Shown piece after piece: positions 1 through 36,310 of a DNA stretch of 36,310 bases. How positions within the stretch are numbered: the stretch's first letter is position 1; the number at the start of each line of letters is the position of its first letter. This DNA comes from a virus. The position numbers and the translations under genes are program-made. Under the pieces are notes generated by a model that was not told where the DNA came from, did not search any database, and saw nothing but the letters and a program-made list of their open reading frames with translations. The stretch lies in the IMG/VR virus record IMGVR_UViG_3300042273_000209. One strand, 5' to 3'.

Positions 1-90
1 CTGACGCCTTCGAAGGGACCGTCGTCGCCGGAGACGACCTGAAAGTTTCGGCGAGCGGTCGGCTGACCAACGGCATCGCGGCCGGAGAGC
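1..90. repeat. Terminal direct repeat, identical to 36221-36310 (circular permutation or assembly overlap)
   Basis: Bases 1-90 read identically to the last 90 bases of the window. Confidence 0.9.
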
Positions 91-152
91 ACGTCGTCGC
101 CCAGGCCATTTCCGTACAGAGCGGCGTCCTCAAATTCCGCCTGCTTGTCTAA
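3..152 (+). CDS. C-terminal part of a junction-spanning gene that starts at 36010; hypothetical beta-rich protein
   Basis: Open frame continues from 36010 through the repeat into 3-152 with stop TAA at 150-152. Confidence 0.4.
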   Translation, partial: DAFEGTVVAGDDLKVSASGRLTNGIAAGEHVVAQAISVQSGVLKFRLLV

Positions 153-197
153 CCCAAGTAGCCAACGCACATGGGAGCCAATCAGGGAGGCGAGCGA

Positions 198-512
198 ATG
201 AACCAGGCCCGAAAAGACGACCACGGCAAGCTTCGGTTTGACCTGATCCCGCCGGGGCCGCTGAAGGAAGTGGCCGCCATATACACCGTCGGGGCCGAGA
301 AATATGGCGACCGCAACTGGGAGCAGGGGTTGGCCTGGGGGCGCGTTTTTGCCGCCATCCAGCGCCACCTCTGGGCCTGGTGGGGCGGGGAGGAGCTAGA
401 CCCCGAGGACGGCCTGAGCCATTTGGCCCATGCGGCCTGGGGATGTTTCACGCTGATGGAGTACGCGCAGACCCACCCGGAGATGGACGAGAGGAAGGAG
501 GCGACAGAATGA
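198..512 (+). CDS. MazG-like dATP/dGTP diphosphohydrolase-domain protein (putative)
   Basis: Motif KDDHGKLRFDLIPP...GAEKYGDRNW...RHLWAW recalled from phage NTP pyrophosphohydrolase-like proteins; GGGAGG RBS before ATG 198. Confidence 0.5.
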   Translation: MNQARKDDHGKLRFDLIPPGPLKEVAAIYTVGAEKYGDRNWEQGLAWGRVFAAIQRHLWAWWGGEELDPEDGLSHLAHAAWGCFTLMEYAQTHPEMDERKEATE

Positions 513-757
513 GCATATCGCTCCGAATTCTCTCGCCGCCTGATCGACCTGGTGGTGGAGCGGGCGATGGAGATAGTGGGGGCCTCCTGATGGATTTTCC
601 GCTGACCTGCCCCAGGTGTGGATCACGCGAGATCTGCACGGCGGGGAGGGGAGAGCATCAGACGGAATATGGCCTGCACTGCTCCTCCTGTGGCCACGAG
701 GGGTGGGGGAAAACGATAAGTGAAGCGATAGATCAATGGGAGGCGGTGGAGGAATGA
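509..757 (+). CDS. Lar-family-like restriction alleviation zinc-ribbon protein (putative)
   Basis: CPRCGS...CSSCGHEG...EAIDQWEA pattern; ATGA overlap with upstream stop; alternative start at 590. Confidence 0.5.
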   Translation: MSISLRILSPPDRPGGGAGDGDSGGLLMDFPLTCPRCGSREICTAGRGEHQTEYGLHCSSCGHEGWGKTISEAIDQWEAVEE

Positions 758-1020
758 ATCACACGCCGGGACCGTGGTCTGTAGAGGCAATTTACGCATT
801 GCTGCGATTCGGCAGAAAAAGCGGTGGATCGTGGGACGACATAGGCGAAGAACATGAATTTTTCCCTGACGAAGACGACGCCAATCTCATCGCCGCCGCT
901 CCGGAGATGCTGGAGGCGCTTGAAGCAATGGTGGAGATGGTAGAGATGAACGGGTTGGGCAAACGGTATGCGCTTGACCTTGCCGCGTCCGCCATCACGA
1001 AAGCGAGGGGAGAGGAATGA
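754..1020 (+). CDS. Hypothetical small phage protein (AAAPEMLEALE motif)
   Basis: GGAGG RBS; ATG overlaps upstream stop; motif common in small phage early proteins. Confidence 0.5.
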   Translation: MNHTPGPWSVEAIYALLRFGRKSGGSWDDIGEEHEFFPDEDDANLIAAAPEMLEALEAMVEMVEMNGLGKRYALDLAASAITKARGEE

Positions 1021-1101
1021 GCCACGTGGATGTTGTCGGGCATGTCTACGCCGGGCATGAGGACGAGTTGAATCCCTATCTCGGGCAGGGGGTGGTAGTG
1101 G

Positions 1102-1266
1102 ATGACGTTTGATGAGCTGAAAGCTGTCGTCGTCGAGTGGTACGAGGCTGACGTTGGCAACGCAAAGGCAGACAAGTATTTGCGCCGGATAAACGCACAA
1201 CAGAGACTCGAACTGGCCGCCCGCTGTCTGATTGAAGAGGGCGGGAAGGCGGAGGTGACGGAATGA
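1102..1266 (+). CDS. Hypothetical small protein (54 aa)
   Basis: Hand-found ORF below the ORF-track cutoff; its stop overlaps the ATG of the next small ORF (1263-1397), which in turn overlaps 1394. Confidence 0.3.
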   Translation: MTFDELKAVVVEWYEADVGNAKADKYLRRINAQQRLELAARCLIEEGGKAEVTE

Positions 1267-1393
1267 GCCATACGCAGAAGGCGCTGAAGGCTGGCGACGG
1301 CACGGCGTATAGATGCTACGAGTTTGCGGCAGCCAAGATGGCCTCTCTGGACCTGGCGACGGCTCTGGTGAGTCTACGAAGGGGCGCGAACGA

Positions 1394-1552
1394 ATGACTC
1401 GCCAGCGCTGTCAGATCTATTCCCGCGTCGTCGGATTTCTCACCCCCATCTCGCAGTGGAACAAGGGCAAGCAGGAGGAGTTCAGGGACAGGAAGACGTT
1501 TGATAAGCAGTTGAGGGGCAAACGCATCGGAACGTCACAAACGCATCATTAG
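1394..1552 (+). CDS. Small protein resembling the C-terminal glycyl-radical loop of class III ribonucleotide reductase NrdD
   Basis: SRVVGFLTPISQWNKGKQEEFRDRKTF matches the NrdD C-terminal motif R-V-x-G-Y-L-x-P-x3-W-N-x-GK-Q-x-E; start 1394 preferred over 1313 (better RBS, ATGA coupling). Confidence 0.4.
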   Translation: MTRQRCQIYSRVVGFLTPISQWNKGKQEEFRDRKTFDKQLRGKRIGTSQTHH

Positions 1553-1562
1553 GAGGTTGCCG

Positions 1563-2072
1563 ATGAGCCGCATTGACAAGGTCGTTAGCGTCCTGGAGTT
1601 GCTGTTGAGGAGGCACAAGGAGCCCCTGCTGGTCCTGCTGGGCGAGGTGGATCCGCCGGCGCTTTATCACTGGGCCGAGATCCTTCCCGTCCGCGGAGAG
1701 GATATTGGCCGAGTCGGCCGAGTCGATGGATCGCCTGGTACTCCCGAGCAGGAACGCCTTGTCTCGTCGGTGGACGTCATTGAGAGGGCTATCGACAAGG
1801 CCGGAGGGTGGGCGGGCATTGTCGCGGCAACACGGGAGGTGCGGCAGCGGGAACCGATGGGGTGGAACCTATTCGTCGAGCACGTGCTCTGGGTGGGCGA
1901 GGGCTCGAAGCTCGATCTTGCCGGCGGCCAGCTGGACAAGATCTGCGACAGATACGGGGTTTGCCGGGCGACGGTCTGGAGATGGAGGGCGCAGATCCCC
2001 AGGTTGATCGCTCGACAGGCCTGCCATGGAGGGCAACGGGTCTTCGCCTTCTGGGTCTCCGTGCAACATTAA
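1563..2072 (+). CDS. Hypothetical protein with C-terminal HTH-like segment
   Basis: AGGAGG RBS 6 nt before ATG; C-terminal LDKICDRYGVCRATVWRWR resembles a DNA-binding HTH. Confidence 0.5.
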   Translation: MSRIDKVVSVLELLLRRHKEPLLVLLGEVDPPALYHWAEILPVRGEDIGRVGRVDGSPGTPEQERLVSSVDVIERAIDKAGGWAGIVAATREVRQREPMGWNLFVEHVLWVGEGSKLDLAGGQLDKICDRYGVCRATVWRWRAQIPRLIARQACHGGQRVFAFWVSVQH

Positions 2073-2251
2073 AGTATCATCAAAGTATAGGCTAAACGTG
2101 CTATTGAATATCGGGAATGGGCTGTATGCTTATAGTGTGGCGCAAGTTGGGGGACTGAGTATCGGGCCTCCGCCGCCGACGAGGGACAGATGCCCCTCGA
2201 AAGAGCAGCCTCGGCCACACCTGGCCGGGGCTTTATTTGTGAGGTGAGCCC

Positions 2252-2557
2252 ATGCCAAGGAAGCCAGGGGAGCAGTATGCGACCAAACGGCGCAAGGACA
2301 GAGAGCGACGGTACAACGCCTCCCGTCCTGCACGGCATGGATTCTATGCTTCTCCAGAGTGGAGACGAGTGAGGGATTGGTACCGAACCAGACATCCGCT
2401 CTGTGAGGAGTGCCAGAGACAGGGACGCGTGGCGGCTGCTGAGTTGGTCCACCATAAAGTGGAGATATCAGAGGGTGGCGAGCCGCTGGACGTGGAGAAT
2501 CTAGAAAGCCTTTGCAGGAGCTGTCATAGCAAGGTGCATGGGTTCAAGCAAGGGTAG
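2252..2557 (+). CDS. HNH endonuclease
   Basis: CEECQRQGR...AELVHHKVEI...LESLCRSCHSKVH signature; typical partner of terminase. Confidence 0.8.
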   Translation: MPRKPGEQYATKRRKDRERRYNASRPARHGFYASPEWRRVRDWYRTRHPLCEECQRQGRVAAAELVHHKVEISEGGEPLDVENLESLCRSCHSKVHGFKQG

Positions 2558-2642
2558 GGGGGGGAGTTAGAGTCTACAGCCCTACTTTATTTTTTACGCC
2601 GGGGAGTCGCACGCGAGATTTCGCAAGTTAGGACATGGGGGG

Positions 2643-3134
2643 GTGGCTAAGATCAAAGTGACAAAAAAGCGCGTTGAGGAATTGACTCCATACTCCAGAA
2701 ATTCAAGGACGCACAGCGACGCGCAGGTCGCGCAGATAGCAGCATCTATACGCGAGTTTGGTTTTATAAATCCCGTCTTGGTTGACGCGGAAAACAACAT
2801 CATCGCCGGCCATGGGCGCGTGCTGGCAGCCCGAAAACTCGGTCTTGAGGAAGTGCCGTGTGTACTCCACGATCATCTGACGGAGACGCAGCGCAAGGCG
2901 TATATCCTTGCAGACAACAAACTTGCGCTCAATGCAGGATGGGATGAAGACATGCTCCGCTTGGAATTGCGCGAGCTTGGTGACATGGGTTTTGATTTGG
3001 AGTTGACGGGGTTTGATGAGGTAGAAGTTGAGGCATTAAACCATAAGGTGAATATAGATGATTTTTTTTCAGACAGAGAAGGAGAAGTGCCAAAGGAACC
3101 TAAGTTATGCCCTCATTGTGGTGGTGTTTTATGA
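2643..3134 (+). CDS. ParB-like nuclease-domain protein (possible DpdB-like partner of DpdA)
   Basis: ParB N-terminal motif INPVLVD...IIAGHGRVLAARKLGLEEVPCV; GTG start; stop overlaps start of next gene. Confidence 0.6.
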   Translation: MAKIKVTKKRVEELTPYSRNSRTHSDAQVAQIAASIREFGFINPVLVDAENNIIAGHGRVLAARKLGLEEVPCVLHDHLTETQRKAYILADNKLALNAGWDEDMLRLELRELGDMGFDLELTGFDEVEVEALNHKVNIDDFFSDREGEVPKEPKLCPHCGGVL

Positions 3135-3865
3135 GGATTCACCTTGCGGGGATAGTTAGAGCTAGTTGTTGCATTGAAGAAGCAAGGAAGGCTCTTTTTG
3201 TTCTCGAATCGTTCCAGACTATAAATAGGTGGGTTGTAGAATCAATCCCGTATTGGAAGTCTTTTATCCTTGACAGTGGCGCTTTTACATATATGTCAAA
3301 CACTTCAAAAGGTGGAAGTGTAAATTGGGAAGACTATGTGAGCAGATATGCTGATTTTATCAAAAACCACAAAATCAAACATTACATAGAGCTTGACATT
3401 GATTCAATCGTCGGACTTAAGGAGGTTGAGAGATTACGCAATATCCTTGAAAACAAGGTAGGGTATCCATCAATACCAGTATGGCATAAAAGCAGGGGGA
3501 AAGATGAGTTTATACGCATGTGCCGTGATTACAAATATGTAGCGATTGGTGGAATCGTAACGAAGGAGTTCACACGAAAGGATCATAAATACTTCCCATG
3601 GTTCATAGACAAAGCGCATGAAATGGGAGCGGAGATACACGGGCTGGGATACACTTCAAGCAACTTGAGGAAATACCAATTCGATTCCGTTGATTCCACA
3701 AGCTGGCTTAGTGGCGGAAAATATGGCAGTTTATGCGTCTTGAAAAACAAAAAAATTAAATATGTTACCGTGAAGGGGAAAAAAATTTCACGGGATCAGG
3801 ATGCAAATGTTCATAACTTAAGAACTTGGATTATGTACCAAAAACTATTATACGATGGGAAATAA
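3131..3865 (+). CDS. dpdA: DpdA-like tRNA-guanine-transglycosylase-family protein (putative 7-deazaguanine DNA transglycosylase)
   Basis: ILDSGAFTYM resembles the TGT catalytic DSGGFQ motif; AT-rich cassette next to YhhQ-like gene. Confidence 0.5.
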   Translation: MRIHLAGIVRASCCIEEARKALFVLESFQTINRWVVESIPYWKSFILDSGAFTYMSNTSKGGSVNWEDYVSRYADFIKNHKIKHYIELDIDSIVGLKEVERLRNILENKVGYPSIPVWHKSRGKDEFIRMCRDYKYVAIGGIVTKEFTRKDHKYFPWFIDKAHEMGAEIHGLGYTSSNLRKYQFDSVDSTSWLSGGKYGSLCVLKNKKIKYVTVKGKKISRDQDANVHNLRTWIMYQKLLYDGK

Positions 3866-3877
3866 TCAGGAGGGTTT

Positions 3878-4486
3878 ATGGAAAAAAACAATAGAAACCT
3901 AATCACGATCAATGCTGTTTTTGTAGTCAGTCTTATCATGGCTAATGTCGTGGCGTCGAAAATCGTTGACGTTTTTGGATTTGTAGTTCCCGCTGCCGTT
4001 GTTGCTTACGGGATCACCTTCCTTTGCACGGATGTTATTGGTGAGATTTGGGGGAAGGAAGAAGCAAACAAGACCGTCAAATTGGGGTTTGTTATGCAAA
4101 TCCTATCTCTATGCCTTATCATTTTGGCGATAATGCTTCCGCCGGCGGTTTTTGCTGTTGAAGAGGGAAAGTCTTTTAATTCAATACTGGGGCAATCTGG
4201 AAGGGTGGTAGTTGCTAGTCTTATCGCCTACTTGGTAGCTCAATTCAATGATGTTTATGTTTTCCACAAACTGAAAGGCGCTTGCAACGGAAGAGCAAAG
4301 TGGATTCGGAACAATGGAAGCACTATTTTAAGCCAGTTTTTCGACACTGCAATTTTCATTACTGTGGCGTTTTACGGAGTAGTCCCTGACCTTGGATGGA
4401 TGGTTATCAGTCAGTATGTTGTAAAGGTCGTGATAGCGCTCTGTGATACACCTTTATTCTACTTCTTTACACGTAAAAGTGTATGA
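3878..4486 (+). CDS. yhhQ: Queuosine precursor transporter, YhhQ/DUF165 family
   Basis: Multi-TM protein; VVASLIAYLVAQFNDVYVFHKLK and CTDVIGEIWG resemble E. coli YhhQ; AT-rich. Confidence 0.7.
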   Translation: MEKNNRNLITINAVFVVSLIMANVVASKIVDVFGFVVPAAVVAYGITFLCTDVIGEIWGKEEANKTVKLGFVMQILSLCLIILAIMLPPAVFAVEEGKSFNSILGQSGRVVVASLIAYLVAQFNDVYVFHKLKGACNGRAKWIRNNGSTILSQFFDTAIFITVAFYGVVPDLGWMVISQYVVKVVIALCDTPLFYFFTRKSV

Positions 4487-4522
4487 AAAAATACTGGCGC
4501 AATGGGGTAGGAGGCGATTTTT

Positions 4523-5008
4523 GTGGCAGGGCCGCCAAGAAAACCAACGAAGCTAAGGATCCTGGAAGGGAACCCATCAAAGCGTCCCCTTCCAAAAAAT
4601 GAACCGGAGCCAGACCCTACAATGCCACAGTGTCCTGATTGGCTCATGGACGACGCTAAAGATGAGTGGAAGCGCGTTGCTCCGGAGTTGAACCGCATTG
4701 GATTACTGACAATAATTGACCAGACCGCGTTAGCAGGATACTGCCAGTCTTATGCAAGGTGGAAAAAGGCCGAGGAAGAAATCAAACTGCTCAAAAATAC
4801 AATATACCCATTAAAAGACGAAGCGGGAAACATTAAGGGCTTCCAGCAGTATCCACAGTACGGGATAGCAAATCAATGTCTAAAACAAATACGGGCGTTT
4901 TGCTCTGAGTTTGGGTTGACCCCGGCAGCGCGTGCGAAGATGGAATTGCCAACTGAGAGGAACCGTGACGACGACTTCGCCTCCAAACTTCGCTCGAAGA
5001 TAGGCTGA
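4523..5008 (+). CDS. Terminase small subunit, P27 family
   Basis: GTG start after AGGAGG; N-terminal GPPRKPTKLRILEGNPSKRP typical of P27-family small terminase. Confidence 0.8.
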   Translation: MAGPPRKPTKLRILEGNPSKRPLPKNEPEPDPTMPQCPDWLMDDAKDEWKRVAPELNRIGLLTIIDQTALAGYCQSYARWKKAEEEIKLLKNTIYPLKDEAGNIKGFQQYPQYGIANQCLKQIRAFCSEFGLTPAARAKMELPTERNRDDDFASKLRSKIG

Positions 5009-5012
5009 TCCC

Positions 5013-6557
5013 ATGTTTTCACGCAAAAAAGCAGACTGGGCGATTGAATTTATTGCCAGGCTAAAACACACAAAAGGCGAATGGGCCGGCAAGCCCTTCC
5101 TGCTTCAAAAATGGCAGAAGATGTTTTTGAAGGAACTCTTCGGGCGCGTCAAAGATGACGGACTCCGGCAATATCAGACCGCATATCTGGAGATCCCGCG
5201 CAAAAACGGGAAGTCTGAACTTGCCGCCGCCATCGCTCTTTTTCTCCTCTTCGGAGACGGGGAGCCGGGAGCGGAAATATACAGCGCCGCGTCGGACAGG
5301 GAGCAGGCATCCCTCGTATTCAACGCGGCTGCGTATATGGTCCGCAATGACCCGGTGCTCTCCGGCATGTGCAAAATCATCGACTCTCAGAAGCGGATCG
5401 TGTTCTACGAGACGGCGAGTTTTTACCGGGCCATCAGCGCGGAGGCATACTCGAAGCACGGATTCAACGCGCACGCCGTCATTTACGACGAAATTCACAG
5501 CGCACCGAACCGTGACCTCTGGGACGTGCTTTCCACGTCCATGGGAGCGAGGACACAACCGCTCATGCTCGGGATTACGACGGCAGGCTACGACCGGAAC
5601 TCCATCTGCTGGGAACTTCACGACTACGGGCAAAAAATCATTGACGGCGTGGTTGAAGATCCAACATTTTTCCCGCTCATATTCGCCGCCGACGAGGGAG
5701 ACGAATGGACGGACGAAAAAACGTGGAGGAAGGCGAACCCGAACCTAGGGGTATCAATCAAGCTCGACTTCCTGCGTCGGGAGTGCAAACGCGCCCAGGA
5801 GATCCCCGCCTACCAGAACACGTTCCGGCGGCTGTACCTCAACCAGTGGACGACTCAGGAAACGCGTTGGCTCGATATGTCGAAATGGCGCGAGTGCGGA
5901 GAGGACTTCGACCTCTCGAAGCTCGCAGACCTCCAATGCTGGGCTGGCGTGGACTTGAGCACCACGACCGACATATCCTCTTGCGCCTTGGTATTCGAGC
6001 CGGACGAGGAAGACAGGGTCCACGTCCTCTCGTTTAATTGGGTACCCGGCGACAACATCGCGGCAAGGGTTCGCCGTGACCGCGTGCCATACGACGCATG
6101 GGCGCGAGACGGGCATATCGTGGCGACGGACGGCAACGTCATAGACCATGACTACATCAGAAATTCTATCGCCATCGACCTTAAAGCTATGTTCCCGCGC
6201 TTGGAGGTCGTTGGATACGACCCATGGAACGCCACAAAATGGGCCATCGACCTCGAAGGCGACGGCGTGCCGGTGGTGCAGATCCGGCAGGGGTACAAGA
6301 CCATGAGCCCCGCATGCAAGGAATTAGAACGGCTTGTGCTCGGGGGTTATTTGCGCCACAACAATAACCCTGTTTTGACCTGGGCAATGGACAACGTTAT
6401 GGTCACGCAAGACCCGGCGGGGAATATTAAACCCGCAAAGGACAAGGCGACTGAGAGGATAGACCCGGCAGTTGCTCTAATAACCGCCATCGCCACCATG
6501 CTGGAGTTCCGCGACGAGCCGTCAATCTATGAATCGAGGGGAATACTAACTCTCTGA
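5013..6557 (+). CDS. Terminase large subunit
   Basis: 514 aa; conserved terminase_1 blocks (EIPRKNGKSELAAA, VIYDEIH, nuclease C-terminus). Confidence 0.9.
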   Translation: MFSRKKADWAIEFIARLKHTKGEWAGKPFLLQKWQKMFLKELFGRVKDDGLRQYQTAYLEIPRKNGKSELAAAIALFLLFGDGEPGAEIYSAASDREQASLVFNAAAYMVRNDPVLSGMCKIIDSQKRIVFYETASFYRAISAEAYSKHGFNAHAVIYDEIHSAPNRDLWDVLSTSMGARTQPLMLGITTAGYDRNSICWELHDYGQKIIDGVVEDPTFFPLIFAADEGDEWTDEKTWRKANPNLGVSIKLDFLRRECKRAQEIPAYQNTFRRLYLNQWTTQETRWLDMSKWRECGEDFDLSKLADLQCWAGVDLSTTTDISSCALVFEPDEEDRVHVLSFNWVPGDNIAARVRRDRVPYDAWARDGHIVATDGNVIDHDYIRNSIAIDLKAMFPRLEVVGYDPWNATKWAIDLEGDGVPVVQIRQGYKTMSPACKELERLVLGGYLRHNNNPVLTWAMDNVMVTQDPAGNIKPAKDKATERIDPAVALITAIATMLEFRDEPSIYESRGILTL

Positions 6558-6574
6558 CACTTAACCCACAAGTT

Positions 6575-6608
6575 AAGCCGCTTTCCTTCGGGGGGCGGCT
6601 TTTTTATT
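6575..6608 (+). terminator. Rho-independent terminator after large terminase
   Basis: GC stem aagccgc...gcggctt followed by a T-run. Confidence 0.6.
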
Positions 6609-7914
6609 GCCAAAAAAGGAGGTGAAAACCCTGAAAAAGAGCGTTTTCGCGCAAATAAAAGACATTTTTCGGCGGGGATTGTACCCCGGAGGACACCCGT
6701 CGGAAGCCGAGATCGTTCGCATACTCACGGGGGCAAGCCTGACGGGACACACCGTGGACGAAGAAAAAGCCATGAGGTTCTCGGCGGTTTACTCCTGCGT
6801 GCGCGTTCTCTCGGAGTCAGTGGCGCAGTTGCCGCTCAAAATCTACCGGCGCAAGGGGGACGGGAGGCAGGAGGCTGCCGACCATTATCTTTATCCACTC
6901 CTGCACGGTGCCCCGAACCCTCGGCAGACGGCGTTCTCGTTCTGGGAGGCCGTCACCGCGAGCCTCGCTCTCTGGGGCAACGCCTACGCCCTCATCGACC
7001 TTGACAACGCCGGCAGGGTGGCAGCGCTCTGGTTCCTCGATCCGTCCACGGTCACACCCAGGAAAGTTCTGACCACTGGCGAGCTTGTTTATGACGTGGC
7101 GATGAAGGACGGCACCAGCCGGACGTTCCTGTGGGGAGAACTGTTCCACATCCCGGGGCTGGGCTTCGACGGCCTTCGGGGTCATTCCGTGGTGAGGGTG
7201 GCGGCGGAGGCTATCGGGCAGGGGATAGCGGCCAGCGAGTACGCTGGGAGATTTTTCGACAATGACGCGACACCGAGGGGTGTACTGGAAACGGACGCTT
7301 TTTTCAAAGACCCGTCTGTCGTCGAACGCCTCAGGAGGTCATGGAACGATCTCTACCAGGGGACAAACAACGCCCACCGGGTGGCCATCCTTGAAAACGG
7401 TCTGAAATTCAAACCGCTGACCATCAACCCCGAGGACGCGCAACTGCTCGAAACGCGCAAGTTCAACAGGTCTGAAATCGCCGGGATCTTCCGTGTGCCC
7501 CTGCACATGATCGGCGACCTGGACAAGGCGACGTTCAGCAACATCGAACACCAGAGTATCGACTTCGTGAAATTCAGTCTCTCGCCATGGCTCAAAAGGA
7601 TTGAACAGGCTATATCCCTGCAACTCTTCTCTCCGGGGGAGCGTAAGCGGTATTTTGCCGAGTTCAAGCCGGAAGGGATGCTCAAAGGGGACGTCAAGAG
7701 CAGGTATGAGGCATACGAGGTGGCTATCCGCAGCGGTTGGATGAGCATCAACGAGGTCCGTGGACTGGAGAATTTGAACCCCGTAGACGGTGGAGACGAG
7801 CACTATCTCCAGATGCAGATGATACCCATCTCGCAGGCGGGAAAGGAGGCAGAGGATGGACAGGGAAATTCGAGCGATCCCGGCGGAGTTCCGGGTGAAG
7901 GAATCGGAGAATGA
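6607..7914 (+). CDS. Portal protein, HK97 family
   Basis: FSAVYSCVRVLSESVAQLPLKIYRR and downstream portal blocks; start uncertain (TTG 6607, CTG 6631 after AAGGAGGTG RBS, or ATG 6772). Confidence 0.8.
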   Translation: MPKKEVKTLKKSVFAQIKDIFRRGLYPGGHPSEAEIVRILTGASLTGHTVDEEKAMRFSAVYSCVRVLSESVAQLPLKIYRRKGDGRQEAADHYLYPLLHGAPNPRQTAFSFWEAVTASLALWGNAYALIDLDNAGRVAALWFLDPSTVTPRKVLTTGELVYDVAMKDGTSRTFLWGELFHIPGLGFDGLRGHSVVRVAAEAIGQGIAASEYAGRFFDNDATPRGVLETDAFFKDPSVVERLRRSWNDLYQGTNNAHRVAILENGLKFKPLTINPEDAQLLETRKFNRSEIAGIFRVPLHMIGDLDKATFSNIEHQSIDFVKFSLSPWLKRIEQAISLQLFSPGERKRYFAEFKPEGMLKGDVKSRYEAYEVAIRSGWMSINEVRGLENLNPVDGGDEHYLQMQMIPISQAGKEAEDGQGNSSDPGGVPGEGIGE

Positions 7915-8434
7915 GCCGCTGAAGATCATCGGCTACGCGGCGCGGTTCAACGAGCTCTCGGAAGAAATGTGGGGCATGCGGGAAAAAATCGCCCCAGGCG
8001 CATTCACGGAAGCCATCGGAAAAAGCGACGTGAGAGCCTTGTGGAACCATGACCCGAACTACGTTTTAGGACGCACCAAAAACGGCACCCTGCAGATCCG
8101 CGAGGACGAGCAGGGTCTTTTTTATGAGGTCACGCCTCCGGATGCGCAGTGGGCGCGGGACCTGGTGGAGAGCATAAAGCGGGGGGACGTGGACCAGTCC
8201 AGCTTCGCCTTCACGGTGGACGTGGAGCAATGGGACGAATCGGGAAGCCCAGTGGTCCGCACCATCGTAAAAGTGCGCGAGTTGTTTGACGTTTCGCCGG
8301 TCACCTATCCGGCCTATCCCACGGCCACCAGCGGCGTGCGGTCCCTGCAGGACGTGGCGAAGGAGCACAAGGCGGCACCGGCACCAAAAGCCCCGGAACA
8401 TCTCCGGGACAAACTTAAATTTCTGGAGGTATGA
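7856..8434 (+). CDS. Prohead protease, HK97 family
   Basis: LKIIGYAARFNELSEEM...IAPGAF; overlaps portal 3' end. Confidence 0.85.
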   Translation: MDREIRAIPAEFRVKESENEPLKIIGYAARFNELSEEMWGMREKIAPGAFTEAIGKSDVRALWNHDPNYVLGRTKNGTLQIREDEQGLFYEVTPPDAQWARDLVESIKRGDVDQSSFAFTVDVEQWDESGSPVVRTIVKVRELFDVSPVTYPAYPTATSGVRSLQDVAKEHKAAPAPKAPEHLRDKLKFLEV

Positions 8435-8435
8435 A

Positions 8436-9623
8436 ATGAATATCAGGGAAATGATGGAACAGCGCGCAACCCTTGTTGCAGAGGCCCGGAAGCTGCTTGA
8501 CGTTGCCGAGGGCGAGAAGCGGGAACTGAACGCTGAAGAGCGGACGCAGTACGACAAGATTTTTGAAGAGGCTCGCACCCTGGGTGACAAGATTCAGCGC
8601 GAGCAGGAGCTTCGCGAAGAGGAAAGGCGGCTCGCCGAGGCCGGCCGGCTGGAACCCGAGGGGAAAAAGGAAAATCCCGAAGAGCGCAAGCTTAAAGCGT
8701 TCCGCAATTTCCTTGTCACGGGCAACGCCGCGGAATATCGCGCACTGGCTAACGACACCGACGAGACGGGTGGATTCCTTCACGCTGCGGAGCAGTTTAT
8801 CACTCGGCTCATCAAGGGACTGGATGACAGGGTATTTGTCCGGCAGTACGCCACCGTCCTGCCCGTGACCAGCTCCGATACTCTCGGTGTTCCCGTCCTG
8901 ACCGCAGACCCGGGAGACCCCACGTGGACAACGGAAATCGCCGCTCCCTCCGAGGACAGCACCATGGCCTTCGGACGGCGCAGCCTGCAGCCCGAACAGC
9001 TCTCCAAGCTGATCAAAATTTCCATGAAGCTCCTTCGGACCTCGGCCCTGCCCATCGAGAATCTCGTGGCGGACAGGCTCGCGTACAAGTTCGCCGTGGC
9101 GCAGGAAAACGCGTTCCTCAACGGCGACGGCGACGGGCAGCCTCTCGGCATTTTCACCGCAAGCGACGACGGAATCCCGACTACTCGCGACGTGAGCACC
9201 GGCAACAGCGATACGGCGTTGACAGCGGACGGGTTGATCAACGCGAAATTCGCGCTCAAGGCTCAGTATCGCGGCTCCTGCCGTTGGATCTTCCATCGAG
9301 ACGCGGTGAAGATGATCTCCACGCTCAAGGACGGGGAAGGTCAGTACCTTTGGAGACCGGGGATGCTCATGAACGAGCCGGACATGCTTCTTGGGCATCC
9401 CGTTGACGAGAGCGAGTATGTGCCCAACACCTTTACCACCGGCCTGTACGTCGGCGCGCTCTGCAACTGGAGTAACTACTGGATTGCCGAGCTCCAGGGC
9501 GTGGAGCTCCAGAGGCTCGTAGAACTCTACGCGGGAACCTCGCAGATCGGATTCATCGGCCGGATGTATGCCGACGGCGCTCCCGTCCTTGCGGAATCCT
9601 TTGTCCGCGTCAAGCTCGGATAG
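8436..9623 (+). CDS. Major capsid protein, HK97 fold, with N-terminal coiled-coil delta domain
   Basis: GGAGGT RBS; ATG next to protease stop; 395 aa. Confidence 0.9.
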   Translation: MNIREMMEQRATLVAEARKLLDVAEGEKRELNAEERTQYDKIFEEARTLGDKIQREQELREEERRLAEAGRLEPEGKKENPEERKLKAFRNFLVTGNAAEYRALANDTDETGGFLHAAEQFITRLIKGLDDRVFVRQYATVLPVTSSDTLGVPVLTADPGDPTWTTEIAAPSEDSTMAFGRRSLQPEQLSKLIKISMKLLRTSALPIENLVADRLAYKFAVAQENAFLNGDGDGQPLGIFTASDDGIPTTRDVSTGNSDTALTADGLINAKFALKAQYRGSCRWIFHRDAVKMISTLKDGEGQYLWRPGMLMNEPDMLLGHPVDESEYVPNTFTTGLYVGALCNWSNYWIAELQGVELQRLVELYAGTSQIGFIGRMYADGAPVLAESFVRVKLG

Positions 9624-9654
9624 TGGGTGAAGGCGTGAATCTCGCTGAAAATAG

Positions 9655-9684
9655 AAAGAGGGGCTTTAAGCCCCTCTTTTTTTA
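9655..9684 (+). terminator. Rho-independent terminator after capsid gene
   Basis: gaggggc-loop-gcccctc followed by 7 T. Confidence 0.7.
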
Positions 9685-9707
9685 CATTCTGACAAGGAGA
9701 TGAAGGC

Positions 9708-9911
9708 ATGAGCGAATACAACGCGAAGGTATACATGAAGCAGGGCGGCGACGAGCTGGCGGTGGCCGCCGGCGGCAAAATCACGGCCGCCGGAACCCAG
9801 GCGAGCCACATTGCGGATCTTACAGGCGCAGCGGATGGAGCCGCAATCGCCACGGCGGTGAACGCCATTCTCGCAGCTCTTGAGGGTGTCGGTATCCTCG
9901 CCTCCGAGTAG
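9708..9911 (+). CDS. Hypothetical small head-module protein
   Basis: AAGGAGA RBS; 67 aa Ala/Gly-rich. Confidence 0.45.
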   Translation: MSEYNAKVYMKQGGDELAVAAGGKITAAGTQASHIADLTGAADGAAIATAVNAILAALEGVGILASE

Positions 9912-9934
9912 GGGGTGGCGCTGTGAGGGTGAAA

Positions 9935-10159
9935 ATGCTGACACGCGCCGCCGGGCCTGACTGGAAAGCGAGTGCGGGCGATGAACTTGACCTGCCTCTT
10001 AACGTGGCCGCGGGGCTGGTGTCCGGAGGGTACGCCGTGGCTCTCGAAAAGACGAAACCTGCACCGCCGCCTGTGGTGGCTCCGGTGGTGGAAACGGCTG
10101 CAGTGGAACCTCCTGCGGAGAGAGCCGTCAAGGCAAAAGCAAAGCCCCGGAAAAAGTAG
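9935..10159 (+). CDS. Hypothetical protein (Pro/Ala-rich C-terminus)
   Basis: ATG 9935 preferred over GTG 9923. Confidence 0.4.
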   Translation: MLTRAAGPDWKASAGDELDLPLNVAAGLVSGGYAVALEKTKPAPPPVVAPVVETAAVEPPAERAVKAKAKPRKK

Positions 10160-10171
10160 GAGGTGAAACCG

Positions 10172-10801
10172 ATGGAGCTAAAAGTAGTTACCCCTCCGGC
10201 GGCTGAACCTCTCTCGACTGCGGAGGCGAAGCTCCATCTCCGCGTAGACCACACATCAGACGATACCCTCATCTCCGCCCTGATCGTTGCGGCCCGGGAG
10301 CACGTTGAAAACTACCTCGTCGGGAGCCTCGTCGAGCAGACCCGGGCCGTCTACCTCTCCGCATGGCCATACGCCCCCTTCCGTCTCCCCTGCGGCCCGG
10401 TGCAGTCAATCGACTCTGTGAAATACACGGACAGCGACGGTGCGGAGCACACCGTGAGTACTGACCTCTATTACCTCTCGCCCGGCGGGGAACTCTGCCT
10501 AGAGCCGTTTGAATCCTGGCCGACAGCACGGCTTCGGGGGCCGGGTGCCATAGAGATAGTCTATACCACCGGGTATGAGCCTGTGGTCACGGTCATTCCC
10601 GGCGAGGAGGAGGGCGACCCGGACACGGAGGAAACGGACTACGGCGCGAACATCCCGCAGGCGATAAAACAGGCCATGCTCCTGCTGATCGGCGAATGGT
10701 ACGAGCAGCGGGAAGCCGCCGCCGACACGAAATACAACATCCAAACCATCCCGTGGGGGGTTAAACAACTGCTCGCCCCATATCGTGAGGCGACGGTATG
10801 A
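10172..10801 (+). CDS. Head-tail connector protein (gp6-like)
   Basis: LSTAEAKLHLRVDHTSDDTLISALIVAAREHVENY motif; GGAGGTG RBS. Confidence 0.7.
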   Translation: MELKVVTPPAAEPLSTAEAKLHLRVDHTSDDTLISALIVAAREHVENYLVGSLVEQTRAVYLSAWPYAPFRLPCGPVQSIDSVKYTDSDGAEHTVSTDLYYLSPGGELCLEPFESWPTARLRGPGAIEIVYTTGYEPVVTVIPGEEEGDPDTEETDYGANIPQAIKQAMLLLIGEWYEQREAAADTKYNIQTIPWGVKQLLAPYREATV

Positions 10802-11127
10802 GCCGGATAGGTGAACTCTGCGAACGTATCGACATCAAGCGGGAGAAGCGCACAGCGGACGGAATGGGCGGCTGGACGGTCTCTGATCAGATGGTCGCCA
10901 CCGTCTGGGCGGGGGTACGGGTGCCAGCCTCAAAGGACGGGATGATTGCCGGGGCGGACGCGGAGATCCGGACGCATGTGGTAAGGGTGCGGCAGAGCGC
11001 AGACACTCTCACCGTGCAGATCAACGACACTATCACCTGGCGGGGGTACTCTCTTACCGTTCGTGCGTGCCGTCCGTTGGAGCGGGAGTGGATCGATTTT
11101 GATTGCAAGCTGGAGGTGCCGGAATGA
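10798..11127 (+). CDS. Head closure / head-tail adaptor protein
   Basis: Size, synteny, ATGA coupling. Confidence 0.6.
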   Translation: MSRIGELCERIDIKREKRTADGMGGWTVSDQMVATVWAGVRVPASKDGMIAGADAEIRTHVVRVRQSADTLTVQINDTITWRGYSLTVRACRPLEREWIDFDCKLEVPE

Positions 11128-11513
11128 TTACTGTCCGGGTAGAAGGCATGGAGGAAATTCTTCGGGATCTCCGGAAAGCCCAGGCTGACGTACAAGGGGA
11201 AGCCAGGGCGGTGCTGAAGGAGCAGGCGAAAGTTATTCGAGACGATGCCCGTAGCCGATGCCCTGAGGATACGGGCACGTTGAAAAGATCGGTGCGGTCG
11301 TCAGTGTCCAGGGAAAAACTTGATGCCTCTGTCTCTGCCGGCGGGAAAGTTCGCGGAAAAGACGCTTACTATGCGCAGTTCGTGGAGTTTGGGACAAAAC
11401 ACTCCCCGGCGCAACCCTTCCTGTATCCCGCAGGCCGGGCGCATGAGAAGGAGACGGAAGAAAAGCTCGTCGAGGTCTTGACTGACGCTGTGAGGAAGGG
11501 GGCGGGAGGATGA
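11124..11513 (+). CDS. HK97 gp10-family tail component
   Basis: TGTLKRS...AYYAQFVEFGT motif; GGAGGTG RBS; ATGA coupling. Confidence 0.7.
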   Translation: MITVRVEGMEEILRDLRKAQADVQGEARAVLKEQAKVIRDDARSRCPEDTGTLKRSVRSSVSREKLDASVSAGGKVRGKDAYYAQFVEFGTKHSPAQPFLYPAGRAHEKETEEKLVEVLTDAVRKGAGG

Positions 11514-11863
11514 GCCATGTTTCGGTAACACAAGCCATTTATACCGTCCTTACCGCCTCGGCTCCCCTCATGGCGAAAATCACAGGTGTCTATGACGTGG
11601 TCCCGGAGGGTACGGACGGGCCGTACATCGCCCTCGGATATCAGCAGTCCCTCCGCGGCAGGATCATCGACGAGACGGAACGCACCTGGTACTACGACCT
11701 GGACATCTGGAGCAGCTACCAGGGCAGGAAAGAGGTGCTGGAAATCGCCGACCTTGTGCGGGCGGCACTCCCTCCCGAGTGGTTCTATGAGGAGCTGACG
11801 GTGCTGAAAGATCCCTCGGGCTGGTACCATGGCGTTTTGGCGATCAAGGGATATGACAGATAG
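11510..11863 (+). CDS. Tail completion protein (DUF3168-like)
   Basis: Synteny and size. Confidence 0.55.
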   Translation: MSHVSVTQAIYTVLTASAPLMAKITGVYDVVPEGTDGPYIALGYQQSLRGRIIDETERTWYYDLDIWSSYQGRKEVLEIADLVRAALPPEWFYEELTVLKDPSGWYHGVLAIKGYDR

Positions 11864-11874
11864 GAGATGATTCT

Positions 11875-12291
11875 ATGGGCGCAACGGCATCTAAAGTAAG
11901 CGTTCTGAAATTGACGGTGGGAGCAACCCCCACGGCTCTCGGGGAGGTCAGAAGTTTTAGCATTGAGACCGCCCTCGGGACGATTGACGTAAGCACACTT
12001 TCGACGGACTGGAAAAAATACCTTGTCGGACAGGCGGGATGGAGCGGAAGCCTTGAATGCTTCTACGATCCCACGGACGCGGCACAGGCAGATCTCGTGA
12101 GCAAGGCGCGGGCGGGCACGATCTGCACCCTCACCGTGCAGCCCCTCGGGGCGGGTGCAGGGAAAACCCAGCTTTCCGGCACGTGCTACGTGACCAGCAT
12201 GTCAATCACCGGAGCGACGGAAGACGCGGTAGGAGTCTCTTTCAGCTTCCAGGGAACCGGAGAGCTTGCTCTTGCCTCCGATGCCTCGTAG
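11875..12291 (+). CDS. Major tail (tube) protein, copy 1
   Basis: AGGAGA RBS; position before chaperone and tape measure; shares GEVRSFS.ET.LGTIDVSTLSTDWKKYLVGQAGWS with next gene. Confidence 0.7.
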   Translation: MGATASKVSVLKLTVGATPTALGEVRSFSIETALGTIDVSTLSTDWKKYLVGQAGWSGSLECFYDPTDAAQADLVSKARAGTICTLTVQPLGAGAGKTQLSGTCYVTSMSITGATEDAVGVSFSFQGTGELALASDAS

Positions 12292-12302
12292 GGGGTGGCT
12301 GA

Positions 12303-12977
12303 ATGGGAGCTTTAGCGGCAAAGAAAGCAATCATCAAGTTCGACATTTTGGGGACGAAAACGAGCATCGGAGAGGTCCGTTCCTTCTCGGTGGAGACATC
12401 GCTCGGGACAATCGATGTTTCTACCCTTTCAACCGACTGGAAGAAATACCTCGTCGGCCAGGCGGGATGGTCCGCAAGCATGGATCTCTTTTATGACCCG
12501 ACAGACCCCGGACAGGAAGAACTCGCAACCCGCGCTCTTGCAGGTACGCCTTGTGAATTCACGTTTCTACCCTTCGGAGAGGACGAGGTGTATGTGCTCG
12601 ATCTCGGAGGTGCGACCGGAGGCACGTTTACACTCGGAGACGGCGCCACCATCGTTACCTCCTCGCTGGTTCACGACGCAACGCTGACGGAGATTCAGAC
12701 CGCACTGCGCACGGCCTATGACGAGCCGGGCATTTTCCTCGCAGAGGGGACGGGCACCATTATTATCTCCTTCCCCACGGGTGTGGCTGCTGGACTGGCC
12801 ATTCAATCCTCTCTCACGGGCGGGGAGGCGGCGACTTGCGTGTTGCAGGACGAGCCCGCCGTTTACGTTGGAACCGGCTCTATCACCTCGTGGAGCCCTT
12901 CGGGAGCCACCGAGGATGCCGTTGGGGTGTCAATTTCCGTCCAGGGAGACGGGGAACTGGAGTTGAACCCGGTATGA
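12303..12977 (+). CDS. Major tail protein paralog, copy 2, with about 85-aa internal insertion
   Basis: Near-identical N-terminal 50 aa and shared C-terminal end with copy 1; extra central Gly/Thr-rich segment. Confidence 0.65.
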   Translation: MGALAAKKAIIKFDILGTKTSIGEVRSFSVETSLGTIDVSTLSTDWKKYLVGQAGWSASMDLFYDPTDPGQEELATRALAGTPCEFTFLPFGEDEVYVLDLGGATGGTFTLGDGATIVTSSLVHDATLTEIQTALRTAYDEPGIFLAEGTGTIIISFPTGVAAGLAIQSSLTGGEAATCVLQDEPAVYVGTGSITSWSPSGATEDAVGVSISVQGDGELELNPV

Positions 12978-13294
12978 AGCTGAAAAAACTACAATATGGA
13001 ATCAACGCTATCCGGGCATTGGTGAAGGAAACCGGAAAAACGCCGCCTGAAATCTTGGAGTCCGGCTTCGATCCCCGAGATATCGAGTTCGGGGTGGCGC
13101 TCATTTGGGCGGGGCTCCTCTGGCAGGACAAAAGCCTGACCCTTGAACAGGTGGGAGACCTTCTCGATGAGGCTGAGGATGGGGCGTATTTTGAACTCGT
13201 CACCCTGGCTGTGAATGGCTTGGTCGCCTCCTTCCAGCGGAGCTTTGGAATCCAGGAGGAAGCCGGAGAGCCGGAAGAGCCGGAAAAAAACTGA
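12974..13294 (+). CDS. Tail assembly chaperone (G-like)
   Basis: Between major tail and tape measure; ends ...EPEKN at slippery A AAA AAC. Confidence 0.65.
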   Translation: MKLKKLQYGINAIRALVKETGKTPPEILESGFDPRDIEFGVALIWAGLLWQDKSLTLEQVGDLLDEAEDGAYFELVTLAVNGLVASFQRSFGIQEEAGEPEEPEKN

Positions 13295-13620
13295 CCGCAG
13301 GGGACTGGGAGCAAGCCGCTGCTGATCTGTTGCTGACGGCTCTTGGTCCCCTGCGTCTCTCCTATGATGACGTGTGGACCCTCACGTGGGGTGAAGTGGA
13401 AGACCTTGTCTATGCCTGGCGGTACTCGGAATTTTTGGAGACGCAAAAACGAGCGCAGCACGCCGCATGGCTCATGAACGCCACCGGGAATCTGAAAAGG
13501 CCCGTGAGGGTTGAGGACCTGTCCGGGTTCTGGGTAGATGGCGAAGTGCTGAGCAAAAACGAATACCACGAATTCCAGAAGCGGCGAATCCAGGCCAGGA
13601 AGGAGCGCAGGAATGGCTAA
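13285..13620 (+). CDS. -1 frame extension of tail assembly chaperone (GT-like frameshift product)
   Basis: Slippery heptamer A_AAA_AAC at 13285-13291; -1 frame open to TAA at 13618-13620, overlapping tape-measure start. Confidence 0.5.
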   Translation, partial: KKLTAGDWEQAAADLLLTALGPLRLSYDDVWTLTWGEVEDLVYAWRYSEFLETQKRAQHAAWLMNATGNLKRPVRVEDLSGFWVDGEVLSKNEYHEFQKRRIQARKERRNG

Positions 13621-15973
13621 AAAGAAAATCACATATGCGTTCGGCGCGGACCTCTCCGGCCTTGAGCGTGGATGGAAGCGCATCGATAGACAGATGCGCA
13701 CAATGTCCGCAAAAATGGAGCGCACCGGGCGAGCCATGACCACGGCGTTCACCGTTCCCTTGGCTGCCATCGGGACCATGGCGACGAAAGCCGCCCTTGA
13801 CGTGGACAAGGCGCTCCAGAACATCGCCCGGGGAACCGGTGCCACCGGGAAGGCCCTTGGGGATCTCCAGAAAGAATGGCGGTCTCTCGCGGGGACCGTG
13901 ACCCAGAACTTTGAGACCTCCGCCCAGGTGCTGGCCGATTACAACACCCGGCTTGGATTGACAGGGAAAGCACTTTCGGGGCTTTCGAAACAGGCCCTCG
14001 ATGCGGGGCGAATGATGGGAGAGGACGTCACCCAGGTGGTGGCGGAATCCTCCAAGGCTATGCAGGACTGGGGCGTGAAGGCTGGCGAAATGGCCGCCTT
14101 CATGGACAAGATTTTTATCGCCTCTCAAAGTACCGGAATCGGCATGGCGAAACTCTCCTCCCAGATGTACAAATACGGTTCAGCATTAAGGCAGATGGGC
14201 TTTGATGCTAATGACACTGTGGCGATGCTGGCACAGTTCGAAAAACAGGGCGTCAACACCGAGCTTGTGCTTGGGTCTCTGCGGATTGCCCTGGGACAGC
14301 TCGCAAAGGCTGGGATTACCGACGCAGGGGAAGCCTTCCGGCAACTTGCGGAGGACATAAAGAGAACAGAGTCTCCGGCCGAGGCCGTGGGGAAAGCGAT
14401 AAAACTCTTCGGTGCTCGTGCCGGGGCTGACATGGCCGCCGCCATACGGGAAGGCCGCTTTGAGGTTGGAGAATTGGCGGCTGCCCTTGAAACGGCCCAG
14501 GGAGCCATAGAGCGTAACAGTGACGCTACAAAAACCTTCGGGGATCAATGGGCGGAGACGAAAAATCAAGTGTCCCTCTCCATAGAGCCTATCGGTCGGG
14601 AAATACTGAAGCTCGCAAACAGCGTTTTGCCCTCCCTCCAAGCGAAAGCCGAAAGCCTCGGAGTGGCAATCGGGAACATGAGCGACGAGAGCAAAAAGAA
14701 AATGATTGCTCTCGCCGGCGTCCTTGCTGCTGGGGGGCCGCTGGCGATGGCCATGTCCGCCACCCTTACCGCTGTGCGCACGCTCGGAACAGCCATGCTA
14801 GCGTTTGCCACCGGCCCGGCGGCCCCCCTCGTAGCGACAGCCGCCGCAGTCTGGGCAATCGTTGAAGCCTTCAAAGCACTCAACGACATGATGAGCAAAA
14901 CATCGGAGATACAAAAAAGAGCAACAGGCATGACTCCCGAACAGGTGATGAACCGGCAGAGATACCGTGAAATGGCCGGGGAAATATACCGGGAGCGGCA
15001 CGGAAAGTACCCGGTCACCGCTCCTGATTTTAAAGAGCTGGATTCCATCGTTGACGAACTGCTTGCGGAAGCCCGCAAGCGGATGCAGCAGCAGATCGAC
15101 ATGAAGGGATATGCCCAACGCACGGAAGTGTTGCCCTCTCCCGGGGTTCCCGGTGGAACCATAGACACCGCGACACCGGCGACACCGGCGCCGTTCCAAG
15201 GGCTTCCGGAGGCTGAGGCGGCGATCCAGAAGCTCACCGCCGCCGGGCGCGAATCGGTGACGGTGTATTCCCAACTTGCGCAGAAGCTTGCATCTGCTCT
15301 GAACATCTCGGAGGCGGAGGCCGAGAAGCGCCTTGAATCGGCGCGAGAGATCGGTGTTCTGACATCCGCCGAGATAACGCGCATGGAAAAGCGGAATGAG
15401 TTGCTCGAAGAGGCGCGGATGATCGCGGAGCAGGTGAACGCGACAAAAGAAAAAATAAAGGACACAACTTCCGACCTTGCGGACATGACGAAGCTCTGGG
15501 TAAACGACCTTGCCCGGGGACTGGCGGACGCAATCGTGAACGCCAAAGACCTGGGCGACGTGCTCCAAAGCATTGCGAAACAGATCGCCTCTTCAGCCCT
15601 TCAAAAGCTCATCGGTGGATGGATCGGCGGTTTATTCGCAGACGGGGCGGCCTTCCAAGACGGGCGCGTCATTCCGTTTGCCAAGGGCGGAATCGTTACC
15701 AAACCGACGATCTTTCCCATGGCTCGCGGCATGGGCTTGATGGGCGAAGCGGGGCCGGAGGCGGTCATGCCGCTTAAGCGAGGCGCTGACGGATCCCTTG
15801 GCGTGCAGTCCGAAGGCGGCGGAGGTACGCACATCACCATGAACATCAACGCCGTCGACAGCCGTTCCTTCGTGGAGATGATGCGGTCTAACCGGGCATC
15901 GGTTGAAAGTATCGTCGTTGAAAACATCATGAAAAACGGTGCGCTTCGCTCCGCGATAAGGGGGCTGGCGTAA
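13613..15973 (+). CDS. Tail tape measure protein
   Basis: 786 aa, Ala-rich helical, TM-like central segment, position. Confidence 0.85.
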   Translation: MAKKKITYAFGADLSGLERGWKRIDRQMRTMSAKMERTGRAMTTAFTVPLAAIGTMATKAALDVDKALQNIARGTGATGKALGDLQKEWRSLAGTVTQNFETSAQVLADYNTRLGLTGKALSGLSKQALDAGRMMGEDVTQVVAESSKAMQDWGVKAGEMAAFMDKIFIASQSTGIGMAKLSSQMYKYGSALRQMGFDANDTVAMLAQFEKQGVNTELVLGSLRIALGQLAKAGITDAGEAFRQLAEDIKRTESPAEAVGKAIKLFGARAGADMAAAIREGRFEVGELAAALETAQGAIERNSDATKTFGDQWAETKNQVSLSIEPIGREILKLANSVLPSLQAKAESLGVAIGNMSDESKKKMIALAGVLAAGGPLAMAMSATLTAVRTLGTAMLAFATGPAAPLVATAAAVWAIVEAFKALNDMMSKTSEIQKRATGMTPEQVMNRQRYREMAGEIYRERHGKYPVTAPDFKELDSIVDELLAEARKRMQQQIDMKGYAQRTEVLPSPGVPGGTIDTATPATPAPFQGLPEAEAAIQKLTAAGRESVTVYSQLAQKLASALNISEAEAEKRLESAREIGVLTSAEITRMEKRNELLEEARMIAEQVNATKEKIKDTTSDLADMTKLWVNDLARGLADAIVNAKDLGDVLQSIAKQIASSALQKLIGGWIGGLFADGAAFQDGRVIPFAKGGIVTKPTIFPMARGMGLMGEAGPEAVMPLKRGADGSLGVQSEGGGGTHITMNINAVDSRSFVEMMRSNRASVESIVVENIMKNGALRSAIRGLA

Positions 15974-16302
15974 TGGCAACCTTTACGGCTACGCCGCTTT
16001 ACTCCTATCAACGCGGCATCAATCACAACGTACTGATAACGGAGTTCGAGAGCGGCAAGGAACAGCGTAAGTACCTGGGCGTGCGTGCCCGGACGTGGAC
16101 GGTCGGTTTCCGGGATACACCGGCGACAATCAAGGCGATAGAGGATTTCTACAACGACCGCAAGGGCAGCTTCGAGGCGTTCACATGGACACCTCCGGGA
16201 GGAAGCGCTATCTCAGTCCGGTTCGAGGAAGGTAGTCTGACGGTGAACTACTACGGCACGCACTACGCCGAATGCGAGGTAACTATGAGGGAAATCTTAT
16301 GA
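15973..16302 (+). CDS. Minor tail protein (lambda M-like)
   Basis: 109 aa directly after tape measure. Confidence 0.55.
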   Translation: MATFTATPLYSYQRGINHNVLITEFESGKEQRKYLGVRARTWTVGFRDTPATIKAIEDFYNDRKGSFEAFTWTPPGGSAISVRFEEGSLTVNYYGTHYAECEVTMREIL

Positions 16303-16841
16303 GCAGGGCAGGCGCGAACTATATAGGGGAGGCTTCCAGTTCGGAAGTCTCCCCGATTCTTTTGGTGCGGGCGCTGGATATCCCGGCGGTCAACAATCCA
16401 TCCGTCAAGGTCAGTCTTTACCTCACTGGCAATCAATCGGACATCACTTTTTTCAACGAGAACGACGAGGTCCAGCTGTACACGGCGTGCGCCCTTTCTT
16501 ACGACCAGGTGGCGGCCTCTACGGACAACGAGATAGGCACGGTCAACGTGCGGCTGGACAACGTATCAGGGACGTTTACCTCTCTGGCGAAGGATTACCT
16601 TCTCCGTGGCGCTCGCGTTCATCTCTTGGAGACGTTCGCGGACACGCTCGGCTCACCCGACGGGGCGCGGTGGATCTTTCAAGGGCACATCGAGCGGGCG
16701 ACCATTTCAATCAGCGCGGTAGAGGTCATGGTGAAGGCCGACTTCTCGCTTTCAACGCGGGTTCCGCGCAGGCTCTACTGGGTGAAAGACTTCCCGCATC
16801 TCCCGTCCGCAAAAGACCCGCGCACGCTGGCGCTGAAATGA
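16299..16841 (+). CDS. Minor tail protein (lambda L-like)
   Basis: Synteny; ATGA coupling. Confidence 0.5.
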   Translation: MSRAGANYIGEASSSEVSPILLVRALDIPAVNNPSVKVSLYLTGNQSDITFFNENDEVQLYTACALSYDQVAASTDNEIGTVNVRLDNVSGTFTSLAKDYLLRGARVHLLETFADTLGSPDGARWIFQGHIERATISISAVEVMVKADFSLSTRVPRRLYWVKDFPHLPSAKDPRTLALK

Positions 16842-17215
16842 TCGGGATACCGTGGAAGGCAAAAGGGCGGGACCGAAGCGGCATCGACTGCGTAGGCCTC
16901 GCCCTTCTCGCGCAAAAGGAGCTGTACGGGCGGGAGTATGAATTCCCGTTCGACTACGACCCGGAGACGGGCGACGAGCGCGTTTTGCTCGACTGGCTGG
17001 ATGGCATCGCCGATGAAGCGGCCGTACCGCAGAATGGAGACCTCGTGATTTATCGCCTTGCCGGGACAGAGAAGCACCACATCGGCACGGTCGTTGACGA
17101 GGCGCTGCTCCACATCTATCCGGGCAAAAGTTCAAGAAAGGTTCGATTGCCGATGAAACGCATTTGCAAAATCTACCGGGCGAGGGAGGTGGGATCATGC
17201 CGGGAGCCGCGATAG
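16838..17215 (+). CDS. NlpC/P60 (C40 peptidase)-like tail protein (lambda K-like)
   Basis: GIDCVGL Cys motif and HHIGTVV His motif. Confidence 0.6.
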   Translation: MIGIPWKAKGRDRSGIDCVGLALLAQKELYGREYEFPFDYDPETGDERVLLDWLDGIADEAAVPQNGDLVIYRLAGTEKHHIGTVVDEALLHIYPGKSSRKVRLPMKRICKIYRAREVGSCREPR

Positions 17216-20200
17216 GGGCACTGCTTGGAGCGGCTTTTTCGTCAACGATAATCGGGTGGGGGCTGGCGGCAACATGGCTCGGAGCGATGATGATAGGAGC
17301 TTCCATCGGGAGTCTGTTTGACGCACAGGAAATTGACCTCGGAAATTCCACACCGAACTACGCCTTCGGACAGCTTTCCAATACGAAGAGTCAGCTTCTC
17401 CCGGTCCCGATCGTGTACGGGCGTTGTCGCATGGGCGGGAACGTGTTCATGCAAACGTTTTATGACGACTCCATGCAGAAGATGGACATGTTTGTCGGCG
17501 TCTCGGAGGGTCCGATTCAGTCGATAAAATCCGTGTACGCGAATGATGTTGTGCTCATTGATGAGAACGGCGACGAGGTTCACGAGCTTGTCGAAAGCTC
17601 GCTTAATCTCCATCTTGGAGCGCCGGACCAGGTAGCCGACAGCCGCGACCCCGGCGGGAACGCCTATCCGAACACGGCATATGTCGCCCTTACCCTCAAG
17701 GCGCAAGACAGACTAACGGGCAACCCGGTCATATCCTCCATCGTGGAGGGACGAAAAGTTTGGACGCCTGCGGGGACAGTATTTTCTCGTAATCCTGCGT
17801 GGATCGTGTACGACTTCCTGACGAATACCCGCTACGGCGTTGGCATTCCAACAGACCTGATAGACCTCGACAGCTTCACGGCGGCGGCTACGTATTGCGA
17901 CGCGCCGATTGACGGTGGGCCGCGATTCACGCTGGACTACATCATCGACACTCAGCGCCCTGCCGTGGACCATTTGCAGGCTATGTTGGGCTGCTTCCGA
18001 GGGTACTTTCTCGCCCGTGACAAGATCGAATTGCACGTCGAGCAGGCCGGGAGTGTGTACAAGGCCCTGACTCCGGACAACTTTGTCAAGAACTCTTTCA
18101 TGTGGTGGCAGAAGAGCGGTGACGACAGCCCGAACAGGATCGTCATCGAGTGGGTCGACCCGAACAACCACTACGAGCAGAGTTCCGCGCCGTTCGAGAT
18201 CCAAGAGGACATTGCCGCTCGCGGGGTGTACGAGAAATCCATCTCCCTGCTCGGAGTCACGCGCCCGGAGCAGGTGGGGCGGCTTGGAAATTACCTGCTT
18301 GAAACGGCGAAGCGGGTACAGAACTTCTGCGCGTTCCAAGTTTCGCTGAAGGATGCGGATATCGAGGCCGGGGAGATCGTCAGCATCACCTACCCCGACT
18401 TCACCGGGTGGAGCGCAAAGCCCTTTAGAGTGCTGGCCGTGCAGGACGAAGGACAGACTGGGAACGTCACCATCACCTGCGCGGAATACGATGCGGCGGT
18501 GTACTCCGACGATGGGCTGAACGTCGATAGCCCGATCCAGGACAGTCCGCCGGTCACGTATGACGACGTGTACGCGCTGGTGTTGGAGGACGTAGGGCAT
18601 CAAGAGGGCGATGGTACATGGGTTCCGATCATCAGAGCGACATGGCAAAATCCATCCGACTACACGCCGACGGCGATTAATGTACGGTGGCGATATGTTG
18701 CGGACGAAGGAGAGCCGGAAGAGGAATGGACGCTTCACGTCAACAGTACGCGCCTGATAACGCAGACCAACATTCCAAGCCTTAAAACCGGGCGCGAAGT
18801 CGAAGTCTGGGTGAATTGCGTTCGACCGGACACCGGGACGGAAACGACCGGAAAAACGGCGTCGATCATCGTAGGGAAAGACGTGGAAGCCCCCGACGCA
18901 CCGACTGGACTAACGGCTACGGGATGGTTCGGTTCGATCATCCTTGAATGGATAAATCCGACCGCGCCCGACTTGTCTCATATCGAAATCTGGGAAAACG
19001 CGGTCGACGACCGGGACACCGCAGTAAAAATTGCCGAGACAAAAGGGACGTCATACCAGCGGTATGTGGGTTCGTTCATCACCCGCTACTATTGGGTGAG
19101 GGCGGTGGATTTATCAGGCAATATCGGGCCATGGAACGCCCTGGCGGGCACGGCGGGCAACTCCGACCAGGAGAACCATCAGGTTTTCGTGGATCTGTTG
19201 CTTGAGGAAAACCCGTATCTGAACAAGGCCATCGACGATCTGAACACGCGGATCGATCCGATAGAAGTAGATATCGGAGATATTACCGGCAGGCTGGAGA
19301 CCGTCGAAGTTGATCTTCCCGGAGCGGTACAGCGGCTCGCGGAGAGAATGAAGGAAATCGACGCGGACGTTATGGATCAACTTCGCTCCGTCTCCGCGTC
19401 TGCGGTCGATGCGTTGCTGAACATCGCTGAGATCGGGCAGCGAATCACGGACGCCGGGATTGTGGTGGACCCGGACAGCGGCGAGGTCAGAATCTGGGCC
19501 GTCGATCAGCTACGAACGGAGCACGGAGTTAGGCTGTCGAATGCGGAACAGCTTATCAGCGCCCAAGCCGGCATAATCTCGCAAAAGGTCGGGATTGCGG
19601 ACGTAGACGCAAGGATTGCCGAAGCGGTATTCGGAGACGTCGGCGAGTTGTTGGTATCAGGGCTTGAGGCACACATCACGAGCGTCGAGCAGGAGCTTAA
19701 CGCCGCGAAAGCGGAATTGACGCAGAAGGCTAACAGCATAGAAGTAGATGAGATAGGCGGACGTGTAGGTACTGCGGAAACGGAAATCTCAGGGCTTAAG
19801 GCGTCCGTTGCGTTGAAGGCGAATCAGGAAGAGGTGGACGAACTCACTTCCAGAGTGACAACCGCTGAATCTACGGTTGACGCCCTAAACGGAACCATCG
19901 GCTCGGAAATAGTCGCCATCGGTCAGGAAGGGCGTGACCTGGCGAATCTCACCGCCGAGGGTTTGGTAGAAGCCATCCTCAACGATGCGGACAACCACGA
20001 TAGGTCCAAGGTAAGCCTCGCTATGGCAAAAGAGGAGTTGTACGCCAATATAGAGGATGGGCTAGAAGCCGAGGCAGGCCAGAGGGCGGAACTTGCCGCT
20101 GTGGTTGACGACAACAAGGCACTGATACTCGAAGAGAAGGCGGTTAGAGCCACGCAGGACGAAGCAATAGCGTCCTCTGTGGAGTTATTGACCGCCAGGG

Positions 20201-21360
20201 TAGGAGATGCAGAAACATCCGTCCAGACCGAAGCCGAAGCGAGGTCTACGGAAACAGCGTCCCAGGGTGCTTATACCTTTAACATGATCTCCAAGCTTAC
20301 GGGGGAAACAGCGGAGGCCGTCGTCGAGGACATTCTGAATCAAGCTGAGGGTAGAGACGTCGCCAAGGAACAATATGCCATTATCCGTGAAGAGTACGAT
20401 ACTAAGATAGAAGAAGGCATATCGTCCGAGGCTAGCAAACGAGAGCTGTTGGCCGTGAAGTTAGATGAAACAGAAGCCGCTATACAGGAAGAGGCATATA
20501 CCCGCGCCACGCAGTACGAAGCAACTTCCGCCCGGATTGCGACCGTGACGGCAACGGTCGAGAATAATCTGGCCGCGATCCAAAACGAGGTTACGGCACG
20601 GGCGGATGCAGACTCAGCTCTAGCCTCTAATGTATCAACATTGTCAACCACGGTCGGAAGTAATACCTCTGCAATACAGACAATTGACAGTTCAGTTGAC
20701 GGAATTAAATCAAAACACGCCGTAAAGATAGACACAAACGGGTACGTTACAGGCTATGAACTTATTGGCACTGGCGCATCAAGCTCCATGGTATTCCATG
20801 TTGATAATTTTCTAGTCGGCAAGCCAGGGACAACAAACAAGTATCCATTTGTCATTGGTACGGTTGACGGTGTATCACGGGTTTCCATGAACAATGCATT
20901 CATCCAAGATGCGGCGATCAGCTCAGCGAAGATTAAGGACGCCAACGTTGGGACGTTAAAAATCGAGGGGAACGCTGTTTCTGTCCTGGCGGTGGCATCT
21001 GGAGACTCAAAGATAGACCTAGGGGTCATGGGTAGTGATACGTATCACCAGGTGCTCTCTCTCACTGTATCAACCCTGGCGGGCTATCCAATGATGATTA
21101 ACTTTACAGCTTCTACCGAGGTAGTCGAGTCTACAATGGCTCTCCGTCTGACACGTAACGGATCTGTTTTATCTGGGCAGGATGAGATTTGGATCACCCA
21201 ATTTGGATACTCTGGGGCGAGGTTTGCGACTGCCTACACGTTCGTAGACAAATATCCCCCCGGAGGGAACAATACCTATGCTATCTACCTCAAAAAGGTT
21301 GGAGGATTGGCGGTTAGAGTCTTTAATCGAGCACTTACAGCATTGCACGTCAAGAGGTGA
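17197..21360 (+). CDS. Host specificity / central tail fibre protein (lambda J-like)
   Basis: About 1387 aa; NPAWIVYDFLTNTRYGVGI motif; GAGGGAGG RBS before ATG 17197. Confidence 0.8.
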   Translation: MPGAAIGALLGAAFSSTIIGWGLAATWLGAMMIGASIGSLFDAQEIDLGNSTPNYAFGQLSNTKSQLLPVPIVYGRCRMGGNVFMQTFYDDSMQKMDMFVGVSEGPIQSIKSVYANDVVLIDENGDEVHELVESSLNLHLGAPDQVADSRDPGGNAYPNTAYVALTLKAQDRLTGNPVISSIVEGRKVWTPAGTVFSRNPAWIVYDFLTNTRYGVGIPTDLIDLDSFTAAATYCDAPIDGGPRFTLDYIIDTQRPAVDHLQAMLGCFRGYFLARDKIELHVEQAGSVYKALTPDNFVKNSFMWWQKSGDDSPNRIVIEWVDPNNHYEQSSAPFEIQEDIAARGVYEKSISLLGVTRPEQVGRLGNYLLETAKRVQNFCAFQVSLKDADIEAGEIVSITYPDFTGWSAKPFRVLAVQDEGQTGNVTITCAEYDAAVYSDDGLNVDSPIQDSPPVTYDDVYALVLEDVGHQEGDGTWVPIIRATWQNPSDYTPTAINVRWRYVADEGEPEEEWTLHVNSTRLITQTNIPSLKTGREVEVWVNCVRPDTGTETTGKTASIIVGKDVEAPDAPTGLTATGWFGSIILEWINPTAPDLSHIEIWENAVDDRDTAVKIAETKGTSYQRYVGSFITRYYWVRAVDLSGNIGPWNALAGTAGNSDQENHQVFVDLLLEENPYLNKAIDDLNTRIDPIEVDIGDITGRLETVEVDLPGAVQRLAERMKEIDADVMDQLRSVSASAVDALLNIAEIGQRITDAGIVVDPDSGEVRIWAVDQLRTEHGVRLSNAEQLISAQAGIISQKVGIADVDARIAEAVFGDVGELLVSGLEAHITSVEQELNAAKAELTQKANSIEVDEIGGRVGTAETEISGLKASVALKANQEEVDELTSRVTTAESTVDALNGTIGSEIVAIGQEGRDLANLTAEGLVEAILNDADNHDRSKVSLAMAKEELYANIEDGLEAEAGQRAELAAVVDDNKALILEEKAVRATQDEAIASSVELLTARVGDAETSVQTEAEARSTETASQGAYTFNMISKLTGETAEAVVEDILNQAEGRDVAKEQYAIIREEYDTKIEEGISSEASKRELLAVKLDETEAAIQEEAYTRATQYEATSARIATVTATVENNLAAIQNEVTARADADSALASNVSTLSTTVGSNTSAIQTIDSSVDGIKSKHAVKIDTNGYVTGYELIGTGASSSMVFHVDNFLVGKPGTTNKYPFVIGTVDGVSRVSMNNAFIQDAAISSAKIKDANVGTLKIEGNAVSVLAVASGDSKIDLGVMGSDTYHQVLSLTVSTLAGYPMMINFTASTEVVESTMALRLTRNGSVLSGQDEIWITQFGYSGARFATAYTFVDKYPPGGNNTYAIYLKKVGGLAVRVFNRALTALHVKR

Positions 21361-21364
21361 TGAA

Positions 21365-21688
21365 ATGAAAGAATGGACAGAGTTTGATCCGGACGGGCGA
21401 TACTTTCAAAACTGTAGCTCGACCGATAAGGTTAACCCCTCGACGCAATATTACGTCTTAGGGGAGTACGACGACACCTATTATTATGCTGACGGCAAAG
21501 CCATATCTAGGCCGCAGCTCCCTATAACCGTCGCAGGCTCAGTTATTTCAGGCATACCGCAAGGCGCAACGGTCACACTCGGTGAGCAGTCTTTCATTAT
21601 TGATGATGGTGAAGCTGACATCGAGGGATACACAGGGGTAGTTAAAATCACATGCTGGCCCTACCGCGATGCAGAGGTGGAGATATGA
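21365..21688 (+). CDS. Hypothetical tail-associated protein
   Basis: GAGGTG RBS; follows J-like gene. Confidence 0.5.
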   Translation: MKEWTEFDPDGRYFQNCSSTDKVNPSTQYYVLGEYDDTYYYADGKAISRPQLPITVAGSVISGIPQGATVTLGEQSFIIDDGEADIEGYTGVVKITCWPYRDAEVEI

Positions 21689-21882
21689 AAATAAAATACA
21701 AGCCAACCTCTGCGGAGGTGCGGAAAAAGCGGAAAGCGGAATATTTATCAAAGTATCCGATTGAGATCCAACTTGAGGCAATTACGGAAGCGGCGATGGG
21801 GCGCACGACAAAATTAGATGAATTGGTCAAGGGGCTCTCTGACATCAGGGAGTCCCTGCCATTCTCAGAGGAGGTTGAATAA
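21685..21882 (+). CDS. Hypothetical small protein
   Basis: ATGA coupling; GAGGTGGAG RBS. Confidence 0.45.
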   Translation: MKIKYKPTSAEVRKKRKAEYLSKYPIEIQLEAITEAAMGRTTKLDELVKGLSDIRESLPFSEEVE

Positions 21883-23195
21883 TGAGCTGGTATAGAACAG
21901 GAACCGTAGCCGTAACGAACGGTTCCAAGACCGTCACTGGGGTCGGAACGCTCTGGACAACCGCTGTCAATGCGGGGGATGCATTCGCCCTTGTGGACGC
22001 AAATCTGAACCCTACGGGCGCATGGTACGAGGTGGAGTCCGTCACGAACAATACGACTCTGGTGCTGAAACAGTCCTATACGGGGAGCACCGGGAGTAAT
22101 AAGCAATACTGCGTGTTCAATCTTGTGGGCAACATGACCACACCGAGCTTCGCCCAGCGGTTGGCGCAGTTTTTCGACAGTTTCCAAGGGTTGCTCGACC
22201 AGCCGACCACCACGCCCACGGCATCCAGCATCCCGATCGCCGACGGCAGCGGCAAATTGGCCGCTGGATGGCTCCCGGCAGCCACGACATCGGCCTCCGG
22301 CGTGGTCGAGCTGGCGACCGCAGCCGAGGCGCAGGCTGGGACCGACTCCGTGCGGGCGGTGACTTCTTCGGGGCTGCGTGCGGCGCTGCTGGCAGCCGCC
22401 CTTAACTATGGGTTTCACCCATCGCTAACTAATGCAGCACCGGCTGATCTCAATACGTTGCTGACCCCTGGTATATATACCGGGCCTGGCGTATCAGGCA
22501 CATCCAGCTGGCCGGGCGTCAACACCAAGTATGGCTACGTAATCGTGCTTCAGCGGTCGAGCATGCAAGTAATGCAGATGGTGCTGTACCCGTCGTCGAC
22601 GGGGGTAGAATTTTACATCCGTGCATACACTGACGGCACCTGGACAGCATGGAATGTCTTTGCGCCACCGACTCTCGCCGCCACCTCCACCGACGATGCC
22701 ACATCGGCAACTGCGGCTCCGCTGAAGAGTGCGGGGGGGCTGGCGGTGGCTAAGGATGCTTGGGTGGGGGGCGATACCCGACTTACTGCGGGAGGAATCC
22801 ATGGTGGAGGTGTCCTTAATAAGACATTTTGGCATGACTTGCCAGATGCGGGGACGTACAAAATAAAAATTGCCTCTCAAGCGTATATAATTGGGGCATT
22901 GGATATCTCTGTATTTGGAACATACGGAACAACTAACAGAGAAGGGTATGCCAGCTACAAGGTCCTATTTAATAGGACTGTTGACTCCATAACTATAATC
23001 CCCGTGCAGGCACCAAAGGATACTGGGGGATCTTTTACAACAGGATATTCTTTTAATGTAGCTAAACCAGATACCGACACATTAGAAATAGCAATTACAA
23101 AAGGATCTGGTGCCATTTATTACGTGGGTATTCAGGGAGTTTTTACACACCCCCACTTCGCAAAAACTGTAACAACCGAGTTTATCCCAGCATAA
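21882..23195 (+). CDS. Tail fibre protein with low-GC C-terminal domain
   Basis: ATTSASGVVELATAAEAQAGTDSVRAVTSSGLRAAL fibre motif; composition shift near 22800. Confidence 0.7.
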   Translation: MSWYRTGTVAVTNGSKTVTGVGTLWTTAVNAGDAFALVDANLNPTGAWYEVESVTNNTTLVLKQSYTGSTGSNKQYCVFNLVGNMTTPSFAQRLAQFFDSFQGLLDQPTTTPTASSIPIADGSGKLAAGWLPAATTSASGVVELATAAEAQAGTDSVRAVTSSGLRAALLAAALNYGFHPSLTNAAPADLNTLLTPGIYTGPGVSGTSSWPGVNTKYGYVIVLQRSSMQVMQMVLYPSSTGVEFYIRAYTDGTWTAWNVFAPPTLAATSTDDATSATAAPLKSAGGLAVAKDAWVGGDTRLTAGGIHGGGVLNKTFWHDLPDAGTYKIKIASQAYIIGALDISVFGTYGTTNREGYASYKVLFNRTVDSITIIPVQAPKDTGGSFTTGYSFNVAKPDTDTLEIAITKGSGAIYYVGIQGVFTHPHFAKTVTTEFIPA

Positions 23196-23210
23196 AAGGA
23201 GAATGCATAC

Positions 23211-23420
23211 ATGTTAAATAAACTTGACTCGCTCCACCAGGACGTATCCCAGGCAATCATCCAGCTCCGAGAGTTGGAGCGGTACAAGGATGACTTTACA
23301 GTCGCTAAAAAGGCCGAACTACAGGCCACGATCAACCGCCTCCTCGGCGACGCACAGCGGAAGATGGACACCGTAGAGGACCACAGGGCAGATGGTACAT
23401 GGGAATCCTCTGGGGAATAG
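23211..23420 (+). CDS. Hypothetical protein (coiled-coil-like)
   Basis: AAGGAGA RBS. Confidence 0.4.
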   Translation: MLNKLDSLHQDVSQAIIQLRELERYKDDFTVAKKAELQATINRLLGDAQRKMDTVEDHRADGTWESSGE

Positions 23421-23713
23421 TCCCTCTCCTCGTCCATGAAGGCGCCCATTACCTGGCGGCCTTCCTGGTGGGGAGCCGCCTTCGTTTTCGCTTTTCGTGG
23501 GGGCGGTTGGGACCGGTCAAGGTACCCAGGTGGACATGGACGTGGCCGGACACGACGCCCCAAAAAATACGTTTCATCTGTCAGGCCGGGTTCCTTCTGG
23601 AGCTCGGCCTGATCCCGTTTGCTCCCTGGCAGTATCAGGCGGTGGCCATTATCCATTTTGCCGCTTATCCCTGGTATGCCGGGGATCACAGCGATTTCAG
23701 GGGGATGATCTGA
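23399..23713 (+). CDS. Small membrane protein with HExxH motif (HEGAH) in first hydrophobic helix
   Basis: ILWGIVPLLVHEGAHYLAAFLVG; immediately upstream of endolysin. Confidence 0.4.
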   Translation: MGILWGIVPLLVHEGAHYLAAFLVGSRLRFRFSWGRLGPVKVPRWTWTWPDTTPQKIRFICQAGFLLELGLIPFAPWQYQAVAIIHFAAYPWYAGDHSDFRGMI

Positions 23714-24261
23714 TGGCGCGATTTGACGATTGTCTACAGGTGGTGCTGGGCTTCGAGGGCGGGTACAGCCACCACGAGGCCGACCGGGGAGGCCGCACGA
23801 ACTGGGGCATCACGGAGGCGACGCTAAAAGAGGCCCGCAAGCGCGGCATCGTGGGTCACTCCGACATTGCGCGACTCAAAACCCACGAGGCCGCAGCCAT
23901 CTATGAGGCGCTCTACTGGGTGCCGTCTCGGGCCGACGACATGCCGCAGCCGCTCGACCTCGTCGTCTTCGACTGCGCCGTTAACCACGGCGTCGGGGGG
24001 GCCGGTCGCCTCCTGCAGGAGGCGGTCAACGCCGTGATGGACGCCGATCTTGTGGTGGATGGAATCGTCGGACCGGCGACACAGCGAGAGTTAATGAAAG
24101 CCCTGGCTGCCAATCGCCCCGAGGCGCTGGCCCTGGCTATGCTGGCCATGAGGGCCCGCTATTTCGTCCGTATCGTCGAGGGCAACCCCAGTCAGCGGGC
24201 GTTTTTCTGGGGCTGGGTGCGTCAGAGAGTGGCCAACCTTATCGACAAGCTCAGGAGGTGA
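23713..24261 (+). CDS. Endolysin, glycoside hydrolase family 108-like with peptidoglycan-binding C-terminus
   Basis: VLGFEGGYSHHEADRGGRTNWGIT motif. Confidence 0.8.
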   Translation: MARFDDCLQVVLGFEGGYSHHEADRGGRTNWGITEATLKEARKRGIVGHSDIARLKTHEAAAIYEALYWVPSRADDMPQPLDLVVFDCAVNHGVGGAGRLLQEAVNAVMDADLVVDGIVGPATQRELMKALAANRPEALALAMLAMRARYFVRIVEGNPSQRAFFWGWVRQRVANLIDKLRR

Positions 24262-24267
24262 GGCCCT

Positions 24268-24585
24268 GTGAGCGAGGATAGAGTGTATGGACTCCAGCAG
24301 GACATTGAGGAGATAAAGGACAGTTTAAAGGAACTGGCCAAGGCATACACGGAACTGGCCCTCCACAACCAGCGTCTCGTGACGTTGGAACAAGGGCTCC
24401 AGGGTATCACCAAGGACGTCCGGCGCATACAGGAGACATGCCTCGTGCGGGGCGCAAAGTTAGACCGACTGGGCGAGGCCCCCCAGGACTGGTGGGAGCG
24501 GAACTTCTCGTCCGCCGGGGTTAAATTACTCTGGCTCGTCGTCGGCGGCATCGTGGGGACGATCATCGCGAGGTATGCGAGATGA
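24268..24585 (+). CDS. Lysis-cassette protein, coiled coil plus C-terminal TM helix
   Basis: GTG start after GGAGGTGAGG; C-terminal VKLLWLVVGGIVGTIIA. Confidence 0.45.
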   Translation: MSEDRVYGLQQDIEEIKDSLKELAKAYTELALHNQRLVTLEQGLQGITKDVRRIQETCLVRGAKLDRLGEAPQDWWERNFSSAGVKLLWLVVGGIVGTIIARYAR

Positions 24586-24809
24586 AGAATATCGCACAAT
24601 GGCCGTTGCGAAAACCGTTAGCGCTGTTCGCCGCCGCACTCGTGGGCGGCGTCGTCGTCTGGAGCCTGGTCTGTCAACGCGATATCCCGCCCAACGTCAA
24701 GGATCTGACTCAGTGGTTCGCGGGTATCGTCCTGGCGGCCTATTTCGCGTCGAGCACGACGGAGGCGGTGAAGGGGGTCGAGAAGCGATGTCCGAGCGAC
24801 GGTGGCTAG
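24582..24809 (+). CDS. Holin-like protein (two TM segments)
   Basis: ATGA coupling; two hydrophobic helices in 75 aa. Confidence 0.5.
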   Translation: MKNIAQWPLRKPLALFAAALVGGVVVWSLVCQRDIPPNVKDLTQWFAGIVLAAYFASSTTEAVKGVEKRCPSDGG

Positions 24810-25060
24810 GCTGGCTGGCGGCTCTGGCGACAGCTCTGGCCTGGCTCGCTCGGGAGCTGCTTGTGGGCAAGACGCAGGAGCCCAAGCCCGTCGAGAGGAC
24901 AAAGGAGAAGGAGCGAGAGATTGTGGACGAAAGGGGGCGACACGATGAGGAGATCAGGAACGCAGAGGACGAGGCTCGTCGCCTGGTCGATGCTGCTGGC
25001 CTCGACGATCTTGTGGCTCGTGCCAATGAGCGTCTGCGCCGAAGTGAGGGTGACAGCTGA
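24788..25060 (+). CDS. i-spanin-like protein (N-terminal TM, charged coiled coil)
   Basis: MSERRWLGWLAALATALAWLA then KE/R-rich helix. Confidence 0.4.
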   Translation: MSERRWLGWLAALATALAWLARELLVGKTQEPKPVERTKEKEREIVDERGRHDEEIRNAEDEARRLVDAAGLDDLVARANERLRRSEGDS

Positions 25061-25322
25061 CGGCGAGGTCGTGATGACGGCTGAGGATTTCCGGGCGATC
25101 ATGGCTGACCTGGAGGCAGCAGAGGCGACGCGAGACGCCCTTGATGCCGCTCTCGCCACGGAGAGGGCGCGGGTGGACGACTACATGCTGGAGGTAGAGT
25201 CGCTGAGGTCCATCCTTGAGATCGAGAGGGACTCGTTCCGATCGGCGAGGCTTTCGGCAACAAAAGACAAATTCATCTGGGGATTCGTGGGGGCCCTCCT
25301 CGGGGCCGCCGCGAATAACTAG
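24945..25322 (+). CDS. o-spanin or u-spanin-like protein overlapping previous gene in another frame
   Basis: N-terminal signal-like segment ending LVPMSVC, coiled coil, C-terminal hydrophobic tail. Confidence 0.35.
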   Translation: MRRSGTQRTRLVAWSMLLASTILWLVPMSVCAEVRVTADGEVVMTAEDFRAIMADLEAAEATRDALDAALATERARVDDYMLEVESLRSILEIERDSFRSARLSATKDKFIWGFVGALLGAAANN

Positions 25323-25339
25323 GGAGAGGAGGTGGAGCA

Positions 25340-25459
25340 ATGAATAGTTTCGTAGCGCTGATTCTGGCCATGGCCTGTTTTGCCGGATTCATCCTGGCGC
25401 TTGACGCGCGCAAACGGAAGGCCCTCCAGAAGCAGATTGATGAGCTAAAGAAAAGATGA
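25340..25459 (+). CDS. Small TM peptide (39 aa)
   Basis: Strong GGAGAGGAGGTGGAG RBS; one TM helix; followed by terminator. Confidence 0.3.
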   Translation: MNSFVALILAMACFAGFILALDARKRKALQKQIDELKKR

Positions 25460-25463
25460 TGGC

Positions 25464-25496
25464 AAGAGTCCCCCTTTAGGGGGCTCTTTTTTTTTG
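25464..25496 (+). terminator. Rho-independent terminator ending the plus-strand late/lysis unit
   Basis: GC hairpin followed by 9 T. Confidence 0.7.
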
Positions 25497-25509
25497 CCTC
25501 CCTTCCACA

Positions 25510-25540
25510 ATAAAAAAGAGGGGCCTTTCGGCCCCTCTCT
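25510..25540 (-). terminator. Rho-independent terminator ending the minus-strand block
   Basis: Minus strand reads gaggggcc-gaaa-ggcccctc then TTTTTT. Confidence 0.7.
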
Positions 25541-25677
25541 CTCGCGGTGAAAAACTTACACTCGTCCATGTGTCTTCCTCCTCCCTCTCTACCAGCATCT
25601 CCACCCTGGGGTGTGATGTTGCCGGGCTTGTAGGCGCACCGGCGGCCTATGTCCCCTTTGGGGCTCGCTTTCTGCCC

Positions 25678-25974
25678 CTACAAATGCGTATACAGCCCTG
25701 TTTCGGCTGCGAAGACTGCCTGGAGCTGGTCGAAGTAAATGCCTTCGACCGTCTCCTCCGTTTCGACGTCTCCCCACTTCCCCAGCTTGCAAAACCGGAG
25801 GTCGTAGACGTCGGCTGGGGTCAATGTGACCTCCAGGTAGTTATACCTTGCGGATCCCCTGAATTTAAATCGCAGGGAATCCCTTGTAGCCACAAGGTGT
25901 TTTGCACCAGTCATGGCGACAAACATGTTGCCGCCGAGCTGGTCCAGTATCGTCGTTGCTACGGTGGTGTCCAT
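25678..25974 (-). CDS. Hypothetical protein (minus-strand block gene a)
   Basis: GGGGGAGG RBS upstream; balanced composition unlike antisense frames. Confidence 0.6.
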   Translation of the reverse strand: MDTTVATTILDQLGGNMFVAMTGAKHLVATRDSLRFKFRGSARYNYLEVTLTPADVYDLRFCKLGKWGDVETEETVEGIYFDQLQAVFAAETGLYTHL

Positions 25975-26006
25975 TTTCGTCCTCCCCCTTGTTTTTTTAC
26001 CTGACG

Positions 26007-26059
26007 GGCCTCATCAGTGGCGGCGTCACCGCCAGACGCCCGCGAAGGGCGTTTCGGCC
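26007..26059 (-). ncRNA. Type II hammerhead ribozyme motif, copy 1
   Basis: Minus strand: ggcc-GAAA-stem III (cgccc/gggcg)-UC cleavage site-stem I (uggcgg/ccgcca)-CUGAUGA-ggcc; all core nucleotides present. Confidence 0.55.
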
Positions 26060-26089
26060 TAGGCTTCCTCCTCGTCGGGGATATAGTCG

Positions 26090-26127
26090 ACCTTTCGGTG
26101 AAGATGCCAGGGGCCCTTCGGCCCCTG
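26090..26127 (-). repeat. Intercistronic repeat element A (hairpin plus aucuucaccgaaaggu box)
   Basis: Same 16-nt box and flanking GC hairpin recur at 26466-26505. Confidence 0.5.
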
Positions 26128-26144
26128 CCCCCTGGCATTAAGTT

Positions 26145-26435
26145 CTACAGCTCGATGACGTCCGGTGCGTCGCGCAGGATTTTCATGTACCGCAGATGCT
26201 GGTACATGTACTGCGGACCCTGGTTGATCTCGACGACCTCGACCTGGCCGCCGAGGGGTGTGGTGTGCAGAGTGACAACCTCTTCGATGCCCTCGCTGAC
26301 CTCCTCGCGGCTTGCCTCGGCCTCCTCGGTGCCCTCGGGCAGGGCGATGGCGATCCCGTCCTCGTCGCTGCCGGGGTACGTCTCCCAGAACTCCATGTGG
26401 CCCGGAATACGGGAACTCTCGATCCAAAATCCCAT
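26145..26435 (-). CDS. Hypothetical acidic protein (gene b)
   Basis: AAGGAGGG RBS upstream. Confidence 0.6.
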   Translation of the reverse strand: MGFWIESSRIPGHMEFWETYPGSDEDGIAIALPEGTEEAEASREEVSEGIEEVVTLHTTPLGGQVEVVEINQGPQYMYQHLRYMKILRDAPDVIEL

Positions 26436-26465
26436 GGCGATCCCTCCTTTTAGGGGCTATATGCA

Positions 26466-26505
26466 ACCTTTCGGTGAAGATAGTAGGGGCCCGAAGGGCT
26501 CCCGC
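26466..26505 (-). repeat. Intercistronic repeat element B (copy of box plus hairpin)
   Basis: Box identical to copy A; hairpin loop inverted with stem preserved. Confidence 0.5.
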
Positions 26506-26506
26506 G

Positions 26507-27064
26507 CTACGCGTCATCTCCCTTTTTCGCGATCGCCTCACGGGCGTTGTGGATGCCCGTGAGGACGCACGTGTACTCTTCTTTCAGGGCGGCGAGCGCC
26601 ACCCGTTTCCAGGCGGCGAGGGCCTCCTCTGGCGTCGGCGCGCGCCCAATCTCGCACCGACTCTTCATCCAGGAGGTCAGCCGATCGAACTGGCTTAGGC
26701 CCTCGACGCTGAACTCACAAACGTCACGGTATCTGTCGCTGAAACCGTGACGCAGCGTCACCAACCCCTGATGCCTCCCCTGGGCGGGGGAGATATACAG
26801 GTCCTCGACGCCGATGCCGTTGAACACGTCGAGGAAGAATTGCAAGGTGGACTCGATCTCAGACGCGGCGGCGAGTGCCGCCTCCGGGTGGGCGGCTGCC
26901 ATGGCCCGTGTGACCTCGGGGCCATATCCGCGATGCCCCGCCTCCCGGAACACGGCGTACCACCCCGCCGTGCCGTGGGGCGGCGTCGTCGTATCGTGCT
27001 GCTCCACCCCTCCGGAGAAAAAATCATCTCCGTGGGGCATGGGCCCCTCAGTGAACCACGACAT
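26507..27064 (-). CDS. Hypothetical protein (gene c)
   Basis: GAAGGAGGA RBS; protein-like composition. Confidence 0.6.
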   Translation of the reverse strand: MSWFTEGPMPHGDDFFSGGVEQHDTTTPPHGTAGWYAVFREAGHRGYGPEVTRAMAAAHPEAALAAASEIESTLQFFLDVFNGIGVEDLYISPAQGRHQGLVTLRHGFSDRYRDVCEFSVEGLSQFDRLTSWMKSRCEIGRAPTPEEALAAWKRVALAALKEEYTCVLTGIHNAREAIAKKGDDA

Positions 27065-27113
27065 CTTTTTCCTCCTTCCCCCGCCCGTGCGGGAATCAAC
27101 GGGGCCTGTGCCC

Positions 27114-27167
27114 CGGCCTCATCAGTGGCGGCTCTACCGCCAGACGCCCCTTGCGGGGCGTTTCGGC
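27114..27167 (-). ncRNA. Type II hammerhead ribozyme motif, copy 2
   Basis: Same architecture as copy 1; stem III closed by GCAA tetraloop, stem I loop differs; CUGAUGAG and GAAA cores intact. Confidence 0.55.
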
Positions 27168-27551
27168 CTAGGCGTCGTCGACGTCGTCGACGTCCTGCAG
27201 GGCCTCGAGGTGCTCCGCGATGAACTCGCGGAGTAGACGCCGTTTTTCCCTCATCGAGTCGGCCAGCTCGTAGTCTGCCGACTCGCTGACGGGGAGGGGG
27301 TACTCGCTGTACCCCATCCCCTTGCAGATGGCCCGCTCGACCATCTGCAGGAGCTTAAGGTCATACTGCCCCACGGGTTCGCCGTCGTACATCGCGAACC
27401 CGTGGACTAGTGCGTCTTGGACGCTGCGCCCCCACTGGCCAATCGTGCCAGCAGAGGCAAAAAACCCCACGTGGACACTGCTACCGCGCCGGGTGACGCG
27501 GTAGAGATCCCCGCGCCGGATCGGGTCGTGGTGCAATGAGAACCTTTTCAT
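27168..27551 (-). CDS. Hypothetical protein (gene d)
   Basis: GAAGGAGGA RBS before internal ATG; 5' UTR paralogous to that of gene c. Confidence 0.55.
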   Translation of the reverse strand: MKRFSLHHDPIRRGDLYRVTRRGSSVHVGFFASAGTIGQWGRSVQDALVHGFAMYDGEPVGQYDLKLLQMVERAICKGMGYSEYPLPVSESADYELADSMREKRRLLREFIAEHLEALQDVDDVDDA

Positions 27552-27622
27552 TCTGTCCTCCTTCCCCCGCCCCGTGGCGGGAGCACTGTCCCCCCTTGCG
27601 CCCTGTGGCGCAGGAGGGAGGG

Positions 27623-27652
27623 AGAAAAAAGGGGAGCCGAAGCCCCCCCTTT
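27623..27652 (-). terminator. Rho-independent terminator or attenuator after gene e
   Basis: Minus strand: 7-bp GC stem with UUCG tetraloop followed by UUUUUU. Confidence 0.6.
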
Positions 27653-27669
27653 GTCGGCGAGGCCTAGCT

Positions 27670-28116
27670 TCAGGCCTCGCCGTTGGCCCGTGCCGCCATC
27701 CGGCGAGCACGGGCAAGAGAGCCCGCCGGAAGCTCCGGGGCGTAAAAGCCCCGGTGGCGGAAGATTGCTGTCTTCCGCACGGATCCGTCCGGGAGCGTCT
27801 CTTCGACGGACTCCCGTACGGAGAAGGCGTACACGGGCGCGATGCCCGCGTTCGCTAGCTCGCGTTCGAGTGGGGCCATCAGCCACATGGCCCCTCCGAT
27901 CATGGCGAGGACCTCGTCGCCTTCGCCGACGTTCCCCGCCGCCCGCCGGGCGATTTCGGCAATCGCCCGGGCGCGAGCCTCGGGCTCCCCGTCGCGGGGG
28001 AGCTCCGTGAAGGTGAGGAGCTCCTTGAGCTCCTCGTGGTCGGCCCCGGTGAGGTCGACCACCCCGGCCTCGACCTGCTCGGTCGAGGCTTGGTGCTGCG
28101 TGAGATTCAGGATCAT
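27670..28116 (-). CDS. Hypothetical protein (gene e)
   Basis: AAGGAGGG RBS before ATG at 28116; longer upstream extension rejected. Confidence 0.55.
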   Translation of the reverse strand: MILNLTQHQASTEQVEAGVVDLTGADHEELKELLTFTELPRDGEPEARARAIAEIARRAAGNVGEGDEVLAMIGGAMWLMAPLERELANAGIAPVYAFSVRESVEETLPDGSVRKTAIFRHRGFYAPELPAGSLARARRMAARANGEA

Positions 28117-28270
28117 CCTGAATCCCTCCTTTCTGCCCCATCTGGGGGCGATGAGATCGGGCCGAGGCCCGTCGTTTCCTTTGTTCCCCCCGCTTGGCCG
28201 CCCGGAAAGGGCGTTGCCCGCCGACCGCAGCGTGGAGGCGCGGGGGTTGGTCGGCATCTACGGCCAGGAG

Positions 28271-28612
28271 CTAAACCTGGTCGTAGAGTTGTACCTCGCC
28301 GCGTCGGCGAGGCAGGAGGCGGTATTCCGTCACCGCCTCCGCCGAAGGAGCCACGTAGATCGTGGCCCCCACGGCCTTCTTCGCCGATTTCCCCCGCGCA
28401 AGGGGCGCGTAGGGTTCGGCGTCGTGGGCCCGGACGACGTAGATGCTGCCGCCCGGGCCCGCGTACTGCACGGCCTGGTCCCAGGACGTGGTGAAAAACG
28501 CCACGTCCCGGAACCCCCGCCTCTCCTCTTCCCCCGCACGGATGTTTCCCGTGCGGGACGAGGGGAGAATTTCCCTCAGGCCCCGGATGGGGCTCCCATG
28601 TAGAAGTTCCAT
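28271..28612 (-). CDS. PARP-like (H-Y-E type) mini ADP-ribosyltransferase candidate (gene f)
   Basis: LLHGS; F-x10-Y segment FFTTSWDQAVQY; later TEYRLL, read as the H-G-S / Y-x10-Y / catalytic Glu signatures of PARP and diphtheria-toxin-like ARTs. Confidence 0.4.
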   Translation of the reverse strand: MELLHGSPIRGLREILPSSRTGNIRAGEEERRGFRDVAFFTTSWDQAVQYAGPGGSIYVVRAHDAEPYAPLARGKSAKKAVGATIYVAPSAEAVTEYRLLPRRRGEVQLYDQV

Positions 28613-28651
28613 CCGGGGCCCCCTTTCCGGGGCCTCGCGGCCCGTTTCGAC

Positions 28652-29095
28652 CTAGTTCCCCTCCGCCCGCATGAGGCGGAGGGAGAGGGGCAAATCCCAC
28701 GCCGACAGAGTCTCCGCCCTGTCGGCGTCGTCCATCCCGAGGTCCAGACGTCCGTAGGCGTCGTACCTCGGGGCCGGGGCCTTGTCGGCCCCCTCCTCGT
28801 CGGCGCGCTCCTCGGTGATCTCGATTACGATCACCGGGATCGCTTCCAGGCCCGCCAGTCTCGCCGCGGCAATGCGGTGAGACCCGGTGTGGGCCTGGAG
28901 GCCCATGGGTGACTGGGAGGCCAAGATCGGCCGCCCCTGCCACCCATGGGCCTCCATGGATGCCGTCAGGGACGCCAGTTTTTCAGCGTCCCTGACCTCG
29001 TGCGGAGGCTCGACCTCGTTGGGGTCGGCCTCCGCCTCTGCTTCCGTTAGGGTGACCGTCCATAGGTCACCCCACTCGTCCTGGATCTGGGGCAT
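28652..29095 (-). CDS. ParB-like N-terminal-domain protein (gene g)
   Basis: GRPILASQSPMGLQAHTGSHRIAAARLAGLEAIPVIVIE; AAGGAGGTG RBS before ATG 29095 (alternative ATG 29194). Confidence 0.6.
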   Translation of the reverse strand: MPQIQDEWGDLWTVTLTEAEAEADPNEVEPPHEVRDAEKLASLTASMEAHGWQGRPILASQSPMGLQAHTGSHRIAAARLAGLEAIPVIVIEITEERADEEGADKAPAPRYDAYGRLDLGMDDADRAETLSAWDLPLSLRLMRAEGN

Positions 29096-29323
29096 GACGG
29101 TCACCTCCTTCCTTTTTTTTTTGCCCTGGCAGTGGCTGGTGTCGTCGACCTCGCCCGGCTCGCGCTGCCCCTGGGGGGGCTTCGCGGCGGTCATGGCGCG
29201 GGTGGCTGACGACGCTGCCCGATGCCAGTCGATGGGTGCCAGGGGATACTTTCCCGCCCGGCTTTCTGTCGGCCGCCCATCGCGGCCTTCCCGTTGTCAA
29301 GGTCCCTGTCGCTTGGTGATTAC

Positions 29324-29352
29324 ATTATATATGCCGTTGGGCAGTTGTGCAA
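29324..29352 (-). promoter_or_regulatory. Sigma70-like promoter for the minus-strand block (TTGCAC-17-TATAAT)
   Basis: Near-consensus -35 and -10 with 17-nt spacer on the minus strand. Confidence 0.55.
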
Positions 29353-29382
29353 TAGGCCTATAGGACCATCTTGCACAACTGC
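29341..29382. promoter_or_regulatory. Candidate operator: 12-bp perfect inverted repeat GCAGTTGTGCAA-N18-TTGCACAACTGC
   Basis: Perfect 12-bp arms; left arm overlaps the minus-strand -35. Confidence 0.55.
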
Positions 29383-29402
29383 ATCTGGTACTTTTCGCCT
29401 AC

Positions 29403-29431
29403 TTGCGTTATAGTGATATCTGTGGTATTGT
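29403..29431 (+). promoter_or_regulatory. Sigma70-like promoter for the RHH gene (TTGCGT-17-TATTGT)
   Basis: Hexamers about 40 nt upstream of ATG 29469. Confidence 0.4.
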
Positions 29432-29468
29432 GGGTGGCAGATATTATCGAGGAGGGGGGTGTACCAAA

Positions 29469-29660
29469 ATGTCCAACAACATCCGCAACATCCGCAACAT
29501 CCGCATCGCCACTCCGGCCACGCCGGAGATGGCACGTCAATTTCGTATCGCCTGCGCCGTCGCTGGGCGCAGGCAATCGGAGGTGTTGAGGGAGTTGATC
29601 CAACGATGGGTCAGCTCCCAATCGACGGCCCGCTCAGGCGGGAATGCTGCCAACGGTTGA
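29469..29660 (+). CDS. Ribbon-helix-helix (CopG/Arc-like) DNA-binding protein
   Basis: GAGGAGG RBS; RHH-like segment; contains 3 x 9-nt repeat encoding IRNIRNIRI. Confidence 0.55.
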   Translation: MSNNIRNIRNIRIATPATPEMARQFRIACAVAGRRQSEVLRELIQRWVSSQSTARSGGNAANG

Positions 29661-29844
29661 GAGACATTTTGACCGAGGCCCTCGCCTGATTCGAATCACG
29701 CACCTTGAAAATCCAACGCCGGAGCCGCCCAGGCGACGAACAGGGGGCGGCACGCACCGGAGCCGTAGGGATGAGCCGATGGCCATGACGCCCGAGGATC
29801 GGCGACGAGGGTGCGGAGGAGAGGGAAGGAGGAACCGATCACGG

Positions 29845-30126
29845 ATGAGCCGCGAGCGGGACGAGATGCGGCAAGCCGTTACGGAGATGACCCTGGTTAG
29901 GCTCCCCGCAATCGGGTATGTACGGCTCCCGCAAATCTTGGCCGTCATCCCGATCGGGCCCACCACGTGGTGGGAGTGGATCAAGGCCGGCATTGCGCCT
30001 TCCCCCATCAAATGGGGGAGCAACGTTTCGGTGTGGGCGGCAGAAGAAATCCTGTCGCTCATAGCCAGGTTGCGCTCCGGGCTCCCCCCAGGGGGAGAGG
30101 CACGAGAAAGGGAGGCGACGAAATGA
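29845..30126 (+). CDS. AlpA-like HTH regulator / excisionase-like protein
   Basis: LPQILAVIPIGPTTWWEWIKAGIAPSPIKWGSNVSVWAAEEI resembles AlpA family; AAGGAGGA RBS. Confidence 0.5.
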   Translation: MSRERDEMRQAVTEMTLVRLPAIGYVRLPQILAVIPIGPTTWWEWIKAGIAPSPIKWGSNVSVWAAEEILSLIARLRSGLPPGGEAREREATK

Positions 30127-30389
30127 TCGAACGCCTAGTCCAGACCGGCGCCATCCGCGGCCCGTACCGGCGGCCATCGTGGATGTCAAGGCTCTGGCGC
30201 TCATTCGCCGGGCTTTTCGAGCCGGTGCCGGAGTCCAGACCCGTCGTCGCGGTGATTCTCCGCGACCCCTTGACGGAGATCGAGGATGTCCTGGGGTTCA
30301 ATAACGCCGAAGCCGCCTATGACTGGCTGGAGGGGCATATCGAGCGTTGGGCAGGGGGCTACATCGCCCTGTGGGAGCCGCGCCGATGA
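30123..30389 (+). CDS. Hypothetical protein
   Basis: ATGA coupling. Confidence 0.45.
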   Translation: MIERLVQTGAIRGPYRRPSWMSRLWRSFAGLFEPVPESRPVVAVILRDPLTEIEDVLGFNNAEAAYDWLEGHIERWAGGYIALWEPRR

Positions 30390-30532
30390 ACGTCGAGAAA
30401 CGTTACCGCCGTTTGCTCCGCACCGCCCGCCGGCTTAGGCGGCGGGGCCTGGCCTGGCACGATGCCAGGGTGCGGGCGGTGGAGGTTGGGGCGCGACGGC
30501 TGCGCGAGAAGAAGAGGAGGTGCTGGGCATGA
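30386..30532 (+). CDS. Hypothetical small basic protein
   Basis: ATGA coupling. Confidence 0.35.
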   Translation: MNVEKRYRRLLRTARRLRRRGLAWHDARVRAVEVGARRLREKKRRCWA

Positions 30533-30651
30533 CTCGAGTCGTCGGCTTGCTGCTGGCAGCCACCGGCGCCGCCGGGCTCTGGTGGGTCGTGATGGAGCAG
30601 GGGCGAATCATCAGGCGCAACCGCCTCGTTGATCGGGCAAGGCGAATGTGA
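30529..30651 (+). CDS. Hypothetical small TM peptide (40 aa)
   Basis: Overlapping start/stop; one hydrophobic helix. Confidence 0.3.
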   Translation: MTRVVGLLLAATGAAGLWWVVMEQGRIIRRNRLVDRARRM

Positions 30652-30653
30652 CG

Positions 30654-30684
30654 GCACAAAAAAGGCCCGTCACGAGGACGGGCG
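30654..30684 (-). terminator. Minus-strand rho-independent terminator-like hairpin
   Basis: Minus strand: gcccguc-cucgu-gacgggc followed by UUUUUU. Confidence 0.45.
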
Positions 30685-30751
30685 AAGGCCAAACTAATGC
30701 GGGAGCGGCAACTCCCGCCTCAATTGTAGCACGAAGGAGGCGTAATAAGTA

Positions 30752-31042
30752 GTGATTCGATGCAAGCTGAAAATCCCTGACGGGATTCTGGAGTCACGGC
30801 GACAGGCAGCGGAAGAGGTGAGCGAGTTCTTGCGCACCGCGCAGGCCGGGGCCCGCGCGTTCATCGAGCACGAGGACTTTCAGGCCCGCTTCTGCGCATA
30901 CTGCGCGGCCCAGGGCGACGAGGACGAGTGTCCCACGGGGCTGACGATCGGCCACGCGGAGTGTTGGCGGGTCACGGAGTTCCGCGACCTCTGCCGGGAG
31001 CTGGCCGATCTTGAGCGGGAATACACGGGGAGGCGAGCGTAG
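30752..31042 (+). CDS. Hypothetical Cys-containing protein
   Basis: GTG start 11 nt after AGGAGG. Confidence 0.45.
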   Translation: MIRCKLKIPDGILESRRQAAEEVSEFLRTAQAGARAFIEHEDFQARFCAYCAAQGDEDECPTGLTIGHAECWRVTEFRDLCRELADLEREYTGRRA

Positions 31043-31056
31043 TGGAGGCCAGGGAG

Positions 31057-31869
31057 ATGGCCGCGGATGCGAAATTGTCCTGCCTTATTTCGGGACTTGA
31101 AAACGAGGTTTATCACGCCTCTCCCGGCCTTTCAAAATCTGACCTAGACAGGATCGCCAAGAGCCCTGCGCACTATGTGGCCGCAAAAAAAGAGGCCGTC
31201 TCCCCCACGCCGGCCATGAGGTTCGGCACGGCGGTTCACGCGGCCGTCCTGGAGCCGGAGCTGTTCAGGGAAACCTACGCGATGGCTCCAGGGGTAGATC
31301 GCAGAACCAAAGCCGGCAAGGAGGCCTGGGAGGAGTTCCAGGCCTCCGGCAGGCAGCCTCTTACCTCCGACGAGTGGGCGGCCATCGCGGGCATGAGGGA
31401 TTCCGTCATGGCCCTCCCGGCGGTCAAGCGGATCCTCGCCGGCGGCGAGGCTGAAATGAGTCTCTTCCACTACCTGGACGAACTGGGGGTCAGGGCAAAA
31501 ATCCGGCCTGACTGGGCAAACTCCGATATCGCCACGCTCTTCGACCTAAAGACCACTAGGGACGCTTCTCCTGACCAGTTCGCGAAATCCTGTGCAACCT
31601 TCCGGTATCACGTCCAGGCGGCATTCTATTCGGACGTGTGGAGGATGCGTACCGGCCAGCCAGTCAGGGCCTTCGTGTTCTGCGCGGTGGAGAAAGAGCC
31701 ACCCTACGCGGCGGCTCTCTACGTCCTGGACGACGAGGCCATTCAGGCAGGGAGGGCGCTCTACCGCTACGATCTCGAAACCTATGCTACCTGTCGGGAA
31801 GCCGACGAATGGCCTGCCTATTCGACCGACGTTGAGACCCTGAGCCTTCCGGCCTGGGCGCTGAGATAA
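31057..31869 (+). CDS. PD-(D/E)XK-family exonuclease (recombination module)
   Basis: Synteny with RecT; FDLKTT and QAAFYSDV motifs; GGAGG RBS before ATG 31057. Confidence 0.55.
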   Translation: MAADAKLSCLISGLENEVYHASPGLSKSDLDRIAKSPAHYVAAKKEAVSPTPAMRFGTAVHAAVLEPELFRETYAMAPGVDRRTKAGKEAWEEFQASGRQPLTSDEWAAIAGMRDSVMALPAVKRILAGGEAEMSLFHYLDELGVRAKIRPDWANSDIATLFDLKTTRDASPDQFAKSCATFRYHVQAAFYSDVWRMRTGQPVRAFVFCAVEKEPPYAAALYVLDDEAIQAGRALYRYDLETYATCREADEWPAYSTDVETLSLPAWALR

Positions 31870-31881
31870 GGAGGATTCGAC

Positions 31882-32796
31882 ATGGCACAGGACAGAGCAA
31901 TCGCGCTCAAGAAGAACATGGAAAATCTCAAGGGGATGCTCCAGAAGGCCCTGCCAAGGCTCCAGGAAGTGGCGGCCTCAAGCATCGACCCTAAGCGCAT
32001 GATCCGATTGGTCGCTGCGGCGGCAAACCGAAATCCGAAGCTCCTGGAATGCACGCCACTTTCGGTGGTGTCGAGCCTGATGACCTCGGCTCAACTGGGG
32101 CTTGAGCCGGTCGGGCCTTTGGGGCAGGCCTACCTGGTCCCCTACTGGAACTCGCAAGCGAGGGTCAATGAGGCTCAGCTCCAGATCGGGTATCGGGGAC
32201 TGATCGAGCTGGCCCGCCGGTCAGGGGCTATTTCCTCTCTGGAGGCTCATGTTGTCTATGAGAGGGATGCCTTCGAGCTTGTCTATGGCTTGGCATCGGA
32301 CATCGTGCACAAGCCCTGTTTGGACGGAGATCCCGGCCAGCTGCGGGCTGTTTACGCTGTGGCTCGCTTCAAGGACGGTTCGGTGCAGTTCGAGGTCATG
32401 ACGCGGGCTCAGGTGGAAACGATCAAGGCCCGTTCTCAGAACGGGAAAAACAGCAAGGGCCCCTGGGCAACTGATTATGACGAGATGGCCAGGAAGACCG
32501 TGGTGAAACGGCTCTGCAAGTATCTCCCGCTGTCCGTGGAGATGGCCGATGCCATTCAGATAGACAATGCAACCGAGGAGGGGCGGATCCCGGATAGCTT
32601 CCTCGAGGCCGAGATCTCGGAGATTGGCGAAACGCCCCCTAACGACGCCTCGTTCCTGAACGAGCCGGAGGGCTCGAAGGAACGGTGGGGGAAAGACGAG
32701 ACGGCAAGGCCTGCGGGGGAGGAACAGGAGCAGCTTTCCGACTTCGCCTTCCTGCCCGAGGCCGAGGCCGAGCGCGAGCCCGGCGAAGAAGGCTAG
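31882..32796 (+). CDS. recT: RecT-family single-strand annealing recombinase
   Basis: GLEPVGPLGQAYLVPY and PWATDYDEMARKTVVKRLCKYLPLS motifs. Confidence 0.85.
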   Translation: MAQDRAIALKKNMENLKGMLQKALPRLQEVAASSIDPKRMIRLVAAAANRNPKLLECTPLSVVSSLMTSAQLGLEPVGPLGQAYLVPYWNSQARVNEAQLQIGYRGLIELARRSGAISSLEAHVVYERDAFELVYGLASDIVHKPCLDGDPGQLRAVYAVARFKDGSVQFEVMTRAQVETIKARSQNGKNSKGPWATDYDEMARKTVVKRLCKYLPLSVEMADAIQIDNATEEGRIPDSFLEAEISEIGETPPNDASFLNEPEGSKERWGKDETARPAGEEQEQLSDFAFLPEAEAEREPGEEG

Positions 32797-32841
32797 CCGG
32801 AAGTCCCTTTTATCTGATACGCGCACAGGAGGGAGAAGGCC

Positions 32842-33285
32842 TTGATCAATCTTAACCAAGTGGTTATAGAGGGCAACCTCGCCCGAGATCCGGAGATTCG
32901 CACGTTCCAGAATGGCGGATCAGTGGCGAACTTCACCGTAGCCTGCAACGACGATTACAAGCCCAGAGACGCTCAGGAGTGGGTGAAACGCTGTTACTTC
33001 ATCTCCGTCTCGGCAGGCGGATATGCGGCAACGTCGGCAGAACGCCTAGCCAAGGGCGACAGGGTGATTGTCCAGGGCAAGATCACGACACGCACTTACG
33101 AGAAGGACGGGCGCACCGTCTACGTAACGGAGGTGAAGGCCGACAGGGTAATGAACCGCACGCCGAAAGACCGGCAGTTCGGGTCCGCAGAGCACTCCCC
33201 AATTGAAGCTGGCGGCTACCAGGAGCCACAACCCCAGCAGTGGGGACCGTTCCCGGACGGAGACGAGGCTGATATACCGTTTTAG
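32842..33285 (+). CDS. ssb: Single-stranded DNA-binding protein
   Basis: OB-fold N-terminus (VVIEGNLARDPEIR) and acidic C-terminal DIPF tail; TTG start. Confidence 0.85.
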   Translation: MINLNQVVIEGNLARDPEIRTFQNGGSVANFTVACNDDYKPRDAQEWVKRCYFISVSAGGYAATSAERLAKGDRVIVQGKITTRTYEKDGRTVYVTEVKADRVMNRTPKDRQFGSAEHSPIEAGGYQEPQPQQWGPFPDGDEADIPF

Positions 33286-33360
33286 CGAGAGGGGGAGGGC
33301 TCGAATGACGAAACGACTCGGGGGAGTGGCCCTCCCCCGTCTTCCCGGGGAGGCAGCGTT

Positions 33361-34410
33361 ATGACCGGTGACTATCGCATTAAAATAGGCTTCTTCCGGC
33401 ATCACAAGACCAAGCGCCTCAAAAAGAAAGGCGGAGCTGATGCCGTCGTTGCCCTGCTTCAGCTTTGGGAATGGGCAGCGGAGCAAAGGCCCGACGGAGA
33501 CCTGCGCGGCCTGTCCGCTGAGGACATCGACATCGTCGTCGATTGGGACTCAAACATGCCGTTGGCCACACTCCTCTCCGAGGCGGGATTCCTGGATGGT
33601 GACGAGGGAGAGTATCGGTTGCACGACTGGGCCGACCACAATCCCTGGGTAGCCGAATCGGCGCGGAGGAGCGACGCCGCCAGGCTGTCGCGGCTGGCCC
33701 GCGAGAACCCCGAGGCGGCCTCGGCCCTGCGAGACGAGGGGCGTATTGGCATCACCGAAGAAGAGTATCGCGCGCTAAAGCTCGGCACGAATAACGAGCG
33801 TGACACAAACATGAAACAACCGAACAACGACCGTAGTACGACCGTAGTACGACCGTCAACGCTTCGTTCTACTCCTGCTCCTGCTCCTGCTCCTGCTCTT
33901 GATCCTGCTCTTGATCCTGCTCTTGATCCTGAACCAAAAGACAAGGGTCAAAAGCAAAAGACGTCGCCTGGGCTATCGCCGGCGACCCCTTCGGCGGCCC
34001 CACCACCCCTGATCCAGCCGGAGGATATCCCCTACCAGGCCATCGTGGATGTCTATCACGAGGTGCTGCCGGAGCTCCCCAGGGTCCGCATACTAACCGA
34101 TGCACGCCGAAAGGCGATTCGCAGCCGGCTGAGATCAGATGCCGACCGGCGCGATCTGGAGTGGTGGAGGCGCTATTTCCTGGCAGTTCGACCGTGCCGC
34201 TTTCTCTTCGGCGCGAATAACCGCAACTGGACGGCCTCGTTCGATTTCCTGCTAAGCCAGAAGGGCATGGCCGGAGTCCTCGAAGGCAAGTACGCGGACA
34301 GAAAAGGCGCGACCGCGACGCCGTCCGGTTCCATCGCTGCCTACGTTGACGCGATGTTCCCGGACGAACCGGATGTGCTCGATGCGGAGGTGATTGGCGG
34401 TGACGGATAG
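33361..34410 (+). CDS. Putative replication initiation / organizer protein with internal tandem-repeat linker
   Basis: Position in replication module; conserved C-terminal segment WTASFDFLLSQKGMAGVLEGKY. Confidence 0.45.
   Translation: MTGDYRIKIGFFRHHKTKRLKKKGGADAVVALLQLWEWAAEQRPDGDLRGLSAEDIDIVVDWDSNMPLATLLSEAGFLDGDEGEYRLHDWADHNPWVAESARRSDAARLSRLARENPEAASALRDEGRIGITEEEYRALKLGTNNERDTNMKQPNNDRSTTVVRPSTLRSTPAPAPAPALDPALDPALDPEPKDKGQKQKTSPGLSPATPSAAPPPLIQPEDIPYQAIVDVYHEVLPELPRVRILTDARRKAIRSRLRSDADRRDLEWWRRYFLAVRPCRFLFGANNRNWTASFDFLLSQKGMAGVLEGKYADRKGATATPSGSIAAYVDAMFPDEPDVLDAEVIGGDG
33830..33930 (+). repeat. Cluster of short tandem repeats (candidate origin iterons)
   Basis: ccgtagtacga x2.5, cctgct x4, cttgatcctgct x3 in direct succession. 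Confidence 0.6.
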
Positions 34411-35065
34411 CGACAAAAAACGATTCGCCGGGCTATGGGTGTCGTATCACGAACTGGCCAGCGGGAAGCGGCCATCGATTGAATCAGTCGGCCTGGCCTA
34501 CAAGCTCCTACGCCCTTACCCGATAGACCTGATCGAGCAGGCGCTTGAGGTGCACGGTAGAACAAGCCCCTACGCCCCAAAGCCGGCGGACGTCGCGAAG
34601 ATCCTGATGGGATCGGCAGAGGACCGCGCCAGACGCGCCTGGCTGGACGCGAAGGAGGCCATGGCTCGGTGGGGCTCCCACGAATCGGTTTCGCTCCGGG
34701 ATCCGTGGGCGCATTACGCGATCTCGGCCATCGGCGGCTGGCCCGCCTTCGGCGAGATCTCCGAAGATGAGGCCCCTTTCCGCGAGAAGGATTTTTGTCG
34801 GCACTACGCCGATGCCGAGCGTATGGGGCTCTCCTGGGGGGCTCCGGGCGTGCCGGATCACCTGGCCGGGCGGCATGAGATCGCCAACAGGATGAGCGGC
34901 TGCGCCTTCGAGCTGGAGATCCGCGATTCGAGCACACCTCTGCGGATCGTGCCTCGGGACGAGGGGGACAGTCCCGCTCTTCGGAGCGGAGAGATCTCCG
35001 AGGAGGAGCGGCAGCGGAATCTGGCCGGCGTGCGGCAGCTCGTCGCTGGAGTCCTCGGGCAATGA
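34394..35065 (+). CDS. Hypothetical replication-module protein (possible helicase-loader analogue)
   Basis: Follows replication protein, precedes RusA; TTG/GTG start. Confidence 0.4.
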   Translation: MAVTDSDKKRFAGLWVSYHELASGKRPSIESVGLAYKLLRPYPIDLIEQALEVHGRTSPYAPKPADVAKILMGSAEDRARRAWLDAKEAMARWGSHESVSLRDPWAHYAISAIGGWPAFGEISEDEAPFREKDFCRHYADAERMGLSWGAPGVPDHLAGRHEIANRMSGCAFELEIRDSSTPLRIVPRDEGDSPALRSGEISEEERQRNLAGVRQLVAGVLGQ

Positions 35066-35463
35066 GGGGTGTCCGAAGGGCGATCAAGGCAGAGATCCCG
35101 GGACTCCCGGTAAGCCTCTGGAAGGCCTACCGAAACCGAAAAGGGGGAGGGAAATGCCTCTCTGCGGAGGCGCGAGCCTGGTGCGACGAAGCAGCGCTAC
35201 ACCTAGCCCGGCACCGTCCGAAGCGGCCGATAAGCGGCCGCGTGAGGCTTGAGATTACCCTGACCTCGCCGGGCGCGCGGCGGTGGGACGTCGAAAACCG
35301 CGTGAAGGTGCTGTCCGACCTGCTCACGCGGATGGACTTCTGGAGAGACGACAGCCAGGTCTGGGAGCTTGTCGTCACGCGGAAAGAGGGGCGGCCGGCG
35401 CGAACGGAGATCACGATAGCTCCTTTTCGAGGCATCGCCCCTGGACAGGAGGGCGCCAAATGA
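35062..35463 (+). CDS. rusA: RusA-family Holliday junction resolvase
   Basis: RWDVENRVKVLSDLLTRMDFWRDDSQVWELV typical of RusA. Confidence 0.75.
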   Translation: MRGVRRAIKAEIPGLPVSLWKAYRNRKGGGKCLSAEARAWCDEAALHLARHRPKRPISGRVRLEITLTSPGARRWDVENRVKVLSDLLTRMDFWRDDSQVWELVVTRKEGRPARTEITIAPFRGIAPGQEGAK

Positions 35464-35642
35464 AACTAGCCGAACGACCGGAATCGGAGCTGCTTGCCAA
35501 ACGGAAAGAGCTTGAACATGAGGCCGAGCGATCCCCGCTCAAGGCCGTGAAAACCCGGAACAAACGCTGGATCGCGCAGATTGACGCCGAGCTGGCGCGG
35601 CGCGCCGAAGAATTGGAGCGAGCGCAGGGGAGGGTGCTCTGA
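35460..35642 (+). CDS. Hypothetical coiled-coil protein (60 aa)
   Basis: ATGA coupling. Confidence 0.4.
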   Translation: MKLAERPESELLAKRKELEHEAERSPLKAVKTRNKRWIAQIDAELARRAEELERAQGRVL

Positions 35643-35917
35643 TGGCCGTTCCGGCGATGGAGCAGTCGATACTGTCCAGGGATGCCCAGCTGGCCCGGTG
35701 GCAGAGGCTGACTCCCAGCGAGAGAGACACGGGAATGCTCCTGGTCGGCGGCCTTTCTCCCCTGGAGATTGCGGCAAGGACGGGAGTGTCGAAGGCCCTG
35801 GCGCAGCATCGGGTTCGGCAGGCGAGGTGGGCGATGGGGCTGAGGGGGGCGACGATGGAGAGGACGCGGGACGAGCTCCGGGCGTTCCTGGCAGAGGCGG
35901 AGGAGTGGATAGAGTGA
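35642..35917 (+). CDS. Small HTH regulator (sigma region 4 / LuxR-like), candidate late-gene activator
   Basis: LTPSERDTGMLLVGGLSPLEIAARTGVSKALAQHRV; sits just upstream of the packaging/structural genes on the circle. Confidence 0.5.
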   Translation: MAVPAMEQSILSRDAQLARWQRLTPSERDTGMLLVGGLSPLEIAARTGVSKALAQHRVRQARWAMGLRGATMERTRDELRAFLAEAEEWIE

Positions 35918-36009
35918 GACGAATGGAGATCTCTGACCAGGCCCGAATTAACCGTGTCGGCGAGGACTCTCCCGAACACTCGCAAATCAACGCATAAGGA
36001 GGGAACACC

Positions 36010-36310
36010 ATGTCATTCATCAATCCGTGTCACCGCAGACTCGCCTATGGCGACGGTCACATCCAGGGCGACGGCCAGCTCGGCCAGGTGGTCCGCGTGG
36101 TCGGCGACGACCTGTTCGCCGTCAACACCGATCCCACCAAGCGCTCCTTCGGCATCCTGATCAAGGACTACAAGAACGGAGAGATGCCCGGCATCTACTG
36201 CGACGGCGGCGTTTACGAGACTGACGCCTTCGAAGGGACCGTCGTCGCCGGAGACGACCTGAAAGTTTCGGCGAGCGGTCGGCTGACCAACGGCATCGCG
36301 GCCGGAGAGC
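36010..36310 (+). CDS. N-terminal part of junction-spanning gene (continues at 3-152); hypothetical beta-rich protein
   Basis: AAGGAGGG RBS 6 nt before ATG; frame stays open into the terminal repeat. Confidence 0.4.
   Translation, partial: MSFINPCHRRLAYGDGHIQGDGQLGQVVRVVGDDLFAVNTDPTKRSFGILIKDYKNGEMPGIYCDGGVYETDAFEGTVVAGDDLKVSASGRLTNGIAAGE
36221..36310. repeat. Terminal direct repeat, copy of 1-90
   Basis: Identical to bases 1-90. Confidence 0.9.

Follow-up and report, generated by a model that had tools for sequence, protein, structure and literature searches.

What does a short box do when it stands twice in the gaps between small phage genes, each time just behind a G+C-rich hairpin and in the company of hammerhead ribozymes? 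We addressed this question in a 36.3-kb tailed-phage genome (36,310 nt, 58.6% G+C; the whole stretch of DNA analysed, hereafter the window). Its open reading frames (ORFs) encode small and large terminases, portal, capsid, tape-measure-like and tail-tip proteins, a GH108 endolysin, RecT, a PDDEXK nuclease, SSB and RusA. A distant blastn search of the INPHARED phage collection with the window returned no relative.

The two boxes lie in a minus-strand gene cluster that is situated between the lysis genes and the regulatory region and is convergent with the lysis genes. In its 5′ to 3′ order, a canonical terminator called by the terminator scan (27649-27632) precedes gene a (127 aa, 27168..27551), the first gene of the cluster. 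There follow hammerhead HH1, gene b (185 aa, 26507..27064), hairpin A with box A, gene c (96 aa, 26145..26435), hairpin B with box B, hammerhead HH2, gene d (98 aa, 25678..25974) and a stem-loop with a U6 tail. Genes a to d are backed by codon-position G+C, with values of 0.65/0.49/0.81 for gene b and a GC3 of 0.85 for gene c, the gene enclosed by the two motif copies. A 160-aa ORF running across both boxes (26541..26059) has the wrong codon-position GC pattern and was rejected as a gene.

No family match was found for gene b. The gene c product is very acidic and all-beta in its AlphaFold model (pLDDT 72); it matched nothing in Pfam, PHROGs or PADLOC, and the model had no PDB match at E ≤ 0.001. 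Gene d belongs to phrog_9437, a family of unknown function that is widespread in phages and prophages. The stem-loop at the end of the cluster (AGAGGGGCC-GAAA-GGCCCCUCU followed by U6; 25511..25540, minus strand) was read from the sequence and is missing from the terminator scan output; a homologue lies directly 3′ of gene c in the related phage L022. Its presence indicates that U-tract terminators are used in this cluster, unlike hairpins A and B.

Two predicted hammerheads accompany the boxes

HH1 (27108..27168, minus strand; 34 bits, E 1.4e-4) begins at the stop codon of gene a, 5′ of gene b, and HH2 (26002..26059, minus strand; 29 bits, E 0.0028) lies between motif copy B and gene d. Both are full-length matches to the type II hammerhead family RF02276, with scores below its gathering score of 37. 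Their core (CUGAUGA/GAAA/GUC) is intact, stem I and stem III are closed and stem II is open, so that both have the features of type II hammerheads and are predicted to cleave. About 20 nt in the 5′ flank of HH2 (..GACGAGGAGGAAGCCTAGGCC) are a second copy of the gene a end that lies before HH1 (repeat families D6 and D10). Among related phages, L022 and L026 have a hammerhead at the site homologous to HH1, and L116 also has one before gene d. One relative carries a group I intron and a RAGATH-18 motif.

The box is repeated exactly once and follows a hairpin each time

The first-pass annotation had noted one 16-nt box after the stop codons of both gene b and gene c, and our searches confirmed this. 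There are exactly two occurrences of the 16-mer ATCTTCACCGAAAGGT in the 36,310 nt, both minus-strand (26481-26466 and 26105-26090) and both 3′ of a G+C hairpin; no third copy was found in the window with up to 3 mismatches. The pattern TTCACCGAAAG-N6-TATAT reached two or more matches in 0 of 100 shuffles. The full repeat is 50 nt long with 80% identity (family D3; plus-strand positions 26443-26492 and 26067-26116, spaced by 376 nt), and runs from the 3′ arm of the hairpin (GGGCCCCT) through TATA(G/T)CCCC. Motif copy A, CTTCACCGAAAG-GTTGCA-TATAG-CCCC (26453..26479, minus strand), stands 17 nt 5′ of the gene c ATG; copy B, CTTCACCGAAAG-GTCGAC-TATAT-CCCC (26077..26103, minus strand), stands 17 nt 5′ of HH2.

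Hairpin A, GGG(A)GCCC-UUC-GGGCCCC (26486..26503, minus strand; -12.1 kcal/mol), starts 3 nt after the TAG of gene b, and hairpin B, CAGGGGCC-GAAG-GGCCCCUG (26108..26127, minus strand; -19.9 kcal/mol), starts 17 nt after the TAG of gene c. Relative to shuffles their stability is a modest gain in a G+C-rich context (z -1.7 and -1.9, respectively). Neither is followed by a U tract, the tails being UACUAUCUUC (A) and GCAUCUUCAC (B), and the terminator scan lists neither, though its output does include true U-tract terminators at other window positions. Hairpins A and B have the G+C-rich stem-loop of an intrinsic terminator without its U tract and fall outside that class.

The loop had also been reported to be inverted between the copies while the stem is kept. 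This holds: the loops C-UUC-G (A) and C-GAAG-G (B) are reverse-complementary. Orthologous terminators 3′ of gene c in related phages flip likewise, with GGCC-TTTT-GGCC in L026 and L105 and GGCC-AAAA-GGCC in L028, L108 and L111. The same flip in these terminators identifies loop inversion as a recurrent hairpin mutation in this phage group, and argues that it is probably the stem alone that matters.

A discrete two-block motif with a fixed spacer

Through homologues of proteins b, c and d and the contigs encoding them, we gathered related phage fragments. In all, 15 distinct motif instances were assembled, spread over the window, metagenomic contigs of related phages and two Synergistales metagenome-assembled genomes (MAGs). 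A gap-free alignment contains 14 of them; the fifteenth comes from L117. The consensus is a 27-bp motif, CTTCACYGAAAG-N6-TATAT(C)CCC. Block 1, CTTCAC(C/T)GAAAG, is invariant or nearly so; the spacer is fixed at 6 nt and free in sequence; block 2 is TATAT followed by C(C)CC and mostly then by TGAAR or TAAAA, an A+T-rich stretch in DNA of 59% G+C. The motif is co-oriented with the next gene in all 15 instances, about 20-135 nt upstream, and the instances have nothing in common in the interval up to the start codon, which is empty or contains a hammerhead, hairpins or a 130-nt leader. A weight-matrix scan added copies in L032 and L026, and L117 gave one more. Nothing scored between 12 and 36 bits, a gap that marks the motif family as discrete.

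Database scans delimited this family further. The exact 16-mer occurs at 18 loci in IMG/VR, of which only L007, the same phage, is real; the remaining matches are chance occurrences in unrelated low-GC coding DNA. A metagenome contig scan and relaxed IMG/VR scans likewise gave only chance matches besides the same phage, and when IMG/VR was scanned with the single proteins b, c and d, nothing but the same contig came up. Scanning one genome for each prokaryotic species with the pattern yielded 16 matches, where by our own arithmetic ~10-30 are expected by chance. Three of these (L032 and L043, on one Synergistaceae MAG contig, and L036, in a Synergistales MAG) carry the extended motif and were judged real. 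In the literature, the motif sequence brought up only an unrelated eukaryotic element, the retinoic-acid response element, where TTCACCGAAAG occurs by coincidence, and a search on Synergistetes promoters found no paper. The cis-element is real and conserved, and we found no earlier description of it.

Hairpin and motif come and go as a unit between related phages

A search of the relatives at the gap between genes b and c gave a divided answer. The box is present in L111, L028, L105 and L107, where, as in the window, the junction measures 71-77 nt; it is absent from L022, L026, L106 and L108-L110, where the junction is 12 nt and the stop codon abuts the Shine-Dalgarno sequence. Relative to the window and L022, L026 has a 58-nt insertion comprising the motif and one hairpin between the hammerhead and gene b. 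The hairpin and motif behave as a cassette, gained or lost as an indel. In L111 the flanks are identical to those of the window while the spacer and block 2 are of the L105 type, a mixture that suggests exchange inside the motif. A hairpin-box-hairpin layout occurs in L026 and L117. The alignments revealed neither flanking duplications nor terminal inverted repeats at the indels. IS605 TnpA/TnpB elements adjoin genes c and d in relatives.

The box has no conserved RNA structure and a hairpin that is often weak or absent

We found no conserved pairing in the box itself. RNAalifold over 14 instances returned 0 consensus pairs. For the ACC-GAAA-GGU hairpin that can be drawn in the window, 55% of cells pair, and the middle pair is present in 3 of 14 sequences; an alternative 5-bp stem is paired in 84% of cells against 82% in shuffles, and its outer pairs are broken in 6 and 4 of the 14. 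Folded as whole units, the two copies did no better than shuffles (z +0.1 and -1.1). Rfam 15, whose families covered hammerhead, twister, twister-sister, pistol, hatchet and RAGATH motifs, gave no match to 26060-26506 at gathering threshold or at E ≤ 10, and only the flanking hammerheads scored. From the missing pairing and the missing Rfam match we conclude that the box is a primary-sequence signal, not a structured RNA. These results leave little room for a novel structured RNA, or a novel self-cleaving ribozyme, accompanying the hammerheads, a reading that we regard as very improbable: classes such as pistol, hatchet and twister-sister were reportedly discovered through just such an association, and the neighbourhood is hammerhead-rich, with a group I intron and RAGATH-18 in a relative, but the candidate stems are broken in many instances and neither copy folds better than chance.

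Strong stems are common beside the box without being constant. G/C-only hairpins with CUUCGG-type loops stand 5-7 nt 5′ of the box at window copies A and B and in L111 (whose hairpin is identical to hairpin A), L026 and L117, and in L043 and L036 it is preceded by perfect stems of 24 bp and 19 bp, respectively. The upstream folds of L105, of both L028 copies (L028a and L028b) and of L107 are weak and no better than shuffles, and at the host site L032c the stop codon of the preceding gene overlaps the box and a strong hairpin is missing. The hairpin is a frequent neighbour of the box, not a fixed part of it, and is dispensable.

The motif heads defence operons in the phage's host

The Synergistaceae MAG that carries the motif also carries a CRISPR array (L032:7069-8000). 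Two of its spacers match the window within the RecT gene, spacer 6 at 32467-32500 (34/34 identities) and spacer 7 at 32279-32311 (32/33 identities), which identifies this Synergistaceae lineage as the host of the phage. The 857-kb host contig has only 2 copies of the strict pattern and about 4 known motif copies in all; this rarity argues against a general host promoter and for the need of a special factor.

We read the host loci as 8-kb excerpts. In L043 and its orthologous locus L036, the motif separates Cmr3-Cmr6 from a small ORF, behind which come Cas10-Csm2-Csm3 (the csm operon). At L032a it precedes a 180-nt non-coding unit that is highly structured (z -5.8), has no plausible ORF and ends in a canonical terminator. 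At L032b it follows that same terminator (13 bp, with a U tract) at 55 nt and precedes zorA2-zorB2-zorE2, a type II Zorya system, and at L032c it overlaps the zorE stop codon 35 nt before orf153-cas1. Between L043 and L036 the hairpin region has fully diverged yet still folds (24 bp versus 19 bp), whereas the motif is 29/29 identical, a comparison that shows a conservation footprint at the motif. Comparison of the host loci with the phage found no common protein; all that they share is the 27-bp motif. The motif was also rejected as a mimic of the host CRISPR repeat or a target of the adjacent host small RNA, with no similarity or complementarity to either.

A start signal that opens a new unit is the best reading

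The first-pass annotation had proposed that the box and hairpin, together with the hammerheads, divide the minus-strand message as RNA processing or attenuation signals. Part of this stands: the box does recur as an intergenic signal, in some relatives and in the host as well as in the window. The processing or attenuation role is not favoured, given that there is no conserved RNA structure, no U tract and no Rfam match. By its conservation pattern and its operon-start positions, the motif looks more like a DNA-level transcription start signal than an RNA-processing site. The best reading, to which we give about even confidence, pairs a terminator-like hairpin at the end of one unit with a non-canonical promoter-like element at the start of the next.

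Several features of the motif lead to the start-signal reading. It has two invariant blocks around a fixed spacer, and its TATAT-CCC-purine stretch has the layout of a melting element, a discriminator and a purine start. Co-orientation is strict while the distance to the start codon, and what fills it, varies. In the host the motif takes unit-start and operon-start positions, among them one after a real terminator and one heading a unit without an ORF. The box has no RNA structure, the hairpin is dispensable, the unit behaves as a cassette, and between L043 and L036 the motif is preserved beside a diverged hairpin.

From these features we infer transcription initiation, its positions and the roles of the hairpins as follows. 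The G+C-rich stem-loop would end the upstream gene, acting as a weak terminator, a protective 3′ hairpin or both. The 27-bp motif would be a non-canonical promoter, or a promoter together with the site of a dedicated factor, and the new transcript would start 6-8 nt 3′ of TATAT. From copy A, gene c would get an mRNA of its own with a short leader, starting at ~26451-26448 if TATAGC is the -10 element. Copy B, if a promoter, would start transcription at ~26076-26072, making HH2, ~15 nt further on, the first element of the transcript; HH2 would then cut off the leader and leave a gene d mRNA with a defined 5′-OH.

The motif is not a sigma-70 promoter of the usual geometry. TATAT is followed by C in most copies, by A in 2 and by T in 1, at a position where a sigma-70 -10 element calls for T. 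The sequence 17 nt 5′ of TATATC, within the 16-18 nt expected of a -35 element, is unconserved, and the 17-nt spacer is occupied by the invariant block 1; if TTCACC is taken directly as the -35 element, the spacer is only 11 nt. A sigma-70 consensus scan called neither motif copy, and did call a canonical TGCACA-16-TATAAT at 29351-29324. Only in location does the motif resemble such promoters, with 15 of 15 instances upstream of, and co-oriented with, genes or operon starts. Because the sigma-70 geometry fails and the recognising factor is only postulated, our confidence in the start-signal reading goes no higher than even. A point against it is that several close relatives express the same genes without the motif.

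By-eye comparison also spoke against other known classes. A sigma-54 promoter was rejected, since the motif lacks a GG and cannot accommodate the GG-N10-GC spacing, and the spacings of ECF, sigma-32, sigma-28 and sigma-H promoters do not fit. The motif bears only weak resemblance to parS, dif/Xer and IHF consensus sites. A T7-like promoter is unlikely, with no phage RNA polymerase among the Pfam-annotated ORFs and pyrimidines after TATA.

Processing, operator and passenger alternatives explain less

The main rival stays close to the proposal of the first-pass annotation, and we consider it unlikely: the element would be an RNA processing or stability site, where a sequence-specific endoribonuclease cuts the single-stranded AUAUAU or box and the hairpin guards the new 3′ end, so that, with the hammerheads, the message is chopped into separately stable cistrons. 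A+U-rich single-stranded stretches beside G+C-rich hairpins are typical targets of RNase E and RNase Y, and a hairpin lies 3-12 nt 5′ of the box in at least 8 of the 15 instances; the element also sits among hammerheads, which act on RNA, and its orientation is always that of the transcript. Against this, 12 + 8 invariant nt with a fixed spacer far exceed the specificity of the general RNase sites that are known, the instances have no conserved RNA structure and the hairpin is missing in several copies. The host sites weigh on the same side: at L032b, just after a U-tract terminator, little upstream RNA is expected, and at L032a the motif heads a free-standing non-coding unit.

Somewhat less probable still is a site bound by a regulator that controls or blocks transcription, in the manner of a stoperator, and is not itself a promoter. 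An asymmetric, orientation-fixed motif near stop and start codons would suit such an operator or roadblock, as would a discrete family whose range from 12 to 36 bits is empty of degenerate copies and its restriction to one phage group and one host defence island, the distribution expected of a dedicated-factor regulon. The phage has only 2 copies, however, and with no protein found in common between the phage and the host loci there is no candidate regulator; a pure roadblock also leaves the TATAT-CCC-purine block and the operon-start positions unexplained.

A further alternative is that the element is a passenger with no regulatory role, either a conserved linker for modular crossover or a mobile hairpin-plus-box of the MITE, REP or HUH-substrate type. 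Presence/absence polymorphism at identical junctions speaks for it, as do the L111 mosaic with its suggested crossover inside the motif, the hairpin-box-hairpin arrangements in L026 and L117, and the HUH-type mobile DNA around, in the form of the nearby IS605 TnpA/TnpB. We nevertheless find it improbable. An invariant block 1 beside a free 6-nt spacer indicates selection on sequence, not mere shared descent, and the identity of the motif beside a diverged hairpin in L043 and L036 tells against it in the same way. Nor does the element have the marks of MITE, REP or HUH-substrate DNA: terminal inverted repeats, target duplications and flanking duplications are missing, copies are few, and the hairpins vary or are absent, those of phage and host being unrelated in sequence.

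A narrower proposal concerns what might recognise the start signal. The motif would be the site of a dedicated factor or sigma-like protein that links the phage accessory genes c and d with host defence operons, namely type III CRISPR-Cas csm, adaptation genes, type II Zorya and the adjacent small RNA; for this specific link we see a small chance. The proposal is compatible with the motif being the sole shared item, rare and confined to the defence island in the host, whose CRISPR spacers target the phage. The phage could be copying the start signal of the defence island, with possible counter-defence genes, such as the acidic gene c, co-expressed with the defences; alternatively, the island could be using a signal that is switched on by infection.

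Relation to known systems

Temperate phages carry moron cassettes, in which a gene with its own promoter and terminator is inserted between conserved genes; the concept reportedly came from comparative genomics of HK97 and HK022. As with morons, the small accessory genes here sit between lysis module and regulatory region, are present or absent in collinear relatives, and have a stem-loop and an A+T-rich, promoter-like box as their boundaries. Unlike in morons, the box is not sigma-70-like and also occurs in a host defence island, the hairpins are without U tracts, and it is the junction module itself (hairpin plus box), not the gene alone, that forms the indel.

Mycobacteriophages have short asymmetric intergenic repeats of fixed orientation, the stoperators of Cluster A and the start-associated sequences of Cluster K, which reach 10-30 copies in each genome and are not known to occur in the host chromosome as well. 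The box resembles them in being asymmetric, near stop and start codons, directed along transcription and found in one phage group. It differs from stoperators in having 2 copies per phage (at ≤3 mismatches or a weight-matrix score ≥12 bits) plus host operon starts, and repressor binding would be putative.

In the synthetic promoter-RiboJ-RBS insulator, a hammerhead-derived ribozyme placed after the promoter standardises the 5′ UTR. Copy B has the same order: a promoter-like box, a hammerhead 17 nt on, a Shine-Dalgarno sequence and gene d. Unlike that design, the arrangement here is natural and its promoter activity putative, and in L026 the order is reversed, with the hammerhead first and then the hairpin and box.

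An Agrobacterium tumefaciens prophage has three hammerheads around ardA (Perreault et al. 2011, PMC3088659). As in that prophage, type II hammerheads here lie between small genes in a polycistronic accessory region after the tail and lysis genes. Whereas ribozymes alone were described there, a hairpin and a two-block box alternate with the hammerheads here, and copy B is directly 5′ of one.

The box is outside the Rfam families, the sigma-70 hexamer class and the intrinsic terminators. If the start-signal reading is true, hairpin and box would form a portable ~55-nt 'stop here, start here' module for small accessory genes, and the non-sigma-70 geometry would point to a new recognition factor. 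If the element is an RNA cleavage site instead, it would be an unusually sequence-specific one, and either way the two copies mark precise positions for expected transcript ends. As a start signal, it would mean that phages of the Synergistota, an almost unstudied phylum, combine this module with hammerheads to set up their own expression units. The same signal heads CRISPR-Cas and Zorya operons of the very host that targets the phage, which offers a testable link between accessory-gene expression and the regulation of a defence island.

Type II hammerheads and hairpins in the small-gene cluster

Small genes in this phage group are separated by type II hammerhead ribozymes. Two lie on the minus strand of the window: HH1 after gene a (27108-27168) and HH2 upstream of gene d (26002-26059). 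Related phage contigs carry more, with three in L022 (375-432, 1795-1853 and ~2566-2625), one in L026 (10-67) and one at the start of L116. The core is intact in each hammerhead of the group, with scores slightly below the Rfam gathering score. About 20 nt in the 5′ flank of HH2 repeat the C-terminal coding sequence in front of HH1 (..GCCTAGGCC), so the ribozyme was duplicated along with this flank.

The terminator hairpins 3′ of gene c are orthologous in five relatives (L026, L105, L028, L108 and L111) and differ solely by inversion of the loop, occurring as GGCC-TTTT-GGCC versus GGCC-AAAA-GGCC. Hairpins at 26486-26503 and 26108-26127 of the window are likewise related by loop inversion. These flips look like recurrent small inversions mediated by the hairpins.

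Further intergenic elements and mobile DNA

Another conserved sequence, GCCGCCGGTGCGCCT(A/C)CAAGCCCGGCAA(C/T)ATCACAC, is found between genes in three phages, each time 5′ of a different gene (window 25611-25647, minus strand; L028:~345-385; L027:~672-705). Its layout (..AAG-N7-ATATC) is loosely like that of the two-block motif, a 27-bp repeated box with a TATAT block, and the L028 copy lies directly 3′ of a copy of that motif. Genes a and b each have a short CCGCCACAGGGCGG-type hairpin directly 5′ of the Shine-Dalgarno sequence (minus strand, ~27079-27093 and ~27563-27582); it is kept in relatives (L022:~2640-2660; L026:~140-160) and may be a 5′-UTR element.

Mobile elements and an intron were found in two relatives, all on the minus strand. 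L026 carries a group I intron (2594-2918; 63 bits) and an IS605 TnpB gene (1253-2443) adjoined by a RAGATH-18 RNA (1146-1206), and in L116 a complete IS200/IS605 element encoding TnpA and TnpB (489-2077) adjoins genes c and d.

Elsewhere in the window, a canonical sigma-70-like promoter, TGCACA-16-TATAAT (29324-29351, minus strand), indicates that ordinary promoters also occur in the phage. The site lies beside a ParB-N-domain gene, within an apparently divergent control region (also ~29380-29415, plus strand). On the plus strand, tandem 12-nt repeats (CTGCTCCTGCTC..., 5-6 copies, 33857-33928) fall within an ORF at 33361-34410. Three notable small proteins are encoded on the plus strand: a Vut_1 family transporter (3878-4486; E = 4e-52), a protein with similarity solely to the C terminus of the anaerobic ribonucleotide reductase NrdD (1313-1552) and a 91-amino-acid protein with a weak, below-cut-off match to sigma-70 region 4 (35642-35917; 19.5 bits).

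CRISPR spacers link the phage to a Synergistaceae host

Two spacers in a CRISPR array of the Synergistaceae MAG JAESII010000004.1 (L032:7069-8000) match the phage RecT gene, at window positions 32279-32311 (32/33) and 32467-32500 (34/34), and we therefore assign the phage to a Synergistaceae host. In the host's defence island, a type II Zorya system (ZorA2, ZorB2 and ZorE2; L032:2036-5001, minus strand) is wedged between a CRISPR array on one side and cas1 on the other. A type III-B (cmr) module adjoins a type III-A (csm) module both on the Zorya contig (excerpt L043) and on the orthologous Synergistales contig (L036). An ORF-less 180-nt unit (L032:5075-5255, minus strand), flanked by a copy of the two-block motif and a canonical terminator, had no match in Rfam and folds much more stably than shuffled sequences (z = -5.8), making it a candidate small RNA within the host's CRISPR/Zorya island.

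Follow-up and report, generated by a model that had tools for sequence, protein, structure and literature searches.

Paired-hairpin leaders beside candidate self-cleaving ribozymes in a phage accessory-gene operon

Introduction

Small hairpins near ribosome-binding sites (RBSs) are well known in phages as translational operators: in the coat protein sites of MS2 and PP7, and in operators of the T4 RegA and gene 32 type, bases of the loop or bulge are conserved and the hairpin extends over the SD or the AUG. Phage transcripts can also be divided by ribozymes, as tandem hammerheads flank prophage genes and cleave polycistronic RNA (Perreault et al. 2011, PMC3088659), and the biological role of the numerous ribozymes found near phage genes (hammerhead, twister and HDV-like) continues to be described as largely elusive (PMC6765202). 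RNase J1 can enter at the 5′-OH ends that ribozymes make (PMC3997798) and is blocked by ribosomes on a strong SD (PMC5737220). Two further arrangements are relevant here: RiboJ, a synthetic insulator in which the sTRSV hammerhead and a 23-nt hairpin stand before the RBS and expression is raised (PMC6206723), and the PeSL of T4-type phages, mobile cassettes of a promoter and a terminator-like stem-loop (PMC2839356, PMC4122927).

Here, we analyze an accessory-gene operon of a tailed phage within a stretch of 36,310 nucleotides (IMG/VR record IMGVR_UViG_3300042273_000209; hereafter the window). The operon comprises seven small genes on the minus strand, with predicted self-cleaving ribozymes in its intercistronic gaps. 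The same strand carries the whole of the feature under study, namely the successive genes c and d and their leaders (A and B, respectively), each with two GC hairpins (hp1 and hp2) and an SD.

Like the tandem hammerheads of Perreault et al., the operon places several ribozymes among small unassigned genes within one phage transcription unit. Its hammerheads share with theirs the type II topology, the GUC site and the conserved core, and the second copy (HH2) has a 3′ tail, CGUCA, complementary to its loop I, UGACG. Unlike theirs, the copies in the window score below the Rfam gathering threshold, the first copy (HH1) has a GC hairpin instead of a pseudoknot tail, an HDV-like ribozyme lies in the same operon, and downstream there is a repeated hairpin-hairpin-SD leader that has not been described before. 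The order of hammerhead, hairpin and RBS recalls RiboJ, as does the prediction that cleavage would leave only hairpin-containing RNA 5′ of the RBS; the leader in the window, however, is natural, has a type II hammerhead and two hairpins, and shows in folding calculations no exposure of the SD by the hairpins. The leader also shares with 5′ stabilizers (of the ompA and polypurine/strong-SD types) its stable stem-loops close to the 5′ terminus and its very strong polypurine SD, and the 5′-OH that ribozyme cleavage would leave is of the sort that RNase J1 attacks; the hairpins here, though, would be internal until a ribozyme or RNase makes a 5′ end. The locus resembles PeSL in having short conserved stem-loop cassettes that are repeated between small accessory ORFs and linked to modular shuffling, although its module lacks a promoter and goes together with the SD and with ribozymes. 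Finally, small hairpins near the RBS, repeated before several genes, are a trait of the phage operators named above, but the loops in this family vary, 3–5 nt separate the hairpins from the SD, and there is no evident binding protein.

Results

The operon and its genes

The sole strong sigma-70-like site lies at about 29351–29324 on the minus strand, and leaders A and B contain none; one promoter at this site would transcribe all seven small genes. Searches of the cassette proteins with Pfam, PHROGs and PADLOC returned only ParB_N and MJ1673/Csx20-like domains, and no RNA-binding domain or fold was detected in the seven proteins. The AlphaFold models of c (pLDDT 54) and d (pLDDT 60) were of low confidence and too poor for fold assignment, and every match found with them by Foldseek in the PDB was non-significant. 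DNA similarity searches with positions 25500–29500 gave no match among 50,697 phage records.

Table 1. Genes, leader elements and candidate ribozymes of the operon, with positions in the window read 5′ to 3′ on the strand given.
Feature	Position	Strand	Sequence or content	Score or remark
148-aa MJ1673/Csx20-like gene	ATG 28116	minus	148 aa	upstream of gene c
Gene c	27551–27168	minus	127 aa	no assigned function
Gene d	27064–26507	minus	185 aa	no assigned function
Third leader	28255–28117	minus		before the 148-aa gene
HDV-like ribozyme (RF02682)	28255–28185	minus		37.3 bits, gathering 44, E 1.7e-4
Third-leader hairpin 1	28171–28158	minus	CGGGC-CUCG-GCCCG	
Third-leader hairpin 2	28149–28135	minus	GCCCC-CAGAU-GGGGC	
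Third-leader SD	28129–28125	minus	GGAGG	ATG 28116
Terminator-like hairpin with U6	27649–27625	minus	GGGGGGC-UUCG-GCUCCCC	
Leader A hp1	27612–27597	minus	UGCGCC-ACAG-GGCGCA	pair probability 0.92
Leader A hp1, possible extension	27620–27613 with 27596–27589	minus	CUCCCUCC with AGGGGGGA	
Leader A hp2	27581–27566	minus	CCCGCC-ACGG-GGCGGG	pair probability 0.91
Leader A 17-mer	27572–27556	minus	GGGCGGGGGAAGGAGGA	SD core GGAGG 27561–27557, 5 nt before ATG 27551
HH1, type II hammerhead (RF02276)	27168–27115	minus		34.0 bits, gathering 37, E 2.9e-4
HH1 stem II	27168–27165 with 27118–27115	minus	GGCC with GGCC	
HH1 stem III	27160–27145	minus		
HH1 stem I	27142–27126	minus		
HH1 core	27164–27161; 27125–27119	minus	GAAA; CUGAUGA	A15.1-U16.1 pair = A27161-U27144
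HH1 cleavage triplet	27145–27143	minus	GUC	predicted cut C27143/U27142
Leader B hp1	27115–27100 (core 27114–27101)	minus	(C)GGGGC-ACAG-GCCCC(G)	pair probability 0.97
Leader B hp2	27094–27079	minus	UCCCGC-ACGG-GCGGGG	pair probability 0.91
Leader B 17-mer	27086–27070	minus	GGGCGGGGGAAGGAGGA	SD core GGAGG 27075–27071; ATG 27064

Leaders A and B share a hairpin pair and a ribosome-binding site

An initial annotation of the window had reported two GC hairpins with ACAG and ACGG loops before both c and d, and both pairs are present on the minus strand (Table 1). Its description of the stems as different in sequence holds for hp1, whose stems truly differ between the two leaders, and not for hp2, whose stems are identical save for one extra C-G pair. 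The identical ribosome-binding site that it noted is readily found: the 36 kb window contains exactly two copies of the 13-mer GGGGGAAGGAGGA (27568–27556 in leader A, 27082–27070 in leader B), and the full exact repeat common to the two leaders extends to 17 nt (repeat family D15). The 3′ end of hp2 lies 3–5 nt 5′ of the GGAGG core and 14–17 nt 5′ of the AUG, and neither the SD nor the start codon is overlapped by the hairpins. No U tract follows hp1 or hp2, so neither has the form of an intrinsic terminator; a U6 tract is found only at the separate hairpin of 27649–27631, where a terminator-like site was predicted at 27649–27632.

We searched the window with a descriptor consisting of a GC hairpin, at most 14 nt, a second GC hairpin, at most 8 nt, an SD and a start codon. 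There were three matches (at 28171, 27612 and 27115), before three consecutive minus-strand genes, whereas 30 composition-preserving shuffles of the window averaged 0.6 matches and never exceeded 2. Together with the 17-nt repeat and the covariation in hp1 described below, this supports the earlier view that leaders A and B are paralogous, structured and non-random. The match at 28171 belongs to the leader of the 148-aa gene, which has the same two-hairpin layout as A and B but unrelated sequences.

For all four hairpins of leaders A and B, folding in 350 nt of native context gives a predicted pair probability of about 0.9 or more at 37 °C and of 0.74–0.96 at 60 °C. The proposal that they keep the SD open found no support: in partition-function folding of 14 leaders, the unpaired probability of the SD showed no gain over dinucleotide shuffles of the upstream leader. 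This probability was 0.03 for leader A and 0.67 for leader B. The SD of leader A is predicted to be 97% paired, with UCUCC (27625–27621) as its partner; we rejected this sequestration as a regulatory switch since it is not conserved in the leader of the c ortholog in the related contig L012.

Candidate ribozymes of two classes lie in separate gaps

Three candidate ribozymes, two hammerheads and one HDV-like, were identified in neighboring gaps of the cassette. All three fall below the Rfam gathering thresholds, at which the whole window gives zero matches, and were visible only in an E-value search of 4.2 kb, where HH2 (RF02276) scored 29.0 bits (E 5.9e-3). The core and cleavage triplet of HH1 are invariant across 14 family members, and RNAalifold on the hammerhead family alignment recovered stems I, II and III, with compensatory changes at 10 of 17 pairs. 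HH1 shows every defining sequence feature of a type II hammerhead, and its cleavage is predicted, as are cuts after C26035 in HH2 and 5′ of G28255 in the HDV-like element. The RNA left by HH1 cleavage would begin at U27142, with which stem I also begins, giving it a paired 5′ end and hairpins before the RBS. When this RNA was folded, stem I (0.94) and hp1 (0.90) were kept and hp2 fell to 0.38.

Hp1 of leader B abuts the 3′ strand of HH1 stem II with zero spacer and replaces the tail; in all five hammerhead-linked copies of the module, hp1 starts 0–1 nt past stem II. A complement to loop I of HH1 (UAGAG) was sought in hp1, in the hp1–hp2 spacer and downstream, and none was found, so no pseudoknot was assigned; most members of the family, though not all, have one. 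A ribozyme lies immediately upstream of leader B, of the third leader in the window and of three leaders in relatives (L003_484, L003_2678 and L009); leader A has no intact ribozyme. The initial annotation missed this decisive context, that is, HH1 directly 5′ of leader B hp1 and two further ribozymes in the operon.

Two other candidates were dropped. The whalefall-1 model, the sole Rfam match to the hairpin pair of leader A (27558–27626), scored 15.3 bits (E = 3) and was treated as noise, and a small ORF running from an AUG within CUGAUGA to a UGA in the spacer of leader B was rejected as not conserved in L003 and L009.

The module recurs before unrelated genes in related phages

We define the module as hp1, a spacer of 5–8 nt with UUGAY or GUGAC, hp2 with the stem UCCCGC/GCGGGR, and the SD. 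Two copies lie in the window and seven in the relatives L003, L009 and L012, with at least six non-homologous genes downstream; the sample thus comprises only some nine instances, drawn from four contigs that are close relatives. The descriptor density is 5–7 per 10 kb at these places, whereas unrelated loci totaling 0.95 Mb show 0.66 per 10 kb.

Two expectations of the initial annotation, conservation in related genomes and covariation across homologs, were borne out in part. The module recurs in L003, L009 and L012 and is absent from orthologs of c (L013–16) and of d (L011), which have plain short spacers instead, indicating that it is dispensable for those genes. In the gap-free core alignment of hp1 (A3), three of five pairs are changed on both sides and 96% of cells are paired, and only 4 of 500 shuffles were equally good; whole-module MAFFT alignments (A1, A2 and A4) were structurally inconsistent and were set aside. 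Hp2, examined by hand, is conserved in its stem rather than its loop and offers few informative changes, and recent duplication alone could account for its conservation. The stems contain eight G-U pairs versus four C/A positions, the latter mostly at stem ends, which indicates selection on the sense-strand RNA. The loops vary: with relatives included, hp1 loops comprise ACAG, UUCG and CUGU (the last from an inverted copy, L012_427), and hp2 loops comprise ACGG, ACAG, UCAG, GCAG, GCCG and GCG. All nine 4-nt hp2 loops read N-C-N-G, with variation at positions 1 and 3 only, a point in favor of the initial annotation in that some loop constraint is possible.

Related contigs show rearrangement at these sites. 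In L003, an unrelated 72-aa gene has a leader that almost matches leader B of the window, and d itself has a different variant; in L012, a 3′ remnant of an MJ1673-like gene precedes the leader of c. Truncated ribozymes occur as well, a hammerhead in L012 and an HDV-like element without the 5′ strand of P1 in L010. As in PeSL, accessory ORFs are separated by repeated copies of a conserved intergenic cassette, and there are signs of shuffling at these copies.

Farther afield, the same layout is made up of unrelated sequences. In L182, a phage that is not related, a different GC hairpin directly follows each of three type II hammerheads and precedes an SD and a start codon, and a phage with an MJ1673-like gene (L159) has three paralogous leaders, each with a variable hairpin, GUUUGR, the conserved hairpin GCGGGC-UUU-GCCCGC and an SD. 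The sequences of the module itself are not present in the distant relatives of the 148-aa gene (L158–L173). In IMG/VR, exact hp2+SD and hp1+hp2 patterns matched only the phage itself and, by chance, coding regions of unrelated GC-rich phages; a looser hp2+SD pattern gave more than 120 matches in 185,579 species genomes, almost all of them by chance, and no host was found.

Discussion

We favor, with a probability of roughly 0.45, a reading in which the hairpin pair and polypurine SD form a portable, cis-acting 5′-leader module with a structural role at the 5′ end of cistrons that are processed or that ribozymes release. It builds on what is directly observed: the sequences and their repetition, the covariation in hp1, the sequence features of the hammerhead and the reassortment of the module among genes. 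HH1 would cut after C27143, and the mRNA of gene d would then begin with a 5′-OH already paired in stem I, followed by hp1 stacked on the former stem II, hp2 and the strong SD. An equivalent release by the HDV-like ribozyme would apply to the leader of the 148-aa gene; in leader A, the hairpin pair would stand behind the terminator-like hairpin instead of an intact ribozyme. The hairpins would act through their structure and not their loops, and, with a 30S subunit on the strong SD, would block 5′-end-dependent decay, either by an RNase J-type 5′ exonuclease or through RNase E-type entry. Each translation start region would fold independently of the upstream gene or ribozyme, so that cassettes can be shuffled. 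Cleavage in vivo, the stabilizing and insulating effect and the irrelevance of the loops are what we infer. Several findings count against such a structural leader, namely SD accessibility no better than in shuffles, the predicted pairing of the SD in leader A, the lack of an intact ribozyme there, the c and d orthologs that do without the module, the small number of instances and the possible origin of hp2 conservation in recent duplication; the N-C-N-G pattern of the hp2 loops would also be unexpected if the role were purely structural.

A bolder version, which we consider rather doubtful, is that ribozyme, abutting GC hairpin, second hairpin and strong SD make up a natural, portable, RiboJ-like insulator that phages evolved, with the hairpin stacked on stem II as an undescribed peripheral element of type II hammerheads in place of their pseudoknot. 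If true, accessory genes (possibly anti-defense, e.g., Csx20-like) could be swapped at a constant mRNA 5′ end, stability and translation, and bacterial and phage hammerhead and HDV-like ribozymes would gain a concrete, testable job. Should the hairpins govern how stable released cistrons are and how they are translated, this would explain why phage ribozymes lie between accessory genes and would supply insulator parts already tuned by nature; with inert hairpins, the locus would be one more ribozyme-associated gene cassette with recombination scars. Its interest lies mainly in the ribozyme-rich context, a compact, testable arrangement of ribozymes and repeated leaders in one operon.

One alternative, which we think unlikely, is that hp1 serves primarily the ribozyme: as a peripheral part of the type II hammerhead, it would stack coaxially on the 4-bp stem II, take over from the usual pseudoknot of loop I with the 3′ tail and aid the active fold, hp2 being a separate RBS-proximal hairpin. 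This would fit the Rfam model, which aligns hp1 exactly to the pseudoknot-forming 3′ tail positions, and the family members without a hairpin, which carry a complementary tail directly after stem II; that tail is critical for fast cleavage according to Perreault et al. (PMC3088659). Of the eight hammerheads with a following hairpin, six have no nucleotide between stem II and that hairpin, and the abutting arrangement is seen in two phage lineages with unrelated hairpins (GGGGC... and GCGCC...). However, the hairpin pair occurs without an intact upstream hammerhead in leader A, L012_997, L003_1272 and L012_176, and in L009 about 60 nt separate it from the hammerhead. Complementarity between loop I and hp1 was not found, and a longer stem II reduced the activity of a published pseudoknot-type construct (PMC3088659). 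A role chiefly at the DNA level is improbable: the elements would be PeSL-like linkers for the recombinational shuffling of cassettes, or palindromic protein sites, with RNA hairpins as a by-product. PeSL offer a precedent (PMC2839356), mosaic breakpoints do fall inside intergenic elements (the L012 hammerhead, the L010 HDV-like element and the L012 MJ1673-like remnant), different genes bear the same leader, and the inverted hp1 of L012_427 is neutral for double-stranded DNA and not for an RNA loop. Sense-strand RNA is where the G-U excess places selection, though, and the compensatory changes in hp1 and the fixed position relative to the SD also argue against this explanation, as does the spacing of the hp2 arms, which ranges from 3 to 6 nt through compensating pair insertion and suits a hairpin rather than a dimeric DNA operator.

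The initial annotation had taken the conserved loops to mark a translational operator recognized in trans. On this explanation, a phage or host protein or RNA would read the loops and c and d would be co-regulated. In its favor, the loops are identical between leaders A and B while the stem of hp1 covaries, five cassette proteins have no known function, and the N-C-N-G pattern is without exception among the 4-nt hp2 loops. The argument from conserved loops is not supported by the relatives, whose loops differ and include UUCG and the inverted CUGU. Since, in addition, the hairpins leave SD and AUG free, at least six unrelated genes carry the module while some c and d orthologs do without it, and no RNA-binding domain or fold was detected (the c and d models being of low confidence), we regard an operator as quite improbable. 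That the hairpins arose by chance beside a duplicated RBS is hardly credible. Hairpins of 5 bp are indeed common in GC-rich (about 67%) intergenic DNA, as the descriptor density in unrelated loci illustrates, but the three consecutive matches where 0.6 would be expected per window, the recurrence and the covariation seen in relatives, and the exact 17-nt repeat all speak against it.

Two details of the boundaries between genes may be added. The first G of HH1 is the final base of the UAG stop codon of gene c. The terminator-like hairpin stands after the stop codon of the 148-aa gene and before hp1 of leader A and, with the UAGGCC...GACAAA that precedes it, may be the remnant of the 5′ half of a hammerhead.

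Two-hairpin leaders precede three consecutive cassette genes

Genes c and d belong to a seven-gene, minus-strand cassette of a tailed phage, flanked by the lysis genes on one side and the early region on the other. The phage's large terminase is ~50% identical to Clostridia and Streptococcus phage counterparts; a similarity search of window DNA (25500-29500) against 50,697 phage records matched no deposited phage. The initial annotation had placed two GC hairpins, with loops ACAG and ACGG, and an identical ribosome-binding site before both genes. These elements are present on the minus strand in leader A (before c) and leader B (before d), and the 36 kb contain just two copies of the 13-mer GGGGGAAGGAGGA, within a 17-nt exact repeat. 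The stems, described as different, do differ between the first hairpins (hp1), but those of the second (hp2) are essentially one sequence.

Features of the cassette and its leaders
Feature	Coordinates	Strand	Details
Promoter, cassette start	29351-29324	minus	sigma-70-like, TGCACA-16-TATAAT
HDV-like ribozyme	28255-28185	minus	between gene b and 148-aa gene; RF02682, 37.3 bits (gathering 44), E 1.7e-4
Third leader	28171-28117	minus	before 148-aa gene; CGGGC-CUCG-GCCCG and GCCCC-CAGAU-GGGGC
148-aa gene	27670-28116	minus	Pfam MJ1673 (precomputed hits); PADLOC Csx20, E 1.2e-7
Leader A hp1	27612-27597	minus	UGCGCC-ACAG-GGCGCA
Leader A hp2	27581-27566	minus	CCCGCC-ACGG-GGCGGG, then GGAAGGAGGA-CAGA-AUG
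Gene c	27551-27168	minus	127 aa; fourth of seven
Hammerhead HH#1	27168-27108	minus	RF02276 type II, 34.0 bits (gathering 37), E 2.9e-4
Leader B hp1	27114-27101	minus	GGGGC-ACAG-GCCCC, then spacer GUUGAU
Leader B hp2	27094-27079	minus	UCCCGC-ACGG-GCGGGG, then GAAGGAGGA-AAAAG-AUG
Gene d	27064-26507	minus	185 aa; fifth of seven
Hammerhead HH#2	26059-26002 (also given 26002-26060)	minus	before gene f; RF02276 type II, 29.0 bits (gathering 37), E 5.9e-3
Terminator, cassette end	~25538-25512	minus	

A descriptor of two GC hairpins no more than 14 nt apart, followed within 8 nt by a Shine-Dalgarno (SD) site and then a start codon, matched three times in the window, each time before one of the consecutive genes 148-aa, c and d, versus a mean of 0.6 and a maximum of 2 in shuffled windows. 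Because the third leader carries other hairpin sequences, the two-hairpin layout is a property of the cassette rather than of c and d alone. In 350 nt of native context, the predicted pair probabilities of hp1 and hp2 are at least 0.9 at 37 C; at 60 C they are 0.74-0.96. The leader A SD is predicted to pair with UCUCC (27625-27621), a pairing not conserved in the related contig L012.

Searches of Pfam, PHROGs and PADLOC assigned only ParB_N and MJ1673/Csx20-like domains to cassette proteins. Csx20 is associated with CRISPR type I/III, and an anti-defence role is possible for the 148-aa gene, given its place among phage accessory genes. Metagenomic relatives of its product also lie near a hammerhead (L161) or a hammerhead-like fragment (L167). 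A 50-nt repeat, 80% identical between its two window copies (26443-26492 and 26067-26116, minus), precedes genes e and f and recurs in L009 (~75-105), L010 (~17-45) and L013 (~530-560 and ~960-985), usually just 3' of a GC hairpin; its two invariant blocks, CTTCACYGAAAG and then YATATNCCC, are separated by 6-7 variable nt. RNAalifold finds no conserved RNA structure in it, so it looks like a DNA signal. A promoter specific to the phage is one candidate, in which a -10-like TATAT would lie 12 nt from an upstream box, although the spacing does not match sigma-70.

Predicted self-cleaving ribozymes lie in gaps between genes

Rfam searches identified three ribozymes in the window at E-value level, all below gathering scores, and they are new members of known families. 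HH#1 has all defining sequence features of a type II hammerhead: stems I (UGGCGG-UAGAG-CCGCCA), II (GGCC/GGCC) and III (CGCCCC-GCAA-GGGGCG), and a core of CUGAUGA, GAAA, the A15.1-U16.1 pair and GUC, with predicted cleavage between C27143 and U27142. For 14 members of this hammerhead family, drawn from the window, its relatives and eight further IMG/VR phages, RNAalifold found all three stems unaided; 10 of the 17 pairs show compensatory changes, and the core does not vary. Leader B hp1 abuts the 3' strand of HH#1 stem II with a 0-nt spacer, at the position where most type II hammerheads have a tail that pairs with loop I (PMC3088659). The HDV-like ribozyme comprises P1 (GCCGACC/GGUCGGC), P2 (CCCCCG/CGGGGG), P3/L3 (UCCACGC), a GGGCAAC segment, P4 and the J4/2 cytosine; it is strikingly near the genomic HDV core, with a predicted cut 5' of G28255.

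HH#2 is predicted to cut between C26035 and U26034, and both loop I (UGACG) and core CUGAUG are complementary to its 3' tail, CGUCAG (26006-26001). In this family, hammerhead tails directly after stem II (L175-L181, L013 1-40, window 26001-26020, minus) are complementary to core CUGAYG and track its free position N7 (CUGACGAGGCC-GUCAG, CUGAUGAGGCC-CAUCAG, CUGAUGAGGCC-CGUCAG), also in cases where pairing between the tail and loop I (UAAUG) is impossible. This pattern suggests an alternative hairpin sequestering the core after cleavage, instead of or beside the published loop I-tail pseudoknot.

The module recurs before non-homologous genes

Contigs retrieved for the protein matches of c and d yielded a handful of related cassettes. 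Three of these (L003, L009 and L012) hold seven further copies of the module, preceding at least six non-homologous genes, at 5-7 per 10 kb versus 0.66 per 10 kb across 0.95 Mb of unrelated loci. Each comprises hp1, a 5-8 nt spacer with UUGAY or GUGAC, hp2 (UCCCGC/GCGGGR) and a polypurine SD. Some orthologues of c and d are without the module: in L011 the two genes lie 26 nt apart, in L013-16 a plain 34-nt spacer precedes c, and in L010 an HDV-like remnant precedes d.

The covariation proposed in the initial annotation holds for hp1, whose stem occurs as UGCGCC, as GGGGC with a G run of variable length, as GAGGAGGGC and as one inverted copy. In its gap-free core alignment, 96% of cells are paired and both sides changed in three of five pairs, a result equalled by only 4 of 500 shuffles. 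Conservation of hp2 is at the sequence level, with a single C-G to U-A replacement, a single wobble change and an inserted C-G pair in four copies; G-U pairs number eight across all stems. The loops, described there as conserved, vary: hp1 has ACAG (n=5), UUCG (n=3) or CUGU (n=1), and hp2 has ACGG (n=3), ACAG (n=3), UCAG, GCAG, GCCG or GCG, with N-C-N-G fitting all nine 4-nt hp2 loops. At L003 1749-1906, an hp2-SD unit is followed by an AUG opening a 40-codon ORF, which may be fortuitous; it spans a complete hammerhead before ending in an overlap with the start of the next gene.

Comparison of these loci shows, at the sequence level, that the cassette recombines at or within its ribozyme/leader elements. 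In L003, an unrelated 72-aa gene has a leader that nearly matches leader B, whereas the d of L003 (protein 93% identical) carries a variant leader (hp1 UUCG, hp2 ACAG). L012 retains a 3'-end remnant of an MJ1673-like gene before c's leader and a hammerhead whose 5' half is replaced by coding sequence; the L010 HDV-like element lacks the P1 5' strand. The window's a|b junction (28651-28613, minus) and L003 703-766 have UAGGUCGAAAC and a stem III hairpin, with no stem I or CUGANGA core, and look like hammerhead 5' halves left by recombination. Leader A (27669-27625; UAGGCC...GACAAA plus hairpin) may be a similar remnant, its stem III-like hairpin now with a U6 tract. The L009 segments 1146-1206, 1253-2443 and 2594-2918 (minus), beside the related cassette, together comprise a group I intron (63 bits) and an IS605-family TnpB gene accompanied by its RAGATH-18 RNA (57.5 bits).

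A possible role in protecting ribozyme-released cistrons

We tentatively propose, at slightly under even odds (about 0.45), that the hairpin pair and strong SD form a portable cis-acting leader that shields ribozyme-released cistrons and insulates folding of the start region. Self-cleavage would free each cistron with a 5'-OH on a base that is paired from the outset (U27142, the first of stem I). A 30S subunit bound at GGGGGAAGGAGGA, together with stem I, hp1 and hp2, would then protect the coding region against decay that depends on the 5' end and would keep neighbouring sequence from influencing how the start region folds. Cleavage in vivo and stabilisation are what we infer from the presence of these sequences. 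Published work lends support: RNase J1 attacks ribozyme-made 5'-OH ends (PMC3997798), and a ribosome seated on a strong SD halts it (PMC5737220). Expression is raised by RiboJ, an engineered insulator in which a hammerhead and a hairpin precede an RBS (PMC6206723), and tandem prophage hammerheads cleave polycistronic RNA (PMC3088659). One prediction of this mechanism failed: in folding tests, the hairpins did not raise predicted SD accessibility above shuffles.

It is unlikely, though the best of the alternatives, that hp1 is a peripheral hammerhead element in place of the pseudoknot tail, which accounts for the zero-nt spacing in two lineages and leaves copies without a hammerhead unexplained. 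DNA-level recombination linkers resembling PeSL (PMC2839356) are less probable still: mosaicism and the inverted hp1 copy agree with them, and the G-U pairs, compensatory changes and variable arm spacing are at odds with them. A shade less credible again is the loop-recognised translational operator of the initial annotation. The hp2 N-C-N-G pattern keeps it alive, but several points weaken it: the loops vary, the hairpins lie 5' of the SD, some orthologues are without a module, and Pfam, PHROGs and PADLOC reveal no RNA-binding candidate in the cassette (for c and d, the AlphaFold models were of too low quality to use). Chance hairpins, already discounted in that annotation and disfavoured by the descriptor counts, are highly improbable.

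Small phage genes surrounded by several ribozymes have already been described (PMC3088659, PMC6765202). Neither the repeated hairpin-hairpin-SD leader nor a hairpin abutting type II hammerhead stem II corresponds to a described family in Rfam 15 or the searched literature; both belong with known kinds, 5'/intercistronic stabilising hairpins and ribozyme-plus-hairpin insulators. The locus is chiefly valuable as a compact system for asking what purpose phage ribozymes serve.

Similar layouts occur in other genomes

An unrelated GC-rich phage (L182) has three type II hammerheads, each directly followed by a different GC hairpin (GCGCCCC-UG-GGGGCGC, GCGCC-GUGA-GGCGC, GCGCC-GCGA-GGCGC), then an SD and start codon. 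A phage with an MJ1673-like gene (L159, GC 51%) has three paralogous leaders composed of a variable hairpin, GUUUGR, a conserved hairpin (GCGGGC-UUU-GCCCGC) and an SD. SD-adjacent 5' hairpins, often just after a ribozyme, are thus a recurrent design built from unrelated sequences.

L159 also carries two other repeated intergenic units, neither matched in Rfam: TTTTTGACCCATCGGGTCAC...TTTTTTTGAAAGTG (440-480, 1938-1975, 2957-2995), which looks like a terminator plus promoter, and a ~130-nt multi-hairpin (CCCCUGUAUGAUGUGAAAGUCAUACAGGGG...CUGG..AACCUAAAACCAGCAGG...; 840-955, 1260-1390) upstream of the two-hairpin leaders. The Sphaerochaetaceae MAG CAVEBA01 has at least nine copies of a MITE-like intergenic repeat (L037, L042, L066, L079, L081, L089, L100, L117, L125), flanked by inverted GTTGAGGAGTT repeats, with no start codon afterwards. 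Its core, GGCGC-TTC-GCGCC-TGTTGAT-TCCCGC-TYC-GCGGGA-GAGGAG, resembles the phage module, GUUGAU spacer included, a likeness that is probably convergent. The pattern scan also detected a conserved leader common to many Solirubrobacterales MAGs, CCCCCGGACGCGGGAGC...GCGUCC...UC-UGAUUCCCGCG-N-GCGGGAGCAGAGGAGG, a 5' UTR that is apparently structured (L041, L054, L059, L068, L069, L098, L104, L110, L122, L135).

Follow-up and report, generated by a model that had tools for sequence, protein, structure and literature searches.

A compact type II hammerhead ribozyme predicted between two genes of a minus-strand phage operon

Natural type II hammerhead ribozymes are common in bacteria and often associated with prophages, and multiple hammerheads have been seen to flank single prophage genes or short blocks whose gene content is not constant (Perreault et al. 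2011; PMC3088659). For the triple hammerhead arrangement of Agrobacterium tumefaciens, cleavage was shown in vivo, and the processing of long phage transcripts into operon- or gene-length mRNAs was already proposed in 2011 (PMC3088659). Three type II hammerheads of Desulfovibrio vulgaris, near hypothetical or phage-like genes, are likewise active in vivo by cyPhyRNA-seq (PMC8782182). A review from 2019 states that bacterial self-cleaving ribozymes cluster together and that their roles are largely elusive (PMC6765202).

Here, we describe a hammerhead copy, HH2, in a viral sequence of 36,310 nucleotides (IMG/VR record IMGVR_UViG_3300042273_000209; the whole stretch is called the window). The window is a tailed-phage genome whose large terminase is about 50% identical to those of Clostridia phages. 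HH2 lies in a minus-strand operon that runs from about 29350 to 25510, with a transcript of about 3.8 kb, and whose order in transcription, using our own gene letters, is a, b, a candidate HDV-like ribozyme, c, d, HH2, e, f, the first hammerhead copy (HH1), and g. The ORFs are small and mostly without known function, and include a ParB_N-domain protein, a weakly Csx20-like protein, and a member of phrog_9437. The features of the operon are as follows (R1 is a covariance model introduced below).

29324-29351, minus: strong sigma-70-like promoter TGCACA-16-TATAAT at the operon head; the same sequence heads the operon of a related locus, L248
28623-28653, minus: half-hammerhead (UAGGUC-GAAA plus a stem III hairpin) between a and b; R1 10.7 bits, E 0.48
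28185-28255, minus: candidate HDV-like ribozyme; 37.3 bits in Rfam RF02682 (E 0.0015; threshold 44); predicted cleavage 5' of G28255
27168-27551, minus: gene d, the ORF upstream of HH2, 127 aa, no family assignment
27115-27168, minus: HH2, a complete type II element by sequence, Rfam RF02276, model R1, and MFE fold
27079-27094, minus: 5'-UTR hairpin of gene e
27071-27075, minus: Shine–Dalgarno (SD) sequence GGAGG of gene e
27062-27064, minus: ATG of gene e
26507-27064, minus: gene e, the ORF downstream of HH2, 185 aa, five homologues
26007-26059, minus: HH1; predicted cleavage C26035/U26034; Rfam 29.0 bits, R1 67.2 bits
25511-25540, minus: terminator-like GC hairpin and T run at the operon end, read from the sequence and unlisted by a simple scan

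In its location between co-directional phage genes, with several copies per operon and a gene content that is not constant, HH2 resembles the members described in 2011 (PMC3088659). The A. tumefaciens arrangement is alike in that several hammerheads flank single genes or short blocks in one transcript; its genes differ, and the operon described here combines two hammerheads with a candidate HDV-like ribozyme. Compared by description, the D. vulgaris ribozymes are alike in type and in their phage-like neighbors, but they are spread over three sites in the genome and do not share an operon. Since both the multi-hammerhead phage arrangement and the mRNA-processing idea were published in 2011, HH2 leaves existing knowledge unchanged. 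What the locus adds is a clean, unannotated phage operon punctuated by ribozymes, with two hammerheads and a candidate HDV-like element within 2.3 kb.

Read 5' to 3' on the minus strand, the HH2 RNA and its immediate flanks consist of the following pieces, with the predicted cut falling between UC and UGGCGG.

27169, minus: unpaired A immediately 5' of stem II (column A3), invariant in alignments A1 and A3
27165-27168, minus: stem II 5' strand GGCC, whose G27168 doubles as the final base of the upstream ORF's UAG stop
27161-27164, minus: core G12 A13 A14 plus A15.1 (GAAA), invariant columns
27145-27160, minus: stem III hairpin CGCCCC-GCAA-GGGGCG, from sequence, fold, and orthologous copies
27143-27144, minus: U16.1 and C17 (UC); predicted scissile bond C27143/U27142, placed by the hammerhead consensus (PMC3088659)
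27126-27142, minus: stem I hairpin UGGCGG-UAGAG-CCGCCA, whose loop matches the family consensus U-NNN-G
27119-27125, minus: core C3-A9 (CUGAUGA), by pattern match
27115-27118, minus: stem II 3' strand GGCC, read from the sequence
27100-27115, minus: GC hairpin (C)GGGGC-ACAG-GCCCC(G) abutting stem II, from fold and alignment

The core positions C3 U4 G5 A6 N7 G8 A9 are all present (CUGAUGA, 27125-27119), the A15.1-U16.1 pair is intact, and position 17 is C27143, in keeping with H (not G) at that site; among the viral relatives discussed below, position 17 is C in 137 of the 141 matches listed. The helices measure 6 bp for stem I, which closes on U1.1-A2.1, 4 bp for stem II (G10.1-C11.1), and, with the A-U pair counted, 7 bp for stem III, which carries a GNRA loop. 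With zero mispairs beside the core, HH2 falls within the acceptance rule of PMC3088659. The strand order (stem II 5' strand, GAAA, stem III, UC, stem I, CUGAUGA, stem II 3' strand) is that of the type II permutation, with loops capping stems I and III and an open stem II. The UAG stop of gene d provides the leading G of stem II. At minimum free energy, the RNA folds into the hammerhead three-way junction, with z = -3.07 for 64 nt and z = -2.60 in a 143-nt context. In core, A15.1-U16.1 pair, C17, and a topology with a short open stem II, HH2 agrees with the type II members of RF02276 and PMC3088659. Taken together, the sequence features indicate that HH2 is very probably a genuine type II hammerhead ribozyme within a minus-strand phage operon, predicted to cleave itself after C27143.

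At Rfam gathering thresholds, there are zero matches anywhere in the window. When scanned by E-value, RF02276 (Hammerhead_II) gives HH2 34.0 bits (E 0.0025) and copy 1 29.0 bits, against a threshold of 37; default annotation therefore misses HH2 by 3 bits, a shortfall that arises because loop I is short and the 3' tail is unmatched. Loop I of HH2 has 5 nt (U-NNN-G) as against about 10 nt in the RF02276 consensus. The compact type II form with a 5-nt loop I occurs in at least 120 IMG/VR contigs, and default Rfam thresholds overlook it though it is abundant in viral contigs. The covariance model R1 was built from 78 compact type II hammerheads from IMG/VR contigs, leaving out the window, a window-identical contig, and the nearest relatives from training, and the search was run with all filters off. 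R1 gives HH2 65.4 bits (E ~8e-17) and copy 1 a score of 67.2, and the best remaining, non-hammerhead score in the 36-kb window is 15.7 bits. The HH2 match is far beyond chance. An earlier, sequence-only reading of this DNA had claimed a second hammerhead copy here, and the intact core residues, the R1 score, and the hammerhead MFE fold bear out the element itself; its span, given as 27114-27167, was one base off (27115-27168), and its minus strand and type II topology are corrections to that reading, and besides the two ribozymes that it counted, the block has a candidate third one, of the HDV-like class.

Could the GC hairpins instead be a terminator, an attenuator, or RNA stability elements, with the core matches coincidental? 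Stems I and III are indeed stable GC hairpins, and the intergenic regions of the block hold several more. However, no U tract follows the HH2 hairpins, the terminator scan omits the site, and both copies, like all relatives, have 13 invariant core positions in exact register. The pattern GAAAC..GTC..CTGATGA has two matches in the window against 0.04 expected, and we find a non-ribozyme origin scarcely credible.

We next consider whether the RNA structure is under selection. The sequence-only reading had argued for this from the two window copies, and the details that it listed are all correct: stem III of HH2 is CGCCCC/GGGGCG with a GCAA loop, as read directly from the minus strand, loop I is UAGAG in HH2 and UGACG in copy 1 (26007-26059), and core, stem I, and stem II are the same in both. 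The "compensatory stem changes" that it claimed are not there, as stems I and II are identical and in stem III five pairs are common to both copies, with HH2 simply having one extra C-G pair and another loop. As the window copies alone hold no compensatory substitution, that argument is weaker than its conclusion, and it is the covariation in the family and the orthologous copies that uphold selection on RNA structure.

To gather the family, IMG/VR was scanned with a pattern that fixed only the core bases and the stem II 3' strand, yielding at least 120 contigs and 141 distinct matches listed. Among these listed matches, 122 of 141 have 6-7 consecutive stem I pairs (about one in shuffles), 124 of 141 have at least four stem III pairs, and a 4-bp stem II is found in 129 of 141, its 5' strand being unconstrained by the pattern. 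An alignment of 85 compact viral type II hammerheads has 99.3% of cells paired and double changes at 13 of 16 pairs, the covariation that the sequence-only reading had proposed to look for in relatives. The covariation score is 0.841 for the 85 sequences, compared to 0.184 when shuffled and at most 0.153 in slid controls. Stem I shows double changes at all six pairs of this 85-sequence alignment, and the stem II pairs (4-7/63-66 in alignment A1) are 98.5% paired with double changes in three of four. Two unpaired positions are invariant in 85/85, an A immediately before stem II (27169 in HH2) and the U that opens loop I (27136 in HH2).

The placement of the family is also regular. Among the 141 matches listed, 94 have a long upstream ORF whose stop codon overlaps stem II or directly adjoins it, and 121 are followed downstream by an SD sequence and start codon, at a median of 24 nt (50 nt for HH2). 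This placement fits an intercistronic role.

The scan also brought up several variants. In L028 (IMGVR_UViG_3300038412_000035), at least 8-10 type II hammerheads lie in about 7 kb, two of them with the core variant CCGAUGA (U4 to C), and in L013 the core of one copy is UUGACGA (C3 to U). Such cores may belong to natural variants or to dead copies. Outside the viral records, a Methylobacter sp. MAG (gammaproteobacterial; JAQTLI010000126.1, 7033-7099, minus) carries a type II hammerhead of 66.0 bits under R1 that differs from HH2 in stem III but not in stem I, loop I (UAGAG), core, or stem II.

Closer comparison is possible at the orthologous site, as the 185-aa protein of gene e has five homologues with 61-93% identity. 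A hammerhead stands upstream of the e homologue in L248/L249 (93% identity) and in L252 (66%), with 62.8 and 61.3 bits. Stem III is CGGGCC/GGCCCG in the L248 and L252 copies versus CGCCCC/GGGGCG in the window, so that pairing is kept through two compensatory flips. The stem III loops at this site, GCAA, GUGA, and GGAA, are all GNRA, N7 is U or C in the orthologous copies, and a G.U replaces one pair of stem II. Family covariation, the core-only pairing test, the independent model, and orthologous conservation together lend strong support to the hammerhead identity and to selection on the structure of the RNA. Beyond these loci, blastn of the block against 50,697 GenBank phage records gave zero matches, and peptide-pattern scans of IMG/VR with both flanking proteins gave a single match, a contig identical to the window.

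In L252, the block is followed by a RAGATH-18 RNA (57.5 bits), with an IS605 OrfB/TnpB-like gene as its neighbor, and also by a group I intron (63.1 bits).

L252, 1146-1206, minus: RAGATH-18 RNA
L252, 1253-2443, minus: IS605 OrfB/TnpB-like gene
L252, 2594-2918, minus: group I intron

Two other e homologues (61-66% identity) lack the ribozyme: in L254, the upstream gap is merely 27 nt and holds no hammerhead, and in L253, none is present in the 126 nt available upstream. Since these two more distant homologues do without it, the hammerhead is dispensable for gene e, and it might be an intact but neutral passenger that spreads with gene cassettes by recombination and may cleave with no regulatory benefit. 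Several observations agree with such a passenger. L248 has no hammerhead between its f homologue and the terminator, where the window has HH1; hammerhead-bounded cassettes come in a permuted order in L248 relative to the window; an L248 hammerhead upstream of a different gene matches HH2 in its 3' half, tail, and 5' UTR; and decayed half-copies exist. We nevertheless consider a neutral passenger unlikely, as the invariant core and covarying stems in more than 100 viral examples need purifying selection on the RNA, and the regular placement, from the stop codon to about 24 nt before the next start, and the compensatory changes at the orthologous site also speak against neutrality. The loci differ in their ribozyme-bearing junctions, so that the window, L248, L252, and L254 offer natural controls for what cleavage does to the messages, both to their stability and to their translation. 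Such a locus could thereby help to show what self-cleaving ribozymes are for in bacteria and phages, their roles being described as largely elusive (PMC6765202).

The permuted cassettes raise a further possibility, that the hammerheads also mark junctions of gene-cassette exchange, the shared 3' half serving as a portable homology patch whose ends could ligate or circularize, which we regard as rather doubtful. A near-identical 3' half of about 35 nt (stem I, core, and stem II) is common to the copies of the window, L248, L003, L004, and the Methylobacter MAG. HH2 has a chimeric look: L248 372-436 matches it in 3' half, tail, and UTR, but the gene downstream of HH2 matches the one behind L248 2564-2628. 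At L248 3520-3590, the stop codon of the f homologue runs directly into the terminator (ctgTAAgtttttcaccgcgagagagaggggcc), and the same junction sequence is found in the window at ~25505-25565 (minus), after gene g. Given this remnant of the junction, a stretch comprising a repeated motif (described below), HH1, and g looks inserted at the f-stop/terminator junction; in L248, the g homologue lies upstream of the hammerhead that precedes e.

The two window copies, sharing stem I, stem II, and core, could also be thought to act as a pair that excises and circularizes a 1108-nt RNA, from U27142 to C26035. This RNA would carry the HH2 3' half at its 5' end and the HH1 5' half at its 3' end, which could rebuild a nicked hammerhead because the stem II strands GGCC/GGCC are the same in both copies, and either the ribozyme or an RtcB-type ligase could seal the nick. 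Cleavage followed by ligation to spliced or circular products has been raised as a possibility (PMC3088659). However, the ends would be joined by just 4 bp, other multi-copy phages such as L028 have stems that vary from copy to copy, and shared ancestry or gene conversion is a simpler account of the sequence identity; we judge circularization very improbable at this locus.

A point in which HH2 departs from most type II hammerheads described in 2011 is the region around loop I. A pseudoknot between loop I and the 3' tail is found in most, not all, type II hammerheads and was needed for fast cleavage in tested constructs; about 40% of all hammerheads use it, and it is non-obligatory (PMC3088659). 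In HH2, the loop UAGAG has no complement in the tail GGGGCACAGGCCCCG, and there is instead a GC hairpin abutting stem II. This hairpin (27100-27115) probably stacks on the short stem II. A hairpin at the same place is found in the lineage's other copies and, among the matches listed, in 10 of 141 viral relatives. Without the pseudoknot, activity of HH2 at physiological Mg2+ would depend on an alternative contact, and the two invariant unpaired bases, the A 5' of stem II and the U of loop I, would provide it as a tertiary contact between stem I and stem II. All that sets HH2 apart from known type II hammerheads is that it belongs to a compact sub-form, below the Rfam threshold, in which loop I has 5 nt, stem II has 4 bp, and the pseudoknot is missing.

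The tails of other copies show a different kind of complementarity. In HH1, the tail CGUCA is complementary to its loop UGACG, and in L003, CAUCA is complementary to UGAUG. A pseudoknot reading of these tails was dropped, as the tails of the family match the core CUGAN and not loop I. Among the 141 matches listed, the 3' tail after stem II is RUCAG, complementary to CUGAN, in 47, and UCAG occurs in 1 of 141 control windows. The R of the tail covaries with N7 (where N7 is C, R is G in 18/19; where it is U, R is A in 21 and G in 7; Fisher p = 2.7e-6). These RUCAG tails point to an alternative hairpin that would sequester the catalytic core. The HH1 tail has CGUCAG (26001-26006), which can pair with the core CUGAUG and is predicted to fold onto it after cleavage; the HH2 tail has no RUCAG, and HH2 thus has neither tail-loop I nor tail-core pairing.

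How would HH2 act within the operon? Once the stem II 3' strand has been transcribed, the three-way junction would fold, with a 4-bp open stem II, a 7-bp stem III, and a 6-bp stem I closed by the U-NNN-G pentaloop, and the RNA would then cleave itself after C17 (27143/27142) through internal transesterification. Owing to the type II topology, both of the ends so formed would carry a hairpin. The mRNA upstream of the cut would end in the stem III hairpin and a 2',3'-cyclic phosphate, and the one downstream would start at the stem I hairpin, bearing a 5'-OH, with two further hairpins and then an unpaired SD site behind it. Terminal hairpins impede 3' exonucleases in bacterial mRNA decay, and 5' hairpins and 5'-OH ends impede 5'-end-dependent RNase attack in bacteria. 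Given these end hairpins and the 5'-OH, both cleavage products should be stabilized and their fates uncoupled. HH2, HH1, and probably the HDV-like element would cut the ~3.8-kb transcript into two-gene and one-gene messages, whose stability and translation would be uncoupled from one another. A comparable layout is known from insulators of the RiboJ type, in which a hammerhead and a hairpin before the RBS remove the upstream RNA, leave a hairpin-capped 5' end, and uncouple expression. RiboJ is synthetic and derives from a type III satellite-RNA hammerhead, whereas HH2 is natural, of type II, and would also leave a hairpin on the upstream product. The hairpin-plus-SD module found before gene e recurs upstream of other genes in the window and in L248. 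The sequence-only reading had suggested that the ribozymes separate mRNAs, and such a role would fit the anatomy of the operon and matches the published reading of such arrangements (PMC3088659). For HH2 itself, we infer cleavage in vivo, the loop I contact, and the purpose of the processing.

The candidate HDV-like ribozyme starts 15 nt past the stop codon of a 113-aa ORF. Its P1 (GCCGACC/GGUCGGC, 7/7), P2 (CCCCCGC/GCGGGGG, 7/7), and P4 (CGCCC-UUUCC-GGGCG, 5/5) are fully paired; L3 UCCACGC is followed by GGGCAAC, J4/2, the place of the catalytic C in this class, is GCCAA and contains GGC, and the P1.1 bases CC/GG are present. P3 has two standard pairs and a C.U mismatch (with U28229) at the loop-closing pair. 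The predicted nested double-pseudoknot layout resembles that of phage HDV-like/theta ribozymes (PMC10879173; RF02682, F. prausnitzii), with an L3 identical to theirs and the GGGCAAC junction present. The candidate differs in having the C.U in P3 versus C-G in the known ones, in preceding an ORF where theirs precede tRNA, and in its score (37.3 vs 44 bits). As others have C-G at the loop-closing P3 pair, the candidate may be weakened. Viral matches to an HDV-like pattern in IMG/VR number 128, with a 7-bp P1 in 101 of them, in a comparison set gathered with a pattern derived from the window's own element. A loose-descriptor search for more HDV-like elements at hammerhead-bearing loci gave only noise.

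The half-hammerhead between a and b lacks the cleavage-site UC, stem I, and CUGAUGA, and its hairpin ends near the cleavage-site position. As the same half-element recurs at L248 701-735, it is probably a decayed copy that has kept its hairpin. An orphan 3' half that could complement it in trans was not found in the window.

A repeated motif, ATCTTCACCGAAAGGTyGmmTATAkCCCC, is present at 26453-26481 and 26077-26105 (both minus), each copy with a GC hairpin before it and an SD-like GGAGG after it. A ribozyme or promoter was considered for this 30-nt motif and rejected, as it has no Rfam match and no conserved hairpin, and the hexamer spacing is unfit for sigma-70. The exact motif is restricted to this phage in IMG/VR, with a diverged copy in L252 at ~90-125.

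After the HDV-like element, a 148-aa ORF (27673-28116, minus) is weakly like the CRISPR-associated protein Csx20 (NF040559, E 1e-7, below cutoff), and its L248 homologue is tagged PF27247 (MJ1673). Inside the operon, between c and d, lies a terminator-like hairpin with a U run (GGGGGGGCUUCGGCUCCCC UUUUUU; 27632-27649, minus), and the 124-nt c-d spacer is unusually stable (-68.1 kcal/mol, z = -3.42); this hairpin may cause partial termination or be another processing module. Finally, positions 3001-5000 (plus), about 2 kb just upstream of the terminase gene, have a GC content of 0.40-0.46 versus 0.55-0.68 elsewhere in the window, and may be recently acquired DNA.

Follow-up and report, generated by a model that had tools for sequence, protein, structure and literature searches.

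A miniature ADP-ribosyltransferase-fold protein encoded next to a Csx20-like gene in a phage accessory operon

Can a phage protein of 113 aa be an ADP-ribosyltransferase (ART) and, if so, to which of the known ARTs is it related and what might it do for the phage? Phages and their hosts both turn repeatedly to ADP-ribosylation as a weapon against each other, and to our knowledge the phage ARTs with known targets are few, i.e., Alt, ModA, and ModB of T4 and AcrIF11. The question arises from a short gene in a 36.3-kb stretch of viral DNA, the whole of which is referred to here as the window. A sequence-only reading of this DNA had described the gene product as an unusually small ART with PARP/diphtheria toxin-like signatures and had taken the adjacent ParB-like gene as a hint that the target could be DNA or a host defence or translation factor.

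The window is a complete-looking siphovirus-type phage contig. It encodes a large terminase (5013-6557), portal (6607-7914), capsid (8286-9623), tape measure (13613-15973), and tail protein (17164-21360), followed by a GH108 endolysin (23497-24261) and a rightward block with a PDDEXK exonuclease, RecT, SSB, and RusA (31042-35463). No integrase or repressor was recognised among the subset of window ORFs scanned with family models. The terminase has counterparts of 93 to 97% identity on contigs from Synergistales and Spirochaetota bins of metagenome-assembled genomes (MAGs). Its wider set of relatives (52 to 97% identity) extends to contigs from Clostridiales bins as well, which leaves the host assignment uncertain.

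A conserved gene in a GC-rich locus

The gene for the mini-ART-fold protein lies on the minus strand and runs from an ATG at 28612 to a TAG stop at 28271, with a Shine-Dalgarno-like GGAAAGGGGG 6 nt 5′ of the ATG. Its translation starts MELLHGSPIRGL, continues with RGFRDVAFFTTSWDQAVQYA, and then reads AVTEYRLL, so that the 113-aa ORF and all the strings quoted from it earlier are present. The local DNA is 65 to 68% GC and crowded with overlapping spurious ORFs, and the window protein is without a match at an E value of ≤1 to any Pfam, PHROG, NCBIfam, or PADLOC model. Both observations would fit a chance ORF in GC-rich DNA with coincidental motifs. Against this explanation, some 40 cluster representatives, from high-GC and low-GC contigs alike, keep the same invariant positions; dN/dS for the gene is 0.16 to 0.31 (against five homologous genes); and the structure model described below is confident. 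The ordered pattern HG[ST]...[FYW]-x10-Y...EY, moreover, arises in 22 of 200,000 shuffles of the 113-aa protein, and a six-frame survey of the whole window, covering 325 open segments of 60 aa or more, finds it in the ART ORF alone. GC at the three codon positions (0.69/0.51/0.82) follows the same pattern as in the confirmed window genes. A chance ORF is hence rejected, its likelihood being negligible in the face of the family-wide conservation, the dN/dS values, the confident model, and the shuffle test. The gene is real and under purifying selection.

The family to which the protein belongs is rare and conserved, comprising about 40 sequence clusters. Homologues at 96, 81, and 68% identity were returned by an indexed search, and an exhaustive HMMER search of 1.8 billion representatives yielded 40 proteins of 82 to 162 aa. 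In what follows, the family means these approximately 40 cluster representatives at 50% identity, and the alignment used contains 43 sequences. None of the Pfam, PHROG, NCBIfam, or PADLOC models names the family; the unannotated phrog_2110 received subthreshold matches from 19 of the 43 members when these were scanned singly. A phmmer search of the PDB with the window protein returned only spurious matches (de novo TIM barrels and antibodies), and we found no paper on this family in the literature. Among GenBank phages, megablast with the 6-kb neighbourhood gave no match, and tblastn with the window protein and two relatives gave marginal matches only, one of which led to the ART-PolyVal protein discussed below. 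Another tblastn match, in a Prochlorococcus podophage, proved to be a 953-aa protein in which only a lysozyme-like domain was recognised, and it was not counted as a relative. Searches of GTDB genomes and IMG/VR with four queries returned the same phage only; an IMG/VR contig of 17.8 kb carries the identical region. A degenerate DNA motif scan of IMG/VR added one further small member and two larger proteins.

Two IMG/VR contigs, L034 (904-1770, minus strand) and L044 (283-1137, minus strand), one of them from a 320-kb contig, encode proteins of 284 to 288 aa with a C-terminal domain of the mini-ART family that reads YYHGT...R..NLDVVFFTKD...ALIYAG...VYEVEP. Because both of these larger proteins adjoin a protein of approximately 640 aa that is common to the two contigs and is putatively structural, larger, possibly virion-associated forms of the domain may exist.

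Predicted fold and candidate active site

AlphaFold run with four sequences gave a poor model (pLDDT 58), which was discarded. With the 43-sequence alignment, the prediction reached a pLDDT of 88.8 and a pTM of 0.81 and displayed six main strands with a helix after strand 2, i.e., the split beta-sheet of the ART fold. The ART beta-sandwich looked for in the predicted structure is there, and the fold assignment for the 113-aa protein is solid. As the sequence-only reading had remarked, the protein is very small for this architecture, its length being about as small as the fold allows.

In structural comparisons with known ARTs, the model scored 8.4 with both pertussis toxin S1 and the Rhs toxin TreX, 8.0 with EcPltA, 7.1 with LT, 7.1 with Tpt1 (root mean square deviation 1.8 Å over 69 residues), 7.0 with Arr (22% identity), 6.8 with PARP15, 5.8 with AcrIF11, 5.2 with diphtheria toxin, and 4.4 to 4.8 with DarT. 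Best matches in a viral structure library were small phage proteins, some of them labelled Arr-like or PolyVal ART, while Foldseek against the PDB gave a few toxin matches and was otherwise uninformative.

Two of the three signatures reported earlier hold up well across the family. The NAD-binding His-Gly motif on strand 1, H5-G6-S7 (28592-28600, minus strand), recognised from conservation and alignments, has H5 in 42/42 sequences, G6 in 42/42, and S or T at position 7 in 40/42; H5 aligns with H20 of a bona fide ART-PolyVal protein and with H19 of Arr. The second, the aromatic-x10-Tyr segment of the nicotinamide pocket, F39-F-T-T...A47...Y50-A51 (28460-28498, minus strand), was assigned from conservation and from the model of the 113-aa protein, in which it falls on a strand (residues 38 to 41) and a helix (44 to 51). 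Here, position 39 is aromatic in all 43 members (Phe in 41, Tyr in 2); T/S41, the Ala at +8 (A47), and Y/F50 (Tyr in 42, Phe in 1) are likewise kept in 43/43, with A51 in 41/42 and, around the segment, D/E36 in 39/43, G55 in 42/43, and Y/F58 in 42/43. The spacing of F39, the Ala at +8, and the Tyr at +11 is that of Y54/A62/Y65 in diphtheria toxin and Y896/S904/Y907 in PARP1. Being near invariant, H-G-S and F-x10-Y form the family core. Between the two lies a family-specific E28-x-x-R31 motif (28520-28531, minus strand) in the loop before strand 2, with E or D at position 28 in 39/41 sequences and R31 in 43/43. R31 aligns with R38 of ART-PolyVal and R43 of Arr and may contact a phosphate.

The third signature, a Glu-Tyr catalytic strand (E96-Y97), did not prove to be a family feature, since E96 occurs in 6 of 39 sequences. 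Strand 5 (residues 91 to 99 in the model) offers two candidate catalytic acids within E92...E96-Y97 (28325-28339, minus strand). Ungapped inspection of position 92, four residues after a conserved hYhA strand, found E or D in 17/38 members and E, D, N, or Q in 22/38, often as P-E-D or P-E-N. Located at the start of strand 5 after a tight hairpin, E92 appears on conservation to be the better candidate acid. Both E92 and E96 are retained in the window protein and in the three relatives closest to it. In a subgroup marked by a long Lys-rich loop, position 92 is never acidic, and roughly half of these sequences lack an acid at 96 as well; across the family, about a quarter of members combine the absence of E/D/N/Q at 92 with the absence of E at 96.

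Because no strand-5 acid is conserved across the family, catalysis may not be its shared function. The protein could instead be a noncatalytic ART-fold binder of NAD+, ADP-ribose, or a nucleotide immune signal, working as a sponge, decoy, or regulator. The uneven strand-5 acids, with some members having none, are in keeping with such a role, as are a size barely above the minimal fold and an adjoining gene from a family that degrades a nucleotide signal. We know of no ART-fold sponge. The conserved residues, however, are precisely those used by enzymes of the ART fold, the window protein and its closest relatives retain both E92 and E96, and ARTs lacking the Glu are active, for example, PARPs without the classical Glu (H-Y-I/L/Y) (PMC7955679) and AcrIF11 with H-F-H-D (PMC12421852). 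On balance, we regard a binder as rather unlikely for the window protein; a more radical variant would have the members without a strand-5 acid be ART-fold binders of nucleotide signals.

If the protein is instead an enzyme, two basic elements may bear on its choice of substrate. A variable Lys/Arg-rich loop between strands 3 and 4 (residues 70 to 83; 28364-28405, minus strand), a candidate substrate-recognition loop, is 5 to 32 residues long across the family, has a median net charge of +3 (up to +11), and forms the lowest-pLDDT block of the model. The C-terminal motif P-R-R-R-G-E (residues 101 to 106; 28295-28312, minus strand) is kept in the tail-bearing subgroup, with R102 in 19/32, R104 in 21/30, and E106 in 12/30. 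The family has a median pI of 9.5 and a median net charge of +6, the charge being concentrated in this loop and tail. Together they would make up an acceptor-recognition surface favouring a polyanionic acceptor.

Operon neighbours and junctions

The gene is part of a leftward block from approximately 29.1 to 25.3 kb that encodes a ParB N-domain protein, the mini-ART, a Csx20-like protein, and then several unknowns. A sigma-70-like promoter for this operon, TGCACA-16-TATAAT (29324-29351, minus strand), was picked up by a consensus scan with 10 of 12 matches and is a consensus match only; the related contig L021 shares the promoter region at 92% identity. Divergent from it, an ORF at 29403-29660 (plus strand) encodes a protein whose C-terminal PEMARQFRIACAVAGRRQSEVLRELIQRW resembles a ribbon-helix-helix (RHH) regulator, preceded by a short NIRNIRNIR repeat and with no Pfam match. 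As RHH Aca regulators are reported for csx20 operons, this protein could control the leftward operon.

The first gene (28652-29095, minus strand) encodes a ParB N-terminal-domain-only protein of 147 aa counted from an RBS-preceded ATG at 29095, the longest ORF extending to 29194. It scores 27.7 bits with PF02195 (cutoff, 26.3), falls in PHROG ParB-like families, and matches Spo0J/ParB structures at an E value of 4e-6. ART and ParB are both hub domains of phage early effectors (PMC5512222). The ParB-like neighbour noted earlier is therefore genuine, but it is not a conserved partner: in contigs L020 and L021, where the ART is 96% identical and the promoter region is the same, this slot is occupied by an unrelated 72-aa gene. 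A fixed ParB-ART functional pair was consequently dropped, and with it went the hint of a DNA target drawn from this adjacency, the persisting neighbour being instead the Csx20-like gene.

The window has a second ParB N-domain gene (2643-3134, plus strand; PF02195, 34.6 bits), located in a low-GC island just 5′ of the terminase (2643-4486, plus strand; GC 0.40 to 0.46 versus about 0.60) that looks like a foreign insertion. It is followed there by a 252-aa unknown and a Vut_1/YhhQ-type transporter gene (3878-4486; E value, 4e-52). Because YhhQ-type transporters import queuosine precursors, the island may relate to 7-deazaguanine metabolism.

Immediately 3′ of the ART gene, the Csx20-like gene (27670-28116, minus strand) encodes a 148-aa candidate cA4 ring nuclease. 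Its longest ORF (to 28257) is probably overextended, as the match to the model starts only with the Met at 28116. The product matches the NCBIfam Csx20 model NF040559 at an E value of 1e-7 over model positions 3 to 121 of 124, below the curated cutoff, and the PADLOC Csx20 model at 1.2e-7. It has 1305 homologues at an E value of ≤0.001, and Pfam PF27247 (“MJ1673”) is found on the homologues listed (the best 120 of the 1305). Experiments have confirmed Csx20 as a cA4 ring nuclease, and a few phages encode it (PMC12409355); csx20 homologues also occur in anti-CRISPR operons (PMC13551039). Since Csx20 is a confirmed ring nuclease of type III CRISPR loci, the Csx20-like protein of the window may count as an AcrIII-1-type phage anti-CRISPR candidate.

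The related phages differ as to whether they carry the ART, and in whether a ParB or a 72-aa gene comes first. The ART is directly followed by the Csx20-like gene in the window, in L020, and in L019 (ART 81% identical), and is absent from the same slot in three others: in L049 and L050 the 72-aa gene abuts the Csx20-like gene directly, and in L048 the Csx20-like gene follows a promoter-like region. Between the ParB and ART genes of the window (about 28613-28651, minus strand), the intergenic junction consists of a GC hairpin, GGGCC-GCGA-GGCCC, and the RBS GGAAAGGGGG. This TAGGTCGAAACGGGCC..GGCCC junction lies 5′ of the ART in the window and 5′ of the Csx20-like gene in the ART-less L049. Because the variation in the ART and in the first gene falls exactly at shared junctions, it suggests cassette exchange at a shared intergenic hairpin element. 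The picture, as read from these arrangements, would be one of the mini-ART as an optional module of a high-turnover accessory operon of the counter-defence type. Distant members have small unknown neighbour genes, with no shared neighbours or domains among the neighbourhoods compared, so that the counter-defence role rests on one clade of related phages.

The leader before the Csx20-like gene (28117-28200 of the window, minus strand; also in L048, L049, and L020) contains a GAAACGACGGGCC..GGCCC hairpin, then a GCCCCCAGATGGGGGC hairpin, and then an RBS, the first of these hairpins being also the junction 5′ of the ART gene. Downstream of the Csx20-like gene, a 126-aa protein (27168-27548, minus strand) has a faint C-terminal RelB-like antitoxin/RHH hint (NCBIfam; E value, 0.044), and in close relatives a different 158-aa gene follows at this point. 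Where the leftward operon and the rightward late/lysis genes converge, a strong GC hairpin with a T-run, AAGAGTCCCCCTTTAGGGGGCTCTTTTTTTTT (25464-25488), is likely a shared terminator.

The operon also bears on whether the mini-ART might be the toxin of a toxin-antitoxin (TA), abortive-infection, or superinfection-exclusion module, with a neighbour (e.g., the Csx20-like Rossmann-type protein) as antidote or eraser. The top structural matches are indeed toxins, one distant member sits in a chromosomal islet beside a resolvase and a HicB antitoxin gene, and ART-PolyVal has been grouped with Tox-ART-HYD2 toxins and a TA class (PMC5512222). No partner gene is conserved across the family, however, and the Csx20-like gene, which is also present in close relatives lacking the ART and whose own homologues number more than 1300, is for these reasons not a dedicated antidote; a dedicated ART/Csx20 toxin-antidote pair was dropped. 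We find a toxin module of any such kind improbable.

Proposed function and relation to known ARTs

Overall, we favour the reading, with a probability of roughly 0.55, that the phage produces the protein early in infection as an NAD+-dependent mono-ADP-ribosyltransferase directed at a host or defence target. It would be a stand-alone, miniaturised H-Y-[EDQ] ART, a shortened offshoot of the ART-PolyVal lineage of phages and conjugative elements. In the scheme we infer, which extends to NAD+ use, transferase activity, the catalytic acid, the target class, and the counter-defence role, the gene would be transcribed from the leftward early promoter and its product would bind NAD+ in a pocket made of H5-G6-S7 on strand 1, F39 and T41 on strand 2, and A47 and Y50 on the helix. 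A strand-5 acid, E92 or less likely E96, would help nicotinamide leave, and ADP-ribose would be moved to an acceptor chosen by the Lys/Arg-rich loop and the PRRRGE tail, most likely a polyanionic one (a nucleic acid end or base) or an acidic host defence protein. The mini-ART would thereby serve in counter-defence or host takeover, as an effector of the same general kind as AcrIF11, a reading suggested by its position as an optional cassette in an operon of which the Csx20-like ring nuclease is the constant member. One might go further and see the two as a joint anti-defence pair in which the ART, for instance, ADP-ribosylates a component or signalling product of a cyclic-oligoadenylate defence (type III CRISPR or similar); we found no paper on an ART acting against type III CRISPR, and this extension seems to us a long shot.

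An ART-fold protein of approximately 110 residues, about the smallest the fold permits, goes unrecognised by current family libraries; here it behaves as an exchangeable cassette, sharing an early operon with what is likely an anti-CRISPR ring nuclease. Should it prove active, this small and readily expressed enzyme would offer a way to a new host or defence target, and nature would have provided a test of how much of the ART fold an active enzyme requires and whether the classical Glu is among the essentials. An inactive protein would be the first example of an ART fold reused as a ligand binder in a phage. Should the joint anti-defence reading be true, the two proteins would constitute a two-enzyme countermeasure, including the second known ART-type anti-CRISPR after AcrIF11.

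With respect to known ARTs, the PARP/diphtheria toxin-like label stands as regards the fold and its NAD-pocket motifs but not as regards kinship, the nearest relatives being ART-PolyVal and Arr-like small ARTs. One of the 43 members touches the PARP model (PF00644; E value, 0.007), and an H-Y-E arrangement with the Glu in an ..E-Y.. context is not a family trait; no match to the DarT (DUF4433) model and no close structural similarity to DarT was found. Pertussis toxin S1, EcPltA, and TreX are of the R-S-E type, with an Arg on strand 1, an S-T-S motif, and Q/E-x-E, whereas the mini-ART has a His on strand 1 and is 9 to 16% identical to them.

Another reading is a Tpt1/KptA-like or Arr-like enzyme whose acceptor would be not a macromolecular side chain but a phosphate or hydroxyl on a small molecule or on an RNA end, as in RNA repair or the modification of an antibiotic or signal. 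In Tpt1, an N-terminal RNA-binding lobe carries most of the Arg-His-Arg-Arg tetrad. There is no room for this lobe in the 113-aa protein, which begins at the H-G-S strand (residue 5), the first of the ART lobe. The strand-2 Phe replaces the His of Tpt1, and there is no significant sequence similarity (PDB profile match at an E value of 1.3 only). A Tpt1 orthologue was hence dropped for want of the N-lobe and of significant sequence links. The link to Arr is likewise nonsignificant (hhalign E value, 0.03; probability, 1.7%): the position matching the catalytic D84 of Arr (2HW2/9IAF; H19-Y49-D84) is not conserved in the mini-ART family, and the longer C-terminal part of Arr is without a counterpart. 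An enzyme of either type is accordingly quite unlikely.

By sequence, the closest family is ART-PolyVal, the “N4-like” ART that occurs in polyvalent proteins of phages and conjugative elements and belongs to the H-Y-[EDQ] clade (PF18760); the 113-aa protein is a shortened, divergent relative of it within that clade. Fifteen of the 43 members match PF18760 below threshold (best, 21.1 bits; E value, 5.6e-4), spanning only profile positions 7 to 70 (97) of 140; no member reaches the gathering threshold of 31.2 bits, and the window protein has no match at an E value of ≤1. WGH49859.1 of Alishewanella phage Slickus01 (170 aa) is a bona fide solo ART-PolyVal (44.1 bits to PF18760), and hhalign aligned the family profile with it at a probability of 96.8% (E value, 2.3e-10) over the N-terminal 56 columns only. 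This common N-terminal half includes the His-Gly-Ser of strand 1, the Arg before strand 2, the strand-2 aromatic, the A..YAG helix, and strand 3. The C-terminal half of the mini-ARTs, in contrast, is approximately 50 residues shorter and could not be aligned with ART-PolyVal even by low-stringency hhalign. The ART-PolyVal active site consists of H on strand 1, Y on strand 2, and D on strand 5 (PMC5512222); the mini-ART family has Phe at the strand-2 position in 41/43 members, and because the C-terminal halves do not align, the strand-5 Asp is without a conserved, alignable counterpart. Phage provenance is shared, and the window gene adjoins a ParB-domain gene, ParB and ART being hub domains of the polyvalent network (PMC5512222). 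ART-PolyVal, however, is a domain of virion-packaged giant proteins, whereas here a 113-aa solo protein is encoded in an early operon. Classification of the protein as a PARP, an Arr, or a Tpt1 is not warranted, nor is formal assignment to PF18760.

AcrIF11 (6KYF), an anti-CRISPR mono-ADP-ribosyltransferase encoded by phages and plasmids, has 16% identity over 67 aligned residues, which gives no sign of a specific relationship with the mini-ART beyond the superfamily; it has a helical insert and a conserved Asp-Glu loop, and its target is N250 of Cas8f. It is nevertheless an active small ART whose H-F-H-D configuration has a Phe at the strand-2 position (PMC12421852). Small ARTs on mobile elements thus already have a precedent in AcrIF11.

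Follow-up and report, generated by a model that had tools for sequence, protein, structure and literature searches.

Where two operons of a phage diverge, which protein, if any, sets their expression through the DNA between them? The window analysed here, a viral DNA stretch of 36,310 nucleotides, poses this question at positions 29324-29660, which an initial annotation had read as a genetic switch: a ribbon-helix-helix (RHH) protein, or another repressor, would act on an inverted repeat and control a block of accessory genes. The anatomy behind that reading was borne out, with divergent promoters, a repeat over the leftward -35 and the RHH gene first on the rightward side. The analysis shows this anatomy, the class of fold, the co-inheritance of the parts and the directions of transcription; that the control is exerted by the RHH protein is what we infer, together with the site at which it would bind DNA and the sign of its effect.

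The leftward promoter, P-left, has its core on the minus strand at 29324-29352 and is the sole promoter-like match of our promoter scan in 28500-30500. The scan reads it as TGCACA (29351..29346), a 16-nt spacer and TATAAT (10/12 matches); an alternative reading, TTGCAC-N17-TATAAT, keeps the -10 at 29329..29324 and puts the -35 at 29352..29347, inside the left arm of the repeat, in agreement with the overlap first reported. The epithet "near-consensus" suits the -10 (6/6) but is generous for the -35 (3-4 of 6). From a predicted start near 29317, the transcript would begin with an untranslated leader of about 220 nt (29096-29317, minus strand). This type A leader is conserved as DNA in the related loci L001, L008, L011 and L012/13, and another leader is found in L002/L004. 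RNAalifold found no compensatory pairs or covariation in type A, its fold energy is not unusual (z-score -1.44), and an Rfam search of leader and repeat gave no match. A leader peptide, encoded by a 29-codon ORF from a conserved ATG, was rejected, the frame being lost in L008/L011 in an alignment read by eye. The first leftward gene (28652-29095, minus strand, Shine-Dalgarno GGAAGGAGGTGA) encodes a 147-aa protein with a ParB N-terminal domain (Pfam ParB_N, E 1.9e-6), which also matches ParB-like families of PHROG and has homologs; an upstream in-frame ATG at 29194 is not conserved and was set aside. The remainder of the accessory block consists of five or six small genes on the minus strand at 25678-28612, picked by third-position GC. 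Except for phrog_9437, their proteins had no match in Pfam, PHROG or PDB, and the single-sequence AF2 model of a 148-aa product was unusable (pLDDT 48.8).

The rightward promoter, P-right, was read from the sequence on the plus strand at 29403-29431, beside the repeat and ahead of the RHH gene as annotated: a -35 TTGCGT (29403-29408), a 17-nt spacer and an extended -10, with TG at 29423-29424 and TATTGT at 29426-29431. It falls below the threshold of the promoter scan, and so was not reported there. Its -10 has the form T-A-T-x-x-T with the upstream TG in all nine distinct variants of the region that we aligned (TATTGT, TATCGT or TATCAT). The predicted start lies near 29438-29440, about 122 bp from that of P-left. 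The RHH gene, of 63 codons, runs on the plus strand from an ATG at 29469 to a TGA at 29660, with GAGGAGGGGGG upstream at 29449-29459 and a third-position GC of 0.75 in its frame. It is followed in the same unit by a gene for an AlpA/excisionase-like helix-turn-helix protein (29845-30126, plus strand; phrog_66, E 8.5e-5; third-position GC 0.77; start codon 29779 or 29845), then by an exonuclease, RecT, SSB and replication genes, with a lambda O-like replication gene at 33361-34410. Pfam, PHROG and PDB searches revealed no recognisable integrase or CI-type repressor in the phage.

Between the two promoters, a repeat search found the 12-bp perfect inverted repeat that had been described. Its left arm GCAGTTGTGCAA (29341-29352), which contains the leftward -35, and its right arm TTGCACAACTGC (29371-29382) are complementary at 12/12 positions across a gap of 18 nt (29353-29370), itself containing a local palindrome, ATAGGCCTAT. 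The centre of the right arm precedes the predicted rightward start by about 62 bp and the predicted leftward start by about 60 bp. Among 5000 shuffles of 29300-29470 not one produced such a 12-nt inverted repeat, and shuffles of the whole window contained on average 0.095 of them. The 8-mer TTGTGCAA has a single site in the 36.3-kb window, the right arm is the sole occurrence there of TGCANNNNTGCA, and no further copies of the candidate operator were found elsewhere in the genome. With the preceding G, the left arm reads GGCA-GTTG-TGCA, that is, two tetramer boxes with a period of 8 bp (29340 and 29348), and the right arm with the next base reads TGCA-CAAC-TGCA. All five KGCA boxes in 29315-29445 (29340, 29348, 29372, 29380 and 29436) share one 8-bp register, a coincidence matched by none of 20,000 shuffles, for a motif that was defined post hoc, after viewing the sequence. 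The tetramers between the boxes, GTTG and CAAC, are not rich in A and T. The repeat as a whole sits in the most AT-rich stretch of its neighbourhood, and as single-stranded DNA it folds with -14.3 kcal/mol (z-score -5.1). The IHF and LexA box consensus sequences were compared with the region by eye and gave no convincing match. The right arm was also considered as a second rightward -35, which we rejected for want of a -10 at a suitable distance.

The identification of the 63-aa product as an RHH protein stands for its 13-member family profile; the protein alone falls below the Pfam thresholds. Alone, it had no Pfam match at E <= 0.1, its score against Pfam ParG (PF09274) being 12.9 bits (E 0.13), below the 21.4 cut-off, and Pfam and PDB sequence searches with it or with its six close homologs (48-54 aa) returned nothing. 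The family profile matches ParG (1p94) with E 1.6e-6, residues 5-45 of the query being aligned to ParG 35-75. Among the 13 family members, 12 match ParG in Pfam (best E of the relatives 7.4e-7), nine RHH_10 and five RHH_1 (best E of a family member 7.4e-7, the 63-aa protein itself being unmatched), and PHROG gave a weak match to an Arc-like repressor (E 0.024). The predicted layout comprises a ribbon at about residues 10-18, helix A (19-32), a turn (G33-R35) and helix B (36-56). G33 is invariant in the first subfamily, to which the window protein belongs, and nearly invariant across the 13 sequences, in a motif A-G-R-x-Q-S. The AF2 model likewise has an extended N-terminal segment (10-18) followed by helices 19-32 and 36-56; the ribbon strand cannot form in a monomer model. 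In a Foldseek search of the PDB with this model, RHH proteins made up nearly all of the top matches (34-39 residues superposed at an rmsd of about 1 A), with E > 0.6 and none significant. Taken at the family-profile level, at which alone it is confirmed, the predicted fold is ribbon-helix-helix of the ParG-like type. The 3 x 9-nt direct repeat annotated at the 5' end of the gene is also there: CAACATCCG occurs three times in tandem at 29477-29505 (plus strand) and encodes (Asn-Ile-Arg)x3, which sits just before the ribbon and runs into it. The copy number of this NIR unit is 3 in the window, 2 in P0001 and 1 in the other homologs.

The promoters, the repeat and the RHH gene form a cassette of about 350 bp, which we also found in at least four other phage backbones. 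The contigs concerned come from anaerobic-digester samples. It is flanked by the terS gene of a podovirus-like phage in L001, L003-5 and L012-13, by radical SAM, ParB_N and Terminase_3 genes in L002, and by a 90-aa gene and PDDEXK_1 in L008-11. Several relatives carry it just upstream of terS, from which it is 11 kb away in the window. Across these backbones the RHH protein is the only one always linked to the control DNA. Judging by these comparisons, the cassette is a self-contained control unit that is exchanged horizontally among Synergistaceae phages. A search of INPHARED gave no match, nor did three DNA patterns and one profile scan against IMG/VR.

The cassettes are 80-90% identical to each other, and conservation arguments therefore have little power. 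In the alignment of the nine distinct cassettes, 3 of 29 columns vary in P-left and one of 12 in the left arm, the latter conservation being explained by the arm's role as the -35 alone. The right arm varies in five of its 12 columns, all but one of them in the inner half, which reads TTGCAC, TTGCGC, TTACAC or TTGAAT, so that the inner box is TGCA, TGCG, TACA or TGAA. Full 12/12 symmetry is kept in only two of the nine variants, the window and L008/L009: what is conserved here is not a perfect symmetry over 12 nt. A substitution pattern preserving G-U pairs in the arms was entertained and dropped, L002 and L012 having true mismatches. The spacer between the arms varies in 11 of 18 columns (61%) and is 18 nt long, free of indels, in every cassette; the sole indel of the region falls outside the inverted repeat. 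The best-conserved non-promoter stretch is also outside it: a block, ATCTGGTACTTTTCGCCTAC, at 29383-29402, between the right arm and the P-right -35, in which 2 of 20 columns vary. Further on, two 9-bp direct repeats, AGTGATATC and TGTGGTATT (29412-29429, plus strand, read from the alignment), lie over the extended -10 of P-right. They are preserved as RGTGNTATY x2 in all cassettes and may represent either another operator or a -10 that was duplicated.

More distant relatives offer a further comparison. A second RHH subfamily (hhalign probability 96.5%) occupies the same position in synteny as the 63-aa gene, and in L015 a ParB_N-like leftward gene adjoins it. Its ribbon is K-I-C-V-L-V, against N-I/V-R-I-A-T in the first subfamily. 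Here the boxes are GCGC, at offsets 15, 23, 31, 39 and 79, 87, 95(, 103), all in one 8-bp register; they cover both divergent promoters, and the -35 hexamers of both (TTGCGC) lie within the box clusters. In L015 and L018 the GCGC arrays are strictly 8-bp periodic, and the 8-bp GC periodicity is weakly significant (p 0.013-0.08). L024, a distant member of the family, has its repeat within its own promoter, a layout that differs from that of the window. The RHH homolog of L014 shares the ribbon, yet the DNA around it has no comparable site, and neither L014 nor L017 had informative upstream sites. Co-inheritance of the RHH protein, and of no other protein, with the control DNA favours it as the probable acting protein, as does the presence of a second RHH subfamily in the same synteny.

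We propose that P-left, with its consensus -10, would drive the leader of about 220 nt and then the ParB_N-like gene and the accessory block, and that P-right, with its extended -10, would drive the RHH gene and then the early genes. The four TGCA-type boxes (29340, 29348, 29372 and 29380), on one 8-bp register, would make up the inverted repeat between them. RHH dimers made from P-right would occupy each arm cooperatively as a pair; the left-arm pair would cover the P-left -35 and shut down the accessory operon, and its right-arm counterpart, 30 bp off on roughly the same face of the helix, would stabilise the left-arm complex. Being at the upstream edge of both promoters, the right-arm pair could modulate P-right too. 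As the promoter of the RHH gene itself lies downstream of the repeat, autoregulation would have to differ from the repression of P-left. We regard this model, in which occupation of the arms blocks the P-left -35 and silences the accessory operon, as somewhat probable. In a phage that lacks any recognisable integrase or CI-type repressor, the word "switch" would here mean timing control of early operons and not a decision between lysis and lysogeny. Several observations sit uneasily with the RHH-dimer model: the symmetry of the repeat is not conserved, the block at 29383-29402 is not explained by the model, the protein on its own scores below the Pfam thresholds, L014 lacks a comparable site, the repeat of L024 is placed differently, the box spacers differ from the AT-rich ones of ParG, and the GC periodicity is only weakly significant.

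A different division of labour, which we consider somewhat unlikely, is that the RHH protein autoregulates P-right through the 29412-29429 repeats or the 29383-29402 block, and that another factor, of host or phage, binds the inverted repeat, or that the repeat merely supplies the -35 of P-left. The inverted repeat is indeed upstream of P-right and not inside it, and the 29383-29402 block and the two RGTGNTATY copies are conserved at least as well as the right arm. In L024 and in the second subfamily the boxes lie within the RHH gene's own promoter, so that autoregulation at the promoter would be the usual layout of the family. This explanation nevertheless leaves the fixed 18-nt spacing of the arms and the common 8-bp register unaccounted for, and it calls on a second factor where the cassette is inherited with no further DNA-binding protein, the genes of the AlpA-like and ParB_N-like proteins being missing from the other backbones. 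In addition, the 29412-29429 repeats coincide with a TGnTATnnT motif and may be no operator but a duplicated -10. It seems to us quite improbable that the right arm serves, or once served, a second rightward promoter as its -35 (TTGCAC, plus strand) and that the repeat is a duplication of back-to-back -35 regions with no operator function. TTGCAC does face outward in both arms, the TTGCGC -35 hexamers of the second subfamily are inside box clusters, and the right arm varies in its inner half as would be expected of an element in decay; but the sequence 16-18 nt downstream of the right arm (TTTCGC, TTCGCC or TCGCCT) does not resemble a -10, the scan reports no plus-strand promoter at the right arm, and the 12-nt match, unequalled in the 5000 shuffles, well exceeds a shared hexamer. 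Lambda O-like replication genes usually carry their own origin, and it is highly improbable that the repeat is a nucleic-acid hairpin or cruciform (a terminator, RNA element, replication origin or packaging signal) and not a protein operator, however stable its single-stranded fold, AT-rich its setting and close the cassette to terS in several relatives, since it lies between the predicted starts (about 29317 and about 29439) and would be transcribed from neither promoter, substitutions in relatives break the pairing (for instance, L002 has a C-A mismatch and L012 is mismatched at two or three positions), there is neither a T-run nor an Rfam match, the window cassette is 11 kb from terS, and the lambda O-like gene is elsewhere, at 33361-34410.

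Among known systems, the family is closest in sequence and structure to ParG of plasmid TP228, an RHH protein that binds the centromere and represses its own operon, parFG. A small RHH domain that carries a flexible tail at its N-terminus is common to the two. The operators of ParG consist of degenerate tetramer boxes with a fixed 8-bp period, bound cooperatively by dimers (PMC3413123), and the candidate operator of the window shows the same box period, which is clearer in the second subfamily. Different ribbons and different boxes with the same spacing would, by analogy, be the behaviour described for the ParG scaffold (PMC3413123). Unlike in parFG, no ParF/ParA partner was seen among the neighbouring genes scanned or in the other cassette contexts, nor any centromere array in the window; the window has 2+2 boxes of TGCA and not ACTC, the spacers are not AT-rich as those of ParG are, and the site is upstream of the divergent promoter, whereas that of ParG is downstream of its own -10.

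CopG of pMV158, a 45-aa RHH copy-number repressor, is likewise a minimal RHH protein encoded first in its operon, and its target element overlaps the promoter -35. Its operator, a pseudosymmetric element, spans two TGCA motifs (PMC3413123). The arms in the window are TGCA-N4-TGCA or GGCA-N4-TGCA, the left one overlapping a -35. However, CopG represses its own promoter, while the -35 covered here is that of the divergent P-left, and there are two such elements, 30 bp apart. The immI region of Salmonella phage P22 also has a phage RHH gene that comes first in its operon at divergent promoters. Arc, the product of the first gene of its operon there, lowers expression after an early burst. Its operator is inside its own promoter, and it is related to the 63-aa protein at superfamily level only; the window has no second RHH protein (Mnt) and no antirepressor, the downstream gene being AlpA-like and the first divergent gene ParB_N-like. 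Lambda Cro at OR is a functional analogy only, as a small repressor whose gene opens the rightward early transcript and which acts on a leftward promoter within a shared divergent control region; its fold is helix-turn-helix, its operators are three neighbouring sites of 17 bp, and lambda has CI and a lysogeny decision, whereas no CI or integrase is detectable in the window. In NikR and FitAB, two RHH dimers contact half-sites 14-16 bp apart, widely spaced and inverted, which is comparable to the 18-bp gap here. Those proteins are bridged by an extra tetramerisation domain (NikR) or a toxin partner (FitB); the proteins of 48-63 aa lack both, and the cassette is not accompanied by a conserved gene for a partner. 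In Aca autorepressor loci, the repressor is encoded downstream of anti-defence genes in the same operon and binds a repeat in that promoter, while the RHH gene here is transcribed divergently from the accessory block.

One might speculate further that the cassette is a portable two-way switch, in which one RHH protein on the ParG scaffold does two jobs from a four-box site. The left arm (centre about -30) would repress the strong P-left of an early, possibly anti-defence, operon, and the right arm, whose centre at about -62 is where a class-I activator would bind, would help the weaker P-right of the RHH gene itself. Affinity would be adjusted by slippage that alters n, between 1 and 3, in the (NIR)n tail, Synergistaceae phages would swap the whole unit, and a change of ribbon would change the box (TGCA vs GCGC), the helices setting the retained 8-bp spacing. 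That all these components hold jointly we consider distinctly unlikely.

The control region is real but fairly ordinary for a phage: textbooks already describe small RHH repressors acting at the promoters of phages and plasmids, and the finding thus changes no concept. Its value is that of a bidirectional promoter-repressor unit, compact (about 350 bp) and apparently self-sufficient, in phages of the uncultured, little-studied Synergistota, with natural variants in box sequence (TGCA, GCGC) and tail length (1-3 NIR repeats). The cassette also indicates a joint where unrelated phages recombine and so exchange their early modules, and it supplies a link to the host, the Synergistaceae. Ten type III-A CRISPR spacers of a Synergistaceae MAG, in an array adjoined by Csm5 and Cas6, match 27818-29540, an example of type III-A targeting concentrated on early divergent transcripts. 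The polarity of all ten is as expected for sense transcripts of both divergent units. Seven match within 27818-28122, and the targets of the others include the minus-strand transcript at 29252-29300.

The control region lies at the exact joint of the leftward and rightward gene sets of what is, by its gene content, a tailed phage. The two ends of the window (1-90 and 36221-36310) carry one and the same sequence of exactly 90 nt, which makes the window a circularly closed phage contig of ~36.2 kb. The RHH gene is the first of a long rightward set that also encodes an AlpA-like protein, a DUF3799 exonuclease, RecT, SSB, a lambda O-like replication protein, RusA, an HNH protein, and terminase, structural and lysis proteins. 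The leftward accessory block (25678-29095, 3.5 kb) begins with a ParB N-terminal-domain (ParB_N-like) gene, and its other genes are without assignment. The window proteins scanned included no recognisable integrase or CI-type repressor. The control region is the most AT-rich stretch locally, in a neighbourhood of 60-70% GC. Elsewhere, the stretch 3001-4500 is a low-GC island (0.38-0.44, vs about 0.6) in which genes for membrane proteins of 252 and 202 aa directly follow a second ParB_N-like gene (2643-3134); the island has the appearance of an insert gained recently.

The perfect 12-bp inverted repeat of the initial annotation is present as described, GCAGTTGTGCAA (29341-29352) and TTGCACAACTGC (29371-29382) with a gap of 18 nt, and a repeat of equal quality occurred in none of 5000 shuffles of the local 171 bp (mean of 0.095 in whole-window shuffles). 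We likewise recover the two promoters claimed for the region, one with its -35 overlapped by the repeat and one beside it. A promoter scan of 28500-30500 returned a single, minus-strand site (P-left), TGCACA-16-TATAAT, which can equally be read as TTGCAC-17-TATAAT and has its -35 inside the left arm. The plus-strand promoter (P-right), TTGCGT (29403-08)-17-TATTGT (29426-31) with TG upstream, has a -35 too weak for detection in the scan; its T-A-T-x-x-T hexamer and TG are kept in all related cassettes. The promoters face outward, their predicted starts lie about 122 bp apart, and the untranscribed interval between these starts carries the putative operator boxes, the RHH gene being first on the rightward transcript. 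This gene starts with ATG 29469, preceded by a strong ribosome-binding site, and ends with TGA 29660; its third-position GC is 0.75 in frame, and its homologs show that this, not an overlapping frame, is the real one. The nine bases around its start codon, CAAAATGTC (29465-29473), are exactly complementary to nine just past its stop, GACATTTTG (29663-29671), which could reflect mRNA-end pairing or a trace of cassette boundaries. On the leftward side, about 14-26 nt into the transcript, the minus-strand motif GGGACCTTGACAA (29292-29304) holds a perfect TTGACA with no matching -10.

Perfect inverted repeats also occur within the leftward block. One of 16 nt with a 29-nt loop (TGGAGGCCCATGGGTG ... 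CACCCATGGGCCTCCA, 28896-28911 and 28941-28956) lies in the ParB_N-like coding sequence, is far above chance expectation in shuffles, and possibly serves as a target of the ParB-like protein or as an RNA element. A second one of 12 nt, again with an 18-nt gap (GGCCCCGGATGG-N18-CCATCCGGGGCC, 28579-28590 and 28609-28620), is at the start of gene 28271-28612. A similar sequence is found at about 450-495 of a podovirus-like relative (L001) from which the ParB_N-like gene is missing, so that this gene appears to have been inserted in the leftward operon.

The assignment of the 63-aa product to the RHH family stands through its relatives: a 13-member family profile matches the RHH domain, and the window protein alone gives no Pfam match at E <= 0.1 and a weak Arc-like PHROG match. 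The alignment comprises the window protein, six close homologs (48-54 aa) and six distant ones from an exhaustive HMM search. Its profile matches the ParG RHH domain (PDB 1p94) with an E value of 1.6e-6 across the ribbon and both helices, and Pfam matches among the 13 members are to ParG (12), RHH_10 (9) and RHH_1 (5). An AF2 model (pLDDT 69.8) has an extended N-terminal segment followed by helices 19-32 and 36-56, and almost all its Foldseek matches in the PDB are RHH proteins (ParG, CopA_SO, TacA, AtaR, PutA, Arc, CopG, NikR), at about 1 A rmsd and with E > 0.6, a level to be expected from about 40 residues. We accept it as an RHH protein of the ParG-like type. The three 9-nt direct repeats noted at the 5' end of the gene are confirmed (CAACATCCG x3, 29477-29505). 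The corresponding NIR unit is present in three copies in the window protein, two in the homolog P0001 and one in the other five. The repeat therefore arose recently, by slippage that multiplied the first codons of the DNA-reading ribbon; the expansion makes the basic N-terminal tail longer.

By DNA comparison, the control region is a mobile cassette. In contigs encoding the homologs, the promoters and repeat (~170 bp) recur with the gene, 80-90% identical at the DNA level, in different surroundings: terS, terL and a T7-type portal gene (L001, L003-5, L012-13), radical SAM, ParB_N and Terminase_3 genes (L002), or a 90-aa gene and PDDEXK_1 (L008-11). Leftward homology runs on for about 200 nt in the window, L001, L008, L011 and L012/13 (leader type A), and ends at about 29290 in L002 and L004 (type B). 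As the flanking genes differ, RHH is the only protein always linked to the control DNA, which we regard as the main argument that it may act there. The exception is L014, where a homolog with the same ribbon lies inside an operon, without the site. We found no relatives in INPHARED or in IMG/VR, and no description of the unit in a literature search. Many metagenome contigs stop in or at the edge of the cassette (L003, L005, L009, L010, L012, L013), and the independent assemblies L012 and L013 break at the identical base, 300 nt upstream of the gene; this is consistent with a repeat common to several co-occurring phages that breaks assembly graphs. Between the RHH gene and terS of L001 (1085-1250), there seem, by eye, to be two to three hairpins followed by T-runs; in this relative the RHH gene may form a short transcription unit by itself, and the late operon may require antitermination or a separate promoter.

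The arms can be read as pairs of tetramer boxes 8 bp apart, GGCA-GTTG-TGCA (left) and TGCA-CAAC-TGCA (right), with a clean tandem GTTGTGCA GTTGTGCA in the related contig L008. KGCA boxes at 29340, 29348, 29372, 29380 and 29436 share one 8-bp register, as in 0 of 20,000 shuffles for this motif picked after inspection; periodicity of GC content at lag 8 is marginal (p 0.013-0.08). A second RHH subfamily was reached through a homolog of the leftward ParB_N-like gene: in L015 the place of the RHH gene is taken by one for a 49-aa protein that belongs distantly to the RHH family (hhalign 96.5%) and whose ribbon differs, reading K-I-C-V-L-V. The control DNA there carries strictly 8-bp-periodic GCGC boxes at offsets 15, 23, 31 and 39 and at 79, 87, 95 and 103, in two clusters separated by 40 bp (5 x 8) that cover TTGCGC-N16-TATAAT (leftward) and TTGCGC-N17-TATACT (rightward); this layout recurs, adjoining terS, in L018-L023. 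The ribbon of ParG reads degenerate tetramer boxes, the spacing of which is set by helix-helix contacts of neighbouring dimers; other ribbons grafted on ParG change the box and not the spacing, and the element of CopG extends over two TGCA motifs (PMC3413123). Both subfamilies fit the behaviour of ParG, with the same helices and 8-bp period and a different ribbon and box, and no other indirect evidence speaks as strongly for RHH binding the arms. The GGGACCTTGACAA motif is common to modules of both subfamilies (upstream regions of L020, L021 and L023), the remaining leader differing. In L015, about 350 nt between the RHH gene and terS (190-540, minus strand) are unusually AT-rich and repeat-laden, and may be a packaging or replication site. 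In L018, a serine recombinase gene and an HTH_17 gene are inserted between terS and terL (4720-5639); some phages of this group may thus be temperate, the window phage showing no integrase.

With the outward promoters, the untranscribed box interval, the first position of the RHH gene and its co-inheritance with the site as the observed frame, we infer, leaning slightly towards this reading, that RHH made from P-right binds the two arms and shuts off the accessory operon. It would bind as pairs of dimers, the left pair occluding the P-left -35 (arm centre about -30) and the right pair, which would lie near -60 of each promoter and 30 bp (three register steps between inner boxes) from the left one, stabilising the complex. 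Expression of the accessory operon would then come as an early burst before shut-off. Unlikely, and still the best-placed alternative, is that RHH acts only at sites other than the arms, for which the repeats at 29412-29429 and the block 29383-29402 are candidates: the family's usual layout (L024, subfamily 2) has boxes inside the RHH gene's own promoter, and the window is without them there.

Conservation was counted over nine distinct cassette variants, and arguments from it are weak because all are closely related. Variable columns number 3 of 29 in the P-left core (29324-29352), 11 of 18 in the spacer between the arms, which never has indels, 5 of 12 in the right arm, and 2 of 20 in the block 29383-29402. 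Its role as a -35 accounts for the left arm being invariant. In the right arm, the inner half reads TTGCAC, TTGCGC, TTACAC or TTGAAT and the outer AACTG is kept; we give little weight to this arm being a vestigial -35. The constant distance between the arms is notable, and the sole indel of the region (ATC/ATCA after 29385) falls between the repeat and P-right; phasing of the right arm would thus seem to be with P-left and not with P-right. A 12/12 repeat is found in the window and L008/L009 only, so perfect symmetry itself is not under selection; a nucleic-acid hairpin is disfavoured because neither promoter transcribes the repeat and relatives break the pairing.

The proposed mode, RHH repression at a promoter, is that of CopG, ParG and Arc-type systems, and the layout resembles Arc in P22 immI or Cro at lambda OR. 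The putative operator is not in the RHH gene's own promoter as for CopG, there is no antirepressor or Mnt as in P22 immI, and RHH is divergent, not co-operonic as in Aca loci. Identity with partition ParG was rejected, as the window protein is under the Pfam cut-off and no context has a ParA/ParF gene, leaving the unit with no ATPase partner. We see the unit as a well-founded annotation that can be tested and that offers some attractive natural variation, but not as a surprise.

Among genomes, 23 nt of the RHH gene gave one match, to a CRISPR array carried by a Synergistaceae MAG (L006, JAESII010000004.1, 16-4898), with 78 repeats in the 8 kb examined; the adjoining Cas6 and Csm5 genes indicate type III-A. 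Ten of its 77 spacers match the 1.7 kb of window 27818-29540: one the RHH gene, two the P-left leader (29252-29279, 29279-29300) and seven the accessory genes. Several of these match other cassette variants better still, and further spacers match other variants and the L002 radical SAM gene. With the array read with the repeat ending in ATGGAAAC, also the strand of the cas genes, every matching crRNA is complementary to the predicted sense transcript, on the plus strand for the RHH gene and on the minus strand for the leader and accessory genes. Since such a system is transcript-dependent, this polarity lends independent though indirect support to divergent transcription and to a leftward start upstream of 29300, consistent with the predicted start near 29317. 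The spacers identify Synergistaceae as the host lineage, and suggest that early divergent transcripts are preferred type III-A targets.
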